Source: Candidatus Omnitrophota bacterium (GTDB lineage Bacteria > Omnitrophota > Gorgyraeia > Gygaellales > Profunditerraquicolaceae). Taken from it: DNA of 64,000 bases. The position numbers were made by a program, and so were the translations under genes. The stretch covers positions 10,104 through 74,103 of the forward strand of contig JAUSED010000010.1 of NCBI GenBank assembly GCA_030650425.1, in the 5' to 3' direction. Below the pieces are notes generated by a model. The model searched no databases and was not told the origin of the DNA. It saw only the letters and a program-made list of their open reading frames with translations. How positions within the stretch are numbered: position 1 is the first letter of the stretch; every line of letters begins with the position of its first letter. Positions 1 through 64,000 of this stretch are shown piece by piece.

Positions 1-564
1 TCGCTTTTCGTTTAAAGGAATACCCATCGTTTTGGGCGAAACGGCTGTCATTTTATCGCCCAATAATCCCTCCGGTGTTGGAACCCGAACAATCACATCC
101 GAACCAGAAAAAATCAGTGGAAGCTTCGATATGTCTTTCTCAACCAGTTTCTTATAAGGATGCTCCGTAAAAACAACGTCTAAGAGCACATACTGCGGAA
201 GTTTTGAGAATTGCGAGGCAAACTGAAACTTATAATGCGCCTTCGGTATCTTACCATGACGCGAATCCTCTTTTACGGCGTCGAACCATTCCGACGCCGA
301 TACCATACTGACAAGCGCGTCTTTTAATCCTGCTCGTTCATTTACCGGCAAAAGGATATCAATATCTATAGACAGCCGGGCTGGCGGGAAAATATGCAGA
401 AGAATAGACGTTCCGCCTTTAAATATCAATCCCGGATAGACGCGAAGTAATTCGCTTAAGAGATTAAACGCGTAAACGGATTTCTCAAAGATCCCCGGAT
501 CCTTAAAGCCCAGCTCTTTTCGTAAAGATTCCATCCGGTTGCGATCAGGTATTTGCTTTGCCAT
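1..564 (-). CDS. AbiEii/AbiGii-family nucleotidyltransferase toxin (type IV TA). N-terminus complete; C-terminus runs off the window start.
   Basis: My own minus-strand translation from ATG at 564 gives MAKQIPDRNRMESLRKELGFKDPGIFEKSVYAFNLLSELLRVYPGLIFKGGTSILL... with no stop down to position 1. The motif is typical of the AbiEii/DUF1814 family. It was absent from the ORF track because it is truncated by the edge. Confidence 0.6.
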   Translation of the reverse strand, partial: MAKQIPDRNRMESLRKELGFKDPGIFEKSVYAFNLLSELLRVYPGLIFKGGTSILLHIFPPARLSIDIDILLPVNERAGLKDALVSMVSASEWFDAVKEDSRHGKIPKAHYKFQFASQFSKLPQYVLLDVVFTEHPYKKLVEKDISKLPLIFSGSDVIVRVPTPEGLLGDKMTAVSPKTMGIPLNEKR

Positions 565-1318
565 GAACATCCTTATTAGACATTACTTTCACTGCATATT
601 TTATATATGCGCCAAAAGTAACATTATTAAGTCCAATATTATCAACGAGTTGAGATATTAAATCTCGAAAGTACCTCCGGCTTTTGGCATAAGTAATCAA
701 GGCGCTAACATTAACCCTAAAAAGCCCATCCATACTACGCCACAATTCCCAGTAATCGCTATCCGCCATAGTTGAATACTTGTCTTTGATCACGAAAAGA
801 TCGACAAGCATCTTTTCAAGGGTAGGCGTATGAGTTTTCCGAGGCGAGCCCTTGATCAACAACCTAACAACGATCGGATCACGCGTAATGTCAAAATCTT
901 TAGGCACCAGGCGGCTAGTCTTCTCAACCGTTACAAACCGGTAATCGCGCGATATCCTGTCAGCGACAGGGTGAATCGCGTCCGCCTCCACCTCGACAAA
1001 AGTAATATTGTGCGTTTGCTGATGATGATAATAGGGTTGGAAATACAGGGTGTTCCAAACAAGGAAGTCAAGGTCAGGGTATTGTTTTTTCAAAAGCTGC
1101 CGGATCTCGGCCACGCGGCTTTTCTCTTCCAGGTGGAATTCTTCCGCGACAGAACTATATACCCCCCTACCCGCAGAAAAAATAATACCCTCGGACTTAA
1201 AAACATGCAGATAGTTCTTCGCTACTTGACGACTGAGACCCGTTGCTTTTATAACCCCGGCAAGGTTAAAATATCGCTTGTTTTTTATATATTCCCCGAC
1301 TAATGCTTTTTTATTCAA
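545..1318 (-). CDS. AbiEi-family antitoxin / transcriptional regulator (type IV TA partner)
   Basis: 257-aa ORF directly upstream of the AbiEii gene, overlapping it by 20 nt. N-terminal wHTH-like region. Typical AbiEi-AbiEii operon arrangement. Confidence 0.55.
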   Translation of the reverse strand: MNKKALVGEYIKNKRYFNLAGVIKATGLSRQVAKNYLHVFKSEGIIFSAGRGVYSSVAEEFHLEEKSRVAEIRQLLKKQYPDLDFLVWNTLYFQPYYHHQQTHNITFVEVEADAIHPVADRISRDYRFVTVEKTSRLVPKDFDITRDPIVVRLLIKGSPRKTHTPTLEKMLVDLFVIKDKYSTMADSDYWELWRSMDGLFRVNVSALITYAKSRRYFRDLISQLVDNIGLNNVTFGAYIKYAVKVMSNKDVHGKANT

Positions 1319-1488
1319 CGCCTATCTCCTTAAAACAATATTCTCCGGCAGATTTTTTACAAAAAGTGCTCGGGTTGATTTCAATAGTTTTCTGACTAAC
1401 ATTTCTGATTATAAGCTAACGACGGGAAAAGTCAAGTTTTGAATGGGTCACTGCGTGGGTCACCGCGCTAGCAAAGAACAAAATAATC

Positions 1489-4400
1489 TTATGGCGTTAC
1501 AAGCTGCGGCTCGCGGGGCAAGATTTGGATTTGGGCCAAGCTAAGCTGGAGTTCGTTTTCAGGCTTACCGGATTCAATTAAGACTAACATATCTTCTAAT
1601 TCGGGTTCGGTCTCGGTTACCCTTTCTTCTTCCATACGTAGAATATTGGCGATACAACCCAAAACCTTACCCATTTGCCTGCCTAAAGCCTGCCTTAGGC
1701 AACTGGAGGCGACATATTCTTTAAGCCGCTGGTTGGAAGGGATAATCCCTGCCTTAAGCATATTTTCTATCTCGGCCCACTCTGCATCAAGGTTAAGATT
1801 GCTTAATCTGTTTATCTCGATAGGGCTAAGTTTAAGCATCGCTGGGTTAATCGGGCTGCTAACAGCGGGTAAAGCGCGAAAGTCGATGCCGCCTTTTTTA
1901 TCTTTATTTAAGATTATAGGTGAATTTACCGAAGAGACAGATTGCAAATTTTTCTTCCGGGATTCTTTGAAATTGTTCAACATTTCATAAGTAATAATAT
2001 TCTCTGGATCAAATATAACTATGGAGACATGATTTCCTACTGCTTCATCTCCGCGCCCTTCTCCCCCCTCCATACCTATAACTCCATCGTAACCTAAAGA
2101 TAAAATAAATATTCTAAAATCAAACCCCTGAGTTATACCATCAAACCATCCATCTACGCCAGTTTCTTTAGAACCTCCTCCCTGGCGTAATAAGATAGGT
2201 TTTTTATTGTGCCTCCTATACCGAATGTAAGTAAAAATCCTGTCTCTTAAAGCTACCCGGGCCCAATCCAAAGATAAACTTTCCAAATACTTTAACCATG
2301 CATTTATCACCTCATCTGGAACGTTATTTCTACAATCTAATAATTTACTCCTTATCAATCTTGCCGCTACAACTTGAGGGTTGCCCGTTATTTTCTGTTG
2401 CGTTCTTCTCAATGCATATTTCTGAGCTTGTTCAGTATTATCAGTAAAATAAAACCCTAATCCCATCGTATACTCCATATCTTTTGGGCTTAAAATAAAC
2501 TGCTCAAATTCTCTATTGGTGCCATGAAAAATCGCTCCATCTTCTAAGGCCCCTGCATTATTTGAGTTAAGCCTTATTGGCATAGAGAAATCCGCTTCAG
2601 ACATCTGAGCATATTTGTTTAAAGCCGCTTCCTTTTCTCCCTGGGTTATTGGCCTATAGGTTTCGGTTAACTCGACAGTAACTTCCGCCGCCAAAGAGGC
2701 GGGTTCCTGCTGCGCCGGCGAGGCGGCGGTATCAGGTAAATTAGAAACGGTCCCCTTCTCTTCTGCTAACGGTGAGCCGGAGGATTTAGGTAAATTAGGC
2801 CCCTTCCCTTTTTCTGCAGGCGTCTTCTTTTGCAGCCTTTCCCACTCTGAGGTTGACATCGGGATGCGCATGATTCCCCCGGGAATTAGTCTTACAGGAA
2901 GATTCAGTCCGTTATACCCAATTATCCGTCTTGCCGGAGAGAATCTCTTACCATAACTTTTCCCTTTGTTTTCGCCATAGTACTGACGGACAAGACTCTT
3001 AATGCTGTCTCCCTTCTTTACTTGATGTTCTACCACTTTGGCCTCCGGGATAAATATCTTCCAGCCTGGAGGGCCGATTGGAGTTTGCCCGTTTTTCTCT
3101 TCTGACAAAAGCCCATATTCATTTGCATCGGCTATTTGTGAATACTGATTCCTGTCTCCATAATAATAGAATGCCAATAAACTAAGGCTCTGGCCTTTTA
3201 AGGTTATATGGAGAACAGACTGATAAAAGAAAGGTGTCTTAATTGCTAACTTCTTTTTTAGTTTTTCCCTCCAAAGTTCCTTCGCTTCCAATATCCTTTC
3301 TGCCTCTTTTTTTAATTCTTTGCTCCAAGGTTCAGATTCCAGAATCTTTAAGGCATTTACCATCTCTTTTAAGAAAGTTTCGTCATTGCTATATAATACT
3401 GATTCCTTTCCGCTATATTTTTTTATAAATTCTTCAAAAAATGGTTCGAGCTTTATTAACTCCGCGCGATCAAAATCAACAAACTCTGCGGGTGAGTACT
3501 CCAATTTATTTAACGCCCTAATGCGCGCCCAGATATATGCTTTTTTATCTTCCACCATCTCTCTATAACGCGAAGAGGAATTATCGCATTTACGCAATAG
3601 TTCGAGCGCGTTATCCGCAAGCCGCCAACCACCACCGACTTCCAGAATATCATCTACTGTAGTATCTAAAGAGATAAGTGAGTTTTCTTCCTTACTGGCT
3701 ATATCATACAATTGTTTATCCGCCTTTAATTTACGTAACTCTTTTAAAGCATCTATGCGTGTTTTATCCACAACCTTTTTATTCTCAACGATATCTTTTA
3801 GCCCTTCTTTATAACCGAGCATTTTAAAAACAGCGAGTTGAGCCTCCTGAAATACGCTTTTTGTTGGTTTTTCTGCTTTATTTACTTTCTCTGGTTCTGT
3901 TTTTGCTGTCTTTTTTTCTAGAAAGGGCTTACTTTCTTTTTGCACAAATTTGCCTATATATCTAATTTCCTCTTGCATAAATTCAGTAGCGTCAAACGGC
4001 CGCCACCCAAAATCCTTATCGTGGATTAAGATAAGGGCATGCCCGGGATATTTAAGGATTGCGTTTGTCCCGCCTAAAGAATATCCTTCGGCATAAAGCG
4101 CATCCACACCTAAGTATCTAAACATTAACCAGACAAAAGAAGAAGTAGTGTCACATTCACCCCTAAACTTCTCGCCCTCTGCTAATGTATCTGCCAACCA
4201 GTCAAAATATGTTCCACTGGCTAATTCACTATCAAAATATTTATTATAAATAAAATTGTTTCTGATTATATCGCGCACTGCCTCTATTTTCTCCTCAAAA
4301 GGAGCATCCTTAGCGCTATCCAGTTTATCCTTTATCTCCCTGAGATGAGGGTTAGTTTTTAAGATTTGGAATTCTTTCGCCAGCTGAGGCGTTTCCCGCA

Positions 4401-7400
4401 TATCGGAACTGATATAATTATGCCTATCTCTCTCGACTACTCTTAACAAATCATAGGTTACAAAGGTTGCTTTAGTTTTCTTTAAGGCCCTCAGGCTAAT
4501 ACCATCATCACCAAGTTCTAAGGCTCCTTCTTGCCCTTCTATATTTCTTATAACTCTTCCCAGCAGAGAAAAAACAGGTATACTTTCTCCTTTGTTAAGA
4601 GCTGGTATTTTTACTTTTAGTTTAATCACTTTAGAGTTGTCTGTTTCTACGCCAGCCGCTTTAATCTCTTTAACATAAAATTCCCCCTTATTTCCTAACA
4701 TATTGTATAACCCGGAAAATAAATGCTCTCTCTCCAAAAGATATTCCCTTCCGGAAACAATCTCGGCGATCTGGGGATTATTAAAGTTAGAATCTGATTC
4801 CATCTTTTTTATAATGCTTCCTTCTCCGCGGGGTTTGGTAAAATTATCGGCAAGAGGGATAACACCCCACTTCTGCCGGGACTTTTCTTCTTGAGGGATT
4901 CTAAAGGGTTTCGTCTCTGGCGCTCCAGCATACCTATAAATATTAGGCGCCGCTTGCTGCGGGGAATCTACTTTTGAAGAGTAATTGAGAAAAGAATAAA
5001 TCCCAATATAATAAAGTGCCGCAAATAGCAATAGAAAAGGAATAAGAGGCGCATACTCGAAAACCTTAGAAATAAACCCAGTATGCTCCTTATTTACTTT
5101 TTCCGGGCTGCCTATTTCTTGTCCAACCAATATTCTTTCGGCTGTTTCTTTCGAAGGTAGTTCTTTCTTTTCTTCTGCCTCCTTCTGCCATTGAATAATC
5201 AACGCTCTCACCCACTCCAGATCTTCATCAGCATTAATTTTCGATAGATCAAGCGGCTCCAGAGAAATTTTCAACTGCGATCTTCTTGTATGTTGATTGT
5301 ATATAGATGTGCCGTCAGGAAAACTCAGGCGCCCTTTATCAAAGCTCCAACCTTCTATTTTATTTATCTCTCCTACGGGCGAAGAAACAGGTTTTTCCTG
5401 CGCCGACGAGGCGGGGGTATCAGCTAAATTAGAAACGGCCGCATTTCCCGTCCCCTTTTGCTCATTTTTCTCTAACCTCTCTAACAGTTGTGTTATATAA
5501 CCTATAATTTCTTGCCAGTAACGAGTATTTTCTTCTGATTCTAATCGTTTCTTTTCCTTAGTTAAAAACGTTTTTAATTCTTCTCTTGAGGAAAGCGGGA
5601 ATAGCTTGGGATTAATTTTTAATAAAGTCCTCATAGCCTCACGTTTCGCATAAAAGTCACCATCTTTATATTCTCGTAATATTGTAGCCAAAGGGGGTTT
5701 CTCTTTTACATACAATATGTCTTGATGCTGATTGGAGTAATCAAAGTATTTATCAGCTAAGATATCCTTCATTACGCTTTTATCTTCGCCTATCTTGCTC
5801 AAAATACCTCCTGATTTTAATAATGAATCTAAATAATGTGAAAGGGCATTCCGGGATTCTAATCCTAGGGGAACGTACTGTAAAACATGATGAACAAAAA
5901 GTATATCTAAATTACCCACTAAATTAGGCGTTGTTCCTGCTGAAACATCAGCAAGATCAACATCATAGAATTCTAAATGCGAATTCATTCTATCAGAACG
6001 TTTGTAACCTTTTAGCTCTTCCACAACATAAACCTCTTTAAAATAATCAGCCTTTTCTTTATCCGTGAAACCTGCGTTGTCTATAACAATTTTAGGGAAG
6101 ATAATCTGGTTATTCTTTACTCTGTCGTATACTTTATTCGAATAACTCATCACGTCCACTTTAACAGTTATAGCTTTCTCAATATCTTCACCTGGCCTAA
6201 GTTGCTCTAAAAGTATTTTAGGGATCTGGCGGCTAAAATATGCAACGGCTGTAATCGGTTCTTGCCCAGAGGCTGCTCCGATAACTCCGATTGTGATTAC
6301 TTGCTGCTGCCCTGTTCTACGGAATTCACTTAGTTTATCCTTAACCAAATCTCCGAAGCCAACCCTATTAGATATGCTTCTAAGAACATCATCATATCTG
6401 AAGAATTGAGACCATTGGTCAAAGATGAGTTCTACCAATATTTTATTCTTTCTCAATGCTTCAATAAAAGGTTGTTCATTAAAAGAATGCCTGGAATCAC
6501 CTCTTATGCGTGCTAAGACTTCCCATCCACTATGACCTAAGCGCGGAAAGAATTTCCTTTTTTCTTCTTTTATCGCTTTATCGATTTCTTCTTCAAAATT
6601 TGCTAAAACTAAATCAATTCTTTCAAAATCTCCTTTTTCTGTGCCAAAGACGCCAAACAAAGACTGCAATAATTCTTTCTTAACATCATTCGTTATGATT
6701 GGTTTACCTAATCCGGGAATAGATATCATTGGAATGGGAGCTTTTACATTTAACGACTGCTGAAAAGTAAACCGAGATTTTTTCATCAAATCCTTAATTA
6801 CACTTCTTACAGCCATTCCTCTAAAAACACTTACTTCTGCTAATTTCTCATATATTCCTTTTAAATAATAGTTACTTCCTTCTTTTATTTCTATTTGCAC
6901 CGCTGCCTGTAACACTAAATACAGAATTCTATCTTCCGTTTCGTGACCAAAAGCTCTTGGATTGATTAAAATTTGGTTGAATTTCCTTTCTATTGCCACA
7001 ACCGGACCATCTTCTCCTAAATCATAGGCACTTATCCTCCAAGAGGCTAATTTAAATTGATTAGATGTTCCGATTTTATCTAACTCATATTTTGACATGA
7101 ATTTATTGAATTCGTCAACTTGCATAACGCCAATAGCGGATGAGCTAGCTTGAATACCAATAACTAGCTTCTGCGCAATAGGTGCAAAAGAAGAGGCGCC
7201 TGATGGAGAAGGCCTTTCGGCTGGCGAAGCTTGAGACGAAGGTAACCCTTCTGTTATAGTTATATTAGTATCTGATGGGTTCATACCGTTTCCAATAACA
7301 GCTAAGACAGGCATATTATTATCGGTTAAAGGTGAAATACCTTTATCGCCGACTGTTTCAAAAAGACTTGTTGAATCTGTTACTATCTTGATAGGACTGC

Positions 7401-8739
7401 CAGACGTTGGAGAAACGGAAGAGAAAGGTATACCGCCTAGAGATAAGCCTCCGCTAAAATAGCTCCTAATCACCTGGCCAGTAGGAGTATAGGCTGGCTG
7501 TTGGATGTTGTATTCGCCGTCTTTAAAGGATTTTTGGTAGGCTTGGAAGTAGGTGGTTTTGGACCAAGGTTGTTGGGAAATAAGGTTGGTGAGGTTGCGG
7601 GAGTTGATGAGCGCAGAAGCTGCATCAGGGACAGTCCCCTGCGGGGACAGTCCCTGATGCCGAGGGAAAGTGTCCCCTGCTGCTGTTGCGTGTCTAGCTT
7701 TAAACCATTGGGCTAAGATTAAAGAATAATAGACTTGCCTTAAAGGGGCATAGCGTTTGGAGGTGTTTATATCTTTGGTGAGTTTGGGGATGATTAGTTC
7801 TCTGATTAATTGAGAGGAATATTCGTTTAATTGCTTTAGGCGATCATCTTTAAACTGATACTGCGCGTAGGGGACACTTTCCTTTAAAGAGTTCCCTGAT
7901 AGCCCTGACGGAAAATGTCCCCTGCTTTTACTCGAAAGATAATCAGACTCAAGCATTACTTTAAGGGTAGCTTTGTAGATGTAGGCCGACGGTGGCACTT
8001 CGACTCGCTTGCGCTCGCTCAGTGCGCTGGCTTCGCCAGCGGTTTCGCGGATGATGATTTCGCCCGGGACGATCCAAGGACGAGTTAAGGTGGGTATGGT
8101 GATGTTTTCGTTACCTAAGAGTTCACCTGCTTTTTGATAAAGCTTATCCCAGTAAAGCTTACCTTCGGGGGTTTCGGGAGAAGTGAATTTGGCAGTGTCT
8201 TTTTTAAGTTGGAGATCGGCTTCTAGAAGAATCTTACCTACGTCAGTCTTGGCTAAATAATCATCAATAATATTATCCTCTGCATCAGGGCGTAGGTTGA
8301 CCCAGAAGGAGCTGTTGGGAAGGGTAAGGCCGATGAAGAAATAATTTAAGAGAACCTTGGTTTCGTCTTTAAGTTTAGTTTCATCCAAGGGGACACTTTC
8401 CTTTGGGCCAGAAGGGGACACTTTCCTTTGAGTGGCTTCGCCATAGCTCTGACGGAAAGTGTCCCCTTCTGCAGAAGTTGGAAAATGTCCCCTGCTGTTC
8501 TTTTGGGGAAGCTGATCGCCCTTGTCTAAAAGAAGCTTAAAGCTGTTGTTTTCTGGAAGATATTGCAGGGAACGCAGATGCAAGGGGCGGAATTTGTCTG
8601 GGATAAGGGAATTACGGAAGAGAGCGAGATGGCCGGAGATATCCAGCTCGCCGGCGACTTGAGCAAAACCAGACTGCTCAAAAATTAACAAAAAGCAGAC
8701 TAAAAAATAGATAAATTTAGGGAATTTGCGTTTTGGCAT
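1489..8739 (-). CDS. Giant secreted multidomain protein (2416 aa). Signal peptide, transglutaminase-like Cys-His-Asp core, LysM-like segment. N- and C-terminal modules shared with the 44259..49622 paralog.
   Basis: Uninterrupted ORF. N-terminal MPKRKFPKFIYFLVCFLLIF hydrophobic signal. GECDTTSSFVWLMFRYLGV...H...D resembles a transglutaminase-like cysteine protease core. N-terminal ~400 aa and C-terminal ~130 aa align with the second giant ORF. Confidence 0.7.
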   Translation of the reverse strand: MPKRKFPKFIYFLVCFLLIFEQSGFAQVAGELDISGHLALFRNSLIPDKFRPLHLRSLQYLPENNSFKLLLDKGDQLPQKNSRGHFPTSAEGDTFRQSYGEATQRKVSPSGPKESVPLDETKLKDETKVLLNYFFIGLTLPNSSFWVNLRPDAEDNIIDDYLAKTDVGKILLEADLQLKKDTAKFTSPETPEGKLYWDKLYQKAGELLGNENITIPTLTRPWIVPGEIIIRETAGEASALSERKRVEVPPSAYIYKATLKVMLESDYLSSKSRGHFPSGLSGNSLKESVPYAQYQFKDDRLKQLNEYSSQLIRELIIPKLTKDINTSKRYAPLRQVYYSLILAQWFKARHATAAGDTFPRHQGLSPQGTVPDAASALINSRNLTNLISQQPWSKTTYFQAYQKSFKDGEYNIQQPAYTPTGQVIRSYFSGGLSLGGIPFSSVSPTSGSPIKIVTDSTSLFETVGDKGISPLTDNNMPVLAVIGNGMNPSDTNITITEGLPSSQASPAERPSPSGASSFAPIAQKLVIGIQASSSAIGVMQVDEFNKFMSKYELDKIGTSNQFKLASWRISAYDLGEDGPVVAIERKFNQILINPRAFGHETEDRILYLVLQAAVQIEIKEGSNYYLKGIYEKLAEVSVFRGMAVRSVIKDLMKKSRFTFQQSLNVKAPIPMISIPGLGKPIITNDVKKELLQSLFGVFGTEKGDFERIDLVLANFEEEIDKAIKEEKRKFFPRLGHSGWEVLARIRGDSRHSFNEQPFIEALRKNKILVELIFDQWSQFFRYDDVLRSISNRVGFGDLVKDKLSEFRRTGQQQVITIGVIGAASGQEPITAVAYFSRQIPKILLEQLRPGEDIEKAITVKVDVMSYSNKVYDRVKNNQIIFPKIVIDNAGFTDKEKADYFKEVYVVEELKGYKRSDRMNSHLEFYDVDLADVSAGTTPNLVGNLDILFVHHVLQYVPLGLESRNALSHYLDSLLKSGGILSKIGEDKSVMKDILADKYFDYSNQHQDILYVKEKPPLATILREYKDGDFYAKREAMRTLLKINPKLFPLSSREELKTFLTKEKKRLESEENTRYWQEIIGYITQLLERLEKNEQKGTGNAAVSNLADTPASSAQEKPVSSPVGEINKIEGWSFDKGRLSFPDGTSIYNQHTRRSQLKISLEPLDLSKINADEDLEWVRALIIQWQKEAEEKKELPSKETAERILVGQEIGSPEKVNKEHTGFISKVFEYAPLIPFLLLFAALYYIGIYSFLNYSSKVDSPQQAAPNIYRYAGAPETKPFRIPQEEKSRQKWGVIPLADNFTKPRGEGSIIKKMESDSNFNNPQIAEIVSGREYLLEREHLFSGLYNMLGNKGEFYVKEIKAAGVETDNSKVIKLKVKIPALNKGESIPVFSLLGRVIRNIEGQEGALELGDDGISLRALKKTKATFVTYDLLRVVERDRHNYISSDMRETPQLAKEFQILKTNPHLREIKDKLDSAKDAPFEEKIEAVRDIIRNNFIYNKYFDSELASGTYFDWLADTLAEGEKFRGECDTTSSFVWLMFRYLGVDALYAEGYSLGGTNAILKYPGHALILIHDKDFGWRPFDATEFMQEEIRYIGKFVQKESKPFLEKKTAKTEPEKVNKAEKPTKSVFQEAQLAVFKMLGYKEGLKDIVENKKVVDKTRIDALKELRKLKADKQLYDIASKEENSLISLDTTVDDILEVGGGWRLADNALELLRKCDNSSSRYREMVEDKKAYIWARIRALNKLEYSPAEFVDFDRAELIKLEPFFEEFIKKYSGKESVLYSNDETFLKEMVNALKILESEPWSKELKKEAERILEAKELWREKLKKKLAIKTPFFYQSVLHITLKGQSLSLLAFYYYGDRNQYSQIADANEYGLLSEEKNGQTPIGPPGWKIFIPEAKVVEHQVKKGDSIKSLVRQYYGENKGKSYGKRFSPARRIIGYNGLNLPVRLIPGGIMRIPMSTSEWERLQKKTPAEKGKGPNLPKSSGSPLAEEKGTVSNLPDTAASPAQQEPASLAAEVTVELTETYRPITQGEKEAALNKYAQMSEADFSMPIRLNSNNAGALEDGAIFHGTNREFEQFILSPKDMEYTMGLGFYFTDNTEQAQKYALRRTQQKITGNPQVVAARLIRSKLLDCRNNVPDEVINAWLKYLESLSLDWARVALRDRIFTYIRYRRHNKKPILLRQGGGSKETGVDGWFDGITQGFDFRIFILSLGYDGVIGMEGGEGRGDEAVGNHVSIVIFDPENIITYEMLNNFKESRKKNLQSVSSVNSPIILNKDKKGGIDFRALPAVSSPINPAMLKLSPIEINRLSNLNLDAEWAEIENMLKAGIIPSNQRLKEYVASSCLRQALGRQMGKVLGCIANILRMEEERVTETEPELEDMLVLIESGKPENELQLSLAQIQILPREPQLVTP
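7627..7680. repeat. Palindromic repeat, GGGGACAGTCCCC variant, inside giant ORF 1 in-frame
   Basis: cagggacagtcccctgcggggacagtccctgatgccgagggaaagtgtcccctgc. Translated in-frame as GDTFPRHQGLSPQGTVPD. Confidence 0.7.
7870..7925. repeat. Family A palindromic element (GGGGACACTTTCC...GGAAAATGTCCCC) inside giant ORF 1 in-frame
   Basis: ggggacactttcctttaaagagttccctgatagccctgacggaaaatgtcccctgc. Encodes SRGHFPSGLSGNSLKESVPY in the giant ORF. Confidence 0.75.
8389..8495. repeat. Compound family A element (two left arms plus long right arm) inside giant ORF 1 in-frame
   Basis: The same ~107-bp compound element recurs at 12304-12436 and 50308-50412 intergenically. Here it is translated as ...NSRGHFPTSAEGDTFRQSYGEATQRKVSPSGPKESVP.... 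Confidence 0.75.
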
Positions 8740-8755
8740 TTTTAGTTACGCTCCA

Positions 8756-8811
8756 GGGGACACTTTCCTTGAAAGAGTTCCCTGATAGCCCTGATGGAAA
8801 ATGTCCCCTGC
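8756..8811. repeat. Family A palindromic element just upstream of the giant ORF 1 start
   Basis: ggggacactttccttgaaagagttccctgatagccctgatggaaaatgtcccctgc. Confidence 0.75.
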
Positions 8812-8922
8812 GGGGTTTTTTTGCTGCCAGTCGTATGTTAATTCAAGTATACAATATAGGTAAGAGGATTCAAGGGGAAAGCGGGGATTTAGGGAAAGCG
8901 CTTTCTTTCGTAGCGAACTCGA

Positions 8923-8980
8923 AAAATGGGGACAGTCCCCAAAAGGCGGGGACAGTCCCCATTTTTTGTCCCCATTTTTT
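8923..8980. repeat. Tandem mini-hairpins AAAATGGGGACAGTCCCCATTTT x2
   Basis: gaaaaatggggacagtccccaaaaggcggggacagtccccattttttgtccccatttttt. The same unit occurs at 49343-49375 and 49716-49740. Confidence 0.65.
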
Positions 8981-9023
8981 CAGTTGTAGCCAAAGGGGAT
9001 TTTTGTTAGAATACTTTATTCCT

Positions 9024-10154
9024 ATGTTAAATTTCTCGATAGCTAAAAGCCTGAATGAAATTCCGCGCCAAGAGTGGGATAATCTTTTTGGTGAAGAGCT
9101 GATTGAAAGTTATGGCTACCTGAAAACGTTAGAAGCTGGCGGAGTTAAGGAATTTGCTTTCGGATATCTAGTTGGGAAAAGAAATAGCCACATCGTTCTC
9201 ATCCTCCCCTTTTTCATTATGGACTTCTCCTTCGCGATGCTAGCCCCTGAATTCCTACACAAACTAGCCAATATCTTTAACCGTTGGTTAAGCATGAAAA
9301 TAATTTTCTTAGGCTCTCCTACTACCGAAGGATTCTCAATGGGCCTATCACCCAATGAAGATGCCGAAGCAATTTTAGATCAAGCTATAGAAGAATTACG
9401 GGCATTTTCTAGAAAAGAAAAGATCGCGGCTATGGCCTTTTATAATCTCTCGTCAAAATACCTGAAATTAGCTGAATACCTCAAGCGAAAAAAATTCCTG
9501 AAAATGGAGACATTGCCTACTACTACGATTGATATAAAAGCGGAGTCACTTGAAGAATACATCCAAGGGTTGGGGAAAAATACCCGGAAAGACTTAAAGA
9601 AAAAATTACGCCGCTCTCAAGAACTCGTCCAGCTTAAAACCGAAACACGCGTGGAGATATCCGATATCATTGACGATGTTTACAGGTTATATATGAATAA
9701 CGTGAATGACGCGGATGTGCATTTTGAAACCCTGACCAAAGAATTCTTCCTGAATATCTGCCGGAATATGCCCGGCGTGGCTAAATATTTTATTACTTAC
9801 GATCAACATAAAATCGTAGCCTTTAACTTATGTCTAATCAAAGATGGAGTTTTTATTGATAAGTTTATCGGATTCGATTACGCGGTGGCCCACCAGTATC
9901 ATCTTTACTACACTACCTTCTGCCAGAATATGGACTGGTGCATTAAAAACGAGATGCGAGTTTATCAGCCGGGATTTAGCGACTATCATCCTAAAATACG
10001 GCTGGGCGCGCAGCTTATACCGCTGGATATTTATGCCAAGGCCTTTAATCCACTGCTCAATGCATTGATCAGGCTAATTAAACCATTAATTGAACCGAAA
10101 AACTTAGATCCTGTACCTAAGGATTTTCACCCTACAACCATAAACTTTTCATAA
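9024..10154 (+). CDS. FemAB-like / GNAT-fold acyltransferase-family protein (PF04339-like)
   Basis: Only plus-strand gene in the window. The ORF track start at 8733 runs through the repeat elements, so the likely real start is ATG 9024 (MLNFSIAKSLNEIPRQEWDNLF...). Family assignment is from general similarity only. Confidence 0.4.
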   Translation: MLNFSIAKSLNEIPRQEWDNLFGEELIESYGYLKTLEAGGVKEFAFGYLVGKRNSHIVLILPFFIMDFSFAMLAPEFLHKLANIFNRWLSMKIIFLGSPTTEGFSMGLSPNEDAEAILDQAIEELRAFSRKEKIAAMAFYNLSSKYLKLAEYLKRKKFLKMETLPTTTIDIKAESLEEYIQGLGKNTRKDLKKKLRRSQELVQLKTETRVEISDIIDDVYRLYMNNVNDADVHFETLTKEFFLNICRNMPGVAKYFITYDQHKIVAFNLCLIKDGVFIDKFIGFDYAVAHQYHLYYTTFCQNMDWCIKNEMRVYQPGFSDYHPKIRLGAQLIPLDIYAKAFNPLLNALIRLIKPLIEPKNLDPVPKDFHPTTINFS

Positions 10155-12241
10155 TCCGGAAACCGCTGTAATAGTTTATCTTTCAAGAGGATATTCTGCC
10201 GGTACTCCAAACGCAGGTCAAGGTTAAGCAGCTTGATCGCTTCCTCACGGGCCCTTTTCAATAATTGCATCTGAGTGAGGGGATTGGCGATCTTTAATTC
10301 GCTTAAACCATGCTGTTGGCGGCCAAAAAACTCACCCGGCCCTCTAATTCTTAAATCCTCTTCGGCAATCTTAAAACCGTCATTGTATTTAACCATAGCA
10401 TCCAGGCGCGCCTTAGCCTCATCTGTCTGGCTATCGGAAATTAACACGCAAATAGATTCGTCTTTACCTCTACCTACCCTGCCGCGCAATTGGTGCAGTT
10501 GACTCAAGCCAAAACGCTCAGCATGCTCAATAATCATACAAGTGGCGTTAGGAATATCAATACCTACCTCTAACACCGTAGTAGAGACCAAAACATTAAT
10601 CTTAGCTGACTTAAATCCTGACATCACCGCATCCTGTTCTTCTCGCTTAAGCCTGCCATGGATCAAGCCTACTTTGAAATCCTTAAATTCTCCTGCTTTT
10701 AACTCCGCGTACATTTTTTTAGCTCCGGAGATATCCAAGACGTAAGATTCGTCAATCACCGGATAAATGATATACACCTGCCGGCCTAATTTTAGTTCTT
10801 CTTTGGCCAGCTTATAGGCCTCGCTTCTATGCGCCTGCTCGAATAAAAGCGTTTTTACCGGAAGCCTACCTTGCGGAAGCTCATTAATGATCGAAACATC
10901 TAAATCTCCGTAAAGGGTAATCGCTAAGGTCCGCGGGATAGGGGTGGCAGTCATAATCAGAACATCCGGATTTACGCCTTTCGCCGGAAGAAGCAGCCGC
11001 TGGCCCACGCCGAATTTATGCTGTTCGTCGATCACCACCAGCCCCAAGTTTTTAAACTTAACCCCCTGCTCCAAAAGCGCGTGCGTGCCAATCAGCAAAT
11101 CTATGCTTCCTTCTCTTATATCCTGATATATTTTATCTCTCTCTTTCTTGGCGGCACTACTAGTTAATAAACCAACTGCGATTTGTTTCTTCTGACTTCT
11201 GATTTCTGACAGCTGACTTCTGATTTTTTCAAAATGCTGCCAAGCCAATATTTCCGTAGGCACCATCAAAGCCGCCTGATAACCTCCCTGAATGGCCATT
11301 AAACTGGTAGCAGTTGCTACCACTGTCTTACCCGAACCCACATCTCCCTGCAAGAGACGCTGCATAGGGCGAGCTAAAGCCATATCTGATTTTATTTCGG
11401 CGATAACTTTTTCTTGGGCGCTAGTTAGGTGAAAAGGAAGCCCGGAAAGAAAATCTACTACTAATATCCCGCCTACCTTATGCGCGATACCTAATTTATC
11501 TTTCCTTTTTAATTTACGCAAAACCAGCGGCAACTGGAATAAAAAGAATTCTTCAAAGCTTAGGCGCGTGTAGGCTTCTTTTTGCAGGCTGAGGCTTTCC
11601 GGAAAATGTATATTTAATAAAGCCTTGGCTAAATTTAAGAGGTTGTTCCTCTGCCTTATATCATAAGGAAGGCATTCTTTTAATTTAGATAAATATTCAT
11701 CCAGGGCATTTTTGATCAGGCGGCGCAAAGTCCGCTGCGAAAAACCCGCGGGTAAAGAATAAACCGGGACCAAGCGGCCGACTGAAAGCTGCGCGTCAGT
11801 TTCATCGCTGATCATTTCGAACTCAGGATTGCTCATCTGGAGCCGCGAGCCATAGACTTCGACTTTTCCGTATAAGATAACTTCGCTTTCCGGCTTGAAA
11901 TATTCTTTAAGGTACGGCTGATTAAACCAAACGCAAGTTACTCTTCCCGTATCATCAGCTACACTGACTTCGGTAATATTAAACCTGCGCCTGCCTTGCC
12001 TGCCGGCAGGCAGGCGCCAAGAATCATGCTGGCCCAGGGCTAAAACCTTAGCTTTGATCGTCTGGATTTCGCCGGGCTTTAGTTGAGAGATAGGAACAAA
12101 ATTAGTGCGGTCTTCGTACCTGCGGGGGAAATAATAAAACAGGTCGTTAACGGTATTTATTCCGGAGCTGGCAAGATTCTTCGCCCGCTTCGGGCCTACG
12201 CCTTTAAGGTACCTTATAGATGTGTGTTCCGGATTATTCAT
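10127..12241 (-). CDS. recG: ATP-dependent DNA helicase RecG
   Basis: 704 aa. N-terminus MNNPEHTSIRYLKGVGPKRAKNL (HhH), wedge domain, helicase motifs GDVGSGKT, DEQHKFGV and QLRGRVGRG. Confidence 0.9.
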   Translation of the reverse strand: MNNPEHTSIRYLKGVGPKRAKNLASSGINTVNDLFYYFPRRYEDRTNFVPISQLKPGEIQTIKAKVLALGQHDSWRLPAGRQGRRRFNITEVSVADDTGRVTCVWFNQPYLKEYFKPESEVILYGKVEVYGSRLQMSNPEFEMISDETDAQLSVGRLVPVYSLPAGFSQRTLRRLIKNALDEYLSKLKECLPYDIRQRNNLLNLAKALLNIHFPESLSLQKEAYTRLSFEEFFLFQLPLVLRKLKRKDKLGIAHKVGGILVVDFLSGLPFHLTSAQEKVIAEIKSDMALARPMQRLLQGDVGSGKTVVATATSLMAIQGGYQAALMVPTEILAWQHFEKIRSQLSEIRSQKKQIAVGLLTSSAAKKERDKIYQDIREGSIDLLIGTHALLEQGVKFKNLGLVVIDEQHKFGVGQRLLLPAKGVNPDVLIMTATPIPRTLAITLYGDLDVSIINELPQGRLPVKTLLFEQAHRSEAYKLAKEELKLGRQVYIIYPVIDESYVLDISGAKKMYAELKAGEFKDFKVGLIHGRLKREEQDAVMSGFKSAKINVLVSTTVLEVGIDIPNATCMIIEHAERFGLSQLHQLRGRVGRGKDESICVLISDSQTDEAKARLDAMVKYNDGFKIAEEDLRIRGPGEFFGRQQHGLSELKIANPLTQMQLLKRAREEAIKLLNLDLRLEYRQNILLKDKLLQRFPDYEKFMVVG

Positions 12242-12303
12242 ATTTAAAAATATTATACTGTAAGACTAGGGAGTTATCTATAAAAATAGTTTTCCTTCAT
12301 CCC

Positions 12304-12436
12304 AGGGGACACTTTCCTTTGGGCCAGAAGGGGACACTTTCCTTTGGGCCAGAAGGGGACACTTTCCATTGAGTGGCTTCGCCATAGCCCTGACGGAAAG
12401 TGTCCCCCTCTGCGGAAGTTGGAAAATGTCCCCTGC
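12304..12436. repeat. Compound family A element (three left arms), intergenic
   Basis: ggggacactttcctttgggccagaa x2 ... ggaaagtgtcccc...ggaaaatgtcccctgc. It generates spurious ORFs 12274..12594 and 12344..12550. Confidence 0.8.
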
Positions 12437-12472
12437 TGCTGGGGTTGCCATAAAATATATTTTCCTAGGGAC

Positions 12473-12609
12473 TTGAAAAACGGAAAAAATATGGCATACT
12501 TATATTGCAGGTGGAAGAGAAGCCTGCGAACAAGGAGGTTAGGTAGATAGCGGAAGCTAGAAGGCCTATCACCTACAAGAAAACCCCGAATCACTCGGGG
12601 CTTTTTTGT
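12473..12609 (+). ncRNA. Candidate small RNA, copy 1: promoter-like TTGAAA..TACTTATATT, ~90-nt body, intrinsic terminator
   Basis: Conserved with 55588-55713: GCATACTTA(T)ATTGC ... GATAGCGGAA(A)GCTA..AGGCCTATCACCTACAA(A)AAACCCCGA-loop-TCGGGG-T6. No plus-strand ORF nearby. Confidence 0.45.
12581..12609 (+). terminator. Rho-independent terminator (CCCCGA-ATCAC-TCGGGG plus TTTTTTG)
   Basis: GC stem followed by a T6 run on the plus strand. Confidence 0.7.
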
Positions 12610-12759
12610 TGACAGTAACTCTTTTACCTTCTATACCACCATATCCAGCCAAGTATGCGCACGGCTTAACCACTCATTCTCAAATTCGCGGCCGGTGAGC
12701 GCTGACTGATAGCGATAATCTTCTTTGATGCAATAGACGTAGACACTCATTAGTTTAAA

Positions 12760-13032
12760 TTAAAAATGAGAAAAATAAACACAGCTCTTAAAAGGTAAAT
12801 TCGGCCTAAGGTCTCTTATGGGAACACAGGCAAATTGTTTCCCGGAAACTGTTTTATGTATACCTATCCTATGGTCATAGACAGGACAAAAATATTTTCC
12901 TGCTTCATCCCTCTTTAATTGCTCGCAAGGGTCTCCGTCAAAAGCGCCGCAACAGGCTCCGCACCTCCTGCAGAGGGCCTCATATCTTGCCTGCTCTTCT
13001 TCCTGTTTTCGTAAATACGCTGTTTCATCCAT
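12760..13032 (-). CDS. YkgJ-family Fe-S/zinc cysteine-cluster protein (CxxCxxCC)
   Basis: LCRRCGACCGAFDGDPCEQL and FCPVY motifs. Paralog at 53716..54093. Confidence 0.55.
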   Translation of the reverse strand: MDETAYLRKQEEEQARYEALCRRCGACCGAFDGDPCEQLKRDEAGKYFCPVYDHRIGIHKTVSGKQFACVPIRDLRPNLPFKSCVYFSHF

Positions 13033-13054
13033 AAAGATATTATACTCGATAAAA

Positions 13055-13095
13055 CAAGAATCCCAAGCTTTTTTCGGACTTGGGATTATTTGTTC
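13055..13095 (-). terminator. Hairpin AATCCCAAG-tccgaaaaaa-CTTGGGATT plus CTTGTTTT (minus sense), downstream of the DUF2950 gene
   Basis: Member of the recurrent CCCAAGC...GCTTGGG hairpin family. Confidence 0.45.
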
Positions 13096-13099
13096 CGCA

Positions 13100-13145
13100 A
13101 TCCTCTCAACTACAAGTAGTTAGATACAACATCTACGGTTTTTTT
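13100..13145 (-). repeat. Conserved post-stop motif AAACCGTAGATGTTGTATCTAACTACTTGTAGTTGAGAAG, copy 1
   Basis: Near-identical copies start at or near the stop codons at 13179, 33000 and 34320. Internal palindrome AACTAC..GTAGTT. Confidence 0.6.
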
Positions 13146-13178
13146 GAAAATGAAGAAAAGCCGCTACCCGCCGAGCTA

Positions 13179-14147
13179 TTACTGTGCCCTGCTCCATGTC
13201 GAATCGGGATTATAACCTACCATAGCTCCCAGGATCTTATCGGTATCCGGCCCGAGATCTTTCTCATAGACAATACCATTCTGATTAACTATGAATGTCA
13301 TTATTCCTGAAACTGCGTATTCGGCCGGCCATGCTGCCAGCGCAAAACCAGCAACCATGTGTTCGTTAATCAAGTAGCTGTACGCGCCGCCCGGAGCGTT
13401 CGCGCCTTGAGCCGTGAGTATTTTATAATGGTAGCCGTGGTATGGCGCGGGAGATATCATGCAGACCTCACCGACCACGTAACCCTCCTTGCTGGCTGCG
13501 ACAAACAACGGGCCAAGGGGGCTCGGCGGTTCTCCTTCTGTCTCTTCCCAGAAAAGGCCGTCCCGTCTACCAGGCTCGCTGCAAAACTTCCGGGCGTATT
13601 GCATAACCCCATCCATGTCGCGGTCAATGCCGGCATACTCTCTCTGGGCCTGCACAAAAGCCTGACAAGAACTTATAGCGCGAAGCTCATTACGCCCGAT
13701 CCTGCGCTTCAAGAGTTCCTGAAGCCCATCGGCGGTATTAAAAACCCAGCCTGCCTCTTTCTTAACAATAGGAACAGCCATAGGATAACTATCTTTACCG
13801 AGAATGACAGAGACCGTTCCGTTATCGTCTACAAAATTTACTTTCTCCTTATAACTTTTTGCGAATTTAGCGCGGTTATTCTTATCAGCCACCGCATCTC
13901 CCGAATCGATTATATCCTTTCCTTCAGGGCCAAAAATGGCAAGCATTTTTTCCGCGTCATTGCTTTTAGCCGCCTTAACAAGCATTTCCATTGCCTCTTC
14001 CGGAGATTGAAATACGGTTTGAGCCTGGACCCCCCCAGGCGCAAAAAAGACAAAAAGCGTAACGGCCGTAAATAAGAAAACTCCAATAAACGCGGGCATT
14101 ATAAAACAAGCGAATTTTCTTTTCCTAAAATTATTTAATATAACCAT
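13179..14147 (-). CDS. DUF2950-family secreted protein
   Basis: Signal peptide, then QTVFQSPEEAMEMLVKAAKSNDAEKMLAIFGPEGKDIIDSGDAVADKNNRAKF, which is typical of DUF2950. Partnered with a DUF3300 gene. Confidence 0.6.
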   Translation of the reverse strand: MVILNNFRKRKFACFIMPAFIGVFLFTAVTLFVFFAPGGVQAQTVFQSPEEAMEMLVKAAKSNDAEKMLAIFGPEGKDIIDSGDAVADKNNRAKFAKSYKEKVNFVDDNGTVSVILGKDSYPMAVPIVKKEAGWVFNTADGLQELLKRRIGRNELRAISSCQAFVQAQREYAGIDRDMDGVMQYARKFCSEPGRRDGLFWEETEGEPPSPLGPLFVAASKEGYVVGEVCMISPAPYHGYHYKILTAQGANAPGGAYSYLINEHMVAGFALAAWPAEYAVSGIMTFIVNQNGIVYEKDLGPDTDKILGAMVGYNPDSTWSRAQ

Positions 14148-14204
14148 CTTCTCCCTCCCGATTATTTAAATTTATACTTATAATTCCACAATACGGCTTA
14201 GGGT

Positions 14205-15611
14205 TCACCGGCGGTTGTCTCTCCGGTCTTCACCTCTGCGGTCCTGTCTGCTATCGCTCCTGCTTCCGCCGCCCCCTCTACTACCGTCGTCGCCTTGGCG
14301 CGAACGTCCGCTACCTCCCCTAACCCTAATCTCCTGTGTGCTGGATTGCCCGCGAAAGCTAGCTGCGCGTTCGCTTCCGCCTCTACCCACGCCGCTAAAG
14401 ACGTTGACATTTTCTCTGCCGCGGCCGGAAATTACAGGCCTCGCGGCTTCCTGAAGCTGAGCGCCACGGGATAGAGAACCCGTTGCCTGCCGAGGCCTTT
14501 CGCTAACTTGCGCCCTATCTCTGCCTCTCAATTCAACCCTCGGAATCTCTCTGGATTGCCTGCCACGGCCACTGGATCCTCTCATTTGTTCCGAAGGCCT
14601 TGCGCCTACCGCGGTTCCAGCGCCGCTAATACGATCCGACGGCCCTGACTGAACTTGAGCGCGGCCGCGAAATTCAGAAGCAGCTTCCGCCCTCTCTGAA
14701 GACCTGGAAACACGCCGGCCCTCAAAACGCTGAGCCGTAATTGAATCGCGATACTTCACGCCCCTGCGATACCGAGAGTCATGATGCCAGGCGTCATATT
14801 TTTTCCCCCTGTCGACATGAAAACGGTTCACGTGCCTAAAGTTCTTGACTACAAAAACATTAAAATTGCTGACATGGATAAATACGCCATGGAAACGCCA
14901 GTCGCAAAAAAATGATCCCCATCCCCACCACGCGTTGACATAATACCCTCTCAAAAACGGGCCTCTTATATATCCGGGATAATAGCAGTAATATGGCGGA
15001 TAATCCGGATACCACCAGGTACCGTATATTACACCAGGGTCATATACCGGCACATATACTATTTTCGGTTCGGCTGACTCAATGACTATTATTTTTGTTT
15101 CAGTATCAACCTTAACGGCCTGCTCTTTGCCTGATTTAAGATTACCCTGCGCGTAAGCTTTTTGTCTCAGGCGCTGGACGGAATCCATCACATCGCGCTG
15201 CTGGGCAAGAAAAGCGTTTCCTAATTTAGTGGTCCACTCCAACTGGCTATCCATCATTATCAATACATCAGGGAACTGAAGCAGCGCCTTAACACTCGGC
15301 TCCCAATCCCTGTCAATAGCCGCATCTATCAAGGCCTGTTCCTTTAACCCGGAGTTATCCTTTATAAACCTGCTAGCAGAAACGATATCCAAGGGGTAAG
15401 TCGCAGCCGTGAGAACCTGCGCCAGAAGCGCGTCAGGATACAAAGCAATGGGCGCGAGCATCTGGTCTAATTCTTCCGGCCTGAAAGCTTGCTCAATATT
15501 CTCTGCAGGCATGGTATCGGTATATTCCTGCGCCCTCGCCGCAAACGGAAGAACGAGTAAGGATAAAAAAACGAATAGCATCGCGCGTTTAAGATTTCTT
15601 TCCTTCTTCAT
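14205..15611 (-). CDS. DUF3300-family secreted protein with long R/G/S/D-rich low-complexity C-terminal tail
   Basis: LAPIALYPDALLAQVLTAATYP hallmark. C-terminal ~170 aa is RG/SR-rich. Confidence 0.65.
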   Translation of the reverse strand: MKKERNLKRAMLFVFLSLLVLPFAARAQEYTDTMPAENIEQAFRPEELDQMLAPIALYPDALLAQVLTAATYPLDIVSASRFIKDNSGLKEQALIDAAIDRDWEPSVKALLQFPDVLIMMDSQLEWTTKLGNAFLAQQRDVMDSVQRLRQKAYAQGNLKSGKEQAVKVDTETKIIVIESAEPKIVYVPVYDPGVIYGTWWYPDYPPYYCYYPGYIRGPFLRGYYVNAWWGWGSFFCDWRFHGVFIHVSNFNVFVVKNFRHVNRFHVDRGKKYDAWHHDSRYRRGVKYRDSITAQRFEGRRVSRSSERAEAASEFRGRAQVQSGPSDRISGAGTAVGARPSEQMRGSSGRGRQSREIPRVELRGRDRAQVSERPRQATGSLSRGAQLQEAARPVISGRGRENVNVFSGVGRGGSERAASFRGQSSTQEIRVRGGSGRSRQGDDGSRGGGGSRSDSRQDRRGEDRRDNRR

Positions 15612-15729
15612 AGCAATATCCCCTTTCTAATCTTAAAAAGTGAGTATAATATTCTGCCCTTATTGACTTTATTATAAACATAACCGCCTGAAAATGAATT
15701 GGCTTATTCAGCTTATTTCTGACTTTTTT

Positions 15730-15800
15730 CTACTTATTTGAAAAAATCTATGGTCAAACTATGTGATCATAGATTTTCGACAAGGGGATGACCTCTCTGT
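15730..15800 (-). repeat. Partial copy (3' half) of the GAGAGGTC/CCTCGTAAGGACG element, in the 5' leader of the DUF3300 gene
   Basis: cgacaaggggatgacctctctgtaagcagctacagg matches half of the full element at 30085-30185. Confidence 0.5.
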
Positions 15801-15884
15801 AAGCAGCTACAGGAAAAATAATCAAATCTTTTCCATAAATTTGTCCGCCTATGGCCATTTTGCCGTATGAGTATGATTCGATCT

Positions 15885-16577
15885 TCATTCCGCCACCTTA
15901 AGATGCTTTAAAAACCAACCCTTTGCCAGTTCAGCGACTTTCTCCAATGCGCCTGGCTCCTCAAAAAGATGCGTCGCGCCGGGTACAATTATAAGTTCTT
16001 TTTCCGCTTTAATTTTATTTAACGCTTCTTCATTTATCTTAATCACCTGGTGATCATTGCCGCCAACAATTAAAAGGACGGGCGCTTTCACGGTAGAAAG
16101 GCTCTCGCCGGCCAAATCAGGCCTGCCGCCTCGGGAAACGATCGCGTGAATACTTTCTACTGCCTTTGCCGCAGCTTTTAACGCGCTGGCTGCCCCGGTA
16201 CTTGCGCCGAAATATCCTATGTCGAAATTCTTCGTCGAAGGATTATGACTTAACCAATCCGTCGCGCTAAGTAAACGTCCCGTAAGTAGCTCTATATCGA
16301 ATCTGAACTGCGCGGTTATGGCGTCCAACTCATCTTCATCTTTAGTTAGAAGATCGACCAATAATGTTGCTATGAATGCCTTATTTAAATACTCTGCCAC
16401 TAACCTATTTCTCGGACTAAACCTGCCGCTTCCGCTGCCATGAGAAAAAATAACGGCATATTTAGCTCCGGGCGGCACGATTAAATCGCCAAAGATACTT
16501 GCCTTTCCGCTCTTGATCTCAATGTTCTTCGAGATCACTATGCGGGGCCTTTTTAAATTCAAGGACTTTTTCAACAT
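15885..16577 (-). CDS. Dienelactone hydrolase-family alpha/beta hydrolase
   Basis: AVIFSHGSGSGRFSPRN, GYFGASTGAASAL nucleophile elbow, and a GATHLF His motif. Confidence 0.7.
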   Translation of the reverse strand: MLKKSLNLKRPRIVISKNIEIKSGKASIFGDLIVPPGAKYAVIFSHGSGSGRFSPRNRLVAEYLNKAFIATLLVDLLTKDEDELDAITAQFRFDIELLTGRLLSATDWLSHNPSTKNFDIGYFGASTGAASALKAAAKAVESIHAIVSRGGRPDLAGESLSTVKAPVLLIVGGNDHQVIKINEEALNKIKAEKELIIVPGATHLFEEPGALEKVAELAKGWFLKHLKVAE

Positions 16578-16923
16578 TTATCACCAATTCTCTCTCTGCT
16601 TGCGGCGAAGGCTCCTCTTTTTCCAACTTCCGGTCATACCCGTCAAGAATCGCGATTTCTCTCAAATCCTCTCTCTTACCCAACAACTGATAACCGACAT
16701 CGCGTTCTTTATCCCATACAATAACCCCGATACCTGCTTTATTTTTAAGATTCATTACCGTACCGGGACAGAACCATCCGGCTACCGATAATTGTCCTTT
16801 AGGGCTAATGCCGATTTTAGTTGCTACAGTAAGATGCGGATACATATCATCAGCAGTGGTTAAAAAAACATACCCTAATTCCTGCCCTAGATTAACTGCT
16901 TTCTCAATCAATTCATTTCTCAT
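16519..16923 (-). CDS. Pyridoxamine 5'-phosphate oxidase-like FMN-binding split-barrel protein
   Basis: 134 aa. GYVFLTTADDMYPHLTV pattern. Assignment is tentative. Confidence 0.45.
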   Translation of the reverse strand: MRNELIEKAVNLGQELGYVFLTTADDMYPHLTVATKIGISPKGQLSVAGWFCPGTVMNLKNKAGIGVIVWDKERDVGYQLLGKREDLREIAILDGYDRKLEKEEPSPQAERELVINVEKVLEFKKAPHSDLEEH

Positions 16924-17047
16924 TTTTAATGCTCCTTAGTTCTAACTGCCTTTTTTAAAATCTCCGTGACTTCTTCATCGGAAGCCTGTTCAATAAGAGA
17001 CAATGCGCGATTTTCCCACTTATTCTCCTCTTGCCTTTATGCATAAC

Positions 17048-17834
17048 TCATCCTGAGGAATGCAAGCGTGAATATAACACTTGGATCGTATTGCCCGGTA
17101 AGCGGCTGAACGTAATCTTCGCCGGTGATTCAATGAGATGAAAGAAACCGTTTCGTATAAGCACGCCAATATTAAAAAAATCTCTCGCCAGCGGTACGCT
17201 GAATTCTGCCGGAGCGTGTTCGCGCTTGCGTAAAAGGTCTGCTCTTAAAATAGCGAGTTCTGCCATAGATACGCTGGAAGGGATAGGGTAATCGAAGATA
17301 TCTGCCGGCACTTTCAGAAAATCCCCATGCGAAGATTCGATCCACTCGCCATCTACCCTGTATTCTTGAACCTTGGAGAAAAACTCATCCATTTCGTCCG
17401 TAAACATACCTGTCTCTTCATGCAAATAGGTTAAAAATAACAGCACAGATGCCGAATCCTGTAAAAAACCTTCTTCTTGAACATGAGAATCTATCGAACT
17501 ATGATAAATCTCACTGCCGAAACAATTAACATCTCTTAATCGCCGGAAAATATCCTCTGCCTTGCTAAGGAATTTTTTATCTTCAAGATACCTAAATGGA
17601 AACAAAGTTTGCGTTAAGATAGCCCGCTATTTCTTTATTGTTGAATGCTTCCCGCGCCATCACATGACACCAATGGCACGTGGAATATCCTATTGAAGCA
17701 AAAATGATCTTGTTTTCGGATCGGGCATGCTCAAGGACGCTCTCGTCCCATTCCTGCCACCATACGGGGTTATCCTTATGCTGTTGTAGATATGGCGAGC
17801 TTGCCTTGCCTAAGTTATTCTGTGTAAAAACCAT
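17048..17834 (-). pseudogene. Fragmented DUF255/YyaL-like thioredoxin-domain gene (frameshift and truncation)
   Basis: N-terminal part SPYLQQHKDNPVWWQEWDESVLEHARSENKIIFASIGYSTCHWCHVMAREAF...NANFVSI ends at 17592. It continues in another frame (17048..17605). Total ~310 aa versus ~680 aa typical for YyaL. Confidence 0.5.
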
Positions 17835-17874
17835 CGAAAAAATTATCCCCCGCATTTTATATTTTTTAAACAAC

Positions 17875-18291
17875 TTAGGCAGGCTCGGAAACTTTTTCCA
17901 GAATTTTACAGGCAGTCTCACGGCTCCCCCGTAATACAATATCGCCGAGAGAAAGCATCCCCACCAGTTCTTTGTCATGATTTATAACGGGGAGCCTTCG
18001 TATTTTTTTATTTTCCATTTTATCGGCAACTCTTCCTACCTCTTCATCCTCGAAGCACCATTCGACTTTCGAAGACATTATCTCCTTAACCTTCGTAGAG
18101 CTGGGGTCTTTTCCCTCGGCTGTCAGGCGGACCGTTATGTCGCGATCCGTCACGATACCAACGAGACGGTTATTTTCACACACTGGCAATACTCCGATAT
18201 TGAGATCTCTCATCTTTTGCGATACCTCCTTAACGGATGTTTCCGGCCTTACAACTTCGATCTTCGTCGTCATCTCATTTTTTACCTGCAT
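17875..18291 (-). CDS. CBS domain pair protein
   Basis: Two CBS motifs: GVLPVCENNRLVGIVTDRDI and RLPVINHDKELVGMLSLGDI. Confidence 0.7.
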   Translation of the reverse strand: MQVKNEMTTKIEVVRPETSVKEVSQKMRDLNIGVLPVCENNRLVGIVTDRDITVRLTAEGKDPSSTKVKEIMSSKVEWCFEDEEVGRVADKMENKKIRRLPVINHDKELVGMLSLGDIVLRGSRETACKILEKVSEPA

Positions 18292-18315
18292 AGCATCCTC
18301 CTTTAATTTCTTAAT

Positions 18316-19098
18316 TCATTTAATAAATATCTCCTTAAAAAATGCTTTCATTGCTTCCCAAGAACGCATATCTGCCTCCCTGTTGTATGCCAACCCCTTG
18401 GAAGGATCATTGCCCGAATCAGGATTGGTAAAACTATGCACCGCATTTCCATAAATATTCATCTGCCAGTCACAATTCGCGGCGCGCATTTCATTCTGAA
18501 ACGCGGCCACCTGTTCTTGAGGCACAAGCGGGTCATCCGCGCCATGACAGACCAATATTTTTGCTCTGATATTTTTGGCGTCTTCGGGATGCGGCGTATC
18601 GAGGTTGCCGTGAAAACTTACCGCACCGGATAGATCAGCGCCGCCGCGCGCAAGCTCTAATACCGTGCCTCCTCCGAAACAATATCCAATAGCCGCGGTG
18701 CGTGTTACATCTACAAACTTACACTTCTTTAGCTCTGCAAGGCCTGCTTTTGCGCGCTCGCGCAGCAATTGCCTATCAGACCGATAAAAAGTCGCCTGTT
18801 GAGCGGCTTCTTTTGTGTCTTTCGGCCTTATGCCCTTGCCGTAAATATCAGCGCAAAAAGCAACATAACCGAGAGCCGCTATTTCTTGGGCGCGCCTTTT
18901 GACATAAGGCCCTATTCCTGTCCATTCATGCACGATCAAAACCCCGGGTACCTTGTCTTTACGAGAATCATCATAAACCAGGTAACCTTCAAGCACGGTG
19001 TTGTCCTGTTTATACTCTACTGTTTCCGTCTGCATAGCCGCGTAAGCCTTTATGGAAGAAGACAAAAATATTAAAATAAATAGAACAAGATACTTCAT
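18316..19098 (-). CDS. Secreted dienelactone hydrolase-family protein
   Basis: Likely start MKYLVLFILIFLSSSIKAYA (signal peptide). GYCFGGG nucleophile motif and CHGADDPLVP. Confidence 0.7.
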   Translation of the reverse strand: MKYLVLFILIFLSSSIKAYAAMQTETVEYKQDNTVLEGYLVYDDSRKDKVPGVLIVHEWTGIGPYVKRRAQEIAALGYVAFCADIYGKGIRPKDTKEAAQQATFYRSDRQLLRERAKAGLAELKKCKFVDVTRTAAIGYCFGGGTVLELARGGADLSGAVSFHGNLDTPHPEDAKNIRAKILVCHGADDPLVPQEQVAAFQNEMRAANCDWQMNIYGNAVHSFTNPDSGNDPSKGLAYNREADMRSWEAMKAFFKEIFIK

Positions 19099-19264
19099 CC
19101 TGCACTTTTCCTCCGGATAAGCTGCCTTAATTACCATGACTATACAGAGATAAACTTAATTGGTGAATAGGCTGAATCTGTTTTTCTTTGACTTTTTTCT
19201 ATTAGGATAGAATTGAATTATATAACGTGGTTTCTATGTATTAGGAAAGGAGCCGGCCCTCAGC

Positions 19265-19340
19265 ATACAGCTATTGGAAAATTTGAGAGGTCAGCCTCGT
19301 AAGGACGGGAGTAATATTCGACAAGAGGAAATATACTGCT
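19265..19340 (-). repeat. Partial copy (5' half) of the GAGAGGTC/CCTCGTAAGGACG element, in the 5' leader of the hydrolase gene
   Basis: aaatttgagaggtcagcctcgtaaggacgggag matches half of the full element at 30085-30185. Confidence 0.5.
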
Positions 19341-19559
19341 CCCTCCTAAGGAACCTTTCCCGTTGGCCGCTCATTTTTCTTTTCTTTATCGCCTTGATTT
19401 CCTTTAATAATTACAAATATAAAGAATAATACTACTGCCCCTAAAAACATATACACAGGCCAATCTTGCCACAGGTTGCCAGTCATATTACCCCTCCTTA
19501 TTATTTCATCGTTATTTGATACTAATAATAAGCGTTTAAGAATGCCGTGCTCCAGCCTG

Positions 19560-20525
19560 CTAACCAAGACGAACAACCATCACCACATAAAAAATATAAA
19601 TACTTATAAATACAACACCAATCCATCGATCAATGACTCTTCGCTTACCTACAAATGCGCTGGAGAACAATAAAAGGCTAGCCATAATCGCGATCACGAT
19701 AGCAAAGTTATCTTGAGGACGTAAAGGTAAAGGCCTAATAACAGCGCAAATTCCTAATACCATAAAAATATTCACGATATTGGAACCAACTATATTCCCG
19801 AGAGCCAAATCTGAATGCTTTTTAAGCGCGGCTACAATTGAAGCGGTTAACTCCGGGAGTGAGCTACCCAGAGCGATCACGGTCAAGCCTATTACTGTCT
19901 CTGATATACGCATCTTCCCTGCTATAAACACTGCGGCAGCAACGACCAACTTGGCGCCTAAAAATAGCGCTAACAACCCTATTATGATCCGAATAACTGA
20001 CTTTCCCATATCCAGCTTTTTATCCCCTGCCTCTCGCGGTTCTCGGGCTGATTTACTGATACCGGTAAGATAATATAGATAAATCGCAAAAAAACTTAGC
20101 ATAACCAAACCATCTATCCTGCTAAGCCGCGGATAACTGATACCTTCAATCAGCTTATCGTTGCCTAATAACAACACTGATAATGCCGCAATAAATGTAA
20201 AGGGAATCTCCTTCCAAACTACCCCGCGTCGGATCTGTAAAGGAAAAATGACCGCAGCCACACCAAGGATAAGCAAAATATTTGTGACATTGCTACCTAT
20301 GATATCGCCAATAACTAAACCCGTATTGCCTCTGACAGCGGCCGTAATATCAATAAACATCTCCGGTAGCGATGTCCCGAAAGCTACTACGGTCAACCCG
20401 ATAAAAAAATCAGACACCCCTAAGGCCTTAGCCAAAGATGAACCGCCCTCTACTAGCCAATGAGCGCCCTTGATCAGAACGAAAAAACCAATAACGAATA
20501 AAACCCCCTGCCAAATCCAATCCGT
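19560..20525 (-). CDS. CaCA-family sodium/calcium antiporter (YrbG-like)
   Basis: Duplicated alpha-repeat motifs GDIIGSNVTNILLILGV and GNIVGSNIVNIFMVLGI. ~10 TM segments. Start taken at MTDWIWQ. Confidence 0.75.
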   Translation of the reverse strand, partial: TDWIWQGVLFVIGFFVLIKGAHWLVEGGSSLAKALGVSDFFIGLTVVAFGTSLPEMFIDITAAVRGNTGLVIGDIIGSNVTNILLILGVAAVIFPLQIRRGVVWKEIPFTFIAALSVLLLGNDKLIEGISYPRLSRIDGLVMLSFFAIYLYYLTGISKSAREPREAGDKKLDMGKSVIRIIIGLLALFLGAKLVVAAAVFIAGKMRISETVIGLTVIALGSSLPELTASIVAALKKHSDLALGNIVGSNIVNIFMVLGICAVIRPLPLRPQDNFAIVIAIMASLLLFSSAFVGKRRVIDRWIGVVFISIYIFYVVMVVRLG

Positions 20526-20786
20526 CATAATTAACACCGGCCTATTTTCTAATTCGCCTTGGCGTTTCGGGATCTTTTTCGCCAAGGCCTTTTTTGAAGA
20601 TTCTACTAAAACAGAATACCGCTAAACTGATAATGAGACTCCATGAAATTATCATAAAAATCCAGCCGCTCAGCCTCAATCAACACCCTCTTTCCAATAA
20701 AAACTGCCGCCCTGTATTCTTAGTAAGGCCCGGAAAAATAAATAGTCCTTCATAATCTAGCCTCTTTGAAAAGATTGTCTAGACCG

Positions 20787-21839
20787 TTACTTATTCCCTA
20801 CAGGCAATACAACCCTTACTGCTGTGCCTTTACTTTCTTCGCTCTCTACCCATATACGGCCACCTAGCTCTTCCACGGCCAGCTTACAGAAAGTTAGGCC
20901 TAGGCCACTGCCAAATAGAATTAACCCCGATTCTCTAGCTTTAATCTGGGCGAATCTGTCAAAGAAACTATCTATTATATTCTTGGGGATGCCCGGGCCC
21001 CTATCTATTACGCTAATTTTAATCTTTCTATCATCTTCTGAATCTACGACAACGGACACTGGCGAACCAGCTGAACTTACTTTTATGGCATTATTCAGTA
21101 AATTTATCAGAATACACCTTATCAGATGAAAATCCGTGTAAAAAATATTTTGCTGCGTATTAAAACATTTTTCTAATTTTATCTGCCTATTTTTTGCAAA
21201 TACCGACACTACCCTTAGCGCGTTATTCAACAGTTCTTCTAAATTGATTTCTCTTAATATTAACTTTATTTTCCTATTTTCCAGGCGCGATATGTCTAGT
21301 ATGGAATCAATAAGCGCGGACATCATATCGGTAGAAATTTTATATGCATCAACTATATCTTTTTGCTGGCTACTTAATGCTTGGTTTTCGTTTTCCAGTA
21401 ATTTATTAAGATTTTGAGAAATATTATCTAAGTGTATATATAAATCATTGGCAACAAATTCGGTAAGCTCTTTGCTTCTCCTGTTAAGAATACGGATATA
21501 CCATAAAGCATAAGTTATAATTAGAAAAACGGTCAGCCTGATTGCCGCGTTCCAGCCAGGGATAAAATAGTTCGGGTAAGTAACTCCCGCCAGAGAATCG
21601 GCTAGAAACCAAGTAATAATACTTGCAAATGATATTATTATTCCCGGATATAGCCCGCCAAGCCATGTTGTAATAGCGATAGGGATGATATAGAAAAGAA
21701 AGAAACCAATTTGATAGCCTGTTATATAATCAATATACCCTATAACTAACACCCCCAGCAATCCCAATATTAAAATAGCTGCTGGACGAAAGCATTTTTT
21801 GAAGTATCTCGTATAAGCCTGCAATAAAGATTCCGTCAT
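20787..21839 (-). CDS. Membrane sensor histidine kinase-like protein (HATPase_c present; H-box lacks His)
   Basis: N/G1/G2 boxes present: NLLNNAIKVS, DRGPGIP, GSGLGLTFCK. The dimerisation region STDMMSALIDSILDISRLE has no histidine. No response regulator adjacent. Confidence 0.6.
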   Translation of the reverse strand: MTESLLQAYTRYFKKCFRPAAILILGLLGVLVIGYIDYITGYQIGFFLFYIIPIAITTWLGGLYPGIIISFASIITWFLADSLAGVTYPNYFIPGWNAAIRLTVFLIITYALWYIRILNRRSKELTEFVANDLYIHLDNISQNLNKLLENENQALSSQQKDIVDAYKISTDMMSALIDSILDISRLENRKIKLILREINLEELLNNALRVVSVFAKNRQIKLEKCFNTQQNIFYTDFHLIRCILINLLNNAIKVSSAGSPVSVVVDSEDDRKIKISVIDRGPGIPKNIIDSFFDRFAQIKARESGLILFGSGLGLTFCKLAVEELGGRIWVESEESKGTAVRVVLPVGNK

Positions 21840-21997
21840 TCTTTCTCTCTATTTCGTAATTATCCCGATAAAAAACCGCCACCCTGCATTTGCATGCAAA
21901 AAGAAAAATTCAACAAATCAATAAGATGATTCCGCAACAGGCCTCCGACTATTACCTTAGCCTTAACCATAGAATCCCTTCATAGCATCTGACTTAT

Positions 21998-23692
21998 TTA
22001 TAAATAAGCCTTTAAGACATATTCCTGGACCAATCTCTGGGTATTAAAAAATGAAGCGTTCAACGCTATCGTATGGCGCATAATTTCAAGCCATTTATCT
22101 TTCTCTTTGTAAAACGTAGGGATAATTACCTTTTCTAATTTCTGATACAAATCATGAGCATCTTGAGCGCTATCCGCATTCTGTTTTTGTACCGAGCCGA
22201 TTGCCCAGCCGGTTACATTTTCAATACAACCCTCTATCCACCAACCATCAAGAACGCTTAAATTCGGCACACCGTTAAGGCATGCCTTCATACCGCTCGT
22301 GCCAGAGGCCTCTCGTGGAGGAAGAGGGTTATTCAGCCAAAGGTCAACGCCGCCGGTAATTAACCTCCCCTGTGTCATATCATAATTCTCAAGATAGGCA
22401 ATTTTGATTTCTGGGTTTAGCTCTTTAATTTTTGAAAATATCTTTTTTATCAGCTCTTTACCACCGCCATCCTTAGGATGCGCCTTTCCCGCATAAACGA
22501 TTTGCATCTTGCCTGTTTTATCATTAATCTCGACTAACCGATTTATATCAGTTAATAAAAGGTTTGCTCTTTTATAAGCTGTGACGCGCCGGGCAAAACC
22601 GATAGTAAAGGTATCGTGTTCCAACCCAATGCCTGTACGGGCATTTACATAATCAATGAGTTCTTTTTTTGCCTCAAAGTGCGCCTGAAATATTTCCTCT
22701 TTAGGAATACTCAAGGCGTAACGCAAGGAAAAATAATCTGATTGCCAGCCGGGGATATATTTATCGTAAAGCTTTTTGAATGCGGGGGCTGCCCAAGTCA
22801 ATAAATGAATCCCGTTGGTAATAGAATCTATGGAATAACCGGGGAACATCTCTCGTGTCACTTCGCCATGCTTCTTGGCTACTCCGTTTATATATTTACT
22901 TAGATTCAAAGCAATCCACGTCATATTTATTTCATTATCCCGGATAAATATATCAGGCATTTCAAAAGACAAGTTGCTGCGCAGGGCTCTTTTTACAAGA
23001 TCAAGAGGAAACCGGTCATGTCCGGCGGCTACGGGCGTATGGGTAGTAAATATGCATTTATTTCTTACTGAATCAAGGTCATATTTCTTATAAATATCCT
23101 CCTCACTATCTTTTTTTGTCCTCTCTAATAATTCCAACGCTAAGAGACTGGCATGGCCTTCGTTCATATGGTATTTTTCAATGTTTTGATAACCAATAGC
23201 TTCGATTGCCCTCACGCCGCCTATGCCAAGGATTATTTCCTGACAAAGGCGGTACCACTGGTCACCTCCGTAAAGGAAACTAGTGAGGGTACGGTCGTAT
23301 TCGGAGTTTTCCTGTAAATTAGTATCCAGAAAATAAACAGGCACGGTGGCCCCTGTAATCCCCTGCACTATATATTTCCAAATTTTTATTCTTACCTCTC
23401 TTCCTTCAATATTTACGCTTACTTGTACCGGCAAAAGCTTCACAAATTCCTCTTTTGGCCAATCCACGGGAAATTCTGATTGACTGCCTTCTGCGTCAAA
23501 TTTTTGCCTAAAATAGCCTTTTTCATTAAGCAATGTTACTGCGATAATCGGCACACCTAAATCCGCGCATGATTTTATAGTATCTCCTGCCAGGACCCCT
23601 AATCCGCCGCTATAGGTGGGCATTTCAGGGTCAAGGCCTATCTCCATAGTAAAATAAGCGATCCCTCTTTTCCCTAGAGCCTGTTTGTTCAT
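21998..23692 (-). CDS. glgP: Alpha-glucan (glycogen/maltodextrin) phosphorylase, short GT35 form
   Basis: EIGLDPEMPTYSGGLGVLAGD at the N-terminus and the PLP-lysine motif EASGTSGMKACLNG. Confidence 0.85.
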   Translation of the reverse strand: MNKQALGKRGIAYFTMEIGLDPEMPTYSGGLGVLAGDTIKSCADLGVPIIAVTLLNEKGYFRQKFDAEGSQSEFPVDWPKEEFVKLLPVQVSVNIEGREVRIKIWKYIVQGITGATVPVYFLDTNLQENSEYDRTLTSFLYGGDQWYRLCQEIILGIGGVRAIEAIGYQNIEKYHMNEGHASLLALELLERTKKDSEEDIYKKYDLDSVRNKCIFTTHTPVAAGHDRFPLDLVKRALRSNLSFEMPDIFIRDNEINMTWIALNLSKYINGVAKKHGEVTREMFPGYSIDSITNGIHLLTWAAPAFKKLYDKYIPGWQSDYFSLRYALSIPKEEIFQAHFEAKKELIDYVNARTGIGLEHDTFTIGFARRVTAYKRANLLLTDINRLVEINDKTGKMQIVYAGKAHPKDGGGKELIKKIFSKIKELNPEIKIAYLENYDMTQGRLITGGVDLWLNNPLPPREASGTSGMKACLNGVPNLSVLDGWWIEGCIENVTGWAIGSVQKQNADSAQDAHDLYQKLEKVIIPTFYKEKDKWLEIMRHTIALNASFFNTQRLVQEYVLKAYL

Positions 23693-23707
23693 AGTGGTTT
23701 TCCCGTA

Positions 23708-24379
23708 TTATTGCGCCTTCACCTTGCTTATTTTTGAAGGTAATATGACAATTTCAACCCTGCGGTTTTTCTGCATATTCTCCTTTGTGTCATTGGCTGC
23801 AACCGACCGGAATTCCCCATAGCCGTTAGCAGAAAGCCTGGTTGGCCTTACTTCACACTCATTAATTAAATAATGCAAGACCGCAAGCGCCCGCGCCGAT
23901 GAAAGCTCCCAGTTCGTTTTCCAGCCTGAATATTTTATCGGCTGATTATCAGTGTGGCCCTCAATGGCGACATTTGAATTGGGTACATCCCGGTTTAAAA
24001 CTTCAGCAACTCTTCGAATTGAATCTTTTCCGTCTTCCCGGACCATATCTTTACCGGAATCAAAAAATACTTCGGACAGAAAAGTAATCACAAGCCCGCG
24101 CTCGGTCATCTCCAGCTTGGCTTTATAGTCTCCAATCTCCTTCTTCAAGGCATCCTCTAGCTCAAGTTTTGCTTTTTCAAGCTCAGAAAGCTCTCTTTCC
24201 TTCTGTTTGACAACATTATCAACTTCTTTTGTTTTCTCTTTCTGAAGCTGCGTAATGCGCGCCCGTAAATTCTGGTTCTCAACCTCCAAATCATCAGTCC
24301 TTTTGGCTTTTTGAATATAAGTGCACCCTGACGTGGTAAATATTACTAAAAGCATAAAAGCCGTAAATTTAATCCTCAT
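23708..24379 (-). CDS. OmpA-family lipoprotein with coiled-coil
   Basis: Lipobox TTSGC. Coiled-coil QLQKEKTKEV.... OmpA_C: GHTDNQPI...WELSSARALAV...NRRVEIV. Confidence 0.8.
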   Translation of the reverse strand: MRIKFTAFMLLVIFTTSGCTYIQKAKRTDDLEVENQNLRARITQLQKEKTKEVDNVVKQKERELSELEKAKLELEDALKKEIGDYKAKLEMTERGLVITFLSEVFFDSGKDMVREDGKDSIRRVAEVLNRDVPNSNVAIEGHTDNQPIKYSGWKTNWELSSARALAVLHYLINECEVRPTRLSANGYGEFRSVAANDTKENMQKNRRVEIVILPSKISKVKAQ

Positions 24380-24489
24380 GGATAATCCTCCTTTTATTTT
24401 ATCTTTTCAAAATACTTATAAACATGCAACGATACTTTCGCGATAAATTCCTTGGAAGGCACGCTGTTTGAATTCGCACTTTCATTTTT

Positions 24490-24900
24490 TTATCGAGGTA
24501 AGTATTCGTTTAATTCCGCCGACGTCCGTTTGCCGACTATCCCATCTGCTTTAAGGCCGTTTGCTTTCTGAAATTTTCTAATCGCTTCTTTTGTCTTAGG
24601 CCCGATCTTACCGTCAATAGGCCCTTGATAGAAACCAGCGCTCTTTAAAGCCCGTTGAATCTGCTTCAGGCTTAATTCTACTCTTGATCCAGTATAAGTT
24701 TTCTTAGCCGATTTTTCATAGCTACCGGCCGACCATGTATCATTAGCACCATAACCCTCAGAATACGATTCCTGCTGATATACTTTCTGAGATTTCTCAG
24801 TTACCTTCGGCTGCGATTGCGCTGCTTGCTTCTTAGAACCTGTGGCACACCCAGCCAAGGTAAAAGCGAAAAAAACAAACAAAATTATTCTTGTACACAT
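24490..24900 (-). CDS. Lipoprotein with peptidoglycan-binding (PG_binding_1) domain
   Basis: Lipobox LAGC. LKQIQRALKSAGFYQGPIDGKIGPKTKEAIRKFQKANGLKADGIVG. Confidence 0.7.
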   Translation of the reverse strand: MCTRIILFVFFAFTLAGCATGSKKQAAQSQPKVTEKSQKVYQQESYSEGYGANDTWSAGSYEKSAKKTYTGSRVELSLKQIQRALKSAGFYQGPIDGKIGPKTKEAIRKFQKANGLKADGIVGKRTSAELNEYLPR

Positions 24901-25030
24901 AGTTTCTCCTCCTGTTTAATATATGAATTAATCCTTTTCTGCCAACCCGGAAGCCATTTTTGCTCATTACGGACTGAAGGAAAACTTTGCGCGTAATCTT
25001 TAAGTATAGCATTTACTGACCGGTATTAAC

Positions 25031-25351
25031 TTAGAATGTAATCTTTTCATTCTTTAAAATAGGAGTTACCGGTTTGGCGTCTATACGCAGACCGCCGTCA
25101 TGCTCGATCTTTATAGTATAGCTCATACCGGGGATGAATTTTGTGCCGGGCGCTTCAATCTGGACGTTCTTAATGTCTGCCTTGCTTGCTTTCTTAGGAT
25201 TAAACGCGTATTCCCAAAAATTCTTCCAAAGCTTTTTCTCAAAAGCGTTCTTAACAGCCGCTACTTTATAACCAAAGGGTATTTCATTTATTCTAGTAAT
25301 CTCGAAAGATTCAACGCCCTTATTAGTCAGCATAAATGCCTTCATAAACAA
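25031..25351 (-). CDS. Hypothetical protein. A signal-peptide-like segment lies upstream in another frame.
   Basis: No recognisable domain. A 26-aa ORF MKFKIFKLYIAIAVTVILVYEGIYAD overlaps the start out of frame. Confidence 0.35.
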   Translation of the reverse strand: MFMKAFMLTNKGVESFEITRINEIPFGYKVAAVKNAFEKKLWKNFWEYAFNPKKASKADIKNVQIEAPGTKFIPGMSYTIKIEHDGGLRIDAKPVTPILKNEKITF

Positions 25352-25430
25352 GAATAACTGTTACCGCAATGGCTATATATAATTTGAATATTTTAAATTT
25401 CATGGTTTTTTGGTTTCCGCTATAATAATT

Positions 25431-26483
25431 TCAATCTTTACTTATATACAGCTTCTGCGTAGGATAGGCAAACTCTATGCCCCGTTTTTCAAACTCTTCC
25501 TTAATCGCGAAATTAATCTCCTGCTGGACATCCATATATTTGTTGTAATCGGGAGTTAAAACAAAATACACGACCTCAAAGATGAGGCTAAAATCCCCAT
25601 AACTAAAAAAGTGTGCGCGGTCAAAAGCCGTGTCTTTGGTATTCTTAACGACACGCTCGATGATCTTGGGAATTTCCTTTAATTGGCTAAGAGAAGTCTG
25701 ATAAGTAACGCCTATACGAAATAAAATACGCCTTTTCTCCATAAGCCTATAATTACGAACCCGGGAGTCTGTAAGGTCGGTGTTAGAGAATATTACCTGT
25801 TCGCCGCCCAAGCTGCGTATGCGCGTGGTTTTTATCCCTATATACTCAACGGTACCCATGAAATCACCGATGATTATAAAATCCCCTATTTTGAAGGGAT
25901 GGTCAAAGACTATAGAAAAATAGCTGAAGAAATCTTTCAGGAGCGCCTGCGCGGCTATTGCTACTGCAATACCGCCGATTCCTAATCCGGCAATTAACGT
26001 AGAGACTTTATAACCAAGGTTATCTAATAGAATTATAACCGCCAAGGCCCAAATCAAAAATTTAACGGCCCATAACATACCATCAAGGCTGCGCACCACC
26101 GTGGGATCCTGCTGCTTTTTGGTAAGATATGTATTAATCCCCCAACCGGCAAGCATAACCACTATGCGCGCGGCAAAAAAAGTGATAATAATCATCTCAA
26201 AAGTGTTGATCAAAGCGCCGGCTGCGGAAGGTAATTTTAATGTTTTGGCGCTCACATAAAAACAACTGATGTATAATGCCGGCAGGCCGATCTTTGACAG
26301 AATTGATACTAAAAAATTATCGAATCTTGTAGTAGTTCTTTCCGCTATTTTTTTAAGACGCCTTATAAAGAAGAGGATAACCACTTTAACAAACAACAGG
26401 GTTAAGAATAACGTTACTAAAGCGATAATATAATCCAAAATACGGTTGCCAAAAAATACCTGCTCTAAAATTTTTAGATCCAT
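25431..26483 (-). CDS. Mechanosensitive ion channel, MscS family
   Basis: Three N-terminal TM helices and an MscS beta domain (GTVEYIGIKTTRIRSLGGEQVIFSNTDL). Confidence 0.85.
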   Translation of the reverse strand: MDLKILEQVFFGNRILDYIIALVTLFLTLLFVKVVILFFIRRLKKIAERTTTRFDNFLVSILSKIGLPALYISCFYVSAKTLKLPSAAGALINTFEMIIITFFAARIVVMLAGWGINTYLTKKQQDPTVVRSLDGMLWAVKFLIWALAVIILLDNLGYKVSTLIAGLGIGGIAVAIAAQALLKDFFSYFSIVFDHPFKIGDFIIIGDFMGTVEYIGIKTTRIRSLGGEQVIFSNTDLTDSRVRNYRLMEKRRILFRIGVTYQTSLSQLKEIPKIIERVVKNTKDTAFDRAHFFSYGDFSLIFEVVYFVLTPDYNKYMDVQQEINFAIKEEFEKRGIEFAYPTQKLYISKD

Positions 26484-26497
26484 TTTAACTCCTCATA

Positions 26498-26580
26498 AAA
26501 AAGCCATCCCGCATTCTAATGCAAGATGGCGGCCCGACCATCGATAATCCTCCAGAGATATTTAAATATCTCTGAACCAC
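26498..26580 (-). promoter_or_regulatory. Candidate cis-regulatory structured RNA (riboswitch/attenuator-like) in the mscS leader
   Basis: Minus sense: hairpin CAGAGATATTTAAATATCTCTG; conserved hairpin GATGG-UCGGGCCG-CCAUC; alternative terminator GCCAUC...GAUGGC plus U6 directly before RBS GAGGAG. Paralogous copy at 29893-29970 with a compensatory hairpin. Confidence 0.5.
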
Positions 26581-26653
26581 TTATTTATCCGTTGTTCTAT
26601 TTTAAAATACTATAGCACATGTAACATCAAATACAATAATTTTATATCCCCGG

Positions 26654-27781
26654 CTAAATTTTACTCTCGACTGAAAAACTGCTAAGAAGTTTACAAAGAT
26701 TATCTTTAAATATGTTATTTTTAATAAATTTATTAGCAATCGCGCTTGCCCTCATTGAGAGCTTCTTTCTTAAAGCATGATTTCTTATCAAAACTCCGTA
26801 TTTTTCGGAAAAATCTCCGACATTTGCATCGAAAAATAATGCGGCGTCCTTAAACTTCTCCAAAACCGGAAGCTGGTTTAAAAGCAAGGCGTTATTACAG
26901 AGCGCGCTTTCATGGGTACTCAAAGAAAACGACTCGCTTAAAGAGCTGTTAATATAAATATCACTTAAATAGTAATACTGGAATAACTCTTTTTTATCCA
27001 AAAATTTTTTATAAAAGAACTGCTCGGGGTATAGCCTGCACAGGCTTAATAATTTTTTATACAGATCTTTCTCCAGCGACCTCCCCACAAAAAAGATTTT
27101 AAGATGGCGATGCTCCCTGAGGATCTTTGGCGCCTCTTTAAGCAAGATGTGGGCTCCTTTTATCCTCTCAAGCCTGCCTACATAAAGCGAAACTATATCA
27201 TTATTCTTAATCTTATGCTTATTCCTTATCTCTTCTATCTTATTTTTTTCTGCGCTAAAGGCTTCAATAGTATTCTCAATAACGACCACTTTATCTATAA
27301 AAGAGGGGAAATACCTGATAAAATTATCGTATTCATAGGTAGAAGGACAAACAATCCTATCTGCCAATTCAATCATCTTTTCCTGATTGCATAAAAAGTG
27401 ATTTAGCGTTCTGAATCCGGAATCTTTCTCCCTTCTTAATATGCTGTGAAAGTGGTATATGATTTTAGGTTTTCTCCTCTTTTGTATTGCAATCTTTTTA
27501 AGCTCTTTAGTCCAATTCACAAAATGATGGATTATATAGCCAAAATTACACCAGTCATAATCCCTTAGGAATGCTCCCAGGCTAGGGTAGCGCTTTATGG
27601 AATCATCCGGAAGCAACAACTTAACCGGATCTTTCCTGGCAAACCCGGAGCTTATAAGGACGTAAGTCTCATAACCTATAGCTAAAAGGGCATCCCTGCT
27701 TTGCTCTACGATCTGACCCACGCCGCCGCAGTATGACTTTCCGGTGGGATATTCAAATGAAATAAGAAGTACTTTCTTCAC
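26654..27781 (-). CDS. Glycosyltransferase family 4 (GT-B, group 1)
   Basis: C-terminal GT1 fold with ERIKGAHILL. E..E-like motif region. Confidence 0.65.
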   Translation of the reverse strand: MKKVLLISFEYPTGKSYCGGVGQIVEQSRDALLAIGYETYVLISSGFARKDPVKLLLPDDSIKRYPSLGAFLRDYDWCNFGYIIHHFVNWTKELKKIAIQKRRKPKIIYHFHSILRREKDSGFRTLNHFLCNQEKMIELADRIVCPSTYEYDNFIRYFPSFIDKVVVIENTIEAFSAEKNKIEEIRNKHKIKNNDIVSLYVGRLERIKGAHILLKEAPKILREHRHLKIFFVGRSLEKDLYKKLLSLCRLYPEQFFYKKFLDKKELFQYYYLSDIYINSSLSESFSLSTHESALCNNALLLNQLPVLEKFKDAALFFDANVGDFSEKYGVLIRNHALRKKLSMRASAIANKFIKNNIFKDNLCKLLSSFSVESKI

Positions 27782-27909
27782 GATAAAACCTCCTAAAGAA
27801 TAAAAAGCGCTGACAAAAAAATTTATTTTTCCCTGGAATAAAAGGAGAGATAAACAACGAAGATTGCAGAAAAAAATGCCTTTACAATGCCATTACGCAG
27901 GGTTTCCCT

Positions 27910-28869
27910 TTATTTATCCAGCGACTTCAGATATTTATAATAATCGCTGTCGGTAGTCAGGATTACCGTTGAATTTGCGTCAATAGTGCCCCTATACGTT
28001 TCCAGCGTCTTAAGAAAAGAATAAAATTCGGGATTCTGCTCATAAGAGGTAGCGTAAATATTAATTGCTTCGGCGTCGGCTTTACCGACAATAGACTGCG
28101 CTTGCTTGTAAGCCTCTGAAGTTATTAACTTAAGTTCTTTACCGATCTGGCCCTCTATTTCGGCCGCTTTCCCAAACCCCTCCGAGCGGTATTTTTCAGC
28201 GGCGCGTTTTCTCTCCGCAATCATCCTGTCGTAAACTTTATTTCGGACCTCTTCCACATAATTTATGCGTTTGATACGCACATCCAGAATCTCAATCCCG
28301 TATTGGGGAGCAAGCACTTTTGCCTTTTCCAGTATAGAGCGAGTCAACTTCTGCCTTCCCATTTCTATACGTTCAAGCGCCTCTTCGCTGACTATGGCAT
28401 CTTCCCCTAAATCCTTACTCTCAAGTATGCGGTTAGAATCCCTTACCGCCTCAACCAGAAGATTACCGGTAACAGCATCCCTGGTAGCTGAATTAATAAT
28501 ATCGTTTAGCCTGCTGCTTGCGCTTGTTTCATTACCCACAGACTGTAGGAATTTCAAGGCATCCACTATTTTCCAGCGCGCCGTGGTATCTACCCAGATA
28601 TATTTCTTGTCTTTTGTGGGTATTTGGTTCGGATCGCCGTCCCATTCCAAGAGCCTCTTCTCAAAATAATGCGCCTCTTGTATCAAGGGAATTTTAAAAT
28701 GCAAGCCAGCGGAAGTTATGGGTTCTCCGACTGGTTTACCGAACTGGGTAATCACTACTTGTTTTGTTTCATCAACTATAAATAACGCCCCGCTGGCAAA
28801 GGCAAGCAAAACAATTACAGCCGGGAAAATAATTAACCCCAAAATAGTCCCTAATCTGCCCTCTTTCAT
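27910..28869 (-). CDS. hflC: Protease modulator HflC (SPFH/band 7)
   Basis: N-terminal TM, then FIVDETKQVVITQFGKPVGE. Overlaps the hflK stop. Confidence 0.85.
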   Translation of the reverse strand: MKEGRLGTILGLIIFPAVIVLLAFASGALFIVDETKQVVITQFGKPVGEPITSAGLHFKIPLIQEAHYFEKRLLEWDGDPNQIPTKDKKYIWVDTTARWKIVDALKFLQSVGNETSASSRLNDIINSATRDAVTGNLLVEAVRDSNRILESKDLGEDAIVSEEALERIEMGRQKLTRSILEKAKVLAPQYGIEILDVRIKRINYVEEVRNKVYDRMIAERKRAAEKYRSEGFGKAAEIEGQIGKELKLITSEAYKQAQSIVGKADAEAINIYATSYEQNPEFYSFLKTLETYRGTIDANSTVILTTDSDYYKYLKSLDK

Positions 28870-29861
28870 TGCTGCGGCCCTCCTTTCTTGCCTATATCCA
28901 ATAACGGCAATATGGAAGATTGCCTTGGGTCAATAATATATTTTTCTTTCACCTTGGGCAAGACCTCGGCAAGGGCTTCAAGATAGAGCCTCTTACGGGT
29001 AATCTCCGGGGCTTTCTTATATTCTCCCAGGGTCACTAAAAACCTTTCCGACTCGCCCTTGGCCCTGTTTATCTTATCCAGGGAATATCCCTCTGCTTCG
29101 CGGATAGTCCGCTCCGCTTCTCCTTTGGCCTTTGGTATGGCCTTATTATATGCCTCCCAGGCCTGATTGATCATCTTCTCTTTTTCCTGTTTTGCCTCAT
29201 TAACTTCGTTAAAAGCCGGCTTTACCTTATCCGGAGGATTTACATCCAGCAGTTTCACCGTAATGACCTGCACGCCGGTCTGATAATCATCTAGAATCCT
29301 CTGCATTTCAACTTGAGCTAAGTGGTCTACTTCTTCCCTTTTAATAGTCAACACCTCATCCACGGTGTAATCTCCCACCAGCCGGCGCATGACTATTTCA
29401 GAGACATCCCTTATAACATTAACCGGGTTACGCACGACAAAAAGGAGCTTAATGGGGTCTTTTATTTTAAATTGCACAATCCAGCGAACGTCGAGTATGT
29501 TTAAATCTCCGGTAAGCATTAACGACTGTTCTAAATTCGAGCCGTAAGAACGCGTACTCACTAAACCCGAGCTCCCTCCCCCAAACTCTTCCTTGAATAT
29601 TTTTTCTACTTTTATCGGCGTTACCTTATCAATGCCAAAGGGAATCTTAACGTGCAAGCCGGGTGAACTTAATTCTGTATATTTACCGAACCTCTGCATG
29701 ACCCCTACTTCATCCGGGCCTATTGAATAGATTACCCCTCTTAGACCTATAATAATAAGCAGGCCAAATATTATCCAGGGGATATACTTGCCATAATCGG
29801 ATAATTTCTTTTTGCCTACATCGATTATATCGTCCGGGCTAGGAACATTTTGCCAGTCCAT
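28866..29861 (-). CDS. hflK: Protease modulator HflK (SPFH/band 7)
   Basis: GPDEVGVMQRFGKYTE...VKLLDVNPPDKVKPAFNEVNEAKQEKEKMINQA. Confidence 0.85.
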   Translation of the reverse strand: MDWQNVPSPDDIIDVGKKKLSDYGKYIPWIIFGLLIIIGLRGVIYSIGPDEVGVMQRFGKYTELSSPGLHVKIPFGIDKVTPIKVEKIFKEEFGGGSSGLVSTRSYGSNLEQSLMLTGDLNILDVRWIVQFKIKDPIKLLFVVRNPVNVIRDVSEIVMRRLVGDYTVDEVLTIKREEVDHLAQVEMQRILDDYQTGVQVITVKLLDVNPPDKVKPAFNEVNEAKQEKEKMINQAWEAYNKAIPKAKGEAERTIREAEGYSLDKINRAKGESERFLVTLGEYKKAPEITRKRLYLEALAEVLPKVKEKYIIDPRQSSILPLLDIGKKGGPQQ

Positions 29862-29892
29862 AATAAACTCCTTTCTTTAACTTAAAGCCTCT

Positions 29893-29970
29893 AAAAAAAC
29901 AAAACCACCAACTGCAATTTCGCAGATGGCGGCCCGACCATCTAAACCTTCAGGAAATCTTCCTGAACCC
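29893..29970 (-). promoter_or_regulatory. Second copy of the candidate cis-regulatory RNA, in the hflK leader
   Basis: Same GATGGTCGGGCCGCCATC hairpin. The variable hairpin TTCAGGAAATCTTCCTGAA has different sequence but keeps pairing. The alternative terminator CCAtCTGC...GCAGtTGG plus a U-rich run precedes RBS AAGGAG. Confidence 0.5.
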
Positions 29971-30084
29971 GTTTCTTTAAAATATCAACTGCCCTTAGTT
30001 TACTATTATTACGCTTCTTGTCAAGCCTAATCGTAAATCGTAAATCACTTTTAATACCAAGTTAAGGCAACCTCGCAAAGATGG

Positions 30085-30185
30085 ACAGTAATATTGCACA
30101 AGGGGACGACCTCTCTGCACACAACCATTGGCAAATTTGAGAGGTGAACCTCGTAAGGACGCCCAGAAATACGCAGCGACAGAAA
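30085..30185 (-). repeat. Full-length GGGCGTCCTTACGAGG..ACCTCTC..GAGAGGTCGTCCCC element, upstream in the hflK leader
   Basis: Contains both halves that occur separately at 15730-15800 and 19265-19340. Predicted nested stems ACCUCUC/GAGAGGU and GGGCG/CGUCC. Confidence 0.5.
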
Positions 30186-30472
30186 GACTCTCTGTATACA
30201 GGTAGTGTAATTATTTAGAAGAAATAGAAATGAGGCCCTTTTGGACTTACCCCTAATACACTTGTCTATTCTACCTTTTTACAAATTTCTTTGCGACAAT
30301 TTTTGTGAATAGCGGATATATTATTTTCTATTTCCTTAGGAAATGGACAGTGGACAATTTCGATGCCTTCAGCAACTTTACCCCTTAAAATTTATCGGAA
30401 ATGTTCACAATAGCCCCTATCTGTCAATATCATCAATTTAAGCGAGTTGTTAGACAAAATAAAGCTCCCTAC

Positions 30473-31525
30473 TTAATAAACCGGAACAGCTACACTCCAG
30501 GACCCGTCAAGTTGCTTGTGAGAAACATATATTTGGTAATCTTTCCTTCCCTGAGGAAGGAGCTCAAAATATAATTCTTTTTCGTCTCTTGTCAAGCTTG
30601 GAGCAAATATCTTATGGGTAGCAATACCTAAATCTAATTTTATCGGCTCTGCCCATATTCCATTGACTTTTTCCGAGAAATAGATTCCCGTTTTCTTAAG
30701 ATTTATGGGCTGAGGATATGCTCTCACAAAGTATATTCGTTGCTTATCAGGGCTTAGCCATCCTGGCGCTTCAAAAGCATCTTCAGTATTTATCGGCTTG
30801 CCTATATTTATTGGCTCGCTCCATTCTCCATTTTCAAAGTTACTGATAAAGATATCGCCAAAACCTAAAGTGCCCGGCCTGTCAGAGCGAAATATCAACG
30901 TCTTTCCGTCTTCTGTTACATGAAAATCCTGCTCCATATGGGGAGTATTAAAATAATCAGACAGAATGAAAGGTCCTTTCCATGTCCCGTCTGCTTGTTT
31001 GTAGAAGGTAACAAGATCTCCTTCGCCTTTAATTTCCCTGCCATCTATAGAAATACCAGATGCTTCGACAATCAGTCTAGTCCCATTGTCAACTGTCATA
31101 AATTTAGCGTAAATTCCTTTATCTCTTGGTATCAATTCATGCGGCGCAAGTGTTGGGTTTGTCCATTTTCCATTCACTTTTTCGGAGCAATACCCTCTAA
31201 ACCAAATATTTTTATTGGAAATATCGTTTTCAGTGTGGCCTTTTCTATAAGGCCCGATTATTTTAATGCCTTTCTCCTTTTTTAATATTTTCATCTTCTC
31301 TTCGGGGGAAAGCTCCTGGAACCATTCAAAATCCATAGGAGAATACAAGAAACACAACTTGTTTCCGTCAAGTGAAATTATTGGTTGATCTTCGGTCCCC
31401 AACGTATTGATTGCAATTACATTCTCTTCACTAAATGCCTGCTTAAAATCCACAACTAATGCGATACTTATTGCCATCAAAACTGTCAATAAGCCAAAGG
31501 AAATTGATATGTGAGTATTTTTCAT
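30473..31525 (-). CDS. Secreted beta-propeller (PD40/TolB-like repeat) protein
   Basis: Signal/TM at the N-terminus. Repeated W/G-containing blades. No catalytic motif recognised. Confidence 0.45.
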   Translation of the reverse strand: MKNTHISISFGLLTVLMAISIALVVDFKQAFSEENVIAINTLGTEDQPIISLDGNKLCFLYSPMDFEWFQELSPEEKMKILKKEKGIKIIGPYRKGHTENDISNKNIWFRGYCSEKVNGKWTNPTLAPHELIPRDKGIYAKFMTVDNGTRLIVEASGISIDGREIKGEGDLVTFYKQADGTWKGPFILSDYFNTPHMEQDFHVTEDGKTLIFRSDRPGTLGFGDIFISNFENGEWSEPINIGKPINTEDAFEAPGWLSPDKQRIYFVRAYPQPINLKKTGIYFSEKVNGIWAEPIKLDLGIATHKIFAPSLTRDEKELYFELLPQGRKDYQIYVSHKQLDGSWSVAVPVY

Positions 31526-31679
31526 CTTATTTTCTGGACTAAGTATTGTGTCACTGGAATTTTGGAATTCTGGAATTCGTAATATATCAAGGTATCCATT
31601 TAGGAAACGCTCCCTTTTCTAATTCTTAATTATACAGTCTAAGGCCGATTAGCTCAACAAAAAAGACGCGGAGTATCGG

Positions 31680-32213
31680 TCAATCTCTGTGGAATCCAAT
31701 TGGAGGCTTCTGCGGCAAAAGAGGCGCGGGTGCCGGCTCAAGCAGCTTTTTAATCGCTTCGAAAATAAGCTGGATCTTATCATCATGTGTAGCGTATTTC
31801 TTCTCGAGCGCGGCGATCTTTTCCGCCAAGTCCTTGTGAGTCAAAAGGAACTCTTTTAATTTCACGAAGGCGCGCATAATCATAATATTAACCTGGATAG
31901 CGCGCTCGCTGTTCAGAACGCTAGAGAGCATAGCCACTCCCTGCTCGGTAAAGACATAAGGAAGTTGATGGGAAAAACGCAGCCCGCTTAGGTGGTCACA
32001 AATTGTGACCAGCTCCTCTTTTTCCTCTTTCCTGAGCTGAAACATGAAATCCGATGGAAATCGTTTTATATTTCTCTTTACTGCTTGATTCAACCGCTTA
32101 GTAGCAACACCATATAACTTAGCCAAATCAATATCTATCATTACCTTCTTACCTCTGAGATCTAATATTCTTGCGGCTATTAGCTCAACCGATATAATCA
32201 TAGACATACCCAC
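31680..32213 (-). CDS. ORF6N (KilA-N-like) domain protein
   Basis: LRGKKVMIDIDLAKLYGVATKRLNQAVKRNIKRFPSDFMFQLRKEE is the canonical ORF6N N-terminal region. Confidence 0.65.
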   Translation of the reverse strand: MGMSMIISVELIAARILDLRGKKVMIDIDLAKLYGVATKRLNQAVKRNIKRFPSDFMFQLRKEEKEELVTICDHLSGLRFSHQLPYVFTEQGVAMLSSVLNSERAIQVNIMIMRAFVKLKEFLLTHKDLAEKIAALEKKYATHDDKIQLIFEAIKKLLEPAPAPLLPQKPPIGFHRD

Positions 32214-32514
32214 CTCCTTCTCTGATTAGCTTGAAGTAGCAATCTACGGCTTCAAGTTGCTAATCCCTTGTACCACAAATAGTTCTCTACTTGATGCCAT
32301 AATTTGTGACCTCAAGTTTGTAATCTATTGATGTGTCTCCTTTCTACTCTAATAGACGCTCGAAAGGGCGGAATCTAACGTATTTTTTCGACAAAAAAGA
32401 CGCTGGAGTTTCCCAGCGCCTTGCGAAAAATATAACCGTCCCCTTTTATTTACGCATATAAATATTATACTATAGGGACAAAACCAAAACCCCAAGCCTT
32501 TTTAGGGTTAGGTT

Positions 32515-32904
32515 TTATTTTGAGTGGACATGGAAGCCAACTACCCTTGTTTGCTTAGGCGGTTCAAGCAGCCTTTTAATCGCTTCAAACACTACAGCGA
32601 ATTGACCGTCATATTTATTTTCCATATCTTCAATTTTACGCTTTAATACAGCATAGGTCAACCCTATCCTTCGTAAAGCTACAAAAGCCCTCATTATCTG
32701 AATATTAACCTGTATTGCCTGTTTGCTATTTAGCACGCTCGAAAGCATTGCTACGCCCTCCTGCGTAAAAGCAAACACATTAGGCGCATGTTTAATCTTG
32801 GAACTTATCACAATTTGTGATAAGTTCATGATCTCCCTCCTAGTAAGTGAAAACATAAAATCTTCTGGAAAACGGTCGATATTTCTTCTAACCGCCTGGT
32901 TCAC
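32515..32904 (-). CDS. N-terminally truncated ORF6N-domain paralog (GTG start directly after a TATAAT box)
   Basis: Begins within the ORF6N core (NQAVRRNIDRFPEDFMFSLTRRE). C-terminal half aligns with 31680..32213. Confidence 0.5.
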   Translation of the reverse strand: MNQAVRRNIDRFPEDFMFSLTRREIMNLSQIVISSKIKHAPNVFAFTQEGVAMLSSVLNSKQAIQVNIQIMRAFVALRRIGLTYAVLKRKIEDMENKYDGQFAVVFEAIKRLLEPPKQTRVVGFHVHSK

Positions 32905-32959
32905 AGTTTACACAACCTATTATACTACAACTGATTCCTAAGGGAATTTGTTTCGCAAT

Positions 32960-33000
32960 CTTCTCAACTACGAGTAGTTAGATACAACGTTACGGTTTCT
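32960..33000 (-). repeat. Conserved post-stop motif, copy 2, abutting the stop of 33000..34208
   Basis: ttaagaaaccgtaacgttgtatctaactactcgtagttgagaag (minus sense). Confidence 0.6.
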
Positions 33001-34208
33001 TAATTTACGGCTCCATGCGCCTTTAGTAAAGAAATTATATCCTCTGGATATTTAGGAAAAGCGGCTTTTAGCTCCTCTAAAAATACTAATACGGTTTTCC
33101 CTTGATTATCTCTGGCATTTATATCTGCACCAGCAGAAAGAAGTAATTCGACGATTTCAACCTTTGGTGGCAACAATATCGATGCCTGCATTAATACTGT
33201 ACCGCCATAACTATTCCTCTGATTAACATTCGCACCTTTTTTAATCAATAATTCTATCATTTCCTTATCTTGATTCGCTACCGCACATCTTAAAGGTGCA
33301 TTTCCTCCATTGCTTATTGAATTAACGTCTGCTCCCTTTTCAATTAATAACTCTGCTATTTTCTTATTCCCTTTGCCATAATTAATCAAAGCAATCAAAG
33401 GAGTATTCCCTAAACTATCCCTTGCATTAACATCTGCACCATTTGCAATTAATAACTCAGCAATCTCCTCTTCTACAGGTTTATCGAAATTGAAAAATGC
33501 CTCATGCAATGGCGTAACTCCATTGGAACTTGAGTCTTTTAAGGAAGGATTAGCGCCATGCATTAGTAATAATTTCACCATTTCTTTATGCGCAAATTCT
33601 ACTGCCAAACATAGGGGTGTACCGGAACCATCAACTTTGTTTACATCTGCGCCATCCGCAATATCACGAGCAACCCTTTCCACATCTCCCTTAACTAACG
33701 CATCGAATGGAAGCACCTTTACTACAGCCACAGAGTTTCCATACGCCCGCTGAAGTTTTTCTGCTTCACCTTCTACAACGTACATTTGGTTTACTTTTTT
33801 AGCACTAATATCAGGATAGTTCTTTTGCCCCGAATCAAATTCTAGCACTTCAATAAAATAAGGGTCGGCTTTAAACCCTATATTTTCAGCTTGATGCACA
33901 TCTGCCCATGCTTTGCCATATTCTTTCGTCTCGTAATAGGAAACGCCGCGGTTGTAATAGGCATCTGCATAGTTAGGATTAATTGCGATAGCTTTGTTAT
34001 ACTCAGAGATGGCCTGAGTAAAATTCTTTTGCTTATAATAGGCAATCCCGCGATCAACATATTCTTTCGCTGTCTCAGCATAAACAGAAGAAACACTTAA
34101 AAATAATACTCCCATTAAAATAAATATAATTACTTTGGAACTCTTGGACATCATCTCCTCCTCCTTAAAAAGATTATTAAGATAGTAACTACCGCTTTGC
34201 ATACTCAA
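33000..34208 (-). CDS. Secreted TPR plus ankyrin-repeat protein
   Basis: TPR: YYKQKNFTQAISEYNKAIAINPNYADAYYNRGVSYYE. At least 5 ankyrin repeats with G-TPLH/A...G...V..LL..GA. Confidence 0.8.
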   Translation of the reverse strand: MSMQSGSYYLNNLFKEEEMMSKSSKVIIFILMGVLFLSVSSVYAETAKEYVDRGIAYYKQKNFTQAISEYNKAIAINPNYADAYYNRGVSYYETKEYGKAWADVHQAENIGFKADPYFIEVLEFDSGQKNYPDISAKKVNQMYVVEGEAEKLQRAYGNSVAVVKVLPFDALVKGDVERVARDIADGADVNKVDGSGTPLCLAVEFAHKEMVKLLLMHGANPSLKDSSSNGVTPLHEAFFNFDKPVEEEIAELLIANGADVNARDSLGNTPLIALINYGKGNKKIAELLIEKGADVNSISNGGNAPLRCAVANQDKEMIELLIKKGANVNQRNSYGGTVLMQASILLPPKVEIVELLLSAGADINARDNQGKTVLVFLEELKAAFPKYPEDIISLLKAHGAVN

Positions 34209-34279
34209 AAATATATACTGCCACTGGTTAACAAACAGAGTGTCCCTTTTTGGGACGTCCCCCCTTTTCTTTCCAATCC

Positions 34280-34325
34280 TCTTAACTGTAAGTAGTTAGA
34301 TATAACGTCTAAGGTTCATTTAGGG
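34280..34325 (-). repeat. Conserved post-stop motif, copy 3, abutting the stop of 34320..35066
   Basis: gaaccttagacgttatatctaactacttacagttaagag (minus sense). Confidence 0.55.
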
Positions 34326-35066
34326 AACGCCCACTTTCCTCTTTTCCATCTTTTCGCATAAATTACGTTCAATTTCCATTGACGCGTAATTAGGATCATT
34401 TTTGTCCATATATTTCTCTGCTTCCGAAAAATAGTAACTGGCCTGCCTCCAATTGCTCATGTTCATATAGACTACCCCAATGTTACCCAAACCTTGCCAA
34501 CTATGAGGCACTACTTCCAAAAGCTTCTTAGCAGCCTGAATTGACAATTTGTAAAAACTGTCATCTTTATTCTTCTCATATGCTTCTATCCCCTTTTCAA
34601 GATAATTTGAACTTAAAGAAAAGTTAATTCTTGCCACATCGTTAATATCGTTTGTCTTCTTAAGGGCCAGCTCGCATAATTCAATTGCCTTATCAAAATT
34701 ATGCACAGAATAATAATAATTAATTTTCTTCAATATTTCTTCAACCGTTGATTCGGCGGTAATTTCCACATTATCATCTTTGTTGGGCGGCTTCGCATAT
34801 TCCGGATTCAAAATCTCGATCGTAGTTGATTTATTTGGTGCGTTGACTGACTTACCATCAATGCTTTCTATCTCATCCAAAAAATAAGTCAGTGGAACTC
34901 CCTGAAAGTATATTTTTATATACTTATCTGTCTTCTCAATCAGCTTGCCTTCCACAGTTTTACCGGACTTAAGAACAATGGTCTCGGCAAATATAAAAGC
35001 TGGTAAACATAAACACACCAATAATATCAAACTAATTAATATTCTTTTCTTCATTCTTCCTCTCAT
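34320..35066 (-). CDS. Secreted TPR-like repeat protein
   Basis: Signal peptide. TPR-like helices (AIELCELALKKTNDIND..., NIGVVYMNMSNWRQASYYFSEAEKY). Confidence 0.55.
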   Translation of the reverse strand: MRGRMKKRILISLILLVCLCLPAFIFAETIVLKSGKTVEGKLIEKTDKYIKIYFQGVPLTYFLDEIESIDGKSVNAPNKSTTIEILNPEYAKPPNKDDNVEITAESTVEEILKKINYYYSVHNFDKAIELCELALKKTNDINDVARINFSLSSNYLEKGIEAYEKNKDDSFYKLSIQAAKKLLEVVPHSWQGLGNIGVVYMNMSNWRQASYYFSEAEKYMDKNDPNYASMEIERNLCEKMEKRKVGVP

Positions 35067-35267
35067 TTTTTCACACCAATAAATTCCTGAGGAATTCTTG
35101 GAAACACCATACTTATTTTCTGAATTAAGTATTGTGTCCCCCCGAATCTTTATCCTTCATTTCATTTTTATTGGTATGCTTAATCATGATAGGACCTTCC
35201 CACCCTTTTATTTTATTTATAGGCCAATAATTGACTGCGGTTAAAAAATTCCTAACTTCCTTTTTAT

Positions 35268-35564
35268 TCATTTCTTTATGTATGTAATATACGCTAAAAT
35301 AGCAGTGGTTATAACTAACCCCAGGGTTACCCAAACTAAAGCCCAGGTCGCTTTAACTGACTGTATACTGGACTTTAAATTCTTATCAGCTATTGCCTGT
35401 CGTTCTACCCTTTCTTTTTCTTCTATGGCAAATTTAAGCGATTGAATATTAACCTTATCATAAAATTTTTCTTCACTAAACATTCCACTGGTAAGAATCC
35501 TCTTTAACTCTAAAAGGGATAGTTTCATAAACTCATCAAACCTAGTCTTTCTTTCTTGGTTCAT
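35268..35564 (-). CDS. Small C-terminally anchored membrane protein
   Basis: 98 aa. Coiled-coil-like N-terminus. C-terminal TM WALVWVTLGLVITTAILAYITYI. Confidence 0.4.
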   Translation of the reverse strand: MNQERKTRFDEFMKLSLLELKRILTSGMFSEEKFYDKVNIQSLKFAIEEKERVERQAIADKNLKSSIQSVKATWALVWVTLGLVITTAILAYITYIKK

Positions 35565-35660
35565 ACTATCTCCCTGTTGTCTTATTCAACTTCTTAATAT
35601 CCTCTTCTGTCAATATCTATACTTAGACCTGGAAGCCTAGCTAGATTTAGATACCTTTCT

Positions 35661-36194
35661 CTAATCCCCAACTATACTATTAAATCTTAGCTCAATCAAT
35701 TTTTGAACTACACTTCCTATTTTTTGAAAAAAAACGAGTCTGTCTCTTATTGATTTCACTTTTTTATAGCGGTCATCCTTAAAGGGAAGATTGTGTGCGA
35801 ATACATCTCTTAAATCATTAAGCTGAGAAACAACCGAGAAATCAATTTGTGTTTTAGCAAAAAATCTCTTCATCAATTCAATTTTTGGCTTAAAAGACAT
35901 CCTCACGTAATAGTCTAATGATTTTTCAAGCTCTTTGTCATTATTAGAAGTTTTTTTAGAAGCCTTTAATGAACGAAGGGCAAGAAGTATATTAAATTGA
36001 GCTTCCACCAAAAAGTGATATCCTAAGATTGCTTCCCTTATATCTACAAATTCATTTTTTTGAGCATCACTTATCCCCTCAGGTAGAATTTTTTTAAATA
36101 ATAGCTTTAGATTATCAATAAATTCACTGTAAGCCTTATCTGAATTAAGTGCTTCTATGCTCATTACAACCCTCCATTTGCTATAAAAAGGCAA
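35661..36194 (-). CDS. HEPN-like protein (Rx4H motif), candidate abortive-infection/RNase component
   Basis: All-helical. LNDLRDVFAHNLPF contains R-x4-H, the HEPN catalytic signature. Confidence 0.45.
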   Translation of the reverse strand: MPFYSKWRVVMSIEALNSDKAYSEFIDNLKLLFKKILPEGISDAQKNEFVDIREAILGYHFLVEAQFNILLALRSLKASKKTSNNDKELEKSLDYYVRMSFKPKIELMKRFFAKTQIDFSVVSQLNDLRDVFAHNLPFKDDRYKKVKSIRDRLVFFQKIGSVVQKLIELRFNSIVGD

Positions 36195-36362
36195 CCCCTA
36201 TTTTCTAGAGAATTGCCTTTAGATTCTAATGTCTAAACTCATAATAACGTTCCTTTGTTATTGATTATATTCTACCTCGGTTTTTGAGTTTTACAATCGA
36301 AAAGACGGGATTGCTTCGGCTGCTGCGCTGCCTCGCAATGACGGGGGAGCTAAAAAAACAAG

Positions 36363-36436
36363 GGGACACTTTCCTTTAAAAAGTAACAAATAGCTCTGAC
36401 GGAAAATGTCCCCTTCAATTACTGTGTCCCCTGCTG
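36363..36436. repeat. Family A element
   Basis: ggggacactttcctttaaaaagtaacaaatagctctgacggaaaatgtcccc...gtgtcccctgc. Confidence 0.8.
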
Positions 36437-36441
36437 CGGAA

Positions 36442-36834
36442 TTATTGGCAGCAGGATCTTTCTTTTTCTTCGGCGCTTGAACCGGCTTTGCAGAGGCTGT
36501 GTAGCTTACGAAGCTGCTCTTTGGAAAGCATCTTTTTAAGCGTCACGAACGCGCTCAAAAGCTCTTTCATCGACTCTTTTTTAAGCGTGTACTTTCTGTC
36601 GAGCAGTTTGGCGATCTCAGCCATATCCGGCGAGTCATCCCATAGCTTTGACATAATGTCTACGGCTATCGTTTCAACCTCCGCGTTAACTTTAATCAGG
36701 CTTTTTTTCGTATCCAGCTTCAAATCCTTAACCTTACGCAGGTTTTCATCGGAAAAACCTAATTCAGCCTGATTTTCAAAGATCGCGTGCGCCATTTTGA
36801 AAAATTTGTTGCTTAGGCATTGTTTATGCATATT
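36442..36834 (-). CDS. Hypothetical helical protein with LTxxQ-like repeats (Spy/CpxP-like?)
   Basis: Start taken at MHKQCLSNKFF. The longer ORF start lies inside a repeat element. FSDENLRKVKDL and LSKEQLRKL motifs. Confidence 0.35.
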   Translation of the reverse strand, partial: NMHKQCLSNKFFKMAHAIFENQAELGFSDENLRKVKDLKLDTKKSLIKVNAEVETIAVDIMSKLWDDSPDMAEIAKLLDRKYTLKKESMKELLSAFVTLKKMLSKEQLRKLHSLCKAGSSAEEKERSCCQ

Positions 36835-36854
36835 GCACCCCCTTTCGGTGATCA

Positions 36855-36909
36855 GGGGACACTTTCCTTTTGAAAGTTCCACATAGCTCTGACGGAAAAT
36901 GTCCCCTAC
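36855..36909. repeat. Family A element
   Basis: ggggacactttccttttgaaagttccacatagctctgacggaaaatgtcccctac. Confidence 0.8.
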
Positions 36910-36990
36910 TGATGACTTAATTATATAAAAATAGGGGTAAGTTGGGAATTGGGCGGGGACACTTTTTATGGATGTTTTTCTACTAGAAGA

Positions 36991-37053
36991 AAAGGCGAAA
37001 CAGTTTCCTGTCCGGCCTTCGCAGATAGCTTTCTGCGGAAACTGTTTCTTGCG
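36991..37053. repeat. Family B palindromic element (GAAACAGTTTCC...GGAAACTGTTTC)
   Basis: aaaaggcgaaacagtttcctgtccggccttcgcagatagctttctgcggaaactgtttcttgcga. Paralogs at 39085-39149 and 41636-41703. Always adjacent to a family A copy. Confidence 0.75.
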
Positions 37054-37059
37054 AAGAAG

Positions 37060-38955
37060 TTATAAATCAGAGAGGTTTTCGAGGTATTCCCAGCGCTGGG
37101 TGGCTTGGTCTATCTCGGTGGAGAGTGCTTCGGAGCGGGACTCGGCTTGGGCTCTTTCGGTAGGGGTTTTCTGGTAAAAACTGATATCCGCGAATAGGGC
37201 GTAGAGCGCTTTTTGCTCTGCTTCCAGTTGCTCTATTTTTAAGGGAAGTTCGTCTAATTCCTGCTGTTCTTTAGACGTGAGCTTGCGCGGGATAATCGGC
37301 TTTTCTTTTTTGAGCGGCTCTTTTTTAGGCTTGGCCTTTGACGGCTCAGACGCTGTTTCAGTATGGCGCTGGCTTAACCAATCATCATACCCTCCGGGAT
37401 ATTCATTAACCACGCCATCACCTTCCAAGGCAATGGTCGAGGTAACTACATTATTCAGGAATTGCCGGTCATGACTGACTAAAAGTAAAGTGCCGTCATA
37501 CTCCGAAAGTAATTCTTCCAAAAGCTCCAAGGTCTCGATATCCAGATCATTGGTCGGTTCATCCATTACCAGCACATTAGAGGGCTTGGAAAAAAGCCGG
37601 GCAAGCAAGAGGCGGTTACGCTCGCCTCCGGAAAGAACTTTAACCTTAGTGCGGCTGCGGTCCGGGGCAAAAAGAAAATCCTGCAGATAACCCAAGATAT
37701 GCTTGGGCTTGCCGTTAATGATGATTGTTTCGCTGGAATCATTAACATTCTCAGCCACGGTTTTTTCTTCATCAAGTTGTTCGCGCAGCTGGTCGTAATA
37801 AGCAATCTCTAAGTTCGTGCCGAGAGTGGCTTTGCCCCGCTGAGGCTCAAGCTTACCTAAGAGAATGCGTAAAAGCGTAGTTTTGCCGCTGCCATTGGGG
37901 CCGATCACCCCGATCTTATCGTGACGCATAATATTGGTGGAAAAATCGCGGATCAGGCATTTATCGCTATAACTAAAATGCAGTTGAAAGGCTTTAATTA
38001 CTTTGTGGCCGGAGAGGACTGATTTTTGGGCGCGCATACGCACCAAACCCTCTTCTTTGCGCTGAGCCTTCTTCTCCTGCCTTAAACGCTCAAGGGCCTT
38101 GACCCTGCCTTCATTACGACAACGCCGGGCCTTCACTCCCTGACGAATCCAGACCTCTTCTTCGGCTAACTTTTTATCAAAATGCTTCCATTCTGATTCT
38201 TCAATATCCAAGGCCGCCTCTTTACGCGCCAAGAAAGTTTTATAATCGCAAGACCAGCTGAAGATCCTGCCCCGGTCAAGCTCAACGATGCGGGTTGCCA
38301 GATGGGTCATAAACATCCGGTCATGGGTCACAAAAAAGACCGTGCCCGGATAATCCGCCAAAAACTCCTCCAGCCAATTAATCGAATCAATATCCAGATG
38401 ATTAGTCGGCTCATCTAAAAGCAAAACCTCTGGTTTTAAGACCAAGGCCCGGGCTAAGAGCACCCTGCGCTTCTGTCCTCCGGAGAGGCTTGAGAAATCG
38501 CTATCAGCGTCCAGCTTCATCTTGGAGATAACATTCTCCACCTGATTATTCACATCCCAACTTTCCGTGCGATCCAACTCTGCCTGCACAATATCCAGCT
38601 GACGCAGTAATTCTTTGCTATGCTCGATATGCAAACGGTGAGTAAGCTGATGGTAGCGGCTCAAAAGATTGGCCCGCTCTCCCAAGCCGGAAAGGACAAT
38701 ATCATAAACATTACCTTCTATCTGGGCTGAAACTTCCTGAGGAAGGTGGGTAATCTGGATACCTTTTTGCAGGACCACTTGGCCAGCATCAGGCGAAAGC
38801 TCCCCTGCCATCACCTTCATCAGGGTGGTTTTGCCCGCGCCATTACGGCCAAGCAGGGCCACTCGCTCGCCCGATTCCAATTGCAAGTTTAAGCAATCAA
38901 AAATAAGCGGGCCGCCGAACTTTAAACTGAGCTCTTGTAAACTAATTAATGCCAT
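37060..38955 (-). CDS. ABC-F family ATPase with two ABC cassettes and C-terminal coiled-coil (Uup-like)
   Basis: Two Walker A (GRNGAGKTT, GPNGSGKTT), two LSGG signatures, C-terminal EQQELDELPLKIEQLEAEQKAL coiled-coil. No TMD. Confidence 0.85.
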   Translation of the reverse strand: MALISLQELSLKFGGPLIFDCLNLQLESGERVALLGRNGAGKTTLMKVMAGELSPDAGQVVLQKGIQITHLPQEVSAQIEGNVYDIVLSGLGERANLLSRYHQLTHRLHIEHSKELLRQLDIVQAELDRTESWDVNNQVENVISKMKLDADSDFSSLSGGQKRRVLLARALVLKPEVLLLDEPTNHLDIDSINWLEEFLADYPGTVFFVTHDRMFMTHLATRIVELDRGRIFSWSCDYKTFLARKEAALDIEESEWKHFDKKLAEEEVWIRQGVKARRCRNEGRVKALERLRQEKKAQRKEEGLVRMRAQKSVLSGHKVIKAFQLHFSYSDKCLIRDFSTNIMRHDKIGVIGPNGSGKTTLLRILLGKLEPQRGKATLGTNLEIAYYDQLREQLDEEKTVAENVNDSSETIIINGKPKHILGYLQDFLFAPDRSRTKVKVLSGGERNRLLLARLFSKPSNVLVMDEPTNDLDIETLELLEELLSEYDGTLLLVSHDRQFLNNVVTSTIALEGDGVVNEYPGGYDDWLSQRHTETASEPSKAKPKKEPLKKEKPIIPRKLTSKEQQELDELPLKIEQLEAEQKALYALFADISFYQKTPTERAQAESRSEALSTEIDQATQRWEYLENLSDL

Positions 38956-38984
38956 AGGACCTCATTAATGTATAGGGGACACTT

Positions 38985-39030
38985 TCCTTTTAAGAGTCCC
39001 CGGATAGCTTTGACGGAAAATGTCCCCTGC
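38985..39030. repeat. Family A element
   Basis: ggggacactttccttttaagagtccccggatagctttgacggaaaatgtcccctgc. Confidence 0.8.
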
Positions 39031-39084
39031 TGTGCGACGACTGTTTCTTGCGAAAGGGTTGCTGTGAGTGTTATGGAAATAGAG

Positions 39085-39149
39085 AAAAAGGCGAAACAGT
39101 TTCCTATCCGGTCTATCTGAATACTTCTACGGAAACTGTTTCTTGCGAG
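39085..39149. repeat. Family B element
   Basis: aaaaaggcgaaacagtttcctatccggtctatctgaatacttctacggaaactgtttcttgcgag. Confidence 0.75.
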
Positions 39150-39166
39150 TATTTTAGAAGAATTAC

Positions 39167-39619
39167 TTAGGCGCGGTCGCGGCTGCGCTTGCGGAAAATA
39201 GGCTTCTTCCTGCCGGCTGGCCTGCTGTCTTCCCTGGGGCTGCGGTCGAATTTGGGCTTAAACGAACCTCTCTCCCCACCTACACTGCCGCCTTCTTTGC
39301 GCTTGGAAAAACAATCTTTGCAGTATATTGGACGGTCTCCGGTAGGCTTAAAGGGAACCTCACATTCAGTATTGCATTCCGCGCAGATAGCTTTAGTAAA
39401 ACTTCTCTCGCGGAAGCTATTTTCCCGGCCCCCTCTATCGCGGCGATAAGGATTATCGAAACGCTGGGCAGGCCTAGCTGTGGAAGACTGGGCAATCAGG
39501 GTGTCGAGCTTCTTCTCCAGAAAAGTTAATTGCTGTTGGATTCTACCAATGGCAGAGGCTAGATCTGACTCAGCCTGTGGTTCAAATACTGGGGGTTTAC
39601 GTTTAAATATCTTTTTCAT
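39167..39619 (-). CDS. Zinc-ribbon (CxxC-x17-CxxC) protein with Arg-rich tails
   Basis: CAECNTECEVPFKPTGDRPIYCKDCF. Basic R/K-rich C-terminus. Start taken at MKKIFKRK. Confidence 0.45.
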   Translation of the reverse strand: MKKIFKRKPPVFEPQAESDLASAIGRIQQQLTFLEKKLDTLIAQSSTARPAQRFDNPYRRDRGGRENSFRERSFTKAICAECNTECEVPFKPTGDRPIYCKDCFSKRKEGGSVGGERGSFKPKFDRSPREDSRPAGRKKPIFRKRSRDRA

Positions 39620-39767
39620 CTTGCTCCTTGTGTACAAACACAACACCGGCGTAATTCAAATAAACGCCGGGTGTCTTTTATCGTGGTTAAGTTGCTATAC
39701 TTTAACTATCTACTATACACCTTTTGGGGGATAAAGCAAAGGGTTCTTGAGAGACAAGGGGACACTT

Positions 39768-39812
39768 TCCTTTAAGCCGTATCTGATAGCTTTGACGGAA
39801 AATGTCCCCTGC
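39768..39812. repeat. Family A element
   Basis: ggggacactttcctttaagccgtatctgatagctttgacggaaaatgtcccctgc. Confidence 0.8.
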
Positions 39813-39817
39813 TATTG

Positions 39818-40525
39818 TTAGGAAAAAAGCTCTCTGGCGCCGTGCTTATCTTGGATATAGACTTCGGGGATAAATTCTATGGAGTTAGGGATAAGGTCGG
39901 ACATAACTTTTTTTAGGCGTAACTGCTGGGTGGCATTTTGAAGGTCAAAGATGGGATTTTGGCTAAGATCGTTTAATAAAAGAATAACCGGATTATAGGG
40001 AAAAACAAAATCCTTCAAAAGCTGTTTGATCAGCAGGTCTAAATAATCCGGCTTGTCCTTAAAAACATTTACCGCGGTTTTAAAAGTGATTTTTCCCCAA
40101 TCCTCAGCAATAGTTTTATGGATCAGGGCGTAGCTAGAAGAATATTTAACCATTCTGGCTTGGCCGGGAGATAATTTACTGGCGGCGTTAATAATCACCG
40201 TGGTAAACTCGGAATGCTTAAATGTTTTGATCTCTTTGTGGATATCAATAGTGAGCAGGTCAAAAATGTAGGCGCCGCGCACGCTGGATGCCGCGCTGAT
40301 CGTGCTGCGCTTGACGAAATCCTCTACCGCATCCCAAAGGATCTTTTCATCATCGCGAATAAAATTTAAAGATAGAATATGGCAGGTTTGGCCTTCGCGC
40401 ATCGCTTGATATTGGCGGACTTTGTCCTCATTATGGCCGGCATAGGAAATTTCGTCAAAAAGGGGCATATGCTGGAAGAGGTTGGAATTTTGGAAGCCGA
40501 AGTCGATGAGGTTCATAATAAGCAA
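39818..40525 (-). CDS. Hypothetical protein, 235 aa, no family recognised
   Basis: Long ORF flanked by repeat elements. No motif recognised from sequence. Confidence 0.35.
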   Translation of the reverse strand: MLIMNLIDFGFQNSNLFQHMPLFDEISYAGHNEDKVRQYQAMREGQTCHILSLNFIRDDEKILWDAVEDFVKRSTISAASSVRGAYIFDLLTIDIHKEIKTFKHSEFTTVIINAASKLSPGQARMVKYSSSYALIHKTIAEDWGKITFKTAVNVFKDKPDYLDLLIKQLLKDFVFPYNPVILLLNDLSQNPIFDLQNATQQLRLKKVMSDLIPNSIEFIPEVYIQDKHGARELFS

Positions 40526-40533
40526 ATACTCAA

Positions 40534-40648
40534 GGGGACACTTTCCTTTTCCCGCCAGGCTATGTAATAGCGGGCGGGATCCCGCCTGATAAAGAATAGC
40601 TTGGCGGGAAAAGAGTTCCCGATAGCTTTGACGAAAAATGTCCCCTGC
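40534..40648. repeat. Family A element with a ~55-bp insertion inside
   Basis: ggggacactttccttttcccgccaggc...gcgggatcccgcctg...gatagctttgacgaaaaatgtcccctgc. Confidence 0.7.
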
Positions 40649-40661
40649 TATTTAGTACATT

Positions 40662-41615
40662 CTAAATACTCTCAATTATCTTTATCATTTCCTCTTTGTT
40701 CTTTACCCGAGAGGATTTTTCGCGCAATGGCCGGATTTGACGGAAACCTTTGGTGTACCAGCCGAAAAACTTGCGGTAGATGACTACTCCGTTGCGCTCG
40801 CCATAAAAGGCGATAGAAGCATTTAAATGCTCCAGCATTACTTTAATCACCTCAGACTGCGCGGGCCGGGAAATAATTTTACCGCTCTTTAAAAACTCTC
40901 TAATCTCTTTAAAGATCCACGGGTTGCCAAACGAACCGCGGGCAATCACCAACCCGTCGCAATTTGTTTCATCGAGCATCTTTTTGGCTAATTGCGCGGA
41001 TAAGATATCGCCGCTGGCAATAACCGGGATATTTAAGGCCTTCTTCACTTTCTGAATTACGGCGTAATTTACCTTTCCACTATACTCTTCGACCTTGGTT
41101 CTACCGTGGATAAATAACGCGCTTACTCCGGCATCTTCAGCGTAAAGGCTGACCTCTTTGGCGTTGATACTCTGCTGATCCCAACCAATGCGCATCTTTA
41201 CCGTAACCGGGACTTGGGAATGCTTGACCACTAATTTCAATAATTTATTTAATTTTTTGGGTTCTTTGAGCAAGGCTGCTCCCTCTTGGCGCCGGACCAC
41301 TTTCTTTGCCGGACAGGCGGCGTTAAAATCAAGCAGGTCAAATTTATAATCTTTAAGCACATCCAAAGCCTTAAGCATGAATTTTTCTTCGCAGCCTAAT
41401 AATTGTACGCCTAAAGGCTTATCCTTAGGATGCGAGCTAAGCATACTCCGCGTCCTTTTGCTTTTATGGCCGATCGAACGGGCATTGATCATTTCCACAA
41501 AGGCAAGCTCGGCGCCGAATTTGCGGTTGAGCATCCGGAAAGGCAGGTCGCTTACCCCGGCCATAGGGGCGAGGATGAGGTTGGATTTGAGTTTTAGATT
41601 ACCGATTTTGAGCAT
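40662..41615 (-). CDS. tRNA-dihydrouridine synthase (DusB-like)
   Basis: LAPMAGVSDLPFR..., catalytic C in FNAACPAKKV, K in VTVKMRIGWD. Start taken at MLKIGNL, because the longer ORF start runs into a repeat. Confidence 0.8.
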   Translation of the reverse strand: MLKIGNLKLKSNLILAPMAGVSDLPFRMLNRKFGAELAFVEMINARSIGHKSKRTRSMLSSHPKDKPLGVQLLGCEEKFMLKALDVLKDYKFDLLDFNAACPAKKVVRRQEGAALLKEPKKLNKLLKLVVKHSQVPVTVKMRIGWDQQSINAKEVSLYAEDAGVSALFIHGRTKVEEYSGKVNYAVIQKVKKALNIPVIASGDILSAQLAKKMLDETNCDGLVIARGSFGNPWIFKEIREFLKSGKIISRPAQSEVIKVMLEHLNASIAFYGERNGVVIYRKFFGWYTKGFRQIRPLREKSSRVKNKEEMIKIIESI

Positions 41616-41635
41616 AGTATAATATTTCAATTCAA

Positions 41636-41703
41636 AGAGACAGTTTCCTGTCAACCTTCGTAAATAGCCTACTGCGGAAACTGTCCCTTTCGAGGATACG
41701 CAA
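41636..41703. repeat. Family B element (degenerate right arm)
   Basis: agagacagtttcctgtcaaccttcgtaaatagcctactgcggaaactgtccctttcgag. Confidence 0.65.
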
Positions 41704-41805
41704 GGGGACACTTTCCTTTAAGCCGTATCTGATAGCTTTGACGGAAAATGTCCCCTGCGAGTAGGAGGTTAAGAGTATTCCAGCCTGACGGAAAATGTCC
41801 CCTGC
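41704..41805. repeat. Family A element with a duplicated right arm
   Basis: ggggacactttcctttaagccgtatctgatagctttgacggaaaatgtcccctgc...cctgacggaaaatgtcccctgc. Confidence 0.8.
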
Positions 41806-41814
41806 GGGAAATGA

Positions 41815-43287
41815 TTAAAGAATATACTTGGGATTTTTGACAAGAGGGTGGCTGGTGATTTCGCTGGCTATCTCTTGGGAGATGCCGGGCTTGCCTAATT
41901 TGTAATACATATAATTCTTATAACCTTCGACTCCGGGCTGGTCAAAAGCATTGATATTCAGAAGCTCGCCCTCAAAGGCTGTGGCCATTTCAAAGAAAAA
42001 CAAAAGCGCTCCCCAATTATACGCGGATACCTTAGGCATAATAATCGTGCAGTTCGGACGGCCTTCACTGGCCAATGCCCACTCTGTTGCCTCCTGCGCC
42101 AAATGCATAAGCGAGCTAAAACTTTTTCCGGAGAGCAAATCCCCTTTACCCGGTATTTTTAAATCTGTTCTAAATTTCTCAACCCGGATAAAAGTAAGCA
42201 CTTTATTATCTTCCCCCTCAACATTATTTTGTTGAATAGAATGCAGATCATTGGTTCCGGCAGCAGATATAGGAGTCCTGCCCTTGCTAAACAAGGATTC
42301 TTTATCCGCCAGCCAATTCTCCACTCCATCAATACCTACCTCAACTTTACGGTGGTATTTTTTACCTAAGCTTTCAGCTAAAAGCTGCACATACCAATCT
42401 GCCGTGGATTTAAGTGTTTGAGAAAAAGGCATTAATATAGCTAATGATTTCGCCTTTTTACGGTAGAGAATTGTATGCAACAAAGCATACATATACGCTG
42501 GATTCTTCAGTATATCATCCTGACTGCAGCGATTAAACATCTCCTTAACACCCGCGAAAAGCTCTCTTATATTTACGCCCACAATCGCCAAGTGTATTAA
42601 GCCCATATTAAACTCTGAGAACCTCCCGCCTACGCCTTTTAAAATTGGAAGCGCGCGAAAGCTTAAAGCATCTTTTTTTTGCTCACGCTCTACCTTCGCG
42701 CGCAGAGCGCCGGATTGCGGGTCAGTAATTGCTAAAATCTGCCTGCCGTATTTCTTGCCTACCCCTTTCTTCAGCCAAGCTTCAACTAAGGCGAATGCCG
42801 CCTTAGGCTCGGTGGTTTCGCCGGATTTAGAGATCACAATCACAAATGTTTGCTTAGGCTTAAGATTTTTTAATAAAACCTGCAGGGTATCCGGATCAAG
42901 ATTATTGCCTTCCAAATAAATCCGCGGCGATTTCTTTCTTAAGGGCTTAAATTCATTGTAATAAGGCGCGCACAACGCGTCCTGCGCGGCTTTTAGGCCT
43001 AAATATGAACCACCGATTCCCAAGAAAACAACATTTTCATATTTTCCGGAGATCTCTTTCCCGAGTTTATAGATCTTGGCGATCTCCTCTTTATCCTGCT
43101 CGAAAAGAACCGCCCACTGAAGGCCTAATTTGATTCTTGCTTGGGGATTGGCGATAATTTTCTTTAAGTGCCCCGCGCAAAGCCGCGCCTCCGGAAGAAT
43201 CTCATCAATATCCTGCTGGCTTACGCCATGTACGCCAATACTAGCACTAAACAGATTATTAAAATCAAATTTAATCGCTTCCATCAA
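41815..43287 (-). CDS. pgi: Glucose-6-phosphate isomerase
   Basis: NVVFLGIGGSYLG motif. SKSGETTEP. C-terminal NAFDQPGVEGYK. Confidence 0.8.
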   Translation of the reverse strand: MMEAIKFDFNNLFSASIGVHGVSQQDIDEILPEARLCAGHLKKIIANPQARIKLGLQWAVLFEQDKEEIAKIYKLGKEISGKYENVVFLGIGGSYLGLKAAQDALCAPYYNEFKPLRKKSPRIYLEGNNLDPDTLQVLLKNLKPKQTFVIVISKSGETTEPKAAFALVEAWLKKGVGKKYGRQILAITDPQSGALRAKVEREQKKDALSFRALPILKGVGGRFSEFNMGLIHLAIVGVNIRELFAGVKEMFNRCSQDDILKNPAYMYALLHTILYRKKAKSLAILMPFSQTLKSTADWYVQLLAESLGKKYHRKVEVGIDGVENWLADKESLFSKGRTPISAAGTNDLHSIQQNNVEGEDNKVLTFIRVEKFRTDLKIPGKGDLLSGKSFSSLMHLAQEATEWALASEGRPNCTIIMPKVSAYNWGALLFFFEMATAFEGELLNINAFDQPGVEGYKNYMYYKLGKPGISQEIASEITSHPLVKNPKYIL

Positions 43288-43292
43288 GACTC

Positions 43293-43616
43293 CTATTTAT
43301 GCATAATTTTTACGGTTGTGCGCAAGCCATCCTGCCAAGGCCAAAGCATGGCAAAGATCGAATCGCGGCCGTCTTTTTTACAATAAAGCGTCTGGCCGGG
43401 CATAATCCCGCCAAAACTATTGATTTTCTTCTGGATCTCGGAAGACAACTCATCTTTAGCCGGCCAAGCAGGCTCGCCAAAAAATTTTTTTAATCTTTCT
43501 TCGAGCTTAGCCAGTTCTTCCTTAATGATCACTGCCTCAAAATAATCCTTGGTATCGGTGCGTAATAATTCAAACCCGAGTTTTTTTACCTCTTCCCTAA
43601 TCTCGCTAAATTCCAT
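43293..43616 (-). CDS. Hypothetical small protein
   Basis: Start taken at MEFSEIREEV. No family recognised. Confidence 0.35.
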   Translation of the reverse strand: MEFSEIREEVKKLGFELLRTDTKDYFEAVIIKEELAKLEERLKKFFGEPAWPAKDELSSEIQKKINSFGGIMPGQTLYCKKDGRDSIFAMLWPWQDGLRTTVKIMHK

Positions 43617-43670
43617 ATTAACCACCTTTGGCATAAGTATAGCAAATAATCCCCTAATTGACAATTAGAA

Positions 43671-43703
43671 AAGCCCGCCATTTGCATGACGGGCTTTTTT
43701 ACT
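43671..43703 (-). terminator. Rho-independent terminator downstream of 43727..44104
   Basis: Minus sense: AAAAAAGCCCGTCATGCAAATGGCGGGCTTTTCT. Confidence 0.6.
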
Positions 43704-43726
43704 CTTTCAGATAGGAATAAGTACGG

Positions 43727-44104
43727 TTATTGCTGGTTTTCAATCGAAACTAAACTTAATTCATCGCCGACTTTTTTAGCAACTACTACTACCTGAAGCT
43801 TGCTATCCGCTTGCTTTAAAAACTCCTCAATCTTCGCGTTGCTCCCCTTGTCGAATTTGGAAAGCTGGCTGTCGCTTAAGATAGAGTAACCGCTTGCCGC
43901 GCATTGAGGCATAAGCGCGCACTGCTTGGTGTGGGTTTTAACAAAAGCTGCTAAAGCTTCAGGCTTCTGGGAACCAGCGCACATATTGTCGATAATATCT
44001 CCTGTTATTGTGCTGGCCGCTGGAGCCTGAGCCTGTGTCTCCGCCGCGAAAGCAAAACCTGCTACCAAACATACTGCCATAACGATTAAGACTAATTTTT
44101 TCAT
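43727..44104 (-). CDS. Small secreted Cys-containing hypothetical protein
   Basis: Signal peptide MKKLVLIVMAVCLVAGFAFA. 4 Cys. Confidence 0.45.
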   Translation of the reverse strand: MKKLVLIVMAVCLVAGFAFAAETQAQAPAASTITGDIIDNMCAGSQKPEALAAFVKTHTKQCALMPQCAASGYSILSDSQLSKFDKGSNAKIEEFLKQADSKLQVVVVAKKVGDELSLVSIENQQ

Positions 44105-44258
44105 TTTTTTTACCTCCTTTCTTTATTTATATAATTGTAATACTAAATTTGCGCTAATCAAGGGAAATCTGACTGCTGAGTGTAGAAAAGGAGCACTTTT
44201 TGGATTGGCCTTTATGCCGGTAGGCTAAAAGGCTGGTGCCCCTTTTGGAAAGATTAAC

Positions 44259-47200
44259 TTATCGTAGTCCAGTAAATACCGCTTTTAGTTCCTGATTAGG
44301 CATCCCTGATTCAAGCACAACCAGGATGTCTTTAAGCGTTACTTCAGTTGGATAGCAGCGCTCTTCTTCTAGTCTTAGGATATCAGCAATACAGGAGACG
44401 ACTTTCTGCGTATCTGGATTTCCTTGAAGGCAGGAACTGGCGACATATTCCTTGATCCTTTCTGCTGAAGGAGTAATCCCCGCATCCACTAACTTCTGCA
44501 TCTCTTGCAGTTCTTGATTTAGGTTTAAAGACTTGAGCTGGCTTAAAGATATAACTGAAGAGGCGCTTAATCTTAAGTTACTCATCGCTTGGGTAACGAT
44601 GGGAAGCGCGCGGAAGTCAATACCACCCTTACCATCATCTACACCATTATTAACAACCGAATTCGCCTGTTTGTGCGTATCGGTTACTATTGGCGAAGAC
44701 AATGATTGTGCGTTTTGTTTCCGGTTATTTTGATGTTCCGCGATCTCCAGGAGTTTATCGAGGTATCTTTCTACCAGTACATACCTAAACCAATAAGGAG
44801 GCTTTCCGTCAATTTCATCAAAGTCCCATTGAACTAAACCAAGGAGCCTTTGTTCAAACGTCCTTTCATCGGAATAAAGTACAAAGAAGTCTCGATACGG
44901 AAACTGGTTAGAAATAAATTCTTCGTCTTCCACTTTCTCTTGATATGCGCTAATAAATAAGGCAACAGGAACAGAAGGTTTTCCGCGTTTAAGACCTATA
45001 TCACCCAGAAAAACGCTCCCAAATTCTTCTAATACCGCTTTCGCTTGTTTTACATTTTTGGCGACTCCGCGGTTTCGTAACATAGAAGGGCTCACTATTA
45101 TGCAATTACCATAAAACTCATCCTCTAACATTATTGGAAGATCGGCTGATGGAGCAATATGAATCCCAATTTCTACTTTGAGCAGTTGAGATAGTCTTTG
45201 GATCTTTTTAACGAGCCGATTTATAAGCTGTTTATGAGGTTCGGATTCAAAAAGATTCATGCCTAATTCTAATTTCGCGAGCTGCGGCTGTCTCTCTGGC
45301 GTAAGACGATCAAATTTTACGCCAAGTTTTATTAAATACTGCTTGGCTATTTCGCGGCGCTGCTTTTTTGATATCTTCTCATTAATAGGCGAAGAGGTAT
45401 TTTGAGGCACTTCTATTTTTACTTCCACCGCCGAAGAGACGGGTTGCTTCTGCGCCGGCGAGGCGGCGGGCTCTTTAAAGTAGACAATATCACCATCTTT
45501 AAAATTTATCTGATTTGTAAGGATATCCTCTAGAGACAAAGTCTGTTTATTCACAACCATCGTAAGCTTATTCTCTAGTATGCTCGTGATGTCAACCATC
45601 GTTTCGTTGTGATCAAGCGTTTCTTCAGTGAGCAGCATCAAAAGAAGGTCAAAAGGCCCGTTTGCCCGTAAGTCTAGGGCTTTGCCCTTATACCCCACAG
45701 TTATGGTAGAAAATATTGAGGCCTTCTGCGCGCTACCATTCTTTATCGTCTCTGCCTCCTGTAAAACAAGCTCTTTTTGTAACGAATATATCTTAGCGCG
45801 ATTTCCTGTTGTAAATACATGCTTTAATGTACTATAGTGGCCGCTGATGCCATATAGAAAAATGTCTTCAAGCTCTAAGAGGATTGCCTTCTCAGCGTTA
45901 GCGTTTAAGGCTGTATACATAAGATGAGTTAATATGAAATCAAGCGTTTCATCATTGATCTTTTTTAACGCAAAGGCTTTTTTTAAGGCTTCTTTCCCTT
46001 CAGGCGTTGGTTTAAAAAGCAAGCCTTGATAATAGACAAGGCCTCTTTTTACCAGGCGCCTGCTGTCACGAATACTTACTACCGGCTTCTCAAGCTCAAA
46101 GTAGGGGCCAGCTCCGGCTATATCTTTTGCTGTAAGAATATACTTAAGTTCTTCTCCTGATGTCGAAGTAACCCTTGATACTGATGGCTTAAGGGCGCTT
46201 AAGAACGCGTTTAAGCTATCCATATTGACATTGGGATAACGCGCGTTTAACCAAGCCTTGCTATTTTGAGTTGTTTCCTGGAGATTATTCATATAGCGTC
46301 TTCCGGATATAGACATACTAATTACTTCACCATAAGTAGTAATATAGAACACCTTGTCAAAAGAAGGAGAAATCCCCAAGAGGCGCACCCCTGCTTTTTC
46401 GGCTTTCGCTTCAATAAAGTCAAGTGTAGGGGTATAGAAGATAATCGGCTCTTTTGTTTTCTGGCCAATAAGTTTTCCTTCACGCCAAAAACTAAGAGCA
46501 TCTATGCTACCTTCCTTTTGTTCATATTCAAACTTAACCTCTGAAGGAATATCTAACTCCATGGCTAATTGGTCATTTTTGAATTTAGCCTGCAGGCCGT
46601 TAGTATACAGGCCGTATGAGGTAAAGTATATACCGCCTATATTCTCCCCGGCAAAGCCTCTTTGCCGCGCGTACAAAGACATCATCCGGCTAAAGGCCGG
46701 CTCAAAGATGATCCCGTTGTTGCGTAATTTTAATAACGGCGAGTGCAATGATTCAAGGTTATGCTTAAGAAAAAGATTGGTTAAATATAGAACAGCCATT
46801 TTTTGCACATTGCCTTTTATCGCTTCGGTAATTGCTACTATTACATCAGGGACATTCGCGAAGGCGATAACGGTACTTGGCTGAATGAGGCCAGGCGTGT
46901 TTCTAGCAATTATTTCTATTGTATGATCTTTTCCGGACAGATTCCCGCCTAATCTTTCGGTGTCAGGAATATCCCCTACTTTTATTAGTTCTTTGTTTTG
47001 TGTGGGCTTATTGCTAACAAATTTGCCCCACCATCTTTTAATAGAAGGTATTATATTAATCGCCGAAGAGGCGGTTTCCTTCTGCGCCGGTGAGGCGGAG
47101 GATTTTGTTGCGGTGACTAACGAAGAAACTTCTGGCGAAAATGCCACTGCTACTTTTGAATAATCACTATTCCTGGTTTTAAAAATAGTTGTCTTCCGAT

Positions 47201-49622
47201 CTTTTAACCTCTCCACAATATCAGGAATGAATCTTGGGCTTGCCCACCCTTCAGGCGGCATAAAATTAACAAATAATATATGGCCGCCAGGAGCGACTAA
47301 TTCTTCGGATTTCCTAAAATACTCAACGACATTTAATAATGGATCTTCTCTCAGAGATGGATCATACATCTTATAAGGCCCATAAATATTCATATATGTA
47401 CGCATATTATAAAAAAGTATGACATCCGGCTTTTTTTGTAAACCTAATGCTCTTAAGGAATTGGGGTTAAACTCGAAGAAATCTTTTTCCCATATTTCAA
47501 AGTAACCTTCTTTAATGCCATAAGGTATTCGCGTGTCCACATTGACTACTCTATAGATTGGAACGCCTTGTTCATTACGGACAGAAAGCGGATTAGCGCC
47601 GTAACCGATATTTAGAATTACACTCCCTTCGGGAACCCCTAAAGCTTTTAAGAAAATCCTCAGATTATCCGAAGCCTCTTTATTATAGTACTCACCAGGA
47701 TGTTCTTTGAGCCCAGTCAACACCACAGTATTACCTGCTTCTTCCATCGCCAAAGAAGAGACGGTTTCTTTCTGCGCCGGTGAGGCGGCTGGGCTGCTGG
47801 ACAAACCATAATCCCTTAATTGAAAATCCTGTATGGCTTTCTCGGCATAGAAAACAATGTTGTTATATTCTGCCTCTTCTAAACGAACGCCTCCTCGATA
47901 AAAATCGCTTTCTGGGGCGTTAACGGAAAGAACGACCACGCCCGTATCCCCAAAAGAAGCTGCCAAATGTTCAAGGCCGGCACCTTCCGGATAAGGATCC
48001 ACGTAAAACCCTTCATCTTCTAAAAAAACGTAGTAATGAGCGCCCCCCCCTTTTTCATCCTTTTTTTCCATCACGTAAGCCTCGTTTCCTTGTGACCTCA
48101 AAACCAAGGTCAACCACGCCGCGTGAACAGCACATACGGCCTGAGGCATCGTCCGCTTCAAAAAAATCCTCGTATTTTTAGCAAACTTAAAAACGGCTTC
48201 CTTAGTCATCGGCGAACCGGCGGATTCGACTCGCCCACCTTCGGCGGGCTCGCTCACCACCAATCTTGAGCTTGTCGAAGGGATGGTTACCTGAATTCCC
48301 GCGACTGCACCTGGTGTTCCCTGAATGTCCATAACTAACTCGCCACTACGGACAGCTGGCGAACTTGTAGCAACTATCGTTGACACAGGGCTCGAGCCAG
48401 CATTTACGGTACCAAACGGTTGGATGTTGATAGCAAAATTTTCTCCTCCGCTAAAATAGCTCCTGATCACCTGACCTGTGGGAGTATAGACTGGTTCTTT
48501 AATGTTGTATTCGCCGTCTTTGAAGGATTTTTGGTAGGCTTGGAAGTAGGTGGTTTTGGACCAGGGTTGTTGGGAAATAAGATTGGTGAGGTTGCGGGAG
48601 TTGATGCGCGCATCAGGAGACACTTTCCTTTTGAGGGTTCCATTATCGCCCTGACGGAAAATGTCCCCTACTTTTAGAGTATGCCGGGCTTTAAACCATT
48701 GGGCTAAGATTAAAGAATAATAGACTTGCCTTAAAGGAGCATAGCGCTTGGAGATGTTAATATCTTTGGTGAGTTTGGGGATGATTAGTTCGCGGATTAA
48801 TTGAGAAGAATATTCGTTTAATTGCTTGAGACGTTCATCCTTAAACTGATACTGCGCGTAGGGGACACTTTCCTTTTGAGCGTTCTCTGATAGCCCTGAC
48901 GGAAAATGTCCCCTACTTACACTTGAAAGGTAGTCAGACTCAAGCATTACCTTAAGCGTAGCCTTATAAATGTAGGCTGAGGGCGCGTCTTTCGTTTCTC
49001 TGATGATAATCTCATCCGGTACTATCCATGGGCGGGTTAGGGTAGGAATGGTTATGTTCTCAGAGCCAAAGAGCTCTCCTGCTTTGGCATAGAGCTTATT
49101 CCAGTAGTCTCTGCCTTCAGGGGTCTCTGGTGAGGTAGCTAAAGCAGTGTCTTTCTTAAGCTGGAGATCAGCTTCCAGCATAATCTTACCTACATCAGTT
49201 TTAGCTAGGTAGTCATCGATAATATTGTCTTGGGCATCTGGACGTAGGTTGACCCAAAAGGAATCGTTGGGGAGGGTTAGGCCGATGAAAAAGTAGTTGA
49301 GGAGGGTTTTGGTGGATACTTCTAGTGATTCTGTAGAAAAAGGGGACAGTCCCCAAAAAACGGGGACAGTCCCCTTTTTCTGTTCGCTTTTGGGGAATTG
49401 GTCGCCTTTGTCTAAATAAAGTTTAAAGCTGTTGTTTTCGGGAAGATACTGCAGGTAACGCAGGTGCAGGGGACGAAATTTGTCTACTCCAAAAGAATTA
49501 TGCAGGGCGGTAAGGCGAGCGGCAATGTTGAGCTCTACAGCGACTTGCGCAAAGCCGGATTGCTGGATAGCCAACAAGATACAGAGAAAAATAGCGATAA
49601 TTTTTAGGGATTTTTTTCGCAT
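44259..49622 (-). CDS. Giant secreted multidomain protein 2 (1787 aa), paralog of 1489..8739
   Basis: The N-terminal ~400 aa share motifs with giant 1: FAQVA.EL, DKFRPLHLR.LQYLPENNSFKL, LLNYFFIGLTLPN.SFWVNLRPDA.DNIIDDYLAKTDVGKI. The C-terminal ~130 aa are also shared (GGIDFRALP...KEYVASSCL). The central region differs. Confidence 0.7.
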   Translation of the reverse strand: MRKKSLKIIAIFLCILLAIQQSGFAQVAVELNIAARLTALHNSFGVDKFRPLHLRYLQYLPENNSFKLYLDKGDQFPKSEQKKGTVPVFWGLSPFSTESLEVSTKTLLNYFFIGLTLPNDSFWVNLRPDAQDNIIDDYLAKTDVGKIMLEADLQLKKDTALATSPETPEGRDYWNKLYAKAGELFGSENITIPTLTRPWIVPDEIIIRETKDAPSAYIYKATLKVMLESDYLSSVSRGHFPSGLSENAQKESVPYAQYQFKDERLKQLNEYSSQLIRELIIPKLTKDINISKRYAPLRQVYYSLILAQWFKARHTLKVGDIFRQGDNGTLKRKVSPDARINSRNLTNLISQQPWSKTTYFQAYQKSFKDGEYNIKEPVYTPTGQVIRSYFSGGENFAINIQPFGTVNAGSSPVSTIVATSSPAVRSGELVMDIQGTPGAVAGIQVTIPSTSSRLVVSEPAEGGRVESAGSPMTKEAVFKFAKNTRIFLKRTMPQAVCAVHAAWLTLVLRSQGNEAYVMEKKDEKGGGAHYYVFLEDEGFYVDPYPEGAGLEHLAASFGDTGVVVLSVNAPESDFYRGGVRLEEAEYNNIVFYAEKAIQDFQLRDYGLSSSPAASPAQKETVSSLAMEEAGNTVVLTGLKEHPGEYYNKEASDNLRIFLKALGVPEGSVILNIGYGANPLSVRNEQGVPIYRVVNVDTRIPYGIKEGYFEIWEKDFFEFNPNSLRALGLQKKPDVILFYNMRTYMNIYGPYKMYDPSLREDPLLNVVEYFRKSEELVAPGGHILFVNFMPPEGWASPRFIPDIVERLKDRKTTIFKTRNSDYSKVAVAFSPEVSSLVTATKSSASPAQKETASSAINIIPSIKRWWGKFVSNKPTQNKELIKVGDIPDTERLGGNLSGKDHTIEIIARNTPGLIQPSTVIAFANVPDVIVAITEAIKGNVQKMAVLYLTNLFLKHNLESLHSPLLKLRNNGIIFEPAFSRMMSLYARQRGFAGENIGGIYFTSYGLYTNGLQAKFKNDQLAMELDIPSEVKFEYEQKEGSIDALSFWREGKLIGQKTKEPIIFYTPTLDFIEAKAEKAGVRLLGISPSFDKVFYITTYGEVISMSISGRRYMNNLQETTQNSKAWLNARYPNVNMDSLNAFLSALKPSVSRVTSTSGEELKYILTAKDIAGAGPYFELEKPVVSIRDSRRLVKRGLVYYQGLLFKPTPEGKEALKKAFALKKINDETLDFILTHLMYTALNANAEKAILLELEDIFLYGISGHYSTLKHVFTTGNRAKIYSLQKELVLQEAETIKNGSAQKASIFSTITVGYKGKALDLRANGPFDLLLMLLTEETLDHNETMVDITSILENKLTMVVNKQTLSLEDILTNQINFKDGDIVYFKEPAASPAQKQPVSSAVEVKIEVPQNTSSPINEKISKKQRREIAKQYLIKLGVKFDRLTPERQPQLAKLELGMNLFESEPHKQLINRLVKKIQRLSQLLKVEIGIHIAPSADLPIMLEDEFYGNCIIVSPSMLRNRGVAKNVKQAKAVLEEFGSVFLGDIGLKRGKPSVPVALFISAYQEKVEDEEFISNQFPYRDFFVLYSDERTFEQRLLGLVQWDFDEIDGKPPYWFRYVLVERYLDKLLEIAEHQNNRKQNAQSLSSPIVTDTHKQANSVVNNGVDDGKGGIDFRALPIVTQAMSNLRLSASSVISLSQLKSLNLNQELQEMQKLVDAGITPSAERIKEYVASSCLQGNPDTQKVVSCIADILRLEEERCYPTEVTLKDILVVLESGMPNQELKAVFTGLR
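48616..48670. repeat. Family A element, in-frame inside giant ORF 2
   Basis: ggagacactttccttttgagggttccattatcgccctgacggaaaatgtcccctac, translated as VGDIFRQGDNGTLKRKVSPD. Confidence 0.7.
48861..48916. repeat. Family A element, in-frame inside giant ORF 2
   Basis: ggggacactttccttttgagcgttctctgatagccctgacggaaaatgtcccctac, translated as VSRGHFPSGLSENAQKESVPY. Confidence 0.75.
49343..49375. repeat. GGGGACAGTCCCC mini-hairpin pair, in-frame inside giant ORF 2
   Basis: ggggacagtccccaaaaaacggggacagtcccc. Encodes KKGTVPVFWGLSPF at the position where giant 1 carries a family A insert. Confidence 0.7.
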
Positions 49623-49715
49623 ATAGCCTACCGGATTTAACTTATTATAAGTATGCTATATAGGTAAGATAATACAAGGCTAAAATAGGAGTTTGGGGAA
49701 AGCGCTTTCTTACTG

Positions 49716-49740
49716 GAAAAATGGGGACAGTCCCCATTTT
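49716..49740. repeat. AAAATGGGGACAGTCCCCATTTT mini-hairpin upstream of giant ORF 2
   Basis: Same unit as at 8923-8980 upstream of giant ORF 1. Confidence 0.65.
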
Positions 49741-49741
49741 G

Positions 49742-50287
49742 TTACTTTAAATAGGCTTTGATGATTTTTTGTTCGCTAAGCGGGCGGTCGGATGGATTGG
49801 TTTGGGTATTTTCGATTTTCTGCACCACATCATAGCCTGAAATGACCTCGCCAAAAATTGTATGGCGCATATTCAACCAAAGGGTGGCGGCAGTGGTGAT
49901 AAAAAATTGGCTTCCGTTGGTATTCGGGCCGGCATTGGCCATAGCCAGAATCCCGGGTTTATCGAATTTGGCGCTAGGGCTTACTTCGTCTTCAAATGCC
50001 TTTCCCCAGATAGAATTTCCACCTGAGCCGGTTCCTGTGGGATCTCCGCCTTGAATCATAAAGCCTTTAATCACCCGATGAAAAATTAAACCGTTATAAT
50101 AACCTTTTTCCGCTAGCTTGGTAAAATTTTCGCAGGCCTTGGGCGCTACATCCGGCATAAGTTTAATCTCGATCAAACCTTGATTTGTTTCAAGAACTAC
50201 AATGTTGCTATCCATGCTAAATGCTCCTTTCGTAGCAATACCTACAACAAACATAAAACAGGCAATAACGATAATCTTTTTTAGCAT
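49742..50287 (-). CDS. ppiB: Cyclophilin-type peptidyl-prolyl cis-trans isomerase (secreted)
   Basis: FHRVIKGFMIQGGDP...GSQFFITT signature motifs. N-terminal signal. Confidence 0.85.
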   Translation of the reverse strand: MLKKIIVIACFMFVVGIATKGAFSMDSNIVVLETNQGLIEIKLMPDVAPKACENFTKLAEKGYYNGLIFHRVIKGFMIQGGDPTGTGSGGNSIWGKAFEDEVSPSAKFDKPGILAMANAGPNTNGSQFFITTAATLWLNMRHTIFGEVISGYDVVQKIENTQTNPSDRPLSEQKIIKAYLK

Positions 50288-50307
50288 TCCTCCCCCTTTT
50301 TACGATA

Positions 50308-50412
50308 GGGGACACTTTCCTTTGGGCCAGAAGGGGACACTTTCCTTTGAGTGGCTTCGCCATAGCTCTGACGGAAAGTGTCCCCTTCTGCAGAAGTTGG
50401 AAAATGTCCCCT
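50308..50412. repeat. Compound family A element, intergenic
   Basis: Near-identical to 8389-8495. Confidence 0.8.
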
Positions 50413-50416
50413 GTGG

Positions 50417-51052
50417 TTAGGGTTTGCTCGATTTAGGCTGTTTGGAGAGCATAGACAGATTTTCGGCAATTTCTCTGCTTAAAGAGAAACAAACATCTCC
50501 GAGAGCTTGAGCTAAACCGAAATAATTATGCGGATTGATAGGTTTGCTAATCCGCGTCCTCTTGGTCAATAACAACTCCCTGCTTTTAGCATCAATAATC
50601 GACCACTGTCCTGTAAAAACCATATCCTTCTCCAGCTCGCTATCTAATTGTAAAACCTCCACAATCACCTGATAATCCAGCGGAATAGCGAAATTACAGG
50701 GGAAGACCTGAAAGCTTGCCGCCGGAAGCAAACTGGCGAGGTCATCATTAATCAAACGGGCTATGCCCGAATCAAGGGGTTCTCCCCACCGCTCAAACTG
50801 CGCAAATAAAAGTGTCCCATCCTTATTTCTCGTTACAATCTGCGGACGGTCCTGATAGGCCGGGATTCTGATCGGCCCGACCGCCACAATTACGCCGGAG
50901 GCAATCTCAAACTTTTCAACTGACTGCTCCTTAGTTATTGAGCCGGGCATATAAAACCGCGGGGTGGGGCTGGACGGGATAGATACGCATCCGTTTATCA
51001 GGAAAACAAATAAAACTACTGCCGCGCAGGATAAAAAATTCGCTTTGCTCAT
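50417..51052 (-). CDS. ABC-transport auxiliary lipoprotein (PqiC/YmbA-like), last gene of the Mla-like operon
   Basis: Lipobox LINGC. Follows the MCE protein gene. Confidence 0.55.
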   Translation of the reverse strand: MSKANFLSCAAVVLFVFLINGCVSIPSSPTPRFYMPGSITKEQSVEKFEIASGVIVAVGPIRIPAYQDRPQIVTRNKDGTLLFAQFERWGEPLDSGIARLINDDLASLLPAASFQVFPCNFAIPLDYQVIVEVLQLDSELEKDMVFTGQWSIIDAKSRELLLTKRTRISKPINPHNYFGLAQALGDVCFSLSREIAENLSMLSKQPKSSKP

Positions 51053-51053
51053 C

Positions 51054-51758
51054 TTACTCTCCTTTAGGAAGGGATTTTCCTTTTAAAAGCGCCTCAGGAT
51101 GCTGCTCAAGATACTCGGCAAACAAACCAAAAAAACGGGCTGAATTAGTCAATTCTTTAAGGGTCTTATCCAATTCAGAGATCCCCTCGGAATTTACCAG
51201 CCTGTTAATTCCGGCAAGCGTCTGTCCCAAATTAACCGTAATCTCTTTGATCGGGATATCATCCATAACTTGGAAAATATCCGGGGATATGGGAAGCGCC
51301 GGCAATTCTGGATAGCTTTTGATAATGCCGTAAAATTTCCCCGGCTTATTCGGATAAAGATCTAAAGCGATCATCAGCTGGCCGGTGATAAAATTTTGTA
51401 TTTCGAGCTTGGCGCGCAAGCCTTGCTTGATAAACTTCGTGTAATCAGGATAACCCGGCATCTCAGGAATCCCCATCACGCGCGATAACTCTACGTCAAT
51501 GACTACGGGAATGAGTACCTCTTGCGTTTGCTCGTCGTAAACTAAATTAATACTAACGACATTGCCAATTTTGACGCCTCTAAAGATTACCGGCGCTCCC
51601 ACGGAAAGGCCCTTAACTGAACCGTTAAAAAATAAAACGTATTTATCCGACTGCCTAAACAGCGCTCCTGAACCAAAAACTAATATCGCTACAATTAATA
51701 AGACTACCCCTCCTACTACAAACGCCCCGATTGTTGTTTTATTTATTTTTTTAATCAT
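51054..51758 (-). CDS. MCE-family (MlaD-like) substrate-binding protein
   Basis: N-terminal TM followed by an MCE domain (GLSVGAPVIFRGVKIGNV). Confidence 0.75.
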   Translation of the reverse strand: MIKKINKTTIGAFVVGGVVLLIVAILVFGSGALFRQSDKYVLFFNGSVKGLSVGAPVIFRGVKIGNVVSINLVYDEQTQEVLIPVVIDVELSRVMGIPEMPGYPDYTKFIKQGLRAKLEIQNFITGQLMIALDLYPNKPGKFYGIIKSYPELPALPISPDIFQVMDDIPIKEITVNLGQTLAGINRLVNSEGISELDKTLKELTNSARFFGLFAEYLEQHPEALLKGKSLPKGE

Positions 51759-51777
51759 AAGCTAACTCCCTGCCTGC

Positions 51778-52551
51778 CTAAGCAGGCGCAGTTTGTTTTT
51801 CTCCCCTTGTCAAAAACTGAATAACCCTGGAATCTTTAGAATTAGCGAGCAAGTCTTTAGGATTCCCTTCGGCAATTATACCCTTACTTTCAGCATCAAG
51901 AAGCACTGCCTTATCGCCGAGAGCAAAAATACTCGCCAATTCGTGGGTCACAATCACAAAGGTAGCGCCCAAGGCGTTTCTCAATTGCATAATCAAATCG
52001 TCAAGCATCCGGGCGTTCAAAGGGTCTAACCCGGCTGAGGGTTCATCAAAAAAAATAATCTCGGGATCAAGGGCAATTGCACGGGCAAGCCCTGCTCTTT
52101 TACGCATGCCACCGCTTATTTGCGCCGGATAGAAATCAGCGTAACCGCTCAAGCCGACCAAAGAGAGCTTTAATTCTACCATTTCCCGAATCTGGATGGA
52201 AGACAAATTTGAATACAATTCTAAAGGCAAAGCGACATTCTCACCCAAGGTAAAAGAACTCCAGAGCGCCCCGCTCTGATAGAGCACTCCGAAACGCCGT
52301 ATCCAATCCTGCTGGACTGACTCATCCTCTTGCCAAAAATTTGCTCCTCCATATAATACCTCTCCCTTGATCGGCTCTTTAAGCCCAATCAGGACTTTCA
52401 ACAGGGTGCTCTTGCCGCAACCGCTTCCACCCATCACCACAAAAATATCTCCTTTATTTACGCTGAAATTGAGATCGTGCAGGACCTCGTAATCATCATA
52501 ACTTAGATCAAGATTACGCACTTCAATTATAGGCTGAGATTTATTATCCAT
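51778..52551 (-). CDS. ABC transporter ATP-binding protein (MlaF-like)
   Basis: Walker A GGSGCGKST, signature ISGGMRKRAGLARA, Walker B IIFFDEPSAGLD. Confidence 0.85.
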   Translation of the reverse strand: MDNKSQPIIEVRNLDLSYDDYEVLHDLNFSVNKGDIFVVMGGSGCGKSTLLKVLIGLKEPIKGEVLYGGANFWQEDESVQQDWIRRFGVLYQSGALWSSFTLGENVALPLELYSNLSSIQIREMVELKLSLVGLSGYADFYPAQISGGMRKRAGLARAIALDPEIIFFDEPSAGLDPLNARMLDDLIMQLRNALGATFVIVTHELASIFALGDKAVLLDAESKGIIAEGNPKDLLANSKDSRVIQFLTRGEKQTAPA

Positions 52552-52554
52552 TAA

Positions 52555-53682
52555 TTACACCCCTAAAACCTGACAAATTAAAGTAATAATCGCGGTAGCC
52601 ACCACAATGCTGGTTATAGCGCTTACCACTGCCGAAGTGGTTGCCGCTCCTACGCCTTCAGCGCTTTTTACGCAGTTAATTCCGCGGAAACATCCGGCCA
52701 CAGCCACGATGATTCCAAAAACAAAACTGTGGATCAGGCCAACCCAAAGATTGCTTAGGTGCACAGCCGACTGGGTATGCCGCCAGTACTCTACCGGATT
52801 AAGCCCGAGAAATTTTACGCTGATAATAAAACCTCCTAATATACCCATAAAATCCGCGTAAAGTGTTAAGAGCGGCATCATTATCACCAAGGCTAAAACG
52901 CGCGGTATCACCAAAAATTCCACCGGAGAAATTCCCAAGGTCTTAAAAGCATCGATCTCCTCATTTACCTGCATCAGGCCAAGCTCCGCGGCAAAAGATG
53001 CTCCGGTGCGGCCGGACATAATAATTCCGGTCATCACCGCGCCCATCACCCGAACCATAGCGATACCAACGATATTGGCGATATAAATCTGCGCCCCGAA
53101 TATTTTAAGCTGGATTGCTCCAATAAAGGCAAGAATCATACCGACCAGAACGCTGATCAGAGAAACAAGTCCCCAGGCATCAACCCCGCAACGCTGCACA
53201 ATACCAATAAATTCATCCTGACGAAAATAGGCTCTACCGGAAAGCAAACGGCCGAAAGCAAAAGCAATCTCCCCTAAGAAATTAACAACCGAGAGCGCGC
53301 CGGCACAGAGTTGTAGGAATCTATCGGCAACTTTTTCCAGAAAATACTCTTTCTCGATCTTATGCGGAATATTTTCTGTATTAGCCTTGAGCGCAAGCGC
53401 AAGCAGTTTGCCCACCCCCTGCGGCAGGTCTTGACGATCAACCTGTATATCTCTATGGCCGCACTCTTTGATTAAATTGAGCAGGAAAGAAACCAGTCCG
53501 CTATCCCATTTTTCTATTTTGGAAACATCCAGCACTACCTGCGCAATCTCTTTATGTTCGCCAAGCTGCGCGAATACTTCGCTTGCTGAGGGCAGCCCCG
53601 CGCGGATTTGCCACTCTCCGCTTAATTTTAGGCGGAGAGTATTTACGGAAGGATAATCAAAAGAAAGTTTATTTAACGGCAT
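52555..53682 (-). CDS. MlaE-family ABC permease with N-terminal STAS-like domain
   Basis: N-terminal ~110 aa are STAS-like. C-terminal 5-TM permease with MlaE-like EIDAFKTLGISP motif. Confidence 0.75.
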   Translation of the reverse strand: MPLNKLSFDYPSVNTLRLKLSGEWQIRAGLPSASEVFAQLGEHKEIAQVVLDVSKIEKWDSGLVSFLLNLIKECGHRDIQVDRQDLPQGVGKLLALALKANTENIPHKIEKEYFLEKVADRFLQLCAGALSVVNFLGEIAFAFGRLLSGRAYFRQDEFIGIVQRCGVDAWGLVSLISVLVGMILAFIGAIQLKIFGAQIYIANIVGIAMVRVMGAVMTGIIMSGRTGASFAAELGLMQVNEEIDAFKTLGISPVEFLVIPRVLALVIMMPLLTLYADFMGILGGFIISVKFLGLNPVEYWRHTQSAVHLSNLWVGLIHSFVFGIIVAVAGCFRGINCVKSAEGVGAATTSAVVSAITSIVVATAIITLICQVLGV

Positions 53683-53715
53683 ATAATTTTATTCTACTCT
53701 TCGTGAGCAAAAAAC

Positions 53716-54093
53716 CTAGGTGGGCCTTTTTTTATTTTTAGATTTATACGGAGTACATAATACGCTGGCAAAAGAAGAAAGCTTATTATCTTCATAAGGA
53801 AATTCCTTGCAGGTGACCGGCTTTAAAGCATAATCAACCTTATGTATTCTGCAGAGGCCGTCGGAATCCAAAAAAACACAACGCTCGTCTTCATAACTGG
53901 TGCCTACCTTGTACCCGGAAGGAAAACAATCGTCTTTTTCTAAATGGAAAAAATCGCCCTTTATCCCAAAGGACAATATATTTTTCGCTTCTTCCAGGTC
54001 GATCCAAGCCCCTAGCTTACAGCAATCCGCCTGCGTTTTACAGCTAAGACAATCAATCTTTACTTTCGCTTTTATTTTTTTAGCATTTTTCAT
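53716..54093 (-). CDS. YkgJ-family cysteine-cluster protein (second copy)
   Basis: CLSCKTQADCCKLGAW...CVFLDSDGLCRIHK. Confidence 0.55.
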   Translation of the reverse strand: MKNAKKIKAKVKIDCLSCKTQADCCKLGAWIDLEEAKNILSFGIKGDFFHLEKDDCFPSGYKVGTSYEDERCVFLDSDGLCRIHKVDYALKPVTCKEFPYEDNKLSSFASVLCTPYKSKNKKRPT

Positions 54094-54329
54094 TTCTTAA
54101 TGCCTTCCATGCTTTATTATGGGCCTAAAGGGCTGGATTCTAGAATCCAGCCCTTCGACTCACTAGATAAATTTAATTATTTTTTACACTTAAGGCAGCA
54201 ATTATCGTGGATGCATTTAATAGCGGTCTTAGCAAGCACAAAGATGATTAACAACAAGGCGATCTGGCCAAACAATCCCCAGCTCATCATCTCTCCCTCC
54301 TTTTTTAATAAACAGACAACTTACTGCGC

Positions 54330-54740
54330 CTAGCCTTTCTTCAATGCCACGAAGGCCTTTTCATTATCACTGGCTGAGAGTGCTATGGTTGCCGGGCAGC
54401 CCGAAGAGCAGGTAGTGCCATAGGCATATTTTATATCCACCTTTTCCTGCGCTACCTTTTCGGTCACCAGTTTTAATGCGCCGACCTTGTTCTCAAGATC
54501 AATCACGACAATGCTTTTTTCTTCCTGTGATTTGTAGCCTGCTTTTTTCAAGGCATCAGAGGCGCGCAAGTTATCCACAGTCACCAGATGGATCTTGGCT
54601 TCTTTGCCCATGCCATAGCCCACAAAAGCCTCTAAGTTTATGCCATGGTCCGCAAGTATCTTGCATATATTTGCCAATGCACCTACGCTATTTGCCACCG
54701 TTACTACGATCTCCTTTTTCATATTCACCGCTTTAATCAT
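54330..54740 (-). CDS. Tandem ACT-domain protein
   Basis: Two ~65-aa ACT-like repeats (VANSVGALANICKILADHGINL; ENKVGALKLVTEKVAQEKVDI). Confidence 0.6.
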   Translation of the reverse strand: MIKAVNMKKEIVVTVANSVGALANICKILADHGINLEAFVGYGMGKEAKIHLVTVDNLRASDALKKAGYKSQEEKSIVVIDLENKVGALKLVTEKVAQEKVDIKYAYGTTCSSGCPATIALSASDNEKAFVALKKG

Positions 54741-54833
54741 AGTCGGCCTCCTTTTGCTATCATTCTACCTCTCCCCTCACCCTTGTCAACCTCAAAATAT
54801 CCTTAGGCTATGACGGTGTTGCATCTCCGAGAT

Positions 54834-55460
54834 TTAAAGATTAGTATAATTATTTTTCCAATACCATTGCGGAAAGACAATAGTAAAAATAAATAAAACG
54901 ACTAGCACAGGCAACCAGGCAAACATGTCTATCTTGCCCACTATCTTTAAATCATTGACATTTAATAACACCAACAATAGCGCAAATAATAAATAAGTAA
55001 CCCCCCAGACCGCTGTCACAATGCGCCAGGCTTTTGAATAATATTTTGAGCGTATGATTTTTTCCGGCGCCCTTACTCCCACAACATCTGCAAATATCTC
55101 AATAATTGAACGGCTGAAAAACAGAGAAACTAAAAAGATAACCCCGAATATAAACTCATCCAAGGCCACCAAGAACAGGTACGTGCGGGGATCCCTTTGC
55201 GCAATCACCACAACTATCCTCACCAAAATCAAAACCAGTGCCAGAATCGCGAAAATATTGGTTTTATGGGTTCTTGCTTGACCTATTAGAAACACCACAA
55301 CGCACCAAGCTACGGCTATGCCACCCCAAAGAAAAGGCATTTTCTGGTTCAGTCCGTAAAGAAAAATTACCTTGGGGATTAAAAAACCTACGATTACATC
55401 TTTCCAAGGAAAATTATGCCTAAAAACTTGCCATGTGGACTGCGGCTTTTCGTCTATCAT
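54834..55460 (-). CDS. Polytopic membrane protein, unknown function
   Basis: ~6 predicted TM helices. Confidence 0.45.
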   Translation of the reverse strand: MIDEKPQSTWQVFRHNFPWKDVIVGFLIPKVIFLYGLNQKMPFLWGGIAVAWCVVVFLIGQARTHKTNIFAILALVLILVRIVVVIAQRDPRTYLFLVALDEFIFGVIFLVSLFFSRSIIEIFADVVGVRAPEKIIRSKYYSKAWRIVTAVWGVTYLLFALLLVLLNVNDLKIVGKIDMFAWLPVLVVLFIFTIVFPQWYWKNNYTNL

Positions 55461-55587
55461 CCCAGAATCCTCCTTAATTTTATTATACTACCTTACACCA
55501 AGAATCCCAAATGTTTTTTAGAATTGAGATAGATTAGTTTGGTGTCGAAGAATTTGAAAGCGCTTTCCCAAAACCCTGTATTTACCC

Positions 55588-55713
55588 TTGATTTTTATTT
55601 AGGATAATGCATACTTAATATTGCGTTTACTCAAAAAAGGAGGGTGGTCGATAGCGGAAAGCTATTAGGCCTATCACCTACAAAAAACCCCGAGGATATT
55701 CGGGGTTTTTTGT
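55588..55713 (+). ncRNA. Candidate small RNA, copy 2 (paralog of 12473-12609)
   Basis: TTGATT-n18-TACTTAATATTGC ... GATAGCGGAAAGCTATTAGGCCTATCACCTACAAAAAACCCCGAGGATATTCGGGGTTTTTTG. Confidence 0.45.
55683..55713 (+). terminator. Rho-independent terminator (CCCCGAGG-ATAT-TCGGGG plus T6)
   Basis: Stem-loop plus U-run on the plus strand. Confidence 0.7.
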
Positions 55714-55728
55714 TTGCAGCACCTAGTT

Positions 55729-56376
55729 TTATTTTGAAGGCGCTTGTTTATGCACCATTGTATAGGCGTATTCCACGCCGAAACCGTACGCGCCGCTATG
55801 CGTCTTTATTATGTCAATGACGGCGTCATAAGTTTCCTTTCTTGCCCAATCCCGCTGGAACTCAAGCATCACCTGCTGCCAAGTTACAGGTACAGCGCCT
55901 GCCTGAATCATTCTTTGGCAGGCTTTTTCGTGAATTTCCGGAGAGGTTCCTCCCGAGGCATCGGCAACGAAATAAACTTCATAGCCGGCTTTTAGCGCGC
56001 TTAAAACCGGAAAACAAAGGCAGACCTCTGTCCATAACGCGCAGATAATCAGACGTTTGCGGCCGATCCGCTCGACTTCGGCAACAAATTTTTTGTCTTC
56101 CCAAGAGTTCATAGAAGACCTCTCTATGACTTTTTGGTATTCGAAGATCTTGTGGATCTGAGGCAAAAAATAACCACTAAAACTTTTACTTTCAATGCCT
56201 GTAAGAATCACGGGTAGATTAAAAACTTTGGCTGCTTTAGCCAAGGCGACAACATTATTCAGAAGCAGCTGCCTATCCATCGAAGCTACCCCAAAGAACA
56301 TTTGCGGCTGAAAATCAATAAAAATTACCGAGCAGTCTCCCGGTTCCAACAATTCTACGTAATCAACTTTTGGCAT
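55729..56376 (-). CDS. Isochorismatase-family cysteine hydrolase
   Basis: D..K..C triad context: SVIFIDFQ, ICALWTEVC, FVADASGG. Confidence 0.75.
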   Translation of the reverse strand: MPKVDYVELLEPGDCSVIFIDFQPQMFFGVASMDRQLLLNNVVALAKAAKVFNLPVILTGIESKSFSGYFLPQIHKIFEYQKVIERSSMNSWEDKKFVAEVERIGRKRLIICALWTEVCLCFPVLSALKAGYEVYFVADASGGTSPEIHEKACQRMIQAGAVPVTWQQVMLEFQRDWARKETYDAVIDIIKTHSGAYGFGVEYAYTMVHKQAPSK

Positions 56377-56472
56377 ATCCCCTCCTTTTTAAGAGAATAC
56401 TACCTTATTCTAGAAAATAAATAAATTGGCTGATTCGCCTTTTTGCTGTCTTTTATCCCTCCTTCAGGTGCC

Positions 56473-56520
56473 TACGTAAAAAAAATCCCAAGCCTTTTCG
56501 AGCTTAGGATTTCTAATTAA
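56473..56520 (-). terminator. Terminator hairpin AATCCTAAGC-tcgaaaa-GGCTTGGGATT plus T7, downstream of pspC-like gene
   Basis: Member of the CCCAAGC hairpin family. Preceded by TTGACACTTAATTAG. Confidence 0.6.
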
Positions 56521-56542
56521 GTGTCAAACTTTAATTTAGAAT

Positions 56543-56734
56543 TTATGCTTTGGGCCTTCGGGGAATCACCGCCCACACCGCCAGATAACCAATGATTCCA
56601 ATGCCACATGATATAATGGTAAGAAAAACAAACAGAACCCTAAATATCGTAGAATCTATCTCAAAATACTCGCCCAAACCACCACAGACACCGCCGATTT
56701 TACGGTCGGTATTCGAAAGGTAAAGTTTTTTCAT
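56543..56734 (-). CDS. PspC-domain membrane protein
   Basis: KLYLSNTDRKIGGVCGGLGEYFEIDSTIFRVLFVFL is a PspC domain followed by a TM. Confidence 0.7.
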   Translation of the reverse strand: MKKLYLSNTDRKIGGVCGGLGEYFEIDSTIFRVLFVFLTIISCGIGIIGYLAVWAVIPRRPKA

Positions 56735-56759
56735 ACTCACCTCCTTATATTTTATAACT

Positions 56760-57014
56760 CTAATATCTGAAATGCACAAATATCCTGCCGAAATTTTTAT
56801 CGTCTTTTTCAATGCGGCGGTAAAGCCTTTTTATCTGCGGCTGTTCCAAGAAACGCAATACACTCTTCTTCAGCTGTCCGCTCCCCTTGCCCGGAATGAT
56901 TTCCACCAGCTCTATCTTTTTACTTACCGCCTCCTGAATTACACGATTGAGTTCCACTTCAATTGCCCGGCCATTGCTGAAGATATCATGTAAGTCTAAT
57001 TTAATTTTAGCCAT
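56760..57014 (-). CDS. Smr-domain protein
   Basis: MAKIKLDLHDI...IEVELNRVIQEAVSKKIELVEIIPGKGSGQLKKSVLRFL (LDLHG/IIHGKG-type Smr motifs). Confidence 0.65.
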   Translation of the reverse strand: MAKIKLDLHDIFSNGRAIEVELNRVIQEAVSKKIELVEIIPGKGSGQLKKSVLRFLEQPQIKRLYRRIEKDDKNFGRIFVHFRY

Positions 57015-57189
57015 AAAGTTATTATAACTCCCTAAACCAAAAATCCCAAGCCATTTTAAAGGCTCGCTTAATTCAGCAGGGCCTGCCACGGCGCCACCTT
57101 ACTTGTTCTCGCCTATTCGGCTCGAAAAGTAAGGGATCCGTCACCGTGTCACCCGCGCGAAGCTCCCTCCGCTCGCCTCTCCCTGCGCT

Positions 57190-57235
57190 ATCCGCCAAAA
57201 ATCCCAAGCTTTTTTCGAGCTTGGGATTAATTAAC
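57190..57235 (-). terminator. Hairpin AATCCCAAGCT-cgaaaaa-AGCTTGGGATT plus TTTT, downstream of 57314..57712
   Basis: Perfect 11-bp stem. Adjacent GGGGGACACAATAGTTAATTA motif. Confidence 0.55.
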
Positions 57236-57247
57236 TATTGTGTCCCC

Positions 57248-57295
57248 CGGAACTACGCCCGGAACTACCCGGAACTATTCCCCGGAACTATTCTA
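57248..57295. repeat. Short tandem repeat (CCGGAACTA-like unit, ~4 copies)
   Basis: cccggaactacgcccggaactacccggaactattccccggaactattc. Confidence 0.6.
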
Positions 57296-57313
57296 ATTTT
57301 CTCTAATTTTATA

Positions 57314-57712
57314 TTATTCATTTTCACACCTCTCCATCATCTTATTATCAATCAATATGTTGGCAATCTTTTCTTTGGAGATTTGATATTTATTGCTAAC
57401 TGTTTCTATAGCCGTTTGAATATTCATAATCTGCAACTTTGTTGTGGCTGTTTGTTCTTTATCAACGTTCTTTGAAATATTCGTCTTCGCTTTTGTTAAA
57501 CTAAAGCCCTTAGTTAATTCTTCATAGTCACTAATAACTCCCACTAAGGTATTACTGTCAACACCATATTTAATAGCCAATAATTCCGTGTCCTCATTAA
57601 GCATATTCTCTATCTCAAGATTTTCTTCTACTGCTCCTGTCTGAGTCTGAACTGATTTTTGCTCACACCCAATAACAAACAAACATAATAATAAAACTAA
57701 CAGTTTTTTCAT
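57314..57712 (-). CDS. Hypothetical lipoprotein
   Basis: MKKLLVLLLCLFVIGCEQ has a signal peptide with lipobox. Confidence 0.5.
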   Translation of the reverse strand: MKKLLVLLLCLFVIGCEQKSVQTQTGAVEENLEIENMLNEDTELLAIKYGVDSNTLVGVISDYEELTKGFSLTKAKTNISKNVDKEQTATTKLQIMNIQTAIETVSNKYQISKEKIANILIDNKMMERCENE

Positions 57713-57896
57713 TTATCCCCCTACTTTAATATTATTGGATTCTGTAAACGCAACACTCAATTGTATCTAACGAAGAATTAAATTCTGCGTCTCCAGGACT
57801 TACTTGATTTCTCAAGCCCTTTTCAAGCTTGGGAATAATTAATTACTGTGCCCCCGAAATTACCGACTTCTTATTTATTTACAGGCTTTCTACTTT

Positions 57897-58250
57897 TTAG
57901 TATGCGCTCCCACTGTTTCTGTTATGATCTCTTATTTCTTCTAGATTTCTAGCTTCTTCTTCCTTTGTTTCTGTTCTAATATAAACTCCAAACTTTATGC
58001 GACTAACAGTAGAGTTCTTTATTTCTTTAGCGATATCTCCTCCTGCTTCTGCGAATTGCAGTACTCGAATACCCGCTTTTCCCGACTTCGTATCAATATC
58101 TTCAACCGTAACTGCTATATCAAACTCTACTGTTTTGTTTTCTTTATCATAAAGTTTCATGTCGCGCACAGAATTATTACGCGCATCTTCTACTCCTTGG
58201 ACTAAATCGGTTAAGACTTTTTTTACAAACTCCTTTAGTTCCATATTCAC
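57897..58250 (-). CDS. Hypothetical small soluble protein
   Basis: 117 aa. No family recognised. Confidence 0.35.
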   Translation of the reverse strand: MNMELKEFVKKVLTDLVQGVEDARNNSVRDMKLYDKENKTVEFDIAVTVEDIDTKSGKAGIRVLQFAEAGGDIAKEIKNSTVSRIKFGVYIRTETKEEEARNLEEIRDHNRNSGSAY

Positions 58251-58283
58251 TCCTTCTATTTTTCAAAAATCAGAACCCCCATT

Positions 58284-58664
58284 TTATTTTGAATTAGGAA
58301 AATATTCTTTATGTTTCCTACCTATTACATTAATAATCTTGTTGTTTATTGGGTCATCTATGTCTTTTAAACCATTTACTCCTCTCCAAGAGTAAACTTT
58401 CCCTGTTGCAGTATCAAAAATATCATAATTAGGATATTCATAATTAACCATAACATATCGACCTATTGACGGCTTAATAAGACTACCAATCAATACAAGA
58501 AACCCACTAATTAAACCAATGATAGCAACTCTTACAGGTAATGAAATCGATAACCATATATCCTTAGCCTTTTTTATACTATTTCCTTTCAGTACAAGAC
58601 TACCCCAAACAAACAATAAGGACGGTTCTATCTTTCTAGAAACCTTCCCTCGAATTGCGACCAT
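58284..58664 (-). CDS. Hypothetical two-TM membrane protein
   Basis: TM segments LLFVWGSLVL and VRVAIIGLISGFLVLIGSLI. Confidence 0.35.
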   Translation of the reverse strand: MVAIRGKVSRKIEPSLLFVWGSLVLKGNSIKKAKDIWLSISLPVRVAIIGLISGFLVLIGSLIKPSIGRYVMVNYEYPNYDIFDTATGKVYSWRGVNGLKDIDDPINNKIINVIGRKHKEYFPNSK

Positions 58665-58805
58665 GGCGCAACAATAACCTGATTATTGACTATATTTTAC
58701 CCCTCCCAATATGCTTGTCAATCCAAAATTCCCAAATACTTGCAAGCCTGGAATTCTAAAGGTATTCCTTTAGGGACGTTTCTAGTCTTCTCCAACCCTA
58801 ATAAA

Positions 58806-59210
58806 TTATTTCTGAGCCTGCGGTCCCAATAATTTAATCTTCAAATTGTGACTCTGCTTTAACTCCCCGTTTACTCTAACTTCAATACTATAATCACCGG
58901 CTAAGTCGAATTTCAAATTAACCAATTGAATAGGCAAAGGAATGTACTGCTCCTCTGCGTGATCCTTCGACACATCGAGGTCGGCTTCCGCTTTAAATAT
59001 CGTGCCTTTCTCACCAATTAATCGAATATCAACCCTATTTTTACCTATATCTTGCCTTGTTACCTTTAATCTTACTAGTATAAATATTAAAGGGTGAACA
59101 CAAGGTAATTTACGCGCCGTAATTTCTGCAATACCCGCACCTACTAACGTAAATTTACCACCTTCATTCGCTGCTGCATAATCAGCTAAAATTAAATCAG
59201 TTACTTCCAT
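58806..59210 (-). CDS. Hypothetical protein, 134 aa
   Basis: No family recognised. Sits in an island with the TA and excisionase-like genes. Confidence 0.35.
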   Translation of the reverse strand: MEVTDLILADYAAANEGGKFTLVGAGIAEITARKLPCVHPLIFILVRLKVTRQDIGKNRVDIRLIGEKGTIFKAEADLDVSKDHAEEQYIPLPIQLVNLKFDLAGDYSIEVRVNGELKQSHNLKIKLLGPQAQK

Positions 59211-59267
59211 TCTGCTACCTCCTCTTTATTTATAGTTGCTATATCGCAACTATTTACACAAAAAAAA

Positions 59268-59546
59268 TCACCTAATTTGTAGATAACGGACTAACTCTTC
59301 TCGCGATATAGTATATTGCTCACCCAACATTTTTGCACTCAACCTCCTTTCGCTGATCATTTTCCTTACTGCTTGTTGAGTTATGCCTGCCTCCTTAGCA
59401 AACTGAGTGACGGATAAAAAACTAGGCATATCACCTAGCTTAATTTCTAAGCGTAATAACGGTCGTAACCCTTCACTATGGCTTCCAAGCCGTATAACAG
59501 AAAAAGGTTCGTTTGCTGTAGCTTTAAAGTTCTTAATTTCAACCAT
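59268..59546 (-). CDS. Excisionase/MerR-like HTH DNA-binding protein
   Basis: Start taken at MVEIKNF. C-terminal LSVTQFAKEAGITQQAVRKMISERRLSAKMLGEQYTISREEL is an HTH_17-like helix-turn-helix. Upstream promoter TTGCTA-n17-TATGCT. Confidence 0.55.
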   Translation of the reverse strand: MVEIKNFKATANEPFSVIRLGSHSEGLRPLLRLEIKLGDMPSFLSVTQFAKEAGITQQAVRKMISERRLSAKMLGEQYTISREELVRYLQIR

Positions 59547-59599
59547 AGAAAAAGCATAACATATAAGTTGCGATTTAGCAACAAATATTTTTATCAAAT

Positions 59600-59900
59600 G
59601 CCTTGCGATTTTTTGACTAATATTTATTAGCGGGTGGCGAGGCCCGCTTTGAGCAGGGCGTAACGCAGGCGGAGCGGGCAAGGATCGTCTGCTATCTAAT
59701 ACTAGTGAGAGCGGAGCCGAGTAGCCGAGCGTGACTTTTCACGCCGGGAAAAATCGCGCGTCCCTGCGAGAAGTGGGCCTCGACAGGCCCCGCTAACCGG
59801 CTATGAGCGAGAAAATTGACAGAAAATCCGTTGCTGGCCCCGCTGATTAGAGCGAGCAACTCGGCAACAAAAAAGGCGCTGATTTCTCCAGCGCCTTTCC
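59600..59900. other. GC-rich structured island (candidate ncRNA or integration-site remnant) within AT-rich DNA
   Basis: Several GC hairpins: GCGGG-tggcgag-GCCCGC, GGGGCCTGTCGAGGCCC, CCGGCGTGAAAAGTCACGCTCGG. The only ORF (59692..59937) looks non-coding. Confidence 0.4.
59866..59893 (-). terminator. Terminator GGCGCTGGAGAAATCAGCGCC plus TTTTTTGTT (minus sense)
   Basis: Perfect 8-bp GC-rich stem followed by a T6 run on the minus strand. Confidence 0.65.
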
Positions 59901-60027
59901 TCGTAGCATAAATGTTCCTTTCCGACATTTTAAGCATATCTTACTATAATCTCTCTGTCAAGAAAAACGAGGTGACACTCCAAGAAGTGTGGCGGGACAA
60001 CCTACAGGCAGGGACTCCGAGGTGGCG

Positions 60028-60276
60028 CTAAATTTTGCTTACTTTCAATAAAGTAAGCCTTTTTCGTTTCTTTAGCTTTTTGTGAAGAGCAATTATATCG
60101 TTCTGGACTAATTGGGCATTCGCCATTCTTACATTTGGCGGCAAATTTGGATTACCCTCGTAAATTGCTTTAATGTCGTGCAACTGCCTTGACCGAAGCC
60201 ATAACGGATCAATTGGCTGCTGTTTAATCCGTTTCAACAGTTTCTGAAACTTTTTATTCATCTTACGCCTCTGCAA
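60028..60276 (-). CDS. Hypothetical basic small protein
   Basis: 82 aa, K/R-rich. Overlaps the brnA stop by 14 nt. Confidence 0.35.
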   Translation of the reverse strand: MQRRKMNKKFQKLLKRIKQQPIDPLWLRSRQLHDIKAIYEGNPNLPPNVRMANAQLVQNDIIALHKKLKKRKRLTLLKVSKI

Positions 60277-60514
60277 CTTTATGCAGAACCTCCGAAATAA
60301 AAGTCTGATATTTAACGCCTAGTTTGTGCGCCTTTTGCTTAATATTCTCTAAGTCGTAACTGTTAACACGAATATTCAAGACGGCATCTTTTTTTCTCGC
60401 CTCAAGCGCGGCTGCTATTTCAGCAAACCTTTCTCTGCTTACACTAACATATTCCCCTCTTAGTAATGCATCCTCAATAGACTTTTCTTGCTTAGTCAGC
60501 TTGATTTTCCTCAT
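60263..60514 (-). CDS. brnA: BrnA-family antitoxin
   Basis: C-terminal LNIRVNSYDLENIKQKAHKLGVKYQTFISEVLHKV matches the BrnA/CopG-like RHH antitoxin pattern. Overlaps the brnT stop. Confidence 0.65.
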   Translation of the reverse strand: MRKIKLTKQEKSIEDALLRGEYVSVSRERFAEIAAALEARKKDAVLNIRVNSYDLENIKQKAHKLGVKYQTFISEVLHKVAEA

Positions 60515-60770
60515 TAGATCTCTCCTTCTTATAAAGTTTTGTGTATTTACGACTTTGATATAAGGTCTTCAGAAATAAGTACGTCTCCGCTTCAACACAG
60601 GGAACTAACCAAATATAGTTTCTGTATTCAAAAAGCAACATTTGTTGATTTTGCCTGTGCGGGTTATCTTTAACATCTATAATCTTTGCGGTAACAATTT
60701 CTTCAAACGAAACACCTCTTGTACGCTTCAATCTTTTGCTTTTCAGCGGGTTCCATCTAAATTCCTTCAT
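60492..60770 (-). CDS. brnT: BrnT-family ribonuclease toxin (DUF497)
   Basis: MKEFRWNPLKSKRLKRTRGVSFEEIV...LVPCVEAE matches the DUF497/BrnT N-terminal signature. Confidence 0.65.
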   Translation of the reverse strand: MKEFRWNPLKSKRLKRTRGVSFEEIVTAKIIDVKDNPHRQNQQMLLFEYRNYIWLVPCVEAETYLFLKTLYQSRKYTKLYKKERSNEENQAD

Positions 60771-60788
60771 CGACGCTTCACGCAATGG

Positions 60789-60828
60789 ATTGTATATACA
60801 ATTGTATCACACTTATGACCTTTGTCAA
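60789..60828 (-). promoter_or_regulatory. Sigma70-like promoter (TTGACA-n16-TACAAT) with overlapping perfect palindrome ATTGTATATACAAT (likely BrnA operator)
   Basis: Minus sense: TTGACAAAGGTCATAAGTGTGATACAATTGTATATACAAT directly upstream of brnT. Confidence 0.55.
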
Positions 60829-60904
60829 GTTTTTGTCTCCCTTGCGTGCCTCCTCTCTACTCTAATAGACGCAGGAAGAGGCAAAATCTAACAAATAAAA
60901 AAGC

Positions 60905-60940
60905 CAGTGAAATTGATCACTGGCTTTTCAATTAATACAG
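60905..60940 (-). terminator. Terminator AAAAGCCAGTGATCAATTTCACTGGCTTTTTTATTTG downstream of 60949..61500
   Basis: Stem GCCAGTGA/TCACTGGC plus a T-run on the minus strand. Confidence 0.7.
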
Positions 60941-60948
60941 GATCGGGA

Positions 60949-61500
60949 TCAGCGCTGCACTATAAACAAAGTTGCTTCGGAGCTTGCGGAGTATGTATTA
61001 CCGGCTAGGCCTTGCGGACAACTTACCTGCAACATATATGTGCCGGGCAAAATATAGCCCTTGTAAGAATTATACTTGCTGATATTCGCAGGAAGCGTGC
61101 CATAAGCAAGTACCTTCTCGCTATGAGGTTGTATCTCCAATGTTTGGTACCCTGGCCAACATTTTCCTCCATAGCAGATATCCTGACCGTAAGTAGCGCT
61201 TAAGTAGCCCTCGGCTACAAAAGGCAGATATGTCTGCGGGTCCACTGATGTTAGACGGGAAACCTTCGCGAGCGTAAAATAGTAGCTTTTCTGCAGTTGG
61301 ATTGTCTGGATTCTATCCGACATATTCGTGACTCTAAGCTCCACTGTCACTGGTTCAAAAGAGGCCGACATGTAGCTGGCCCTGGACCTGGCTACCGAAG
61401 GGTTCAAAGTAACGGTAAATACGACATCATCTGCCAAGGCAATGTTAGTAAAAACAAGGCAAGCTAAAGATAATAAGAAAACTGCGATCTTTTTATTCAT
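60949..61500 (-). CDS. Secreted hypothetical protein (beta-rich, Cys-containing)
   Basis: Signal peptide MNKKIAVFLLSLACLVFTNIALA. Confidence 0.45.
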   Translation of the reverse strand: MNKKIAVFLLSLACLVFTNIALADDVVFTVTLNPSVARSRASYMSASFEPVTVELRVTNMSDRIQTIQLQKSYYFTLAKVSRLTSVDPQTYLPFVAEGYLSATYGQDICYGGKCWPGYQTLEIQPHSEKVLAYGTLPANISKYNSYKGYILPGTYMLQVSCPQGLAGNTYSASSEATLFIVQR

Positions 61501-61544
61501 TAGGCCCTCTCTTTCTTGGTTGGTTAATTTGTGACTTGTTTATA

Positions 61545-61590
61545 AAAAACAAAACCGAATTGACCAATTTCTTCAATTCGGTCTTGAAGT
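61545..61590 (-). terminator. Hairpin ACCGAATTG...CAATTCGGT plus TTTGTTTTTT (minus sense)
   Basis: Second terminator after the rRNA operon. Confidence 0.5.
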
Positions 61591-61805
61591 CAACCGGCGA
61601 TATTTTGATTACCTCCATAATCAAAATACGTGTAATAGCCCCATAAATTATTACGTTTAAGTATACACTTATTCTTTAATAAATTCAAGGCATCCGGCTA
61701 CATTTTTGCAAGCGCTTTCAAGCGGCTTGTTCGGAATGACACCGCACTCAAACCTGTATCCGACGCTTAAGATGGATTCATTTGTATCGTGCGGTGTTAA
61801 AATAA

Positions 61806-61848
61806 AAAAGCGTCTACAGCTATAAAGCCATAGACGCTTTTTTATTTT
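61806..61848 (-). terminator. rRNA operon terminator AAAAAAGCGTCTATGGCTTTATAGCTGTAGACGCTTTTTTATTTT
   Basis: Strong hairpin plus U-run immediately 3' of 5S. Confidence 0.75.
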
Positions 61849-61850
61849 AA

Positions 61851-61964
61851 GGAGCACCGACCTACTCTCACATATCCTTACGAATACACTACCATCGGCC
61901 CTGAGGGGCTTAACTTCCGTATTCGGAATGGGAACGGGTGTTTCCCCCTCGGTAAAGGCACTCC
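61851..61964 (-). rRNA. rrf: 5S ribosomal RNA
   Basis: Minus sense: ...CCCGTTCCCATTCCGAATACGGAAGTTAAGCCCCTCAGGGCCGATGGTAGTG...GAGAGTAGGTCGGTGCTCC matches 5S helix IV/V consensus. Confidence 0.85.
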
Positions 61965-62474
61965 AAAATTTTTGTGCAACAAAAATTTTGGTACTTGGCG
62001 ATACCAAAAATCTTTTACCTAGGTTTGAGCCAAGTACCTCCATCACAAATAACCTCAACAACCACATAACCTCGTATGGTAAAAACTACTCTCAATAAAC
62101 CTTTGAGAATTGATTTTCCTCCACCTCCAGCTCTTTTGCAAGAAGGAGGCTCGGGATAATCTTCTTCGCTTTGCAGCGAAAAAAATTAAAGGCCAAGCCA
62201 ATCGGCTGATTAGTACGCATTAGCTCAAATCCTTACGGACCTTACACATTGCGCCTATCGAGGTCGTAGTCTACGACCAGCCTAATGGGGATACTTATTC
62301 TTGAGGGGGGCTTAGCACTTAGATGCTTTCAGCGCTTATCCCTTCCGAACATAGCTACCCGGCCTTTGCCCTTGGCAGGACAACCGGAACACCAGAGGTT
62401 CGTTTCTCTAGGTCCTCTCGTACTGAAGAGAACTCCTCTTCAAGTATCCTACGCCCACATCAGATAGAGACCGA

Positions 62475-63214
62475 CAATTTTTGTTACATTCGCAAAATTA
62501 TTGCGAAGGATCAATCATTTCTGCTGATCTCTGCATATCGCTATGCAGTTCGGACTGTATCATATCCGCCTGTCATGCGGATTCTGGCGTACAGTCTCTG
62601 AAGATTCCAAGTGAGAAATTATATCTTCCAGTTTTTGCTTGCGATATTTACCGCTAAAATTCATTGAATAAGCGATTGTTAATATCGTAATCAACCCATT
62701 CTTTTTTAAATGCCCTCCTTCTTTCATTAAACTAACGACTCGAGCAAATTTCTCAAAATCCTTTTGTTTGATTGAAATAAGAGGAGATTTTTTGAAGAAT
62801 GGTATGACTTTATTACGGAGATCATCGATATTTCGCACCACATAAACTGAAGTTTGATCCTTTAGATTTTGATAATCATTAGGTTTAATATACCCACAAC
62901 CTAATTTTTTCTTAATCACTTCAAGGACTTCAGTCCTGTCCTGGTGCTGTGAAACATGAAATTCCGGGATTACCTGAATCCCTAGTTTCACATTGCCGCT
63001 TTTTTGAATTGTTACTGAAAAGCAGCCTTCTCCATCAACAAAACCTGAGATATATGATGTTATCCCACCTGGCCTTTCCTGCTGATTGTCTGCACCCATA
63101 TATTTTCACTCCCGACGATATATTATCATATAGAGACTAAATCGTCAAGTAGTAATATGGGATTCTCAGAGTTTCCAGCAATTAGCCAGATTTAAAGACA
63201 GCAACGGTCATTTT
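62475..63214 (-). mobile_element. Group I-type intron in 23S at the I-CreI homing site (E. coli ~2593; GTGAGACAGT^TCGGTC)
   Basis: Exon sequence is contiguous with the E. coli 23S consensus once 62475-63214 is removed. Contains a LAGLIDADG ORF. Confidence 0.7.
62560..63099 (-). CDS. LAGLIDADG homing endonuclease (I-CreI-like), intron-encoded
   Basis: GFVDGEGCF motif. 179 aa. Confidence 0.8.
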   Translation of the reverse strand: MGADNQQERPGGITSYISGFVDGEGCFSVTIQKSGNVKLGIQVIPEFHVSQHQDRTEVLEVIKKKLGCGYIKPNDYQNLKDQTSVYVVRNIDDLRNKVIPFFKKSPLISIKQKDFEKFARVVSLMKEGGHLKKNGLITILTIAYSMNFSGKYRKQKLEDIISHLESSETVRQNPHDRRI

Positions 63215-63250
<36 letters not shown>

Positions 63251-63285
63251 CTTTTAACTGGCGAACAGCCAGACCCTTGGGACCT

Positions 63286-64000
63286 GCTTCAGCCCCAGGA
63301 TAGGATGAGCCGACATCGTACCTTTATCCATAATTACGTATGGTGTAGACTATATCTTTTCCCTACTGTCGGACTTTAGGCTTTCAGCCATATCCTTTAC
63401 TTTTTGATGTAGGGTTCGGCGTGTTATCTAGCTTCTTTTACAAAAGCTAAATCTCCTCTTTCGAGTCAGTCGTTACGGGGTCATAGTCAATTTTATAACG
63501 GAAACATGGCAACAGATGAGGCGCGACTATATTTCGAAATAGTCCTGCGCTTTCCGTTCGTATTCGAATTCTAAAGTATTGTTTATCGCGATTGAGACTG
63601 GACTTAATACCTAAATCTCGATCTAAAATATTCATCAATATCTTCTGGCTTACCAGATCAAACTGCTGAGTATTTAAATAAAATGTATTGCGACTCTTCG
63701 AACCGTCATCCATAAACCAAACAGAAAGCATCAAATTGGTTAGGATGAGATCGGTCGAAACTGCCTTTTTGCCGCTCGAATAATATTTTAAATAATATTC
63801 TGTAAAAAGCGGAAGGCTTTGAGTCGTAAAACGATAAGCAATACGATTGCCATTGCCATGGCGAGATTTTGGCGGAGTTTTGACAAACTCTTCGAAATTT
63901 TTCCACTTCCAATCAACATATTCTCGATATTGGAACGAGTGGTTAACCTCAAGAAGCGCGTTAGTTCTGGTGCCCTGCTTTCGCAATGCGCCATCACCAA
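63286..64000 (-). mobile_element. Second intron in 23S (near E. coli ~2500 region), continues beyond the window
   Basis: The exon resumes at ...TACGATGTCGGCTCATC (63271-63285). Upstream sequence does not match the 23S consensus and encodes a LAGLIDADG_2 ORF. 5' boundary not in window. Confidence 0.55.
63447..63986 (-). CDS. LAGLIDADG_2-family homing endonuclease, intron-encoded
   Basis: LMLSVWFMDDGS motif (WFMDDG signature of the LAGLIDADG_2 family). 179 aa. Confidence 0.7.
   Translation of the reverse strand: MRKQGTRTNALLEVNHSFQYREYVDWKWKNFEEFVKTPPKSRHGNGNRIAYRFTTQSLPLFTEYYLKYYSSGKKAVSTDLILTNLMLSVWFMDDGSKSRNTFYLNTQQFDLVSQKILMNILDRDLGIKSSLNRDKQYFRIRIRTESAGLFRNIVAPHLLPCFRYKIDYDPVTTDSKEEI

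Follow-up and report, generated by a model that had tools for sequence, protein, structure and literature searches.

Bacteria of the phylum Omnitrophota are widespread; most are uncultivated and many are ultra-small. The window (the whole stretch of 64,000 nt of Candidatus Omnitrophota DNA that was analysed) holds two plus-strand loci that closely resemble each other, and they raise the question of whether they are genes for a small RNA and, if so, what that RNA might do. Our reading of the comparative evidence, at a probability of about 85%, is that these loci, copies A and B, are paralogs belonging to a family of small non-coding RNA genes that Omnitrophota have conserved.

Two promoter-to-terminator units and their relatives

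The first-pass annotation had described two look-alike loci, and its coordinates hold. Copy A (~12472-12609, plus strand) and copy B (55556-55713, plus strand) are complete promoter-to-terminator units (Table 1), 78% identical over an alignment of 199 columns, and the likeness ends beyond the promoter and the terminator. Both contain the core AGGAGG / GATAGC-GGAA(A)-GCTA / GGCCTATCACCTACAA, and the 17-mer AGGCCTATCACCTACAA occurs in two exact copies in the window against 0.10 expected. When the window was searched with a profile of the family, these two sites alone were returned (E = 8e-14 and 2e-13), the next match having E = 7.7.

Each copy also has the -35/-10 promoter that had been claimed for it, and the form TTGNN-N16-19-NATACT is kept in 62 of 64 family members. 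The promoter of copy A, which stands behind the A/T-rich stretch AAAATATATTTT, resembles the rrn promoters CTTGACA-N17-TATACTT of related genomes, and its architecture is shared by 48 of the 50 members of the same subtype (type A, see below). Sites of the form CTTGA-N17-20-ATACT number 5 in the window against 0.5 expected, and the remaining ones lie upstream of protein genes in the correct orientation. The canonical intrinsic terminators were likewise recovered, with a stem and TTTTTT at both copies; a hairpin followed by a U-run is present in 63/63 folded members, the stem sequences varying and the pairing always retained. Both terminators are predicted to be bidirectional; that of copy A is also usable from the minus strand. 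A sigma-54 promoter in TGGCATACTTATATTGC was considered and rejected: its GG and GC elements stand 2 nt too far apart, and the GG is absent in copy B.

Copy B is preceded by a palindrome, GAAAGCGCTTTC, presumed to be a transcription-factor site. Three exact copies are present in the window, where about 0.008 would be expected by chance (our own arithmetic), and the same arrangement of palindrome and promoter precedes the giant ORFs at 1489-8739 and 44259-49622. Among relatives of the two loci the palindrome is present in 9 of 11 type B members and in none of type A.

Table 1. Positions of the features of copies A and B in the window
Feature	Position	Strand	Details and basis
Promoter, copy A	12473-12500	+	-35 TTGAAA 12473-12478; 16-nt spacer with TG; -10 CATACT 12495-12500
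5' hairpin, copy A-specific	12505-12529	+	UUGCAGGU / GCCUGCGA; purine-rich loop GGAAGAGAA
Predicted RNA A, ~100 nt	12507-12609	+	predicted start ~7 nt past -10 box; folding z, family alignment
Shine-Dalgarno-like box, copy A	12529-12538	+	AACAAGGAGG; GGAGG almost invariant in family
GATAGC-GGAA-GCTAGA hairpin, copy A	12546-12561	+	GNRA tetraloop; GATAGCGGAAGC invariant, 49/49 aligned members
Invariant 3' block, copy A	12563-12578	+	GGCCTATCACCTACAA; contains AUCACCU (= 16S nt 1531-1537)
Terminator, copy A	12579-12609	+	A-tract; stem CCCCGA/TCGGGG 12584-12600; TTTTTT 12602-12607; predicted intrinsic
Palindrome upstream of copy B	55556-55567		GAAAGCGCTTTC; presumed transcription-factor site, ~20 nt upstream of -35 box
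Promoter, copy B	55588-55615	+	-35 TTGATT 55588-55593; -10 CATACT 55610-55615
Predicted RNA B, ~90 nt	55622-55713	+	predicted start; folding z
Type B 5' box	55623-55633	+	GCGTTTACTCA; predicted single-stranded, candidate seed; conserved in 11 type B members
Core, copy B	55638-55683	+	AGGAGG 55638-55643; GATAGC-GGAAA-GCTATT hairpin 55650-55666; GGCCTATCACCTACAA 55668-55683
Terminator, copy B	55682-55713	+	stem CCCCGA/TCGGGG 55688-55705; TTTTTT 55706-55711; predicted intrinsic

Pattern scans found the unit at 32 genome loci and on about 50 metagenome contigs. The genome loci are labelled as Omnitrophota or as 'uncultured Planctomycetales' MAGs, the one exception, in Rhizobium, being a false positive; the viral contigs scanned gave no match. 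The family falls into three subtypes: A, to which copy A belongs; B, which includes copy B and has as its hallmarks a conserved 5' box (GCGUUUACUCA) and the upstream palindrome; and C, with few, multi-copy members and none in the window. Type A is divergent from recG in 20 sites, in the order rsmD-recG, the sRNA on the opposite strand, and then dusB-pgi (20, 16 and 11 sites respectively). The unit thus has the marks of an independent sRNA gene, namely its own promoter, an intrinsic terminator and a position conserved across species, and the earlier proposal of a ~90-nt sRNA in two copies is borne out comparatively, with a unit of ~90-100 nt, promoter, terminator and synteny all conserved. An association with rRNA operons was rejected; the unit adjoins 5S only in L062 and L074.

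With few exceptions, the gene downstream of a type A or type B unit is encoded on the opposite strand. Its identity varies: dusB-pgi in most loci, and others at the window copies, where the nearby genes are DUF2950 and DUF3300 (copy A) and an isochorismatase-family gene (copy B). One might imagine from this layout that the module acts in cis, either by controlling its own terminator so that read-through is antisense to the convergent genes, or as a 5' leader. The convergent arrangement would suit the former, and two type C copies from one genome (L015 and L016) do have genes on the same strand directly behind them. However, the convergent genes are not conserved, no sequence able to anti-terminate the CCCCG stem was found, and the genes behind the two type C copies are unrelated to each other, so that we regard a cis-acting or antisense device as highly unlikely. 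A riboswitch or other cis leader was rejected on the same layout: with the downstream gene so rarely on its own strand, the unit is not a leader, and nearly all type A and B loci lack a same-strand regulated gene downstream.

Copy A is also adjoined by a member of a REP-like repeat family. This genuine REP-like repeat, GGGGACACTTTCC, has 37 copies in the window and is unrelated to the sRNA unit. Could the loci themselves be such elements, mobile or REP-like, or DNA-level signals (a shared bidirectional terminator with promoter or operator sites) that yield no functional RNA? The terminator can serve convergent genes, and the neighbouring repeat at copy A points the same way, but the invariant block lies between promoter and terminator, outside both, and the order promoter-core-terminator has the same orientation in all members. 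The unit has 2 copies in 64 kb against the 37 of the true repeat, and its position is syntenic, not mobile; viral contigs do not match it. Thus we give very little credence to a reading without a functional RNA, and a REP or dispersed terminator repeat in particular was rejected on the copy number and the conserved promoter of each copy. Duplication of a prophage att site, with the copies 43 kb apart, was rejected as well: the identity is only 78%, the promoters are inside the repeat, other genomes have the unit at syntenic positions, and it was found on none of the viral contigs.

In a scan of the whole window with Rfam 15 at gathering thresholds neither locus was matched, and permissive scans of both loci gave only sub-threshold, terminator-driven matches. 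By these covariance models no known family, REP or terminator family accounts for the loci. The matches that the window does contain at gathering thresholds are LSU rRNA, 5S rRNA and two nhaA-I. A small SRP RNA was rejected by eye, the AGCA/GGAAGCAGCC motif being absent and no model matching, and so was an rrn boxB-boxA antitermination decoy, since boxA in these genomes is G(U/C)UCUUUGACAA, unlike the RNA. We found no description of regulatory RNAs of Omnitrophota in the literature searched; the family is absent from Rfam and previously undescribed.

The two loci had been described as lacking coding potential, and the wider family agrees: a conserved start codon and reading frame were sought across family members and not found. 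A further candidate is an mRNA that encodes a tiny peptide and uses the perfect Shine-Dalgarno box for initiation. In its favour, AAGGAGG is a consensus ribosome-binding site, and an AUA codon lies 8-9 nt downstream of the box. However, 57 of 63 members have no ATG, GTG or TTG 4-13 nt after GGAGG, the median longest ORF in the family is 8 aa, and copy B meets a stop after 5 codons. Moreover, 17 of 63 members have a frame shift caused by the distance from the hairpin to CCUAUC, although their nucleotides are still invariant. An mRNA of this kind is therefore extremely improbable.

Conservation and fold of the core

Between promoter and terminator lies a near-invariant core of about 35-45 nt. 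Two of its segments, GATAGCGGAAGC and (G)CCTATCACCT, do not vary among the 49 aligned members, whose neighbouring RecG proteins are only 62-67% identical; one member (L112) has a GAAA instead of a GGAA loop. Conservation of this kind is usual in housekeeping RNAs or riboswitch aptamers. By contrast, the region of the 5' hairpin (12505-12529 in copy A) is variable across type A members.

The predicted RNAs are folded far more stably than shuffled sequences (z = -5.4 to -5.5 for RNA A and -5.6 to -6.1 for RNA B), and the plus strand is the better-folding one in 54 of 61 members. The first-pass annotation had proposed a stem formed by GGTnGATAG and CTATCACC. This stem can form, and RNAalifold picks it on the alignment, but when single sequences are folded thermodynamically the short GATAGC-GGAA-GCTAnn hairpin is favoured over it, with mean pair probabilities of 0.02 for the stem and 0.95 for the hairpin over 63 members; the two folds are mutually exclusive. 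The linker has weak extra complementarity (mean z = -0.74). Compensatory base-pair changes were looked for in the family alignment and found in neither fold, no pair being changed on both sides. Conservation of the fold is accordingly divided: the terminator keeps its pairing despite varied stems, but neither fold of the core shows covariation. As judged from the alignment, the core is conserved as primary sequence and not via compensating base pairs.

The core contains two invariant GGA motifs about 20 nt apart, one in the hairpin loop and the other in an ACAAGGA context. This is the kind of pattern that might be expected of a sponge that titrates CsrA/RsmA, like CsrB or RsmY/Z, in which the GGA of AAGGAGG, the GGAA loop and the 5' region would bind CsrA dimers. 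The RNAs have a mean of 3.2 GGA against 2.1 in shuffles, but the two invariant motifs account for this excess, and there is no enrichment in the variable 5' region (0.65 against 0.56). Type B contains no GGA beyond these two. A hairpin loop of 4 nt with a closing C-G pair makes a poor site for CsrA, and the GAAA loop of one member also speaks against such a sponge. No Rfam Csr or Rsm model matched, and tblastn of the window and loci L001-L033, a weak test, found no csrA. Altogether we consider a CsrA sponge very improbable.

Likeness to the 3' end of 16S rRNA

The core resembles the terminal ~45 nt of 16S rRNA (helix 45, or h45, and the 3' tail, the 'colicin fragment' region). Alike are AACAAGG, a GGAA hairpin closed by C-G as in helix 45, and AUCACCU 11-12 nt past the loop; specifically, AUCA follows the loop at 12 nt (range 11-14) in the RNA and at 11 nt in 16S, a spacing like that of h45. 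The RNA differs by 7 extra nt in the 5' strand, which include the AGG of the Shine-Dalgarno-like box, by CCUAC in place of CCUCC, by a U at the position of G1530 (important for Era binding) and by its own promoter and terminator.

Contigs that match the window genome break at the rRNA operon, and the comparisons were made with the 16S ends of other contigs. One of these, L062, has a family member together with a bona fide 16S 3' end, and the two share collinear exact blocks: (A)ACAAGG, UAGCGGAAGCU and AUCACCU. For this pair the 16S end is the best or second-best match among ~19,000-22,000 background windows, and 0-3 of 10,000-20,000 dinucleotide shuffles reach the score (p ~1e-4), a value that flatters, as do the other 16S p-values, because the comparison was conceived after seeing the sequence. 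Four further 16S 3' ends (L102, L103, L106 and L108), reached via homing-endonuclease homologues, weaken the argument from exact matches. The exact 11-mer match is limited to the 16S of L062; the probable Omnitrophota L102, L106 and L108 read GUACCGGAAGGUGC and L103 reads GUAUCGGAAGGUGC. The RNA does not follow the h45 variants of other related genomes. Shuffles reached the score in 11-58 of 10,000 cases against the L102 and L106 16S (p ~1e-3), and the shuffle result against L103 was 0.05-0.10. For copy B the comparison gives p = 0.08 only, because of its GGAAA loop. With the Rfam SSU covariance model the RNA gives no match, not even when 68 nt are searched at E <= 10, and nhmmer joins RNA and 16S by the 11-mer only, at E = 10. 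We regard the resemblance of the core to the 16S 3' end as suggestive only. The type B 5' box is in turn complementary to UGAGUAACGCGU, which we take to be a conserved 16S segment, a match within chance by our own arithmetic.

Possible modes of action

In the reading that we favour, each gene would be transcribed from its own sigma-70-type promoter to a bidirectional intrinsic terminator, giving an RNA of ~90-100 nt. The paralogs differ in their 5' ends and promoters, copy A having an rrn-like promoter behind its A/T-rich stretch and copy B the putative palindromic operator common to giant-protein genes. Both carry an invariant 3' module made up of AGGAGG, the GNRA hairpin on GAUAGC and then GGCCUAUCACCUACAA. 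Because this core is kept as sequence without compensating pairs, we infer that the module may be a recognition handle for a conserved partner. With low confidence we suggest that the RNA may act in trans and that its partner may be a component of the translation machinery or a protein with affinity for the 3' end of 16S rRNA.

In the module's likeness to the 16S 3' end, the core of the anti-Shine-Dalgarno (anti-SD) sequence is spoiled (CCUAC for CCUCC) and there is in addition a perfect Shine-Dalgarno (SD) box. The RNA might therefore work by titration of a protein that recognises helix 45 with its tail, e.g., Era, RbfA or KsgA, or by docking via AAGGAGG on the anti-SD of 30S subunits. The type-specific 5' ends may supply base-pairing targets. 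A more specific version, which we think rather unlikely, is that the module imitates the 16S 3' minor domain (h45 and the AUCACCU tail) in trans and controls 30S biogenesis or initiation, by capture of such a protein or by occupation of the anti-SD. It would be for ribosome making what 6S RNA is for RNA polymerase. The elements recognised by Era are GAUCA, in which the two adenines are the most important, CCUCC and the base of h45; h45 with the tail suffices to stimulate the Era GTPase, and the element is also a binding site of RbfA and KsgA (PMC10582724). Against the mechanism stands the predicted fold, in which AGGAGG is paired with UCACCU and both boxes would be concealed.

Known mimics provide partial parallels. 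6S RNA imitates open promoter DNA and CsrB/RsmZ imitate mRNA leaders; like them, the Omnitrophota RNA is small, predicted to be independently transcribed, apparently strongly expressed and without an ORF, and its conserved part resembles a ligand of the core machinery, here the 16S 3' end. It differs in that no member of those families matches it and in that the ligand it may mimic is rRNA helix 45 plus tail, with a resemblance that is statistically modest. Another parallel is offered by autoregulatory leaders that mimic rRNA in the mRNAs of ribosomal proteins and rRNA methyltransferases, e.g., ksgA and ermC, which are also short RNAs that copy the rRNA site of an rRNA-binding protein (putative in our case). 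Those leaders act in cis on their own mRNA, whereas the Omnitrophota unit has no downstream gene on its strand; at the loci examined neither era, ksgA nor rbfA was seen beside it. We found no precedent for a trans-acting mimic of helix 45 plus tail in the literature searched. Should the 16S likeness prove functional, this RNA would become the first mimic of an rRNA 3' end to act in trans; otherwise the family keeps its value as a marker and as a handle for metatranscriptomics.

Alternatively, the RNA may be an ordinary base-pairing regulator, with the type-specific 5' end as seed (GCGUUUACUCA in type B and a purine-rich leader in type A) and the shared 3' module and terminator as a scaffold for stability or a chaperone. 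The 16S likeness would then be incidental, an anti-SD-like CACCU masking an SD-like box beside a generic GNRA hairpin. Most bacterial sRNAs with their own promoter and terminator do act by base pairing, and the type B box has the conservation expected of a seed and is unpaired in the predicted minimum-free-energy fold. Paralogs with different 5' ends and promoters and a common 3' end recall OmrA/OmrB, and the operator common to type B and the giant surface-protein genes suggests a regulon. However, an invariant non-seed module of 35-45 nt at 62-67% RecG identity is unusual, and type A members share no conserved 5' sequence. Target prediction, which bears on the trans-acting role first proposed for the RNA, did not favour this reading: ~0.7 Mb of DNA showed no excess of complements to the type B box or to CCUAUCACCU, and pairing with the recG start region is not consistent (mean z = -0.1). 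The target search gave a single match over a fabF-like start codon (locus L031). No Hfq or ProQ homologue was found in the window and L001-L033, a tiny sample. We consider a base-pairing sRNA possible but doubtful.

OmrA/OmrB and PrrF1/PrrF2 are paralogous sRNA pairs, and the alpha-proteobacterial 'cuckoo' RNAs CcsR/alpha-r14 carry anti-SD motifs. The Omnitrophota family has in common with the former at least two copies per genome, shared modules and differing ends and promoters, and with the latter an anti-SD-like UCACCU in a small RNA. It is set apart from all of these by the location of its shared part in the 3' 45 nt, invariant across far deeper divergence, by the additional SD-like box and by the lack of a match to any such Rfam model. 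Two or more copies per genome would, as predicted from their promoters, be differently regulated, and since the copy B operator is common to genes for giant surface proteins, which are typical of the phylum, a first regulon is now testable.

The duplicated unit, a probable small RNA gene

The two plus-strand loci that the first-pass annotation described as a duplicated small RNA unit are clearly alike: copy A (~12472-12609) and copy B (~55556-55713) align with 78% identity over 199 columns, and the similarity ends just 5' of the -35 box and just 3' of the U-run. There are two copies of the 17-mer AGGCCTATCACCTACAA in the window where 0.10 would be expected, and when the window is searched with the family profile the two loci are the only sites found (E = 8e-14 and 2e-13). 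Both copies have the -35 and -10 boxes expected of a promoter, and both end, as annotated, in an intrinsic terminator with a G+C-rich hairpin followed by TTTTTT. The window has five matches to the pattern CTTGA-N17-20-ATACT where 0.5 would be expected, and the remaining three lie 5' of protein-coding genes in the correct orientation, which marks the pattern as a genuine promoter type of this genome; in related genomes the rrn promoters have the sequence CTTGACA-N17-TATACTT. RNAs A and B fold far better than their shuffles (z = -5.4 to -6.1).

At curated thresholds no Rfam family matches the two loci, and permissive scans of 68-301 nt around both gave terminator-driven noise only. No Rfam family thus accounts for either copy, and the small RNA reading stands against that of a fragment of a known element. 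Scanning one genome per species with the pattern ATAGCGGAA-N4-9-GGCCTATCACC returned 33 loci, one of which is a Rhizobium coding sequence and not a family member; the 32 real loci are all in MAGs labelled Candidatus Omnitrophota/Omnitrophica or, in a few cases, 'uncultured Planctomycetales'. A looser pattern, GGAGG...GCGGAAGC...CCTATCACC, matched 66 metagenome contigs, ~50 of them real, whereas the viral collection contained no family member. The proposed small RNA in at least two copies is a promoter-to-terminator unit that recurs in all these genome loci and contigs, a distribution that assigns the window almost certainly to an Omnitrophota genome. Every real member consists of a promoter, a 5' region of 25-45 nt, (A)AGGAGG, a linker of 7-13 nt, the hairpin GAUAGC-GGAA-GC..., (A)GGCCUAUCACCUACAA, an A-tract and a terminator. 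The promoter pattern is kept in 62 of the 64 members having enough upstream sequence, and a hairpin with U-run terminates all 63 folded members. The terminator stems vary (CCCCGA, CCCCGG, CCCCCUA, GACACCU, ACACCGCCC, UCCCGC...) and are the only place where pairing visibly survives sequence change.

The absence of coding potential also holds across the family, with no conserved start codon, short ORFs and a shifting frame: 57 of 63 members lack ATG/GTG/TTG 4-13 nt 3' of GGAGG, the longest ORF has a median length of 8 aa, and the hairpin-to-CCUAUC spacing changes frame in 17/63 while the nucleotides stay unchanged. The module folds better on the plus strand in 54 of 61 members, and the U-run is perfect on that strand only. 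Since the downstream gene is on the opposite strand in almost all loci, we reject a leader or riboswitch; att sites, a sigma-54 promoter and SRP RNA were likewise rejected. On these comparisons we consider it probable (about 0.85) that copies A and B are paralogous genes and belong to a new family of conserved, non-coding small RNAs.

Folding and conservation of the core

Two mutually exclusive pairings are available to the core, a GNRA hairpin and the internal GGTnGATAG stem of the first-pass annotation. RNAalifold prefers the latter (GAUAG/CUAUC) on the alignment, but in thermodynamic terms the better fold is the short hairpin GAUAGC-GGAA-GCUAUU, which a lower helix prolongs to GGCC(UA) and to which an outer AGG/CCU helix is added. 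The pair that closes this hairpin reaches a mean probability of 0.95 and lies above 0.5 in 60/63 members. The family alignment contains no compensatory change for either pairing: in each paired column there is either no variation or variation in just one of the two partners. GAUAGC, the 5' strand, is fixed, while its 3' partner varies (CUAUU, CUAAC, CCAUC, CAAUC, CCGUU, CUUUC). Nearly every member has a GGAA loop; copy B has GGAAA (5 nt), and L112, a relative whose copy (8080-8135, minus strand) is in the usual position after pgi-dus, has GAAA. The loop is therefore GNRA-like. Extra complementarity between linker and 3' strand is weak (mean z = -0.74). With no compensatory changes, a fixed 5' strand and weak linker complementarity, the core is conserved as sequence. 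Across 49 aligned members the blocks GATAGCGGAAGC and CCTATCACCT do not vary, compared with just 62-67% identity between the adjacent RecG proteins; this invariance is partly imposed by the search patterns, but the blocks left free differed between patterns and were also invariant.

Likeness to the 16S rRNA 3' end and possible function

One relative's contig, L062, carries a family member 5.6 kb from a bona fide 16S 3' end (SSU model 880-1533, 651 bits) with the sequence AAGUCGUAACAAGGUAGCCGUAGCGGAAGCUGCGGCUGGAUCACCUCCUUUCU. The RNA and this end share three collinear blocks, (CGU)AACAAGG, UAGCGGAAGCU and AUCACCU, of which the second is the top of helix 45 (h45) with its GGAA loop and the third corresponds to 16S nt 1531-1537; the loop-to-tail spacing is 12 nt in the RNA and 11 nt in 16S. 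The RNA differs in having CCUAC for CCUCC and an inserted AGG that makes AAGGAGG. Outside the family, the 11-mer occurs in one place only in 1.37 Mb (both strands), the L062 16S end, which is also best or second-best in exact-block chains among ~19,000-22,000 windows; its score is reached by 0-3 of 10,000-20,000 dinucleotide shuffles, for a comparison conceived after viewing the RNA sequence. The Rfam SSU model gives no match to the RNA, nhmmer links the two through the 11-mer only (E = 10), and in lenient Smith-Waterman searches of 22,102 windows the 16S end is not at the top but, according to the query used, in third to sixth place.

The 16S ends compared are those of L062 and relatives, as contigs of the window genome break at the rRNA operon. 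Four further ends, of probable relatives, were reached through homologues of intron-encoded homing endonucleases. Three of them (L102, L106, L108) read GUACCGGAAGGUGC, while L103 reads GUAUCGGAAGGUGC with the tail GGAAUACCUCC; at ~6412-6490 its 16S 3' end has GGAAUACCUCCUUU in place of the near-universal GGAUCACCUCCUUU. Against these ends the shuffle result weakens to 11-58 of 10,000, and to 0.05-0.10 for L103. Because they deviate, the RNA is more constant than h45, and the exact 11-mer match is special to L062.

Helix 45 and the tail form the binding site of Era, RbfA and KsgA; Era contacts GAUCA, especially both adenines, together with CCUCC and the base of h45, and h45 plus tail suffices for stimulation of its GTPase (PMC10582724). 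Our literature search turned up no earlier account of an RNA that mimics the 16S 3' end in trans.

Four features speak more for a sequence-specific partner within the core machinery than for an ordinary regulator of the seed type: the long invariant core, the lack of covariation, a promoter like those of rrn operons and a Shine-Dalgarno-like box with no ORF. Because the RNA resembles 16S, a tentative first guess is that this partner would be the translation apparatus; that the RNA is specifically a decoy, imitating the 16S 3' end in trans, seems rather unlikely. An ordinary base-pairing small RNA with a conserved scaffold is about as likely as the translation-apparatus reading. For target prediction, suggested in the first-pass annotation, the conserved 5' box (A/G)CGUUUACUCA of the type B members is a plausible seed, but complements of this box or of CCUAUCACCU are not enriched in ~0.7 Mb, a small sample for targets, and pairing with the recG start region is not consistent. 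The sole non-self 10-mer complementary to the box (relative's locus L031, 6346, plus strand) overlaps a fabF-like start codon (GAUGAGUAAACGU), a single match within chance expectation.

A CsrA sponge was rejected: the GGA excess (3.2 vs 2.1 per RNA) stems from two invariant motifs, the variable region is not enriched (0.65 vs 0.56), and L112 has its GAAA loop. An rrn antitermination decoy was rejected too, the boxA of these genomes being G(U/C)UCUUUGACAA, unlike the RNA.

Subtypes, neighbours and other elements

In type A (50/64 members, copy A among them) the 5' region is purine-rich and variable, and A/T-rich sequence precedes the -35 box. At 20 sites the divergent neighbour of type A is recG, followed further out by rsmD and coaD; on the convergent side are dusB (16 sites) and pgi (11 sites). 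Copy A retains recG and faces a 39-aa ORF, a 90-aa ORF, DUF2950 and DUF3300. The recG gene looks leaderless (12241-12280), with TATAAT 6-8 nt before the ATG and no room for a Shine-Dalgarno sequence, as in seven related loci (L009, L012, L014, L018, L021, L025, L030). The gap between recG and copy A is filled by one cluster of a REP-like inverted repeat, GGGGACACTTTCC ... GGAAA(A/G)TGTCCCC, found 37 times in the window against 0.9 expected.

Positions of features in the window
Feature	Position	Strand	Remark
Copy A -35 box	12473-12478	+	TTGAAA
Copy A -10 box	12495-12500	+	CATACT
Copy B -35 box	55588-55593	+	TTGATT
Copy B -10 box	55610-55615	+	CATACT
Palindrome GAAAGCGCTTTC	8894-8905, 49698-49709, 55556-55567		exact
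Palindrome GAAAGCGCTTTC	61708-61719		1 mismatch
REP-like repeat	7665-8808, 12305-12433, 36362-36967, 38975-41802, 48616-48913, 50308-50411
rRNA operon end	61849-64000	-	5S 61849-61965 and 3' part of 23S
LAGLIDADG homing-endonuclease ORFs	62560-63099, 63447-63986		within 23S insertions
nhaA-I (Na+) riboswitch matches	26524-26579, 29924-29970	-	above gathering score, 47.0 and 47.3 bits

In nine of the 11 type B members, which include copy B, the palindrome lies ~20 nt 5' of the -35 box; it is absent from all type A members. Copy B lies between genes for a 208-aa membrane protein and an isochorismatase-family protein. In the window the palindrome is ~20 nt 5' of a CTTG(A/T)-N17-(C/T)ATACT promoter and precedes copy B, two giant secreted-protein ORFs (2416 and 1787 aa; paralogous signal peptides) and probably also ORF 60949-61500, a candidate regulon of one transcription factor. 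As the promoters of A and B differ, and the operator of B is common to the two giant-protein genes and probably the fourth gene, the copies show the same core deployed under two regimes. The giant ORFs (1489-8739 and 44259-49622) contain several REP-like copies yet stay open.

Type C comprises three members of one lake lineage. Its copies (L015, L016 at both ends, L032; also L045, L078, L081, L084) are identical over ~170 nt including the promoter and sit at contig ends of one lake MAG (JBAYMS01 / Ga0172381), which indicates a multi-copy repeat that breaks assembly. Directly 3' on the same strand are bipA/typA with an ABC-F gene, and an M48 peptidase (identified by reading translations).

The family's terminator can work from either side and probably serves the convergent genes as well. 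In L062 the small RNA (1065-1150, plus) is convergent with 5S (1252-1368, minus) ~100 nt away, likewise in L074, so that in this lineage a single bidirectional terminator probably serves both the small RNA and the rRNA operon. In L106 (11430-11525) the 5S rRNA is followed closely on its downstream side by an unrelated promoter-to-terminator unit of ~60 nt, TTGAAA-N17-TATAAT with GGGAACC...GGTTCCCTTTTTT. The window's own 23S is interrupted by insertions, one of 752 nt, that carry the homing-endonuclease ORFs; close homologues of these are widespread in metagenomes, at up to 93% identity.

Follow-up and report, generated by a model that had tools for sequence, protein, structure and literature searches.

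The nhaA-I motif was discovered by comparative genomics (Weinberg et al. 2017, PMC5737381), and in 2022 White et al. validated it as the Li+-I riboswitch, an ON switch that binds Li+ with a KD of about 20-30 mM and is located mostly upstream of nhaA (PMC9646797). The same work defined a set of rare nhaA-I variants, the Na+-II riboswitches, that carry intrinsic terminators and respond to Na+; all of them came from Deltaproteobacteria, where hypothetical genes follow them. In single-round transcription assays the Na+-II riboswitch of Desulfobulbus propionicus gives read-through upon addition of Na+, and terminator platforms were seen by the authors only in the Na+-sensing variants (PMC9646797). 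Specificity is set in part by a single nucleotide, which is C54 in D. propionicus and U in most nhaA-I RNAs, and the D. propionicus C54U mutant (M4) responds to Li+ and NH4+ besides Na+; according to the oligonucleotide table of that paper, position 54 directly precedes the CGGGCC loop on its 5' side (PMC9646797). K+, Rb+ and Cs+ are rejected by the validated members of the family (PMC9646797). The published table of nhaA-I-associated genes contains mscS in 3 of 944 cases and leaves HflK and HflC unnamed, with 52 cases pooled as "Other". Another family, Na+-I (the DUF1646 motif; PMC9337991), has two similar hairpins, acts as an ON switch, commonly with a terminator, and has a Na+-related regulon, but differs in sequence from the leaders described here.

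The DNA analysed here (the window) is a 64,000-nucleotide stretch from a Candidatus Omnitrophota bacterium, and it contains two members of the nhaA-I family. A scan of the whole window with Rfam at curated thresholds gave four matches: a 23S rRNA fragment, 5S rRNA, and nhaA-I (RF03057) twice. The nhaA-I matches are both on the minus strand, at 26524-26579 in the leader of an mscS-family gene (copy 1, 47.0 bits) and at 29924-29970 in the leader of hflK (copy 2, 47.3 bits); both span model positions 1-55 of 55, and the gathering score of the family is 37. Our own model R1 scores the two copies at 42.7 and 47.1 bits, respectively. No further copies were found in the window, either at the Rfam gathering level or with model R1 across its whole length, or with Rfam at relaxed E in 21900-30100, and a relaxed search of 26400-30100 turned up no competing Rfam family. 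Membership in Na+-I was considered and rejected, there being no match to the DUF1646 model in 26400-30100 at E <= 10. The preliminary description of these leaders had recognised no known riboswitch class, a statement that the matches to RF03057 overturn, both copies exceeding the curated threshold; the same matches rule out a new class. Its broader proposal, a ligand-responsive terminator/anti-terminator leader with an ion or osmotic signal, is implied by the assignment itself, as the validated members of nhaA-I are alkali-cation ON switches.

Each aptamer consists of two hairpins joined by a short linker. Read 5' to 3', copy 2 begins with GGGU (29967-29970), followed by P1 (29950-29966), AGG (29947-29949), a UUUA linker, and P2 (29925-29942) with its CGGGCC loop. 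Copy 1 is built the same way from UGGU (26576-26579), P1 (26552-26575), AGG (26549-26551), the linker AUUAUC, and P2 (26525-26542). The GGGU-P1-AGG bracket of nhaA-I is present in copy 2, and in copy 1 it shows one deviation, the replacement of the first G by U; the same UGGU start is found in 5 of 141 distinct relatives among the matches listed. The P1 arms are UCAGAGAUAU..AUAUCUCUGG in copy 1 (26552-26575) and UCAGGAA..UUCCUGA in copy 2 (29950-29966). Pairs 5 and 6 have undergone compensatory change between the copies, from A-U and G-C in copy 1 to G-C and A-U in copy 2, with both sides altered, and pair 1 is U.G in copy 1 and U-A in copy 2. The P2 hairpin, GAUGGUCGGGCCGCCAUC, is 18 nt long and the same in both copies. 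The window contains it exactly twice and has no near matches, and 100 shuffles contained no match to it even with up to 3 mismatches permitted. Its invariant GGUCGGGCCGCC core is that of the validated aptamers, and both copies retain every nucleotide at which a published mutation destroyed activity, namely the GG of the AGG linker, altered in mutant M2, and, altered in M3, the CG of the loop.

Both copies are intergenic and co-directional with the next gene, with a promoter-like site on the 5' side and a terminator, an RBS and an ATG on the 3' side; the distance from the end of the aptamer to the start codon on the same strand is 41 nt for mscS and 63 nt for hflK. The terminator of copy 1 (26497-26530, minus) consists of a 12-bp stem, GCCAUCUUGCAU/AUGCGGGAUGGC (26503-26530), and a run of six U residues (26497-26502), and the first 6 nt of the stem are the 3' arm of P2. 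It was the top terminator-like site in a scan of 8.5 kb (12 pairs, 6 of them G-C), and its fold has an energy of -18.9 kcal/mol (z = -3.4). The terminator of copy 2 (29893-29935, minus) has its stem at 29902-29935 and a U-tract reaching to 29893. Its stem re-uses both the loop and the 3' arm of P2 (GGGCCGCCA), continues in an inner helix CUGCG/UGCAG and is followed by UUUUGUUUUUUU; alone, this hairpin folds with -19.3 kcal/mol (z = -4.1).

The minimum-free-energy folds of the full leaders combine P1 with the terminator (-32.7 kcal/mol, z = -4.2, and -28.5 kcal/mol, z = -3.4), energies unmatched by any shuffle, while the aptamer alone, the 5' part of each leader, folds as P1 plus P2 in both copies. 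This difference between the full leader and its 5' part supports mutual exclusion of the two structures. A thermodynamically favoured terminator thus competes with P2 in both leaders, and the Na+-II leader of D. propionicus has the same predicted fold pattern. The three leader elements named in the preliminary description were all found at their places on the minus strand. The hairpin whose pairing had been said to survive sequence change is P1, with pairs 5 and 6 swapped on both sides; the hairpin said to be identical in the two leaders is the exact 18-nt P2; and the overlapping alternative stem with its U-run is the terminator, which takes the 3' arm of P2 as its own 5' arm and in copy 2 includes loop bases there as well. 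One detail needs correcting: the P1 hairpin of copy 2 exists as described, but the sequence quoted for it was the reverse complement, a trivial slip because the hairpin is almost palindromic.

The best sigma-70-type match of the 8.5-kb scan (10/12) lies just 5' of copy 2, at 29997-30024 on the minus strand, and is a consensus match consisting of TTGACA, a 16-nt spacer and TAAACT. In the mscS leader a promoter-like site was read from the sequence at 26609-26636 (minus), with TTGUAU at 26631-26636, a 16-nt spacer and TATAGT at 26609-26614; this site failed the -35 criterion of the scan, and its spacer ends in TG, an extended -10. Transcription is predicted to start about 20 nt 5' of the aptamer in both leaders.

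The gene that follows copy 2 is hflK (28866-29861, minus; 331 aa), which is preceded by the RBS AAGGAG (29868-29873) and overlaps hflC (27910-28869, minus; 319 aa). Both products are Band_7 proteins, and they exceed the cutoffs of the corresponding models comfortably, HflK scoring 275.5 bits against TIGR01933 (cutoff 159.4) and HflC 265.6 bits against TIGR01932 (cutoff 134.4). We infer that the hflK-hflC operon (27910-29861) is under the control of copy 2. Between hflC and the mscS leader is a gene for a group-1 (GT4) glycosyltransferase (26654-27781, minus; 375 aa; Pfam Glycos_transf_1 and Glyco_transf_4). The 8.5-kb scan found no convincing terminator 3' of hflC or 3' of this gene, which may come last in the hflKC transcript. 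Copy 1, in turn, would control the MscS-family mechanosensitive channel gene (25431-26483, minus; 350 aa), whose RBS is GAGGAG (26489-26494). Its product matches Pfam MS_channel_1st, MS_channel_2nd and MS_channel_3rd, each above cutoff, and the NCBIfam MscS models with E = 1e-27, under their equivalog cutoffs.

Relatives of the two aptamers were collected in two ways. A genome collection was scanned for the P2 core with either C or U permitted at position 54, and metagenomes were scanned for the sub-type of the window, with U54 and P1 flanked by GGUYC and GRAGG; each scan gave at least 120 loci, and all counts of relatives given here are samples drawn from the matches listed, with near-exact P2 required. 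The D. propionicus RNA, which has a different P2 stem, falls outside the scan pattern. About two thirds of the listed genome matches are chance occurrences inside GC-rich coding sequence, and every listed genome match with C at position 54 is a P2-only chance match of this kind. A covariance model of our own separates these from full aptamers: 32 of the first 100 listed genome loci are full-length aptamers of at least 35 bits, the rest score no more than 28.5 bits, and the full aptamers, both window copies included, span 35-72 bits. One P2-like 18-mer, GGTGGCCGGGCCGCCATC, recurs by chance in a repeated coding motif of GC-rich genomes (among loci L001-L120), where the sequence on its 5' side (GATGTAGAGGTTGCC...) looks like that of beta-propeller repeat proteins. 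It produces many false matches, so pattern scans for the riboswitch core need the context of P1.

P1 was assigned with a pairing-based parser, which parsed 142 aptamers, 141 of them distinct, among the matches listed. Pairs 5-7 of P1 are free of constraint by either the scan patterns or the parser, and in the listed aptamers they are paired in 94, 92 and 86% of cases, compared to 48, 69 and 46% after shuffling of the 3' arms. In a model-guided alignment of 106 distinct sequences, which is fitted to the model and in which P2 is largely fixed by the search patterns, 97.6% of cells are paired, versus 84.7% in shuffles. The covariation score of the same 106 sequences is 0.482, versus 0.215 in shuffles (0 of 500 reach the observed value) and at most 0.16 in slid-partner controls, and each of the seven P1 pairs varies on both of its sides. 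The search for further covarying copies that had been proposed as a check on the leaders has thus yielded many of them, and P1 covariation is supported. RNAalifold applied to 14 full leaders recovered P1 and P2 and none of the terminators, which were analysed sequence by sequence because they are too divergent in sequence and length for MAFFT. Treated in this way, with a heuristic, a terminator that pairs with the P2 3' arm is found in 70 of 119 distinct sub-type relatives among the matches listed, and its sequence varies by locus.

The labels of the assemblies with relatives include Omnitrophota, Elusimicrobia, Nitrospirae, Verrucomicrobiota and Acidobacteriota. The closest named relative listed is a Candidatus Omnitrophota metagenome assembly (L047), whose HflK is 83% identical to that of the window; other close relatives bear different NCBI labels, which are perhaps unreliable (Nitrospirae for L010, Clostridia for L073). 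Several metagenome contigs carry two nhaA-I aptamers (L125, L128, L170, L186, L205, L219 and L228). Those of L125, L170, L186 and L228 are tandem, about 90-130 nt apart. Elsewhere the two aptamers precede neighbouring genes, as in L128, where one gene codes for a small membrane protein and the other for an SPFH protein. The two copies of the window, 3.4 kb apart, fit this clustering. In the genome collection, locus L116 (36% GC) has a terminator-type nhaA-I riboswitch and a good RBS followed only by a hydrophobic ORF of fewer than 45 aa, which may encode a small membrane peptide under cation control.

The genes that follow these relatives recur in a limited number of families. HflK is downstream at no fewer than nine loci, where seven orthologues are 70-86% identical to the HflK of the window and one gene encodes a distant SPFH-family paralogue (22% identity); among these loci both the P1 sequences and the terminator stems differ. 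Among the papers searched, none linked a riboswitch to hflK. MscS-family genes are downstream at six loci or more, including one 72%-identical orthologue whose aptamer also has the UGGU start, three proteins with 27-30% identity to the MscS of the window, and a sixth (L160) that gave no direct BLASTP match to it. The orthologous hflK and mscS leaders keep the architecture of those in the window while their P1 and terminator sequences have diverged.

The window sub-type as defined here is one in which P1 begins with pyrimidine-C and ends with G-purine, and it takes in both window copies as well as the D. propionicus RNA. Downstream of this sub-type are trehalose-6-phosphate synthase (at least 15 loci), GpgS-like and GT2+HAD enzymes (at least 9), two families of small membrane proteins (at least 11 and at least 7), pentapeptide-repeat proteins (at least 6) and an OmpA/MotB-like lipoprotein (at least 2), together with Na+/H+ exchangers, a TRAP DctQ subunit, a CitMHS transporter, the beta subunit of a Na+-pumping oxaloacetate decarboxylase and a mannosylglycerate-synthase-like protein. 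The functions represented include the synthesis of trehalose and of glucosylglycerate as well as Na+-linked transport. NhaA (PF06965) was found downstream of the sub-type in none of 122 cases among the matches listed. The genome sample, which is unselected by P1 base but small (20 versus 14 loci among the matches listed), divides accordingly: aptamers whose P1 starts with G, the canonical sub-type with G-C pairs at both ends of P1, have NhaA downstream in 5 of 20 cases and no terminators, and those whose P1 starts with a pyrimidine have no NhaA and terminators in 7 of 14. In the metagenome sample, which was selected by P1 base, the 106 pyrimidine-type aptamers among the matches listed have 63 terminators and no NhaA. 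Regulon and type of platform thus seem to go with the base pair at the foot of P1.

Set beside the described classes, the window copies combine features of both. With Li+-I RNAs they have in common the consensus of GGGU, P1, AGG linker and a P2 of 6-7 bp with GGUCGGGCCGCC, as well as a location in the 5' UTR and, as we read them, ON-switch logic. They also share the U of the Li+-I aptamers directly 5' of the loop (GG-U-CGGGCC), which in both copies stands in the context GGUCGGGCC. They differ from Li+-I in the start of P1, which is G-C in the three validated aptamers (GGGU-GC..GC-AGG) and U-A or U.G in the window, a distinction that is our own reading of the validated sequences and not a published criterion. 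The validated Li+-I RNAs, moreover, are believed to work chiefly through the RBS and lie mostly 5' of nhaA, whereas the two copies in the window use intrinsic terminators and are followed by hflKC and mscS, so that the association with nhaA or other cation antiporters that marks Li+-I is absent. Many of these features recur in Na+-II: an intrinsic terminator whose 5' arm is formed by the loop and 3' arm of P2 (PMC9646797, Fig. 5), a pyrimidine-purine pair at the base of P1 (C-G; GGGU-CC..GG-AGG), downstream genes other than nhaA, an AU-rich leader and a promoter close upstream. The D. propionicus RNA has C before the loop (GUUAG-C-CGGGCC, GUUAGCCGGGCC), however, and the U found at this place in both window copies makes them equivalent at position 54 to the M4 mutant. 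Na+-II has been reported in Deltaproteobacteria only, whereas the closest named relative of the window listed is an Omnitrophota assembly.

Taken together, these features make it almost certain that both leaders are cation riboswitches of the nhaA-I family that act by antitermination, a logic proposed because the validated D. propionicus homologue antiterminates. As transcription proceeds from a start about 20 nt upstream, the aptamer would fold in the order GGGU, P1, AGG linker and P2 with its CGGGCC loop. A bound alkali cation would keep P2 and its linker contacts in place, leaving the 3' arm unavailable to the terminator and permitting read-through into hflK-hflC or mscS. Without the cation, the P2 3' arm would pair with downstream sequence into a hairpin of 12-14 bp that, with the U-tract, would stop transcription before the RBS. 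An antitermination ON switch triggered by Na+ or salt is the reading we consider probable. Rather than Li+ alone, the most likely trigger is a rise of cytoplasmic Na+, as when salt or osmolarity increases, and the RNAs may respond to Li+ and NH4+ as well. The ion itself is inferred more weakly than the mode of action, from a regulon related to osmoadaptation and Na+, from the absence of nhaA, and from the continued response of the C54U mutant to Na+. More tentatively, and with the chances a little short of even, the window copies may represent a third, widespread nhaA-I sub-type, with a pyrimidine-purine P1 base, U 5' of CGGGCC and often a terminator, that senses Na+ or salt stress in its own right beyond the Deltaproteobacteria and serves an osmoadaptation regulon to which the FtsH modulators HflK and HflC belong.

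The main argument for a Li+ sensor is the U, typical of most Li+-I RNAs, at the one position that experiments have shown to shift specificity. That these are ordinary Li+-I riboswitches is also in keeping with their membership in RF03057, the family validated as Li+-I, and with a P2 loop that is the same as in the validated aptamers of P. monteilii, R. eutropha and A. caulinodans. In the listed members of the sub-type, however, the place of NhaA is taken by compatible-solute, MscS, HflK and Na+-linked genes, and the terminator platform and the pyrimidine-purine base of P1 are those of Na+-II, so that we regard this alternative as unlikely. Li+ is also rare in the environment, and the breadth of the regulon is therefore hard to explain by Li+ alone.

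The same fold might instead serve another input, such as NH4+, K+, ionic strength or a protein partner, the likeness to nhaA-I being that of a shared scaffold only. The pentapeptide-repeat proteins, the small membrane proteins and a response regulator, none of which has an obvious Na+ link, would suit such a reading, as would the response of the C54U mutant to NH4+ (PMC9646797). We think it improbable: validated members reject K+ along with Rb+ and Cs+ (PMC9646797), the window RNAs do not differ from the cation-binding aptamers in the strictly conserved core, and most of the identifiable regulon belongs to osmotic or Na+ biology. Still further from the data is the idea that the leaders have no regulatory role, being copies of a short repeat or constitutive attenuators with an accidental likeness to a riboswitch. 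Exact 18-nt P2 matches do arise by chance in GC-rich coding DNA, as the listed genome matches illustrate, but the chance matches are confined to P2 and to low scores, whereas both window copies are full aptamers placed in intergenic, co-directional leaders with all the expected signals, and hflK and mscS leaders elsewhere preserve the architecture through divergence of P1 and terminators. This explanation was already disfavoured, and we give it hardly any weight.

For annotation, the result is routine: two Rfam-detectable riboswitches of a known family in new places. What it adds is incremental, and none of it would greatly surprise a specialist. Terminator-type members of nhaA-I are common outside the Deltaproteobacteria, to which the paper that described them had confined them (PMC9646797), and HflK/HflC, unnamed in the published gene table, joins the recurrent targets of the family with at least nine independent loci; the association with mscS was already known, though rare. 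The question raised is whether the P1 base and the C/U position together sort Li+ sensors from Na+ sensors. Should sensing of Na+ prove true, RNAs of this kind would be markers of salt-stress regulons in uncultivated phyla. Should the third sub-type prove true, more than the C/U position alone would determine specificity, and in these bacteria the level of cytoplasmic cations would act directly on membrane-protein quality control by HflKC-FtsH.

Several neighbouring genes deserve mention. On the 3' side of mscS, the minus strand at 23708-25351 encodes a 106-aa ORF with no Pfam match, a 136-aa PG_binding_1 protein and a 223-aa OmpA/MotB-like peptidoglycan-binding lipoprotein (23708-24379; Pfam OmpA), the last co-directional with mscS. 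The 8.5-kb scan placed a promoter-like site at 24918-24945, between mscS and the lipoprotein gene. The lipoprotein is 69% identical to the riboswitch-proximal protein of L010, and the same association is found in L075; in both, the orthologue lies directly 3' of its own terminator-bearing nhaA-I riboswitch. It seems that this lipoprotein has been put under an nhaA-I RNA by differing routes in different genomes. On the other side, 5' of the hflK leader region, the minus strand contains two ORF6N-domain ORFs, at 31680-32213 (177 aa) and 32515-32904 (129 aa, with only the C-terminal part of the domain matched), and at 33000-34208 a gene for a 402-aa protein with TPR and ankyrin repeats.

At least two insertions interrupt the 23S rRNA gene at the window's right end (62199-64000, minus). 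One insertion, of 752 nt near Rfam model position ~2617, contains a 179-aa LAGLIDADG_1 ORF (62560-63099; E = 5e-25) and, at 62531-62662, a weak match to a group I intron (25.9 bits; gathering score 50). The other, from about 63330 up, contains a 179-aa LAGLIDADG_2 ORF (63447-63986; E = 1e-30) and a weak group I match at 63327-63452 (19 bits). These are probably two group I introns with homing endonucleases in a bacterial 23S gene.

Follow-up and report, generated by a model that had tools for sequence, protein, structure and literature searches.

The window (the whole 64,000-nt stretch of Candidatus Omnitrophota DNA that was analyzed) contains, between 36195 and 41814, genes for an ABC-F protein, a zinc-finger protein, a 235-aa protein and a Dus protein, separated by six spacers. 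Every one of these spacers holds at least one full copy of a palindromic repeat, family A, as the first-pass annotation had noted for nearly every spacer between 36 and 42 kb, and copies of a second type, family B, lie in the same region. The features of this interval are as follows:

36362..36413, minus strand: family A hairpin, -25.8 kcal/mol, z -5.3; the sole A copy with a U-run on the sense strand
36855..36906, minus strand: family A hairpin, ending 22 nt 5' of the ATG at 36832
36955..36967, minus strand: relic, a decayed single A arm with sense strand AAAAAGTGTCCCC
36997..37048, minus strand: family B hairpin with the stem variant AGAAACAGUUUCC/GGAAACUGUUUCG, 11 nt 3' of the ABC-F stop codon
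38975..39027, minus strand: family A hairpin, 19 nt 5' of the ABC-F start codon
39093..39142, minus strand: family B hairpin, 3' of the zinc-finger gene stop codon
39758..39809, minus strand: family A hairpin, 8 nt 3' of the stop codon of the 235-aa gene
40534..40645, minus strand: family A hairpin with a nested insert, ending 17 nt 5' of the ATG at 40516
41637..41687, minus strand: family B hairpin with stem AGGGACAG/CUGUCUCU, 21 nt 5' of the Dus start codon
41704..41755, minus strand: family A hairpin
41780..41802, minus strand: half copy (sense-strand 5' arm, GTCAG and flank) that directly repeats the first part of copy 41704

Directly 3' of copy 36362 lies UUGUUUUUUU, and copy 36855..36906 sits just past a promoter-like TTCCCA-17-TATAAT site (36948-36920). 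The element at 36955, previously counted as a copy, proved to be merely a decayed arm, and it is common to L035, a locus syntenic with the window. The nested insertion reported in the loop of copy 40534 was borne out as a unique 68-nt palindrome, family D, at 40546-40613, and the 'duplicated right arm' described near 41704 corresponds to approximately 22 nt (arm, first loop bases and flank) repeated at 41780-41802.

Family A consists of GGGGACAYTTTCC, then approximately 26 nt, then GGAARRTGTCCCC. When the window was searched for the 13-mer GGGGACAYTTTCC, allowing up to 2 mismatches and taking shuffled sequence as the expectation, we obtained 40 matches versus 2.4 expected (largest shuffle, 6); family B gave 26 matches versus 5.8 expected, and single arms almost never occur in the window. 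The 14 family A copies are spread over the whole window, 9 of them extragenic, and all 14 share one orientation, that of the sense strand of the genes (minus). On that strand, the folding energy of simple copies is -24 to -29 kcal/mol (z -3.8 to -6.2), and the stem contains a single U·G or mismatched position. The interior, earlier called variable, is in fact conserved in this genome, with GTCARRGCTAT beside one arm and AAA beside the other; copies within the genome are nearly identical, those at 39758 and 41704 exactly so. The 5' flank reads GCA in 9/14 window copies; in other genomes it varies. Copies lie mostly in the short spacers of co-directional housekeeping genes, typically in the order stop codon, copy, next ribosome-binding site; the flanking genes are functionally unrelated, and most spacers of the window have no copy. 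The position just 5' of ribosome-binding sites may merely mirror the scarcity of free room in a compact genome.

The clustering first perceived at 36-42 kb is not limited to that region. Further elements are found in other spacers of the window and, in frame, inside two giant genes, MDO8662854.1 (2416 aa) and its paralogue MDO8662894.1 (1787 aa), at indel hot spots that we number 1 to 3:

7622..7677, minus strand: A-arm relic (7665-7677) plus family C doublet (7622-7660), in frame, hot spot 3 of MDO8662854.1
7870..7922, minus strand: family A, in frame, peptide RGHFPSGLSGNSLKESVP, hot spot 2 of MDO8662854.1
8389..8492, minus strand: nested double hairpin, an A copy within an A-type outer stem, hot spot 1 of MDO8662854.1, -66.3 kcal/mol
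8756..8808, minus strand: family A hairpin in a divergent spacer, 16 nt 5' of the giant-gene start codon (8739)
8922..8966, minus strand: family C doublet in the divergent spacer, 5' of a FemAB-like gene
12305..12433, minus strand: nested double hairpin in which a 25-nt arm unit is duplicated in tandem, -80.3 kcal/mol
48616..48668, minus strand: family A, in frame in a second reading frame, peptide GDIFRQGDNGTLKRKVSP, hot spot 3 of MDO8662894.1
48861..48913, minus strand: family A, in frame, hot spot 2 of MDO8662894.1; 50/54 identical to copy 7870
49335..49381, minus strand: family C doublet (GGGGACWGTCCCC twice), in frame, hot spot 1 of MDO8662894.1
50308..50411, minus strand: nested double hairpin, ending 20 nt 5' of the start codon at 50287

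The in-frame copies (n=5 across the two giant genes) sit in variable linkers of giant surface-protein genes, and both genes are intact in the NCBI annotation despite copies of 54 nt and 105 nt, the latter (8389..8492) being equivalent to 35 codons in frame. The paralogous genes differ in their elements at hot spots 1 and 3; at hot spot 1, for example, MDO8662894.1 has a family C doublet versus the nested A of MDO8662854.1. Giant-protein homologues of several genomes hold elements at the same in-frame site, and homologues elsewhere carry different in-frame palindromes at these hot spots or lack any there. An AlphaFold model of the N-terminal domain of the giant protein (mean pLDDT 42.5) was unusable for placing the copies in surface loops. 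Nested copies (four in the window and one in L035), half copies and relics are all present, and the clusters of the window are nested or tandem, never head-to-head. The window copies show no inverted-doublet (REPIN) layout, and the hairpin is not preceded on its 5' side by a conserved GTAG-type tetranucleotide; it is the loop that contains GTAG or GTCA.

Families A and B had been proposed to form composite units from two distinct elements. We instead regard A and B as stem variants of one superfamily, because B shares the A loop and differs from A by compensatory stem changes; A-type stems with B-type loops also occur, in L016, L017, L054 and L101. The order and spacing of the two types vary (A followed after 16 nt by B; B followed by A after approximately 65 nt at 39093/38975 or approximately 90 nt at 36997/36855), and since an A copy is present in each spacer of the region anyway, adjacency of A and B is uninformative. 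Together they constitute a single superfamily of 50-54-nt REP-like hairpin repeats in Candidatus Omnitrophota, with a 13-bp stem (core ACA-N-UUUCC / GGAAA-N-UGU, foot GGGG...CCCC) that varies through compensatory change, and a loop of 20-30 nt that begins with G and ends with A.

The exact arms occur at 33 loci in about 10 Omnitrophota metagenome-assembled genomes, and a looser pattern hit 116 metagenome stretches, part of them chance matches. After filtering, 104 family copies in 35 loop clusters were retained, with the stem common to all and with loops that are similar inside each genome and unlike between genomes. By this sequence comparison, the 13-bp stem is conserved over the phylum, at more than 100 Omnitrophota loci with approximately 35 loop types. 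It is kept by covariation: both-side changes occur in 4 of the 5 stem pairs that the search pattern left free, and 99.3% of stem cells are paired, with both-side changes in 33 cells, a result reached by 0 of 500 shuffles. The asymmetric pair, where present, reads U·G on the mRNA-sense strand. Copies with U·G are co-oriented with their flanking genes 54:5, as compared with 7:11 for copies with a perfect C-G pair (Fisher p = 1.2e-5); as many of the C-G copies come from STB_56, genome is a partial confounder of this contrast. The sense-strand bias is, moreover, inseparable from replication direction, since nearly all window genes share a strand and GC skew fails as a proxy for replication direction, tracking the coding strand in every locus.

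Among the genes neighboring the 104 copies, recurrence was limited to orthologous contexts, and enrichment analysis of these neighbors revealed no enzyme associated with the copies. No exact match was found in viral contigs. At gathering score, no Rfam family fell at the elements, and relaxing the search to E values up to 5 returned only unrelated models at 13.6-22.1 bits, versus thresholds of 36-80. One of the candidates considered, a Moco-riboswitch match at 36961-37066 that spans a B copy, scored 22 bits against a threshold of 36 and had no fitting gene context. A CRISPR-like array was ruled out by spacing that is irregular and tied to genes. Literature searches found no description of Omnitrophota repeat content.

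Comparison with relatives shows both turnover and constraint at shared slots. L035 is syntenic with the window, with amino-acid identities of 95.6% (ABC-F) and 93.7% (Dus) and with 72-75% identity at fourfold sites. It has a different hairpin, family E (flanked by A- and T-tracts), in five of the six spacers of the 36-42 kb region and no plain A copy there, in keeping with the active turnover that had been suggested. The same L035 spacers also hold F/G and B, and in the slot of 36855 a B copy sits within the loop of an A-like stem. In UBA6233, the slot downstream of Dus (occupied in the window by copy 40534) keeps the A stem around a loop that is that genome's own. Orthologous slots thus hold different hairpin families in close relatives. 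Copy 38975..39027, upstream of the ABC-F gene, is orthologous to L036:1748-1800 at 51/53 identical positions, versus 52-61% identity at fourfold sites of the neighboring genes in the same pair, and so appears to be under constraint. We recovered no unoccupied site with clean boundaries.

The first-pass annotation had envisaged a non-autonomous element system. Its more general description, of dispersed, diversifying, non-coding elements that lack coding capacity of their own, is supported; features specific to a transposon were not found. At 12 copies no target-site duplication is visible, the flanking bases being A|T without a direct repeat. The window ORFs that were scanned include no transposase, and neither the window nor approximately 1 Mb of loci showed a long element with these termini that might serve as a parent insertion sequence; nor did the scanned window ORFs and 1.03 Mb of loci yield an enzyme cognate to family A. 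Using E. coli RayT as the query against the 1.03 Mb of loci, we found a sole RayT-type gene, in contig L082, and six homologues besides. These Omnitrophota-like contigs (L082, L158-L164) carry RayT-type genes with inverted REP units at their flanks, GGGTCWGACCC(+CGTTATGTTAAC), that also form dispersed hairpin doublets. In the RayT clade examined, the flanking repeats are a different family from the A arms. The presence of such genes in Omnitrophota-like contigs nevertheless makes a RAYT-like enzyme plausible.

That system resembles ours in belonging to the same phylum, in its dispersed doublets with arms of 11-13 nt and loops of 22-24 nt, and in its compensatory variants (GTGTCAGACAC in L158), and L082 holds both the system and an A copy; however, its sequence is other, each arm is itself a palindrome, and its RayT is flanked by its own units. 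A broader parallel is offered by the REP/BIME sequences and REPINs of E. coli and Pseudomonas, which reportedly go together with RAYT (RayT) tyrosine transposases. REPs stabilize upstream RNA when they lie within mRNAs. Like these, the elements described here are short G+C-rich imperfect palindromes that are numerous, lie chiefly between co-transcribed genes and are presumably carried on mRNAs, with no target-site duplication, with mosaic or nested clusters, and with species-specific sequence in the same slots of related genomes. They differ in forming one long hairpin (13-bp stem, approximately 26-nt loop) rather than a 20-40-nt REP or inverted doublet, in lacking GTAG 5' of the hairpin, in having a single orientation and some in-frame copies, and in a stem that is conserved phylum-wide around a varying loop; no RAYT flanked by A arms was found.

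Rickettsia palindromic elements, as described in PMC10969869 with reference to the original report, are in-frame palindromic repeats in protein genes that add a peptide without destroying the gene. The in-frame insertions of MDO8662854.1 and MDO8662894.1 likewise leave their ORFs intact, but size, host and presumably sequence set the two groups apart (approximately 100-150 bp and Rickettsia only, as opposed to 52-54 or 105 nt in Omnitrophota), and the in-frame sites here are hot spots common to homologues in several genomes, each with different repeat families. The Correia/NEMIS elements of Neisseria and ERIC are transcribed repeats able to alter RNA processing or stability. For QMITE2 of Coxiella, the same paper (PMC10969869) describes a location in 3' untranslated regions and REP-like truncated copies. 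All of these share with our elements an intergenic location and, as predicted for the latter, co-transcription and RNA hairpins; they have clear terminal repeats, TA or other duplications and a length of 100-190 bp, whereas no duplication is seen here.

Neither a canonical terminator nor a composite A+B transposon is the best reading of these data. It is very improbable that the elements are classical MITEs, a reading close to the original proposal, in which an insertion sequence ending in 13-bp terminal inverted repeats would have given rise to them by deletion and its DDE transposase would move them in trans. Terminal inverted repeats, small size, many copies and nesting would all fit such an origin, but there is neither a duplication at any of the 12 copies nor a transposase in the scanned window ORFs, nor a same-ended long element in approximately 1 Mb of loci; termini that are conserved phylum-wide around a divergent interior are the reverse of MITE decay, and a strand-specific U·G signal is unexpected for double-strand cut-and-paste. 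Terminator-like repeats do occur in some bacteria, and the many copies just 3' of stop codons, the UUGUUUUUUU tract after copy 36362 and the tracts beside family E recall them. We nevertheless hold it very improbable that these are intrinsic terminators that happen to be repeated: 13 of the 14 A copies lack a U-run, ordinary U-run terminators exist elsewhere in the window (12585, 43666, 55680, 60894 and 61797), and some copies lie inside ORFs and others 16-23 nt 5' of start codons in apparent operons. A terminator scan flags no A stem, although its 8-nt loop limit could match none anyway. The first-pass annotation had named, as the finding that would count against its own view, REP-type terminators fixed in position relative to genes; the REP-type character and the fixed slots by genes hold, but the occupants are polymorphic between relatives and are not canonical terminators.

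Equally little speaks for double-stranded DNA sites of a nucleoid or regulatory protein, or for uptake-signal sequences arranged as inverted pairs, which we likewise rate as highly improbable. Inverted uptake sequences do have a fixed word with a variable spacer, and the elements here likewise keep a fixed 13-bp word from genome to genome; however, single arms are almost absent, compensatory changes preserve pairing and not sequence, the asymmetric U·G pair is strand specific, and within a genome the loops are copied along with the arms. We rate as unlikely a host-encoded functional RNA cis-element for which Omnitrophota would have a dedicated ribonuclease or RNA-binding protein, and which would punctuate long polycistronic transcripts and be selected site by site without being mobile. 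The covarying stem across approximately 35 loop lineages, the conserved U·G pair and G...A loop ends, the 54:5 sense bias that appears only with the asymmetric stem, the 51/53 identity of the orthologous copy versus 52-61% at fourfold sites, and the shared in-frame site in giant-protein homologues of several genomes all favor it. Set against this are the relative with 94-96% protein identity that has swapped the family for unrelated hairpins in the same spacers; loops that are unrelated between genomes at the same slot and homogeneous within a genome; nested, half and decayed copies; the absence of copies from the majority of window spacers; and flanking genes without any functional relation.

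We consider it probable that the superfamily is a dispersed, REP-like hairpin repeat that turns over rapidly while retaining its sites, is transcribed as part of mRNAs and is under selection to fold in them. At the DNA level, the elements would be copied preferentially into places that already hold a hairpin, either by a trans-acting, single-strand-specific enzyme of the RAYT/HUH type that recognizes the conserved stem, or by arm-mediated template switching or gene conversion; either route would yield turnover that keeps the site. As every copy is presumably transcribed inside an mRNA, selection would then keep those versions that fold in the sense RNA. Within the mRNA, the hairpin would most likely form a structural barrier between cistrons or a point of processing, rather than a terminator. 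A bolder proposal, which we put forward as speculative and rather doubtful, is that the hairpin is no junk but that its U·G stem and G...A loop closure form a phylum-wide RNA signal. Omnitrophota would have a dedicated protein or ribonuclease to recognize it, and this factor would cleave or protect long, single-strand-coded transcripts at the junctions of cistrons. The signal would also be kept at fixed in-frame sites early in giant secreted-protein genes, where it could pace translation, and A, B, C and E would be cassettes that can stand in for one another in a single punctuation system.

The Omnitrophota, none of them cultured, are very small bacteria with giant genes and are probably host-dependent. 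Their compact genomes contain hairpin repeats that turn over fast and interrupt short-read assemblies, as illustrated by a public unitig (Logan) that ends inside identical copies. At shared hot spots the copies add peptides to annotated giant proteins, which bears on both annotation and homology searches. The superfamily also offers an unusually clean comparative signal of a REP-like repeat shaped by folding of the sense RNA, in that the strand bias is present only with the asymmetric stem. If the slot-retaining swap of hairpin families is general, it would provide a handle on how such repeats choose their targets.

Family A is a real and abundant hairpin repeat. In the window, its arm GGGGACAYTTTCC has 40 matches at no more than 2 mismatches, against 2.4 expected, and the arm of family B has 26, against 5.8 expected. 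The first-pass annotation had placed A copies in the spacers of 36–42 kb, and a full A copy indeed lies in each of the six spacers between 36195 and 41814, joined in three of them by a B copy. The clustering it described is present there, but the family ranges much more widely, with 14 copies window-wide, every one in the same orientation. The nested insert and the duplicated right arm it reported are likewise real, the latter as a half copy.

Family A copies beyond 36–42 kb, and two structures within that range (window positions; all copies in one orientation)
7870: family A copy
8389-8492: family A copy
8756: family A copy
12305-12433: family A copy, with a tandem-duplicated arm unit
48616: family A copy
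48861: family A copy
50308-50411: family A copy
40546-40613: nested insert in a family A copy
41780-41802: half copy

Three copies are double-decker hairpins: the loop of an outer stem encloses an inner copy whose arms are 18 bp long (predicted folding -66 to -80 kcal/mol). The interior, previously described as variable, is constrained within this genome, the loop in sense orientation opening with GUCARRGCUAU and closing with AAA. A separate palindrome at 36300-36345, GATTGCTTCGGC...GCCTCGCAATGACGGG, follows an A copy and its U-run; its word CTCGCAATGAC recurs in three other loci (L004, L021, and L108), so that it represents another dispersed repeat. We also note that a public short-read Logan unitig (L034, from SRR13727527) matches 39783-41730 at 100% identity and has both ends inside two identical A copies, showing that these repeats fragment de Bruijn graph assemblies.

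The window lies on a contig of 83.9 kb from a Candidatus Omnitrophota MAG, with almost all genes on the minus strand. Gene content at 36–43 kb is ordinary: two hypothetical proteins, ABC-F, a treble-clef zinc-finger protein, DusB (40662-41615, identical to MDO8662890.1), and glucose-6-phosphate isomerase. Two adjacent ORF6N-domain genes at 31680-32904, with one more in the syntenic relative L035 (L035:8095-8679) together with a Gp49/HTH pair, look like a small accessory-gene patch adjoining the hairpin-rich region. Elsewhere, two nhaA-I riboswitch matches on the minus strand (26524-26579 and 29924-29970; 47 bits, gathering score 37) precede genes for a mechanosensitive channel and an SPFH-domain protein, and a 23S rRNA match at 61849-63986 reaches only from model position 2049 to 2912 but takes up 1234 nt of sequence, with two LAGLIDADG endonuclease ORFs (62560-63099 and 63447-63986) in or adjoining it, which points to intron-type insertions in the 23S gene that bear genes for homing endonucleases.

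Beyond the window, exact arms around a 20–45-nt loop occur at 33 loci in about ten MAGs, all labelled Omnitrophota bar one labelled Planctomycetales. When the pattern was relaxed so that the G...A loop ends and inner stem alone were fixed, 116 stretches of metagenome matched, some by chance; viral contigs gave no match. Among the 104 collected copies that passed a paired-stem filter, a common stem carries 35 loop clusters, with loops similar inside one genome and unrelated across genomes. At stem pairs that the search pattern leaves unconstrained, we find covariation across 85 distinct sequences (GGG/CCC, CGG/CCG, GGA/TCC, GGT/ACC, AGA/TCT, and U·G, C-G, or G-C at pair 8): 99.3% of stem cells are paired and 33 are changed on both sides, values reached in 0 of 500 shuffles, and slid controls collapse. 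Four loci (L016, L017, L054, and L101) bear B-type loops on A-type stems, which makes A and B stem variants of one family, and the earlier proposal of two families forming composite A+B units is not supported. The six-base foot of A and its GGTGAC variant is also that of families C (GGGGACWGTCCCC units) and E (GGTGACTGTCACC units, in L035).

Dus homologues led to syntenic relatives of three kinds, and these reveal the turnover of these elements. In L035, the closest relative and one with the same gene order (identity 95.6% for ABC-F, 93.7% for Dus, and 72–75% at fourfold sites), five spacers that hold A in the window instead hold family E (AAAGGTGACTGTCAC-GCTTTTT-GTGACTGTCACCTTT, five times in 6 kb, L035:562-5850), which is absent from the window; other spacers hold B and families F/G (GGTTGTAGCGG...CCGCTACAACC). 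A decayed A arm at 36955 is common to both, and in L035 the slot of window copy 36855 is taken by an A-like stem whose loop contains a nested B copy. In the more distant L036 (ABC-F 88.7%, Dus 84.5%; fourfold sites 52–61%), the A copy upstream of ABC-F is kept at 51/53 identity, far above neutral expectation (p = 2.5e-9), and in UBA6233 (Dus 79% identical) the Dus-downstream slot holds an A stem with a genome-specific loop. Taken together, the three comparisons indicate that the slots are retained and their content exchanged. Hairpins themselves serve as targets, as nesting shows (A in A three times, D in A, and B in A). The first-pass view of actively diversifying non-autonomous elements is supported in substance.

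Copies also enter coding sequence. Two paralogous giant ORFs, annotated by NCBI as intact proteins (MDO8662854.1 and MDO8662894.1), contain five copies plus family C doublets with the frame kept: a 54-nt copy reads RGHFPSGLSGNSLKESVP, a 105-nt nested copy adds 35 residues, and the copy at 48616 uses another reading frame. Alignment with homologues places four indel hot spots in the conserved N-terminal domain; these are empty in many homologues and hold different in-frame palindromic repeats in others, such as SPEGLPAGRQGTVP at three sites of homologue P0125. At hot spot 1, homologues on L029 and L149 have the A stem in the reading frame used in the window, with different loops. The window paralogues have in common the hot spot 2 copy (50/54 identical) and differ at hot spots 1 and 3. 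At the fourth, paralogue 1 alone carries a 39-nt in-frame insertion, EASALSERKRVEV (7995-8033), which looks like another repeat family; P0125 holds a different repeat there.

The median distances of the hairpin in co-oriented spacers are 61 nt from the upstream stop codon and 24 nt to the longest-ORF start codon; at six start codons of the window, the gap from the end of the last hairpin is 16, 17, 19, 20, 21, and 22 nt, with a Shine-Dalgarno sequence inside it in 4 of the 6. This placement may only reflect the lack of other free room in a compact genome. The hairpins do not qualify as canonical terminators: a U-run follows only one A copy, and ordinary U-run terminators are present elsewhere in the window. 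A Moco-riboswitch match over a B copy (36961-37066, minus strand; 22.1 bits against a threshold of 36, E = 0.077) is probably chance, with no molybdenum-cofactor gene downstream. Directly upstream of one hairpin slot, the window (36920-36948) and L035 (L035:5190-5230) share a conserved, promoter-like TTCCCA-17-TATAAT site; a transcript from it would have the hairpin at its start.

Orientation provides a further signal. With the sense strand defined by G at the loop start and A at its end, copies with U·G at pair 8, which would read as a C·A mismatch on the opposite strand, share the orientation of both flanking genes 54:5 (5:2 inside ORFs), whereas perfect C-G copies show no bias (7:11); the contrast (Fisher p = 1.2e-5) is partly confounded with genome, many C-G copies coming from a single genome, STB_56. 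By loop cluster, 23 are co-oriented and 8 anti-oriented (U·G-dominated 17:2, C-G-dominated 5:6, by hand tally). Such a bias is what selection for sense-strand folding, at the level of either the transcript or single-stranded DNA of that strand, would predict; because GC skew follows genes in every locus, transcription and replication are not separable here.

As to spread, the copies lack flanking direct repeats, no transposase turned up among the window ORFs scanned, and neighbour-gene clustering around the 104 copies yielded no associated enzyme. Searching 1.03 Mb of collected loci with E. coli RayT gave a single weak match, a RayT-type gene between housekeeping genes (L082:960-1700; Pfam Y1_Tnp 57 bits, threshold 23; NCBIfam REP_Tyr_transpos 67.6 bits, below the cut-off of 80), several homologues of which carry the name RayT in their sources. 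Inverted GGGTCWGACCC(+CGTTATGTTAAC) units flank the gene and six homologues, with a covarying variant, GTGTCAGACAC, in L158; the unit recurs as dispersed hairpin doublets in L060, L082, L107, and L160. Across L082, L158-L164, L060, and L107, the set has the appearance of a complete REP-RAYT system of Omnitrophota-like contigs, indicating that systems of this hairpin architecture exist in the phylum; its enzymes adjoin GGGTCWGACCC units and are not cognate to family A.

Family A itself has neither GTAG 5' of the hairpin nor inverted doublets, nor was a cognate enzyme found for it. It is therefore best filed as REP-like in mode of action rather than as a demonstrated REP-RAYT member, and it is unlike known kinds in its phylum-conserved stem with hypervariable loops, the exchange of hairpin families within a slot, the in-frame hot spots common to giant-protein homologues, and the comparative signal of sense-strand folding.

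Follow-up and report, generated by a model that had tools for sequence, protein, structure and literature searches.

The locus

The window, by which we mean the whole 64-kb stretch of Candidatus Omnitrophota DNA analysed here, contains a GC-rich intergenic island beside the gene for an excisionase-type DNA-binding protein. A preliminary description had singled out this island as a structured element accompanied by a minus-sense promoter, hairpin and terminator. The features considered below are the following; other neighbours in the window include BrnT/BrnA-like genes and small ORFs.

57058-57192, minus strand: second hairpin-repeat copy (right-end type), in inverted orientation to the first copy (model R1 152 bits, model R2 18 bits; homolog in L002)
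57062-59857, no strand: candidate 2.8-kb block bounded by inverted outer repeats and containing HTH_17, DUF6941 and ORFs of 126, 117 and 132 aa
57246-57290, minus strand: four tandem TAGTTCCGGG units, spaced 10-13 nt, just inside the right-end copy
58806-59210, minus strand: gene for a DUF6941 protein, the conserved partner of HTH_17, predicted to be an all-beta sandwich
59268-59546, minus strand: gene for an HTH_17/excisionase-family DNA-binding protein, the first gene inside the block, with its own conserved promoter
59627-59796, plus strand: island core, a full hairpin-repeat copy of 170 nt (model R2 161 bits; identified by its folds, by covariation and by homologs in the corresponding position of L020 and L021)
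59828-59857, plus strand: probable outer remnant copy and terminal inverted repeat, CCGTTGCTGGCCCCGCTGATTAGAGCGAGC, matching the outer end of the second island (57062-57091, minus)
59869-59898, minus strand: intrinsic-terminator hairpin AAAGGCGCTG-GAGAAAT-CAGCGCCTTT plus T run, homologous to terminators upstream of ORF6N genes
59910-59961, minus strand: mini unit of the preliminary description, comprising promoter-like TTGACA-17-TATGCT (59961-59933) and a small hairpin (59930-59910); not conserved in homologous loci

As described previously, the island is GC-rich: over the 150 nt at 59630-59779 the GC content is 63.3%, against a window mean of 42%. This is the second highest 150-nt stretch in the window, and only one other intergenic stretch in the whole window, at 57.1 kb, is as GC-rich.

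The core is closed by an 8-bp foot (UUAGCGGG/CCCGCUAA, with 59627-59634 paired to 59789-59796), above which come a conserved asymmetric bulge (UG opposite GACAGG) and a long stem of ~24 bp (about 59636-59660 with 59760-59785). The interior is branched and includes small hairpins, such as GCGUGA-CUUU-UCACGC at 59729-59744. The GC stems noticed earlier are present and belong to a fold that is better than those of shuffled sequences. For the plus strand of the core, the predicted RNA fold reaches -84.0 kcal/mol (z -4.3 vs shuffles) and the DNA fold -47.4 (z -4.9), as compared to -69.7 (z -3.05) and -37.6 (z -2.8), respectively, for the minus strand. In the three syntenic copies described below, moreover, G.U pairs outnumber A.C pairs by 17 to 6, indicating that the folding strand is the plus strand of the window. 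The minus sense initially assigned to the GC-rich part is thus the wrong strand, because the structured element is more stable on the plus strand both as RNA and as DNA.

The only ORF of the island (59692-59937, minus) had been judged to lack coding features, and it has no Pfam match, crosses the terminator and has no equivalent conserved in the homologous loci. Neither a tRNA nor a tmRNA is predicted by ARAGORN, in line with the reported lack of a tRNA-like arm.

Upstream of the HTH_17 gene, a promoter (TTGCYA-17-TATNNT) is overlapped by the palindrome GTTGC-N6-GCAAC (59567-59582), both being conserved in L020-L024. The palindrome is probably an autoregulatory operator of the gene. Such palindromes flank the HTH_17 gene (59235-59250 and 59567-59582), and a half-site repeat, TTGCGATTT, is found nearby (59603-59617).

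HTH_17 is followed by DUF6941 wherever downstream DNA is visible. The structure of the DUF6941 protein, predicted with high confidence (pLDDT 91.6), is an all-beta sandwich with only weak matches to lipid-binding sandwiches (UNC119/PDE-delta-like), and would therefore not represent a nuclease or recombinase fold; on the same prediction we rejected a hidden transposase. Our search of the literature on DUF6941 and on Omnitrophota non-coding RNA yielded nothing useful.

The minus-sense unit in the flank

The preliminary description merged two separate things, the GC-rich core and a minus-sense promoter-hairpin-terminator unit lying beside it. Both hairpins claimed for the latter are present, namely the small hairpin AAATGTCGGAAAGGAACATTT at 59910-59930 and the terminator, whose stem GGCGCTG-7-CAGCGCC (59875-59895) extends to 10 bp (59872-59898) and is accompanied by T6 at 59869-59874. 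The promoter-like TTGACA-17-TATGCT exists as well, with a 10/12 match and a good terminator 35-65 nt downstream. However, it is located at 59961-59933 rather than at 59975-60003, and promoter-like sites in the region are no more frequent than expected by chance (4 found vs 3.1 ± 1.8 in shuffles). An Rfam search in E-value mode gave a generic STnc250-like match over the promoter-to-terminator unit, at 27 bits (E 0.004), the gathering score being 42.

Only the terminator of this unit aligns convincingly with homologous loci: a homolog occurs in L020 (9115-9143), and blastn gives an 88% match over 33 nt within the window itself (32391-32422). The unit as such is not conserved at the L020 and L021 loci, contrary to the idea that it belongs to a conserved element. 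We regard it as a separate and weakly supported feature of the flank.

Some further features of these regions are worth recording. Two tandem ORF6N (antirepressor-like) genes occupy 31680-32904 (minus), with an island-type terminator homolog upstream of one of them. On the plus strand, the 59912-60058 segment comprises a 39-aa ORF (MFLSDILSISYYNLSVKKNEVTLQEVWRDNLQAGTPRWR) and then a terminator (60037-60058) that overlaps the 3' end of a minus-strand 82-aa gene; a promoter-like CCGACA-17-TATAAT (59922-59950) lies inside the 39-aa ORF. Direct repeats CGAGGTGACACT and CGAGGTGGCGCT are found at 59968 and 60018.

Homologous copies in other Omnitrophota genomes

A degenerate 25-mer based on both window islands, searched against one genome per species, retrieved one true homolog, L002, from a Candidatus Omnitrophota MAG. 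A match inside a histidine-kinase gene (L004) was attributed to chance, and another in a GC-rich actinomycete (L003) was set aside as a likely chance match, judging by the host alone. L002 and the 57-kb island have conserved 5' and 3' blocks, while the central hairpin differs in sequence with pairing kept. Two of the six HTH_17 protein homologs (L020 and L021, in two other Candidatus Omnitrophota assemblies) are accompanied by a GC-rich island in the same position and orientation as in the window; L020 and L002 come from the same MAG. The HTH proteins of the three island-bearing genomes are 59-63% identical.

The covariance model R2, built from 4 copies, also matched copies on which it had not been trained: L020 9154-9231, a 78-nt hairpin-only mini copy (56.7 bits, E 3e-12), the L002 copy (22.7 bits) and 57069-57163 in the window (18.3 bits). 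In total there are at least 8 copies on 4 contigs, measuring 70 to about 260 nt, found in both orientations and located between small accessory genes. The family foot is YTAGNGGG paired with CCCNGCTAR, and the bulge is UG opposite GRCAGG; the interior varies in length from 1 nt (the L020 mini copy) to >150 nt.

Four copies occur within 4.2 kb of L020, in the order terminator, mini copy, ORF6N, copy, HTH_17, DUF6941, copy, DUF3467, 316-aa ORF and inverted copy; three successive copies have the same orientation and the last is inverted. An ORF6N gene precedes the hairpin copy in both L020 and L021, and one L020 copy begins 5 nt past the stop codon of ORF6N. Among the L020 copies, two have ~90% of their interior in common, and their stem arms are different yet complementary. 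Both outer ends of the L020 block contain ...CCCGCTAARCAGTTCT.

Within or next to the copies there is a recurrent GAAAATTTTCG(C/T)C module (L002 1102-1210, L020 10913-11041, L021 285-305 and about 59805-59825 in the window), which suggests that smaller units make up the repeats as a mosaic. Downstream of another DUF6941 block, L025 (1925-2000) harbours a different GC-rich element, made up of a perfect hairpin CCCCTGCGGCGGCTG...CAGCCGCCGCAGGGG and then CCACATTCAGCG twice.

Conservation of the fold

Structure prediction and comparison across related genomes, one of the checks proposed for the island at the outset, point to a segment whose structure is conserved through compensatory changes. The statistics are optimistic, because only 4 contigs carry copies and these are related by descent: when the three syntenic copies are aligned with MAFFT, pairing holds in 90.3% of cells (79.8 ± 2.1 in shuffles) and 16 pairs change on both sides, as opposed to 7.1 ± 2.0 in shuffles (0/500 reach 16) and to a maximum of 3 with slid partners. 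In the three copies, pairing reaches 97% in the ~24-bp stem, which includes 9 compensatory pairs. Aligning six copies to the model gives 92.4% paired cells and 20 double-changed pairs (35 cells) vs 9.9 ± 1.9, although this alignment leans towards structure because it was fitted to it.

The family strand was more stable than its complement in 9/10 comparisons, the exception being the mini copy. The foot of one L020 copy has two unpaired positions. Between copies, the sequence of the stem varies and its pairing is kept.

Inverted copies and block boundaries

The second window copy lies 43 nt upstream of an Smr gene. The tail of the first island and the second island have in common a 30-nt motif on opposite strands, with a local alignment score of 33 (shuffles, 17.8 ± 2.5; maximum, 28). 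In its position, the 59828-59857 remnant corresponds to the mini copy that precedes ORF6N in L020 (9154-9231). The island tail (59798-59857) is most plausibly what remains of an outer copy after the ORF6N gene was lost.

In both L020 and the window the outermost copies are inverted, with their 5' ends facing inward and their 3' ends outward, and the blocks span 2.8-4.2 kb. Judging from sequence, then, accessory-gene blocks starting with an excisionase-type HTH and DUF6941 are bounded by inverted outermost copies in two genomes. The 57062-59857 segment is a candidate block, proposed from its inverted ends and from the parallel layout of L020 9154-13379.

We found no direct repeats flanking the block or single copies, and no target-site duplication could be defined. 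A 14-nt repeat around the second island, CTTGGGATTTTTGG, is a member of a common terminator family, CCCAAGC-loop-GCTTGGGATTTTTGG, that is conserved and recurs many times in Omnitrophota loci (57199-57228 and 57037-57052 in the window; several sites in L006-L019). In L006, L008 and L009 a different insert, of 57 nt, is found inside the loop of a CCCAAGC terminator upstream of the Smr gene. The tandem TAGTTCCGGG units look like iterons or protein-binding sites; a single TTAGTTCCGG is located upstream of the L002 copy (L002 1253-1262).

The copies are variably present. Four related Smr loci are devoid of the second island, their site holding only a member of the CCCAAGC-loop-GCTTGGGATTTTTGG family, which implies that the 57-kb island is a lineage-specific insertion and not an Smr leader. 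The Smr protein itself has >100 matches at 82-98% identity, and the named ones are from Candidatus Omnitrophota or Omnitrophica. The first island is missing from six other HTH_17/DUF6941 loci. At 32 kb, the window ORF6N locus possesses the terminator homolog and no hairpin copy, and is an empty site for the L020 mini copy. When R1 and R2 were run over the 64-kb window and about 170-200 kb of further Omnitrophota DNA, no copy was detected beyond the 3-4 kb blocks.

Searches for known RNAs, mobile elements and enzymes

An Rfam scan of the whole window at the gathering threshold returned nothing in the island. In E-value mode (59400-60200, 56900-57400, 31500-33000, L002, L020 and L021) nothing relevant to the hairpin repeat emerged either.

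Elsewhere in the window, two nhaA-I riboswitch matches (26524-26579 and 29924-29970, minus; 47 bits each, above the Rfam gathering score) lie upstream of an SPFH/Band 7 ORF (28866-29861) and a mechanosensitive-channel ORF (25431-26483). A 5S rRNA gene is found at 61849-61965. The 3' part of a 23S rRNA gene (62199-63986, minus) is interrupted by a 752-nt insert with a LAGLIDADG-type ORF (62560-63099), and a second ORF upstream (63447-63986) is LAGLIDADG-like by eye; these interruptions are probably group I introns with homing endonucleases.

No match to the island was obtained by blastn against plasmid and phage collections. A metagenome scan with the pattern CCCTGC..AAGNGNGCC..GACAGNCCCCGC gave 0 matches, and one with the 25-mer gave a single chance match in GC-rich DNA. 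Three viral scans produced either nothing or chance matches in GC-rich phage coding sequence.

The nearby reverse transcriptase or integrase that had been suggested as worth looking for was not detected: a Pfam scan of 40 window ORFs revealed no reverse transcriptase, integrase or transposase. Likewise, no recombinase, transposase or reverse transcriptase was found within 10 kb on either side in L020 or in the gene tables of the other loci, and no RAYT gene in the window or in the related loci examined.

These results bear on the identities originally put forward for the island. Retron msr-msd and 6S RNA resemble the repeat in having a closing inverted repeat around a structured interior of 150-200 nt. 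However, a retron is at odds with the lack of a reverse transcriptase among the 40 ORFs and, at E <= 10 over 59400-60200, of any covariance-model (msr) match. 6S RNA is encoded by one conserved housekeeping gene, whereas the Omnitrophota repeat is multi-copy (at least 2 in the window, 4 in L020), is absent from syntenic sites in relatives and has no 6S match on either strand. For a known defence RNA, PADLOC returned only a weak HTH match. The suggestion of an att-like or mobile remnant, or of an acquired fragment, comes closer to the evidence, in that a boundary repeat copy with presence/absence differences was found.

Other candidates were also discarded. As a riboswitch or 5'-leader, the element would fit two copies that lie 22-43 nt before start codons, but the genes downstream of these are not related to each other, no copy accompanies the relatives of the Smr gene, and the copies linked to HTH genes point away from genes. 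Group II intron remnants, IscB/TnpB guide RNAs, ssoA origins and parvovirus-like terminal hairpins, also considered, had no Rfam support and no matching enzyme nearby.

A hairpin repeat possibly recognised by an enzyme

The reading that we favour, with moderate confidence, is that the island consists of one full copy (59627-59796, plus) and an outer remnant (59828-59857) of a family of hairpin repeats that act in cis and are recognised by an enzyme. In general terms, a mobile or recombination site is a likelier identity for the island than an independent RNA gene. The copies would act as folded single strands, most likely of DNA, and an enzyme encoded elsewhere might recognise them by their shape, foot and bulge, much as IntI recognises attC, RAYT the REP/REPIN sequences and transposases the ends of MITEs. 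Through such recognition the copies, or the block that they bound, could undergo insertion, loss or rearrangement. The enzyme itself is hypothetical, since neither the window nor the 10 kb around the L020 block encodes a recombinase, transposase or reverse transcriptase.

Some observations weigh against such a mobile repeat. The copies cluster in 3-4 kb blocks, unlike dispersed REP or MITE families; the consistent folding strand and the G.U pairs would also fit an RNA; the mini copy is more stable on the other strand; and strict-pattern scans (one of genomes and two of metagenomes) uncovered only one further homolog.

Among known elements, those of the REP/REPIN/BIME type, associated with RAYTs (IS200-like tyrosine transposases), are similar in being GC-rich extragenic palindromes within a lower-GC genome. 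They begin with a conserved GTAG, to be compared with the 5' YTAG of the Omnitrophota repeat, their arms stay complementary, and their clusters alternate in orientation near terminators and gene ends. REP units, however, are 20-40 nt long and number tens to hundreds per genome, whereas the Omnitrophota copies are clustered within a single block of 3-4 kb.

MITEs and mobile insertion cassettes (Correia/CREE, ERIC, RUP; MIC231) are small, non-autonomous and endowed with terminal inverted repeats that can fold as hairpins. The Omnitrophota family has such repeats, in the form of complementary ends in each copy and 30-nt inverted block ends. It also shares with MITEs the presence/absence differences between genomes, the size variants and the nested copies, and with mobile insertion cassettes the inverted ends around passenger genes and the lack of a transposase. 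On the other hand, target-site duplications were not found, there is no known parent IS, and stems within one genome diverge strongly yet pair, something that plain transposase-binding repeats do not need.

Alternative explanations

The main rival, which we judge rather unlikely, is a stand-alone structured non-coding RNA on the plus strand, divergent from the HTH_17 gene and working with HTH_17/DUF6941, either as a regulator or as the third partner of a toxin-antitoxin-like or defence module. The strong fold, the compensatory changes and the consistent folding strand with its G.U pairs are all compatible with an RNA. Furthermore, the element is kept beside the HTH_17 promoter/operator in three genomes despite the limited identity of the HTH proteins, and on the folding strand it is followed downstream by a hairpin and, further on, by the plus-strand terminator. 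However, none of the three syntenic loci shows a conserved promoter before the folding strand, six other HTH_17/DUF6941 loci do without the element and no Rfam family matches it. An RNA gene of this kind is also hard to reconcile with copies of 70 to about 260 nt, one form hairpin-only, at unrelated sites and in both orientations.

It is unlikely that the copies are instead cis-acting mRNA structures, REP/BIME- or Correia-like, that stabilise 3' ends, stop read-through or insulate cassettes, and that perhaps spread as repeats and now act at the RNA level. Their placement at gene boundaries and beside terminators, the L020 copy just past the ORF6N stop codon and the good folding of both strands would suit such a role, but most copies fold better on the strand antisense to the co-oriented genes, the hairpins are not followed by a run of U on the sense strand, and true terminators already stand beside the copies.

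We consider it quite unlikely that the hairpins are recombination sites of an integron-like cassette system, in which a recombinase encoded elsewhere would read the folded single-stranded TTAGCGGG/CCCGCTAA foot and the GRCAGG bulge, shuffling small accessory or toxin-antitoxin-like cassettes. The resemblance to integron attC sites, including CALINs (attC clusters without an integrase), extends to an imperfect hairpin in which a short foot and some unpaired bases are conserved, a stem kept in shape and not in sequence, a terminal part of very variable length, strand-specific folding and a location between small, mostly co-oriented accessory genes that include toxin-antitoxin-like pairs. The foot, however, is TTAGCGGG/CCCGCTAA on either strand, as opposed to RYYYAAC/GTTRRRY in attC, and GTTAGCG, present in the window copy only, does not fit GTTRRRY. 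The Omnitrophota copies, of 70 to about 260 nt, are also longer, some genes have no copy after them, the last copy is inverted, and no IntI or other tyrosine recombinase is encoded by the 40 window ORFs or within 10 kb in L020. We thus file the family among hairpin repeat elements and as a member of neither attC nor REP, because, in the DNA examined, it has neither the foot and IntI of the former nor the copy number and dispersal of the latter.

Inert debris, that is decaying foreign GC-rich DNA or dead foldback elements now devoid of function, appears improbable. A GC content far above that of the host, a mosaic make-up with nested or partial copies and the unpaired positions in the L020 foot could be signs of decay, but the long stem is 92-97% paired though its sequence has been replaced between copies, and conservation of the foot and bulge extends to genomes with neighbouring HTH proteins of ~60% identity.

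Finally, the minus-sense small RNA unit of the preliminary description, followed by a retron-like, 6S-like or defence RNA, can draw on its promoter-like sequence, its terminator and the weak STnc250-like match and is nonetheless very improbable, because promoter-like sites occur at chance frequency, the unit is conserved in neither L020 nor L021 and has homologs of its terminator alone, no reverse transcriptase, 6S or msr match was found, and the GC-rich part is more stable on the other strand.

Significance

Omnitrophota are abundant, mostly uncultured and very small bacteria. To our knowledge, their mobile DNA has hardly been described. The long-hairpin repeats reported here make up a previously undescribed family, of which we found members in just a few genomes of Candidatus Omnitrophota.

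In AT-rich genomes, intergenic islands that are rich in GC and fold well are frequently interpreted as non-coding RNA genes or riboswitches, and the behaviour of the present island as a repeat element serves as a warning in this respect. Hairpins with a conserved structure at the edges of accessory blocks would provide a handle on the gain and loss of small genes in Omnitrophota genomes. If a matching enzyme were found, it might represent a new way of recognising folded DNA, comparable to that of the attC-integrase or REP-RAYT pairs.
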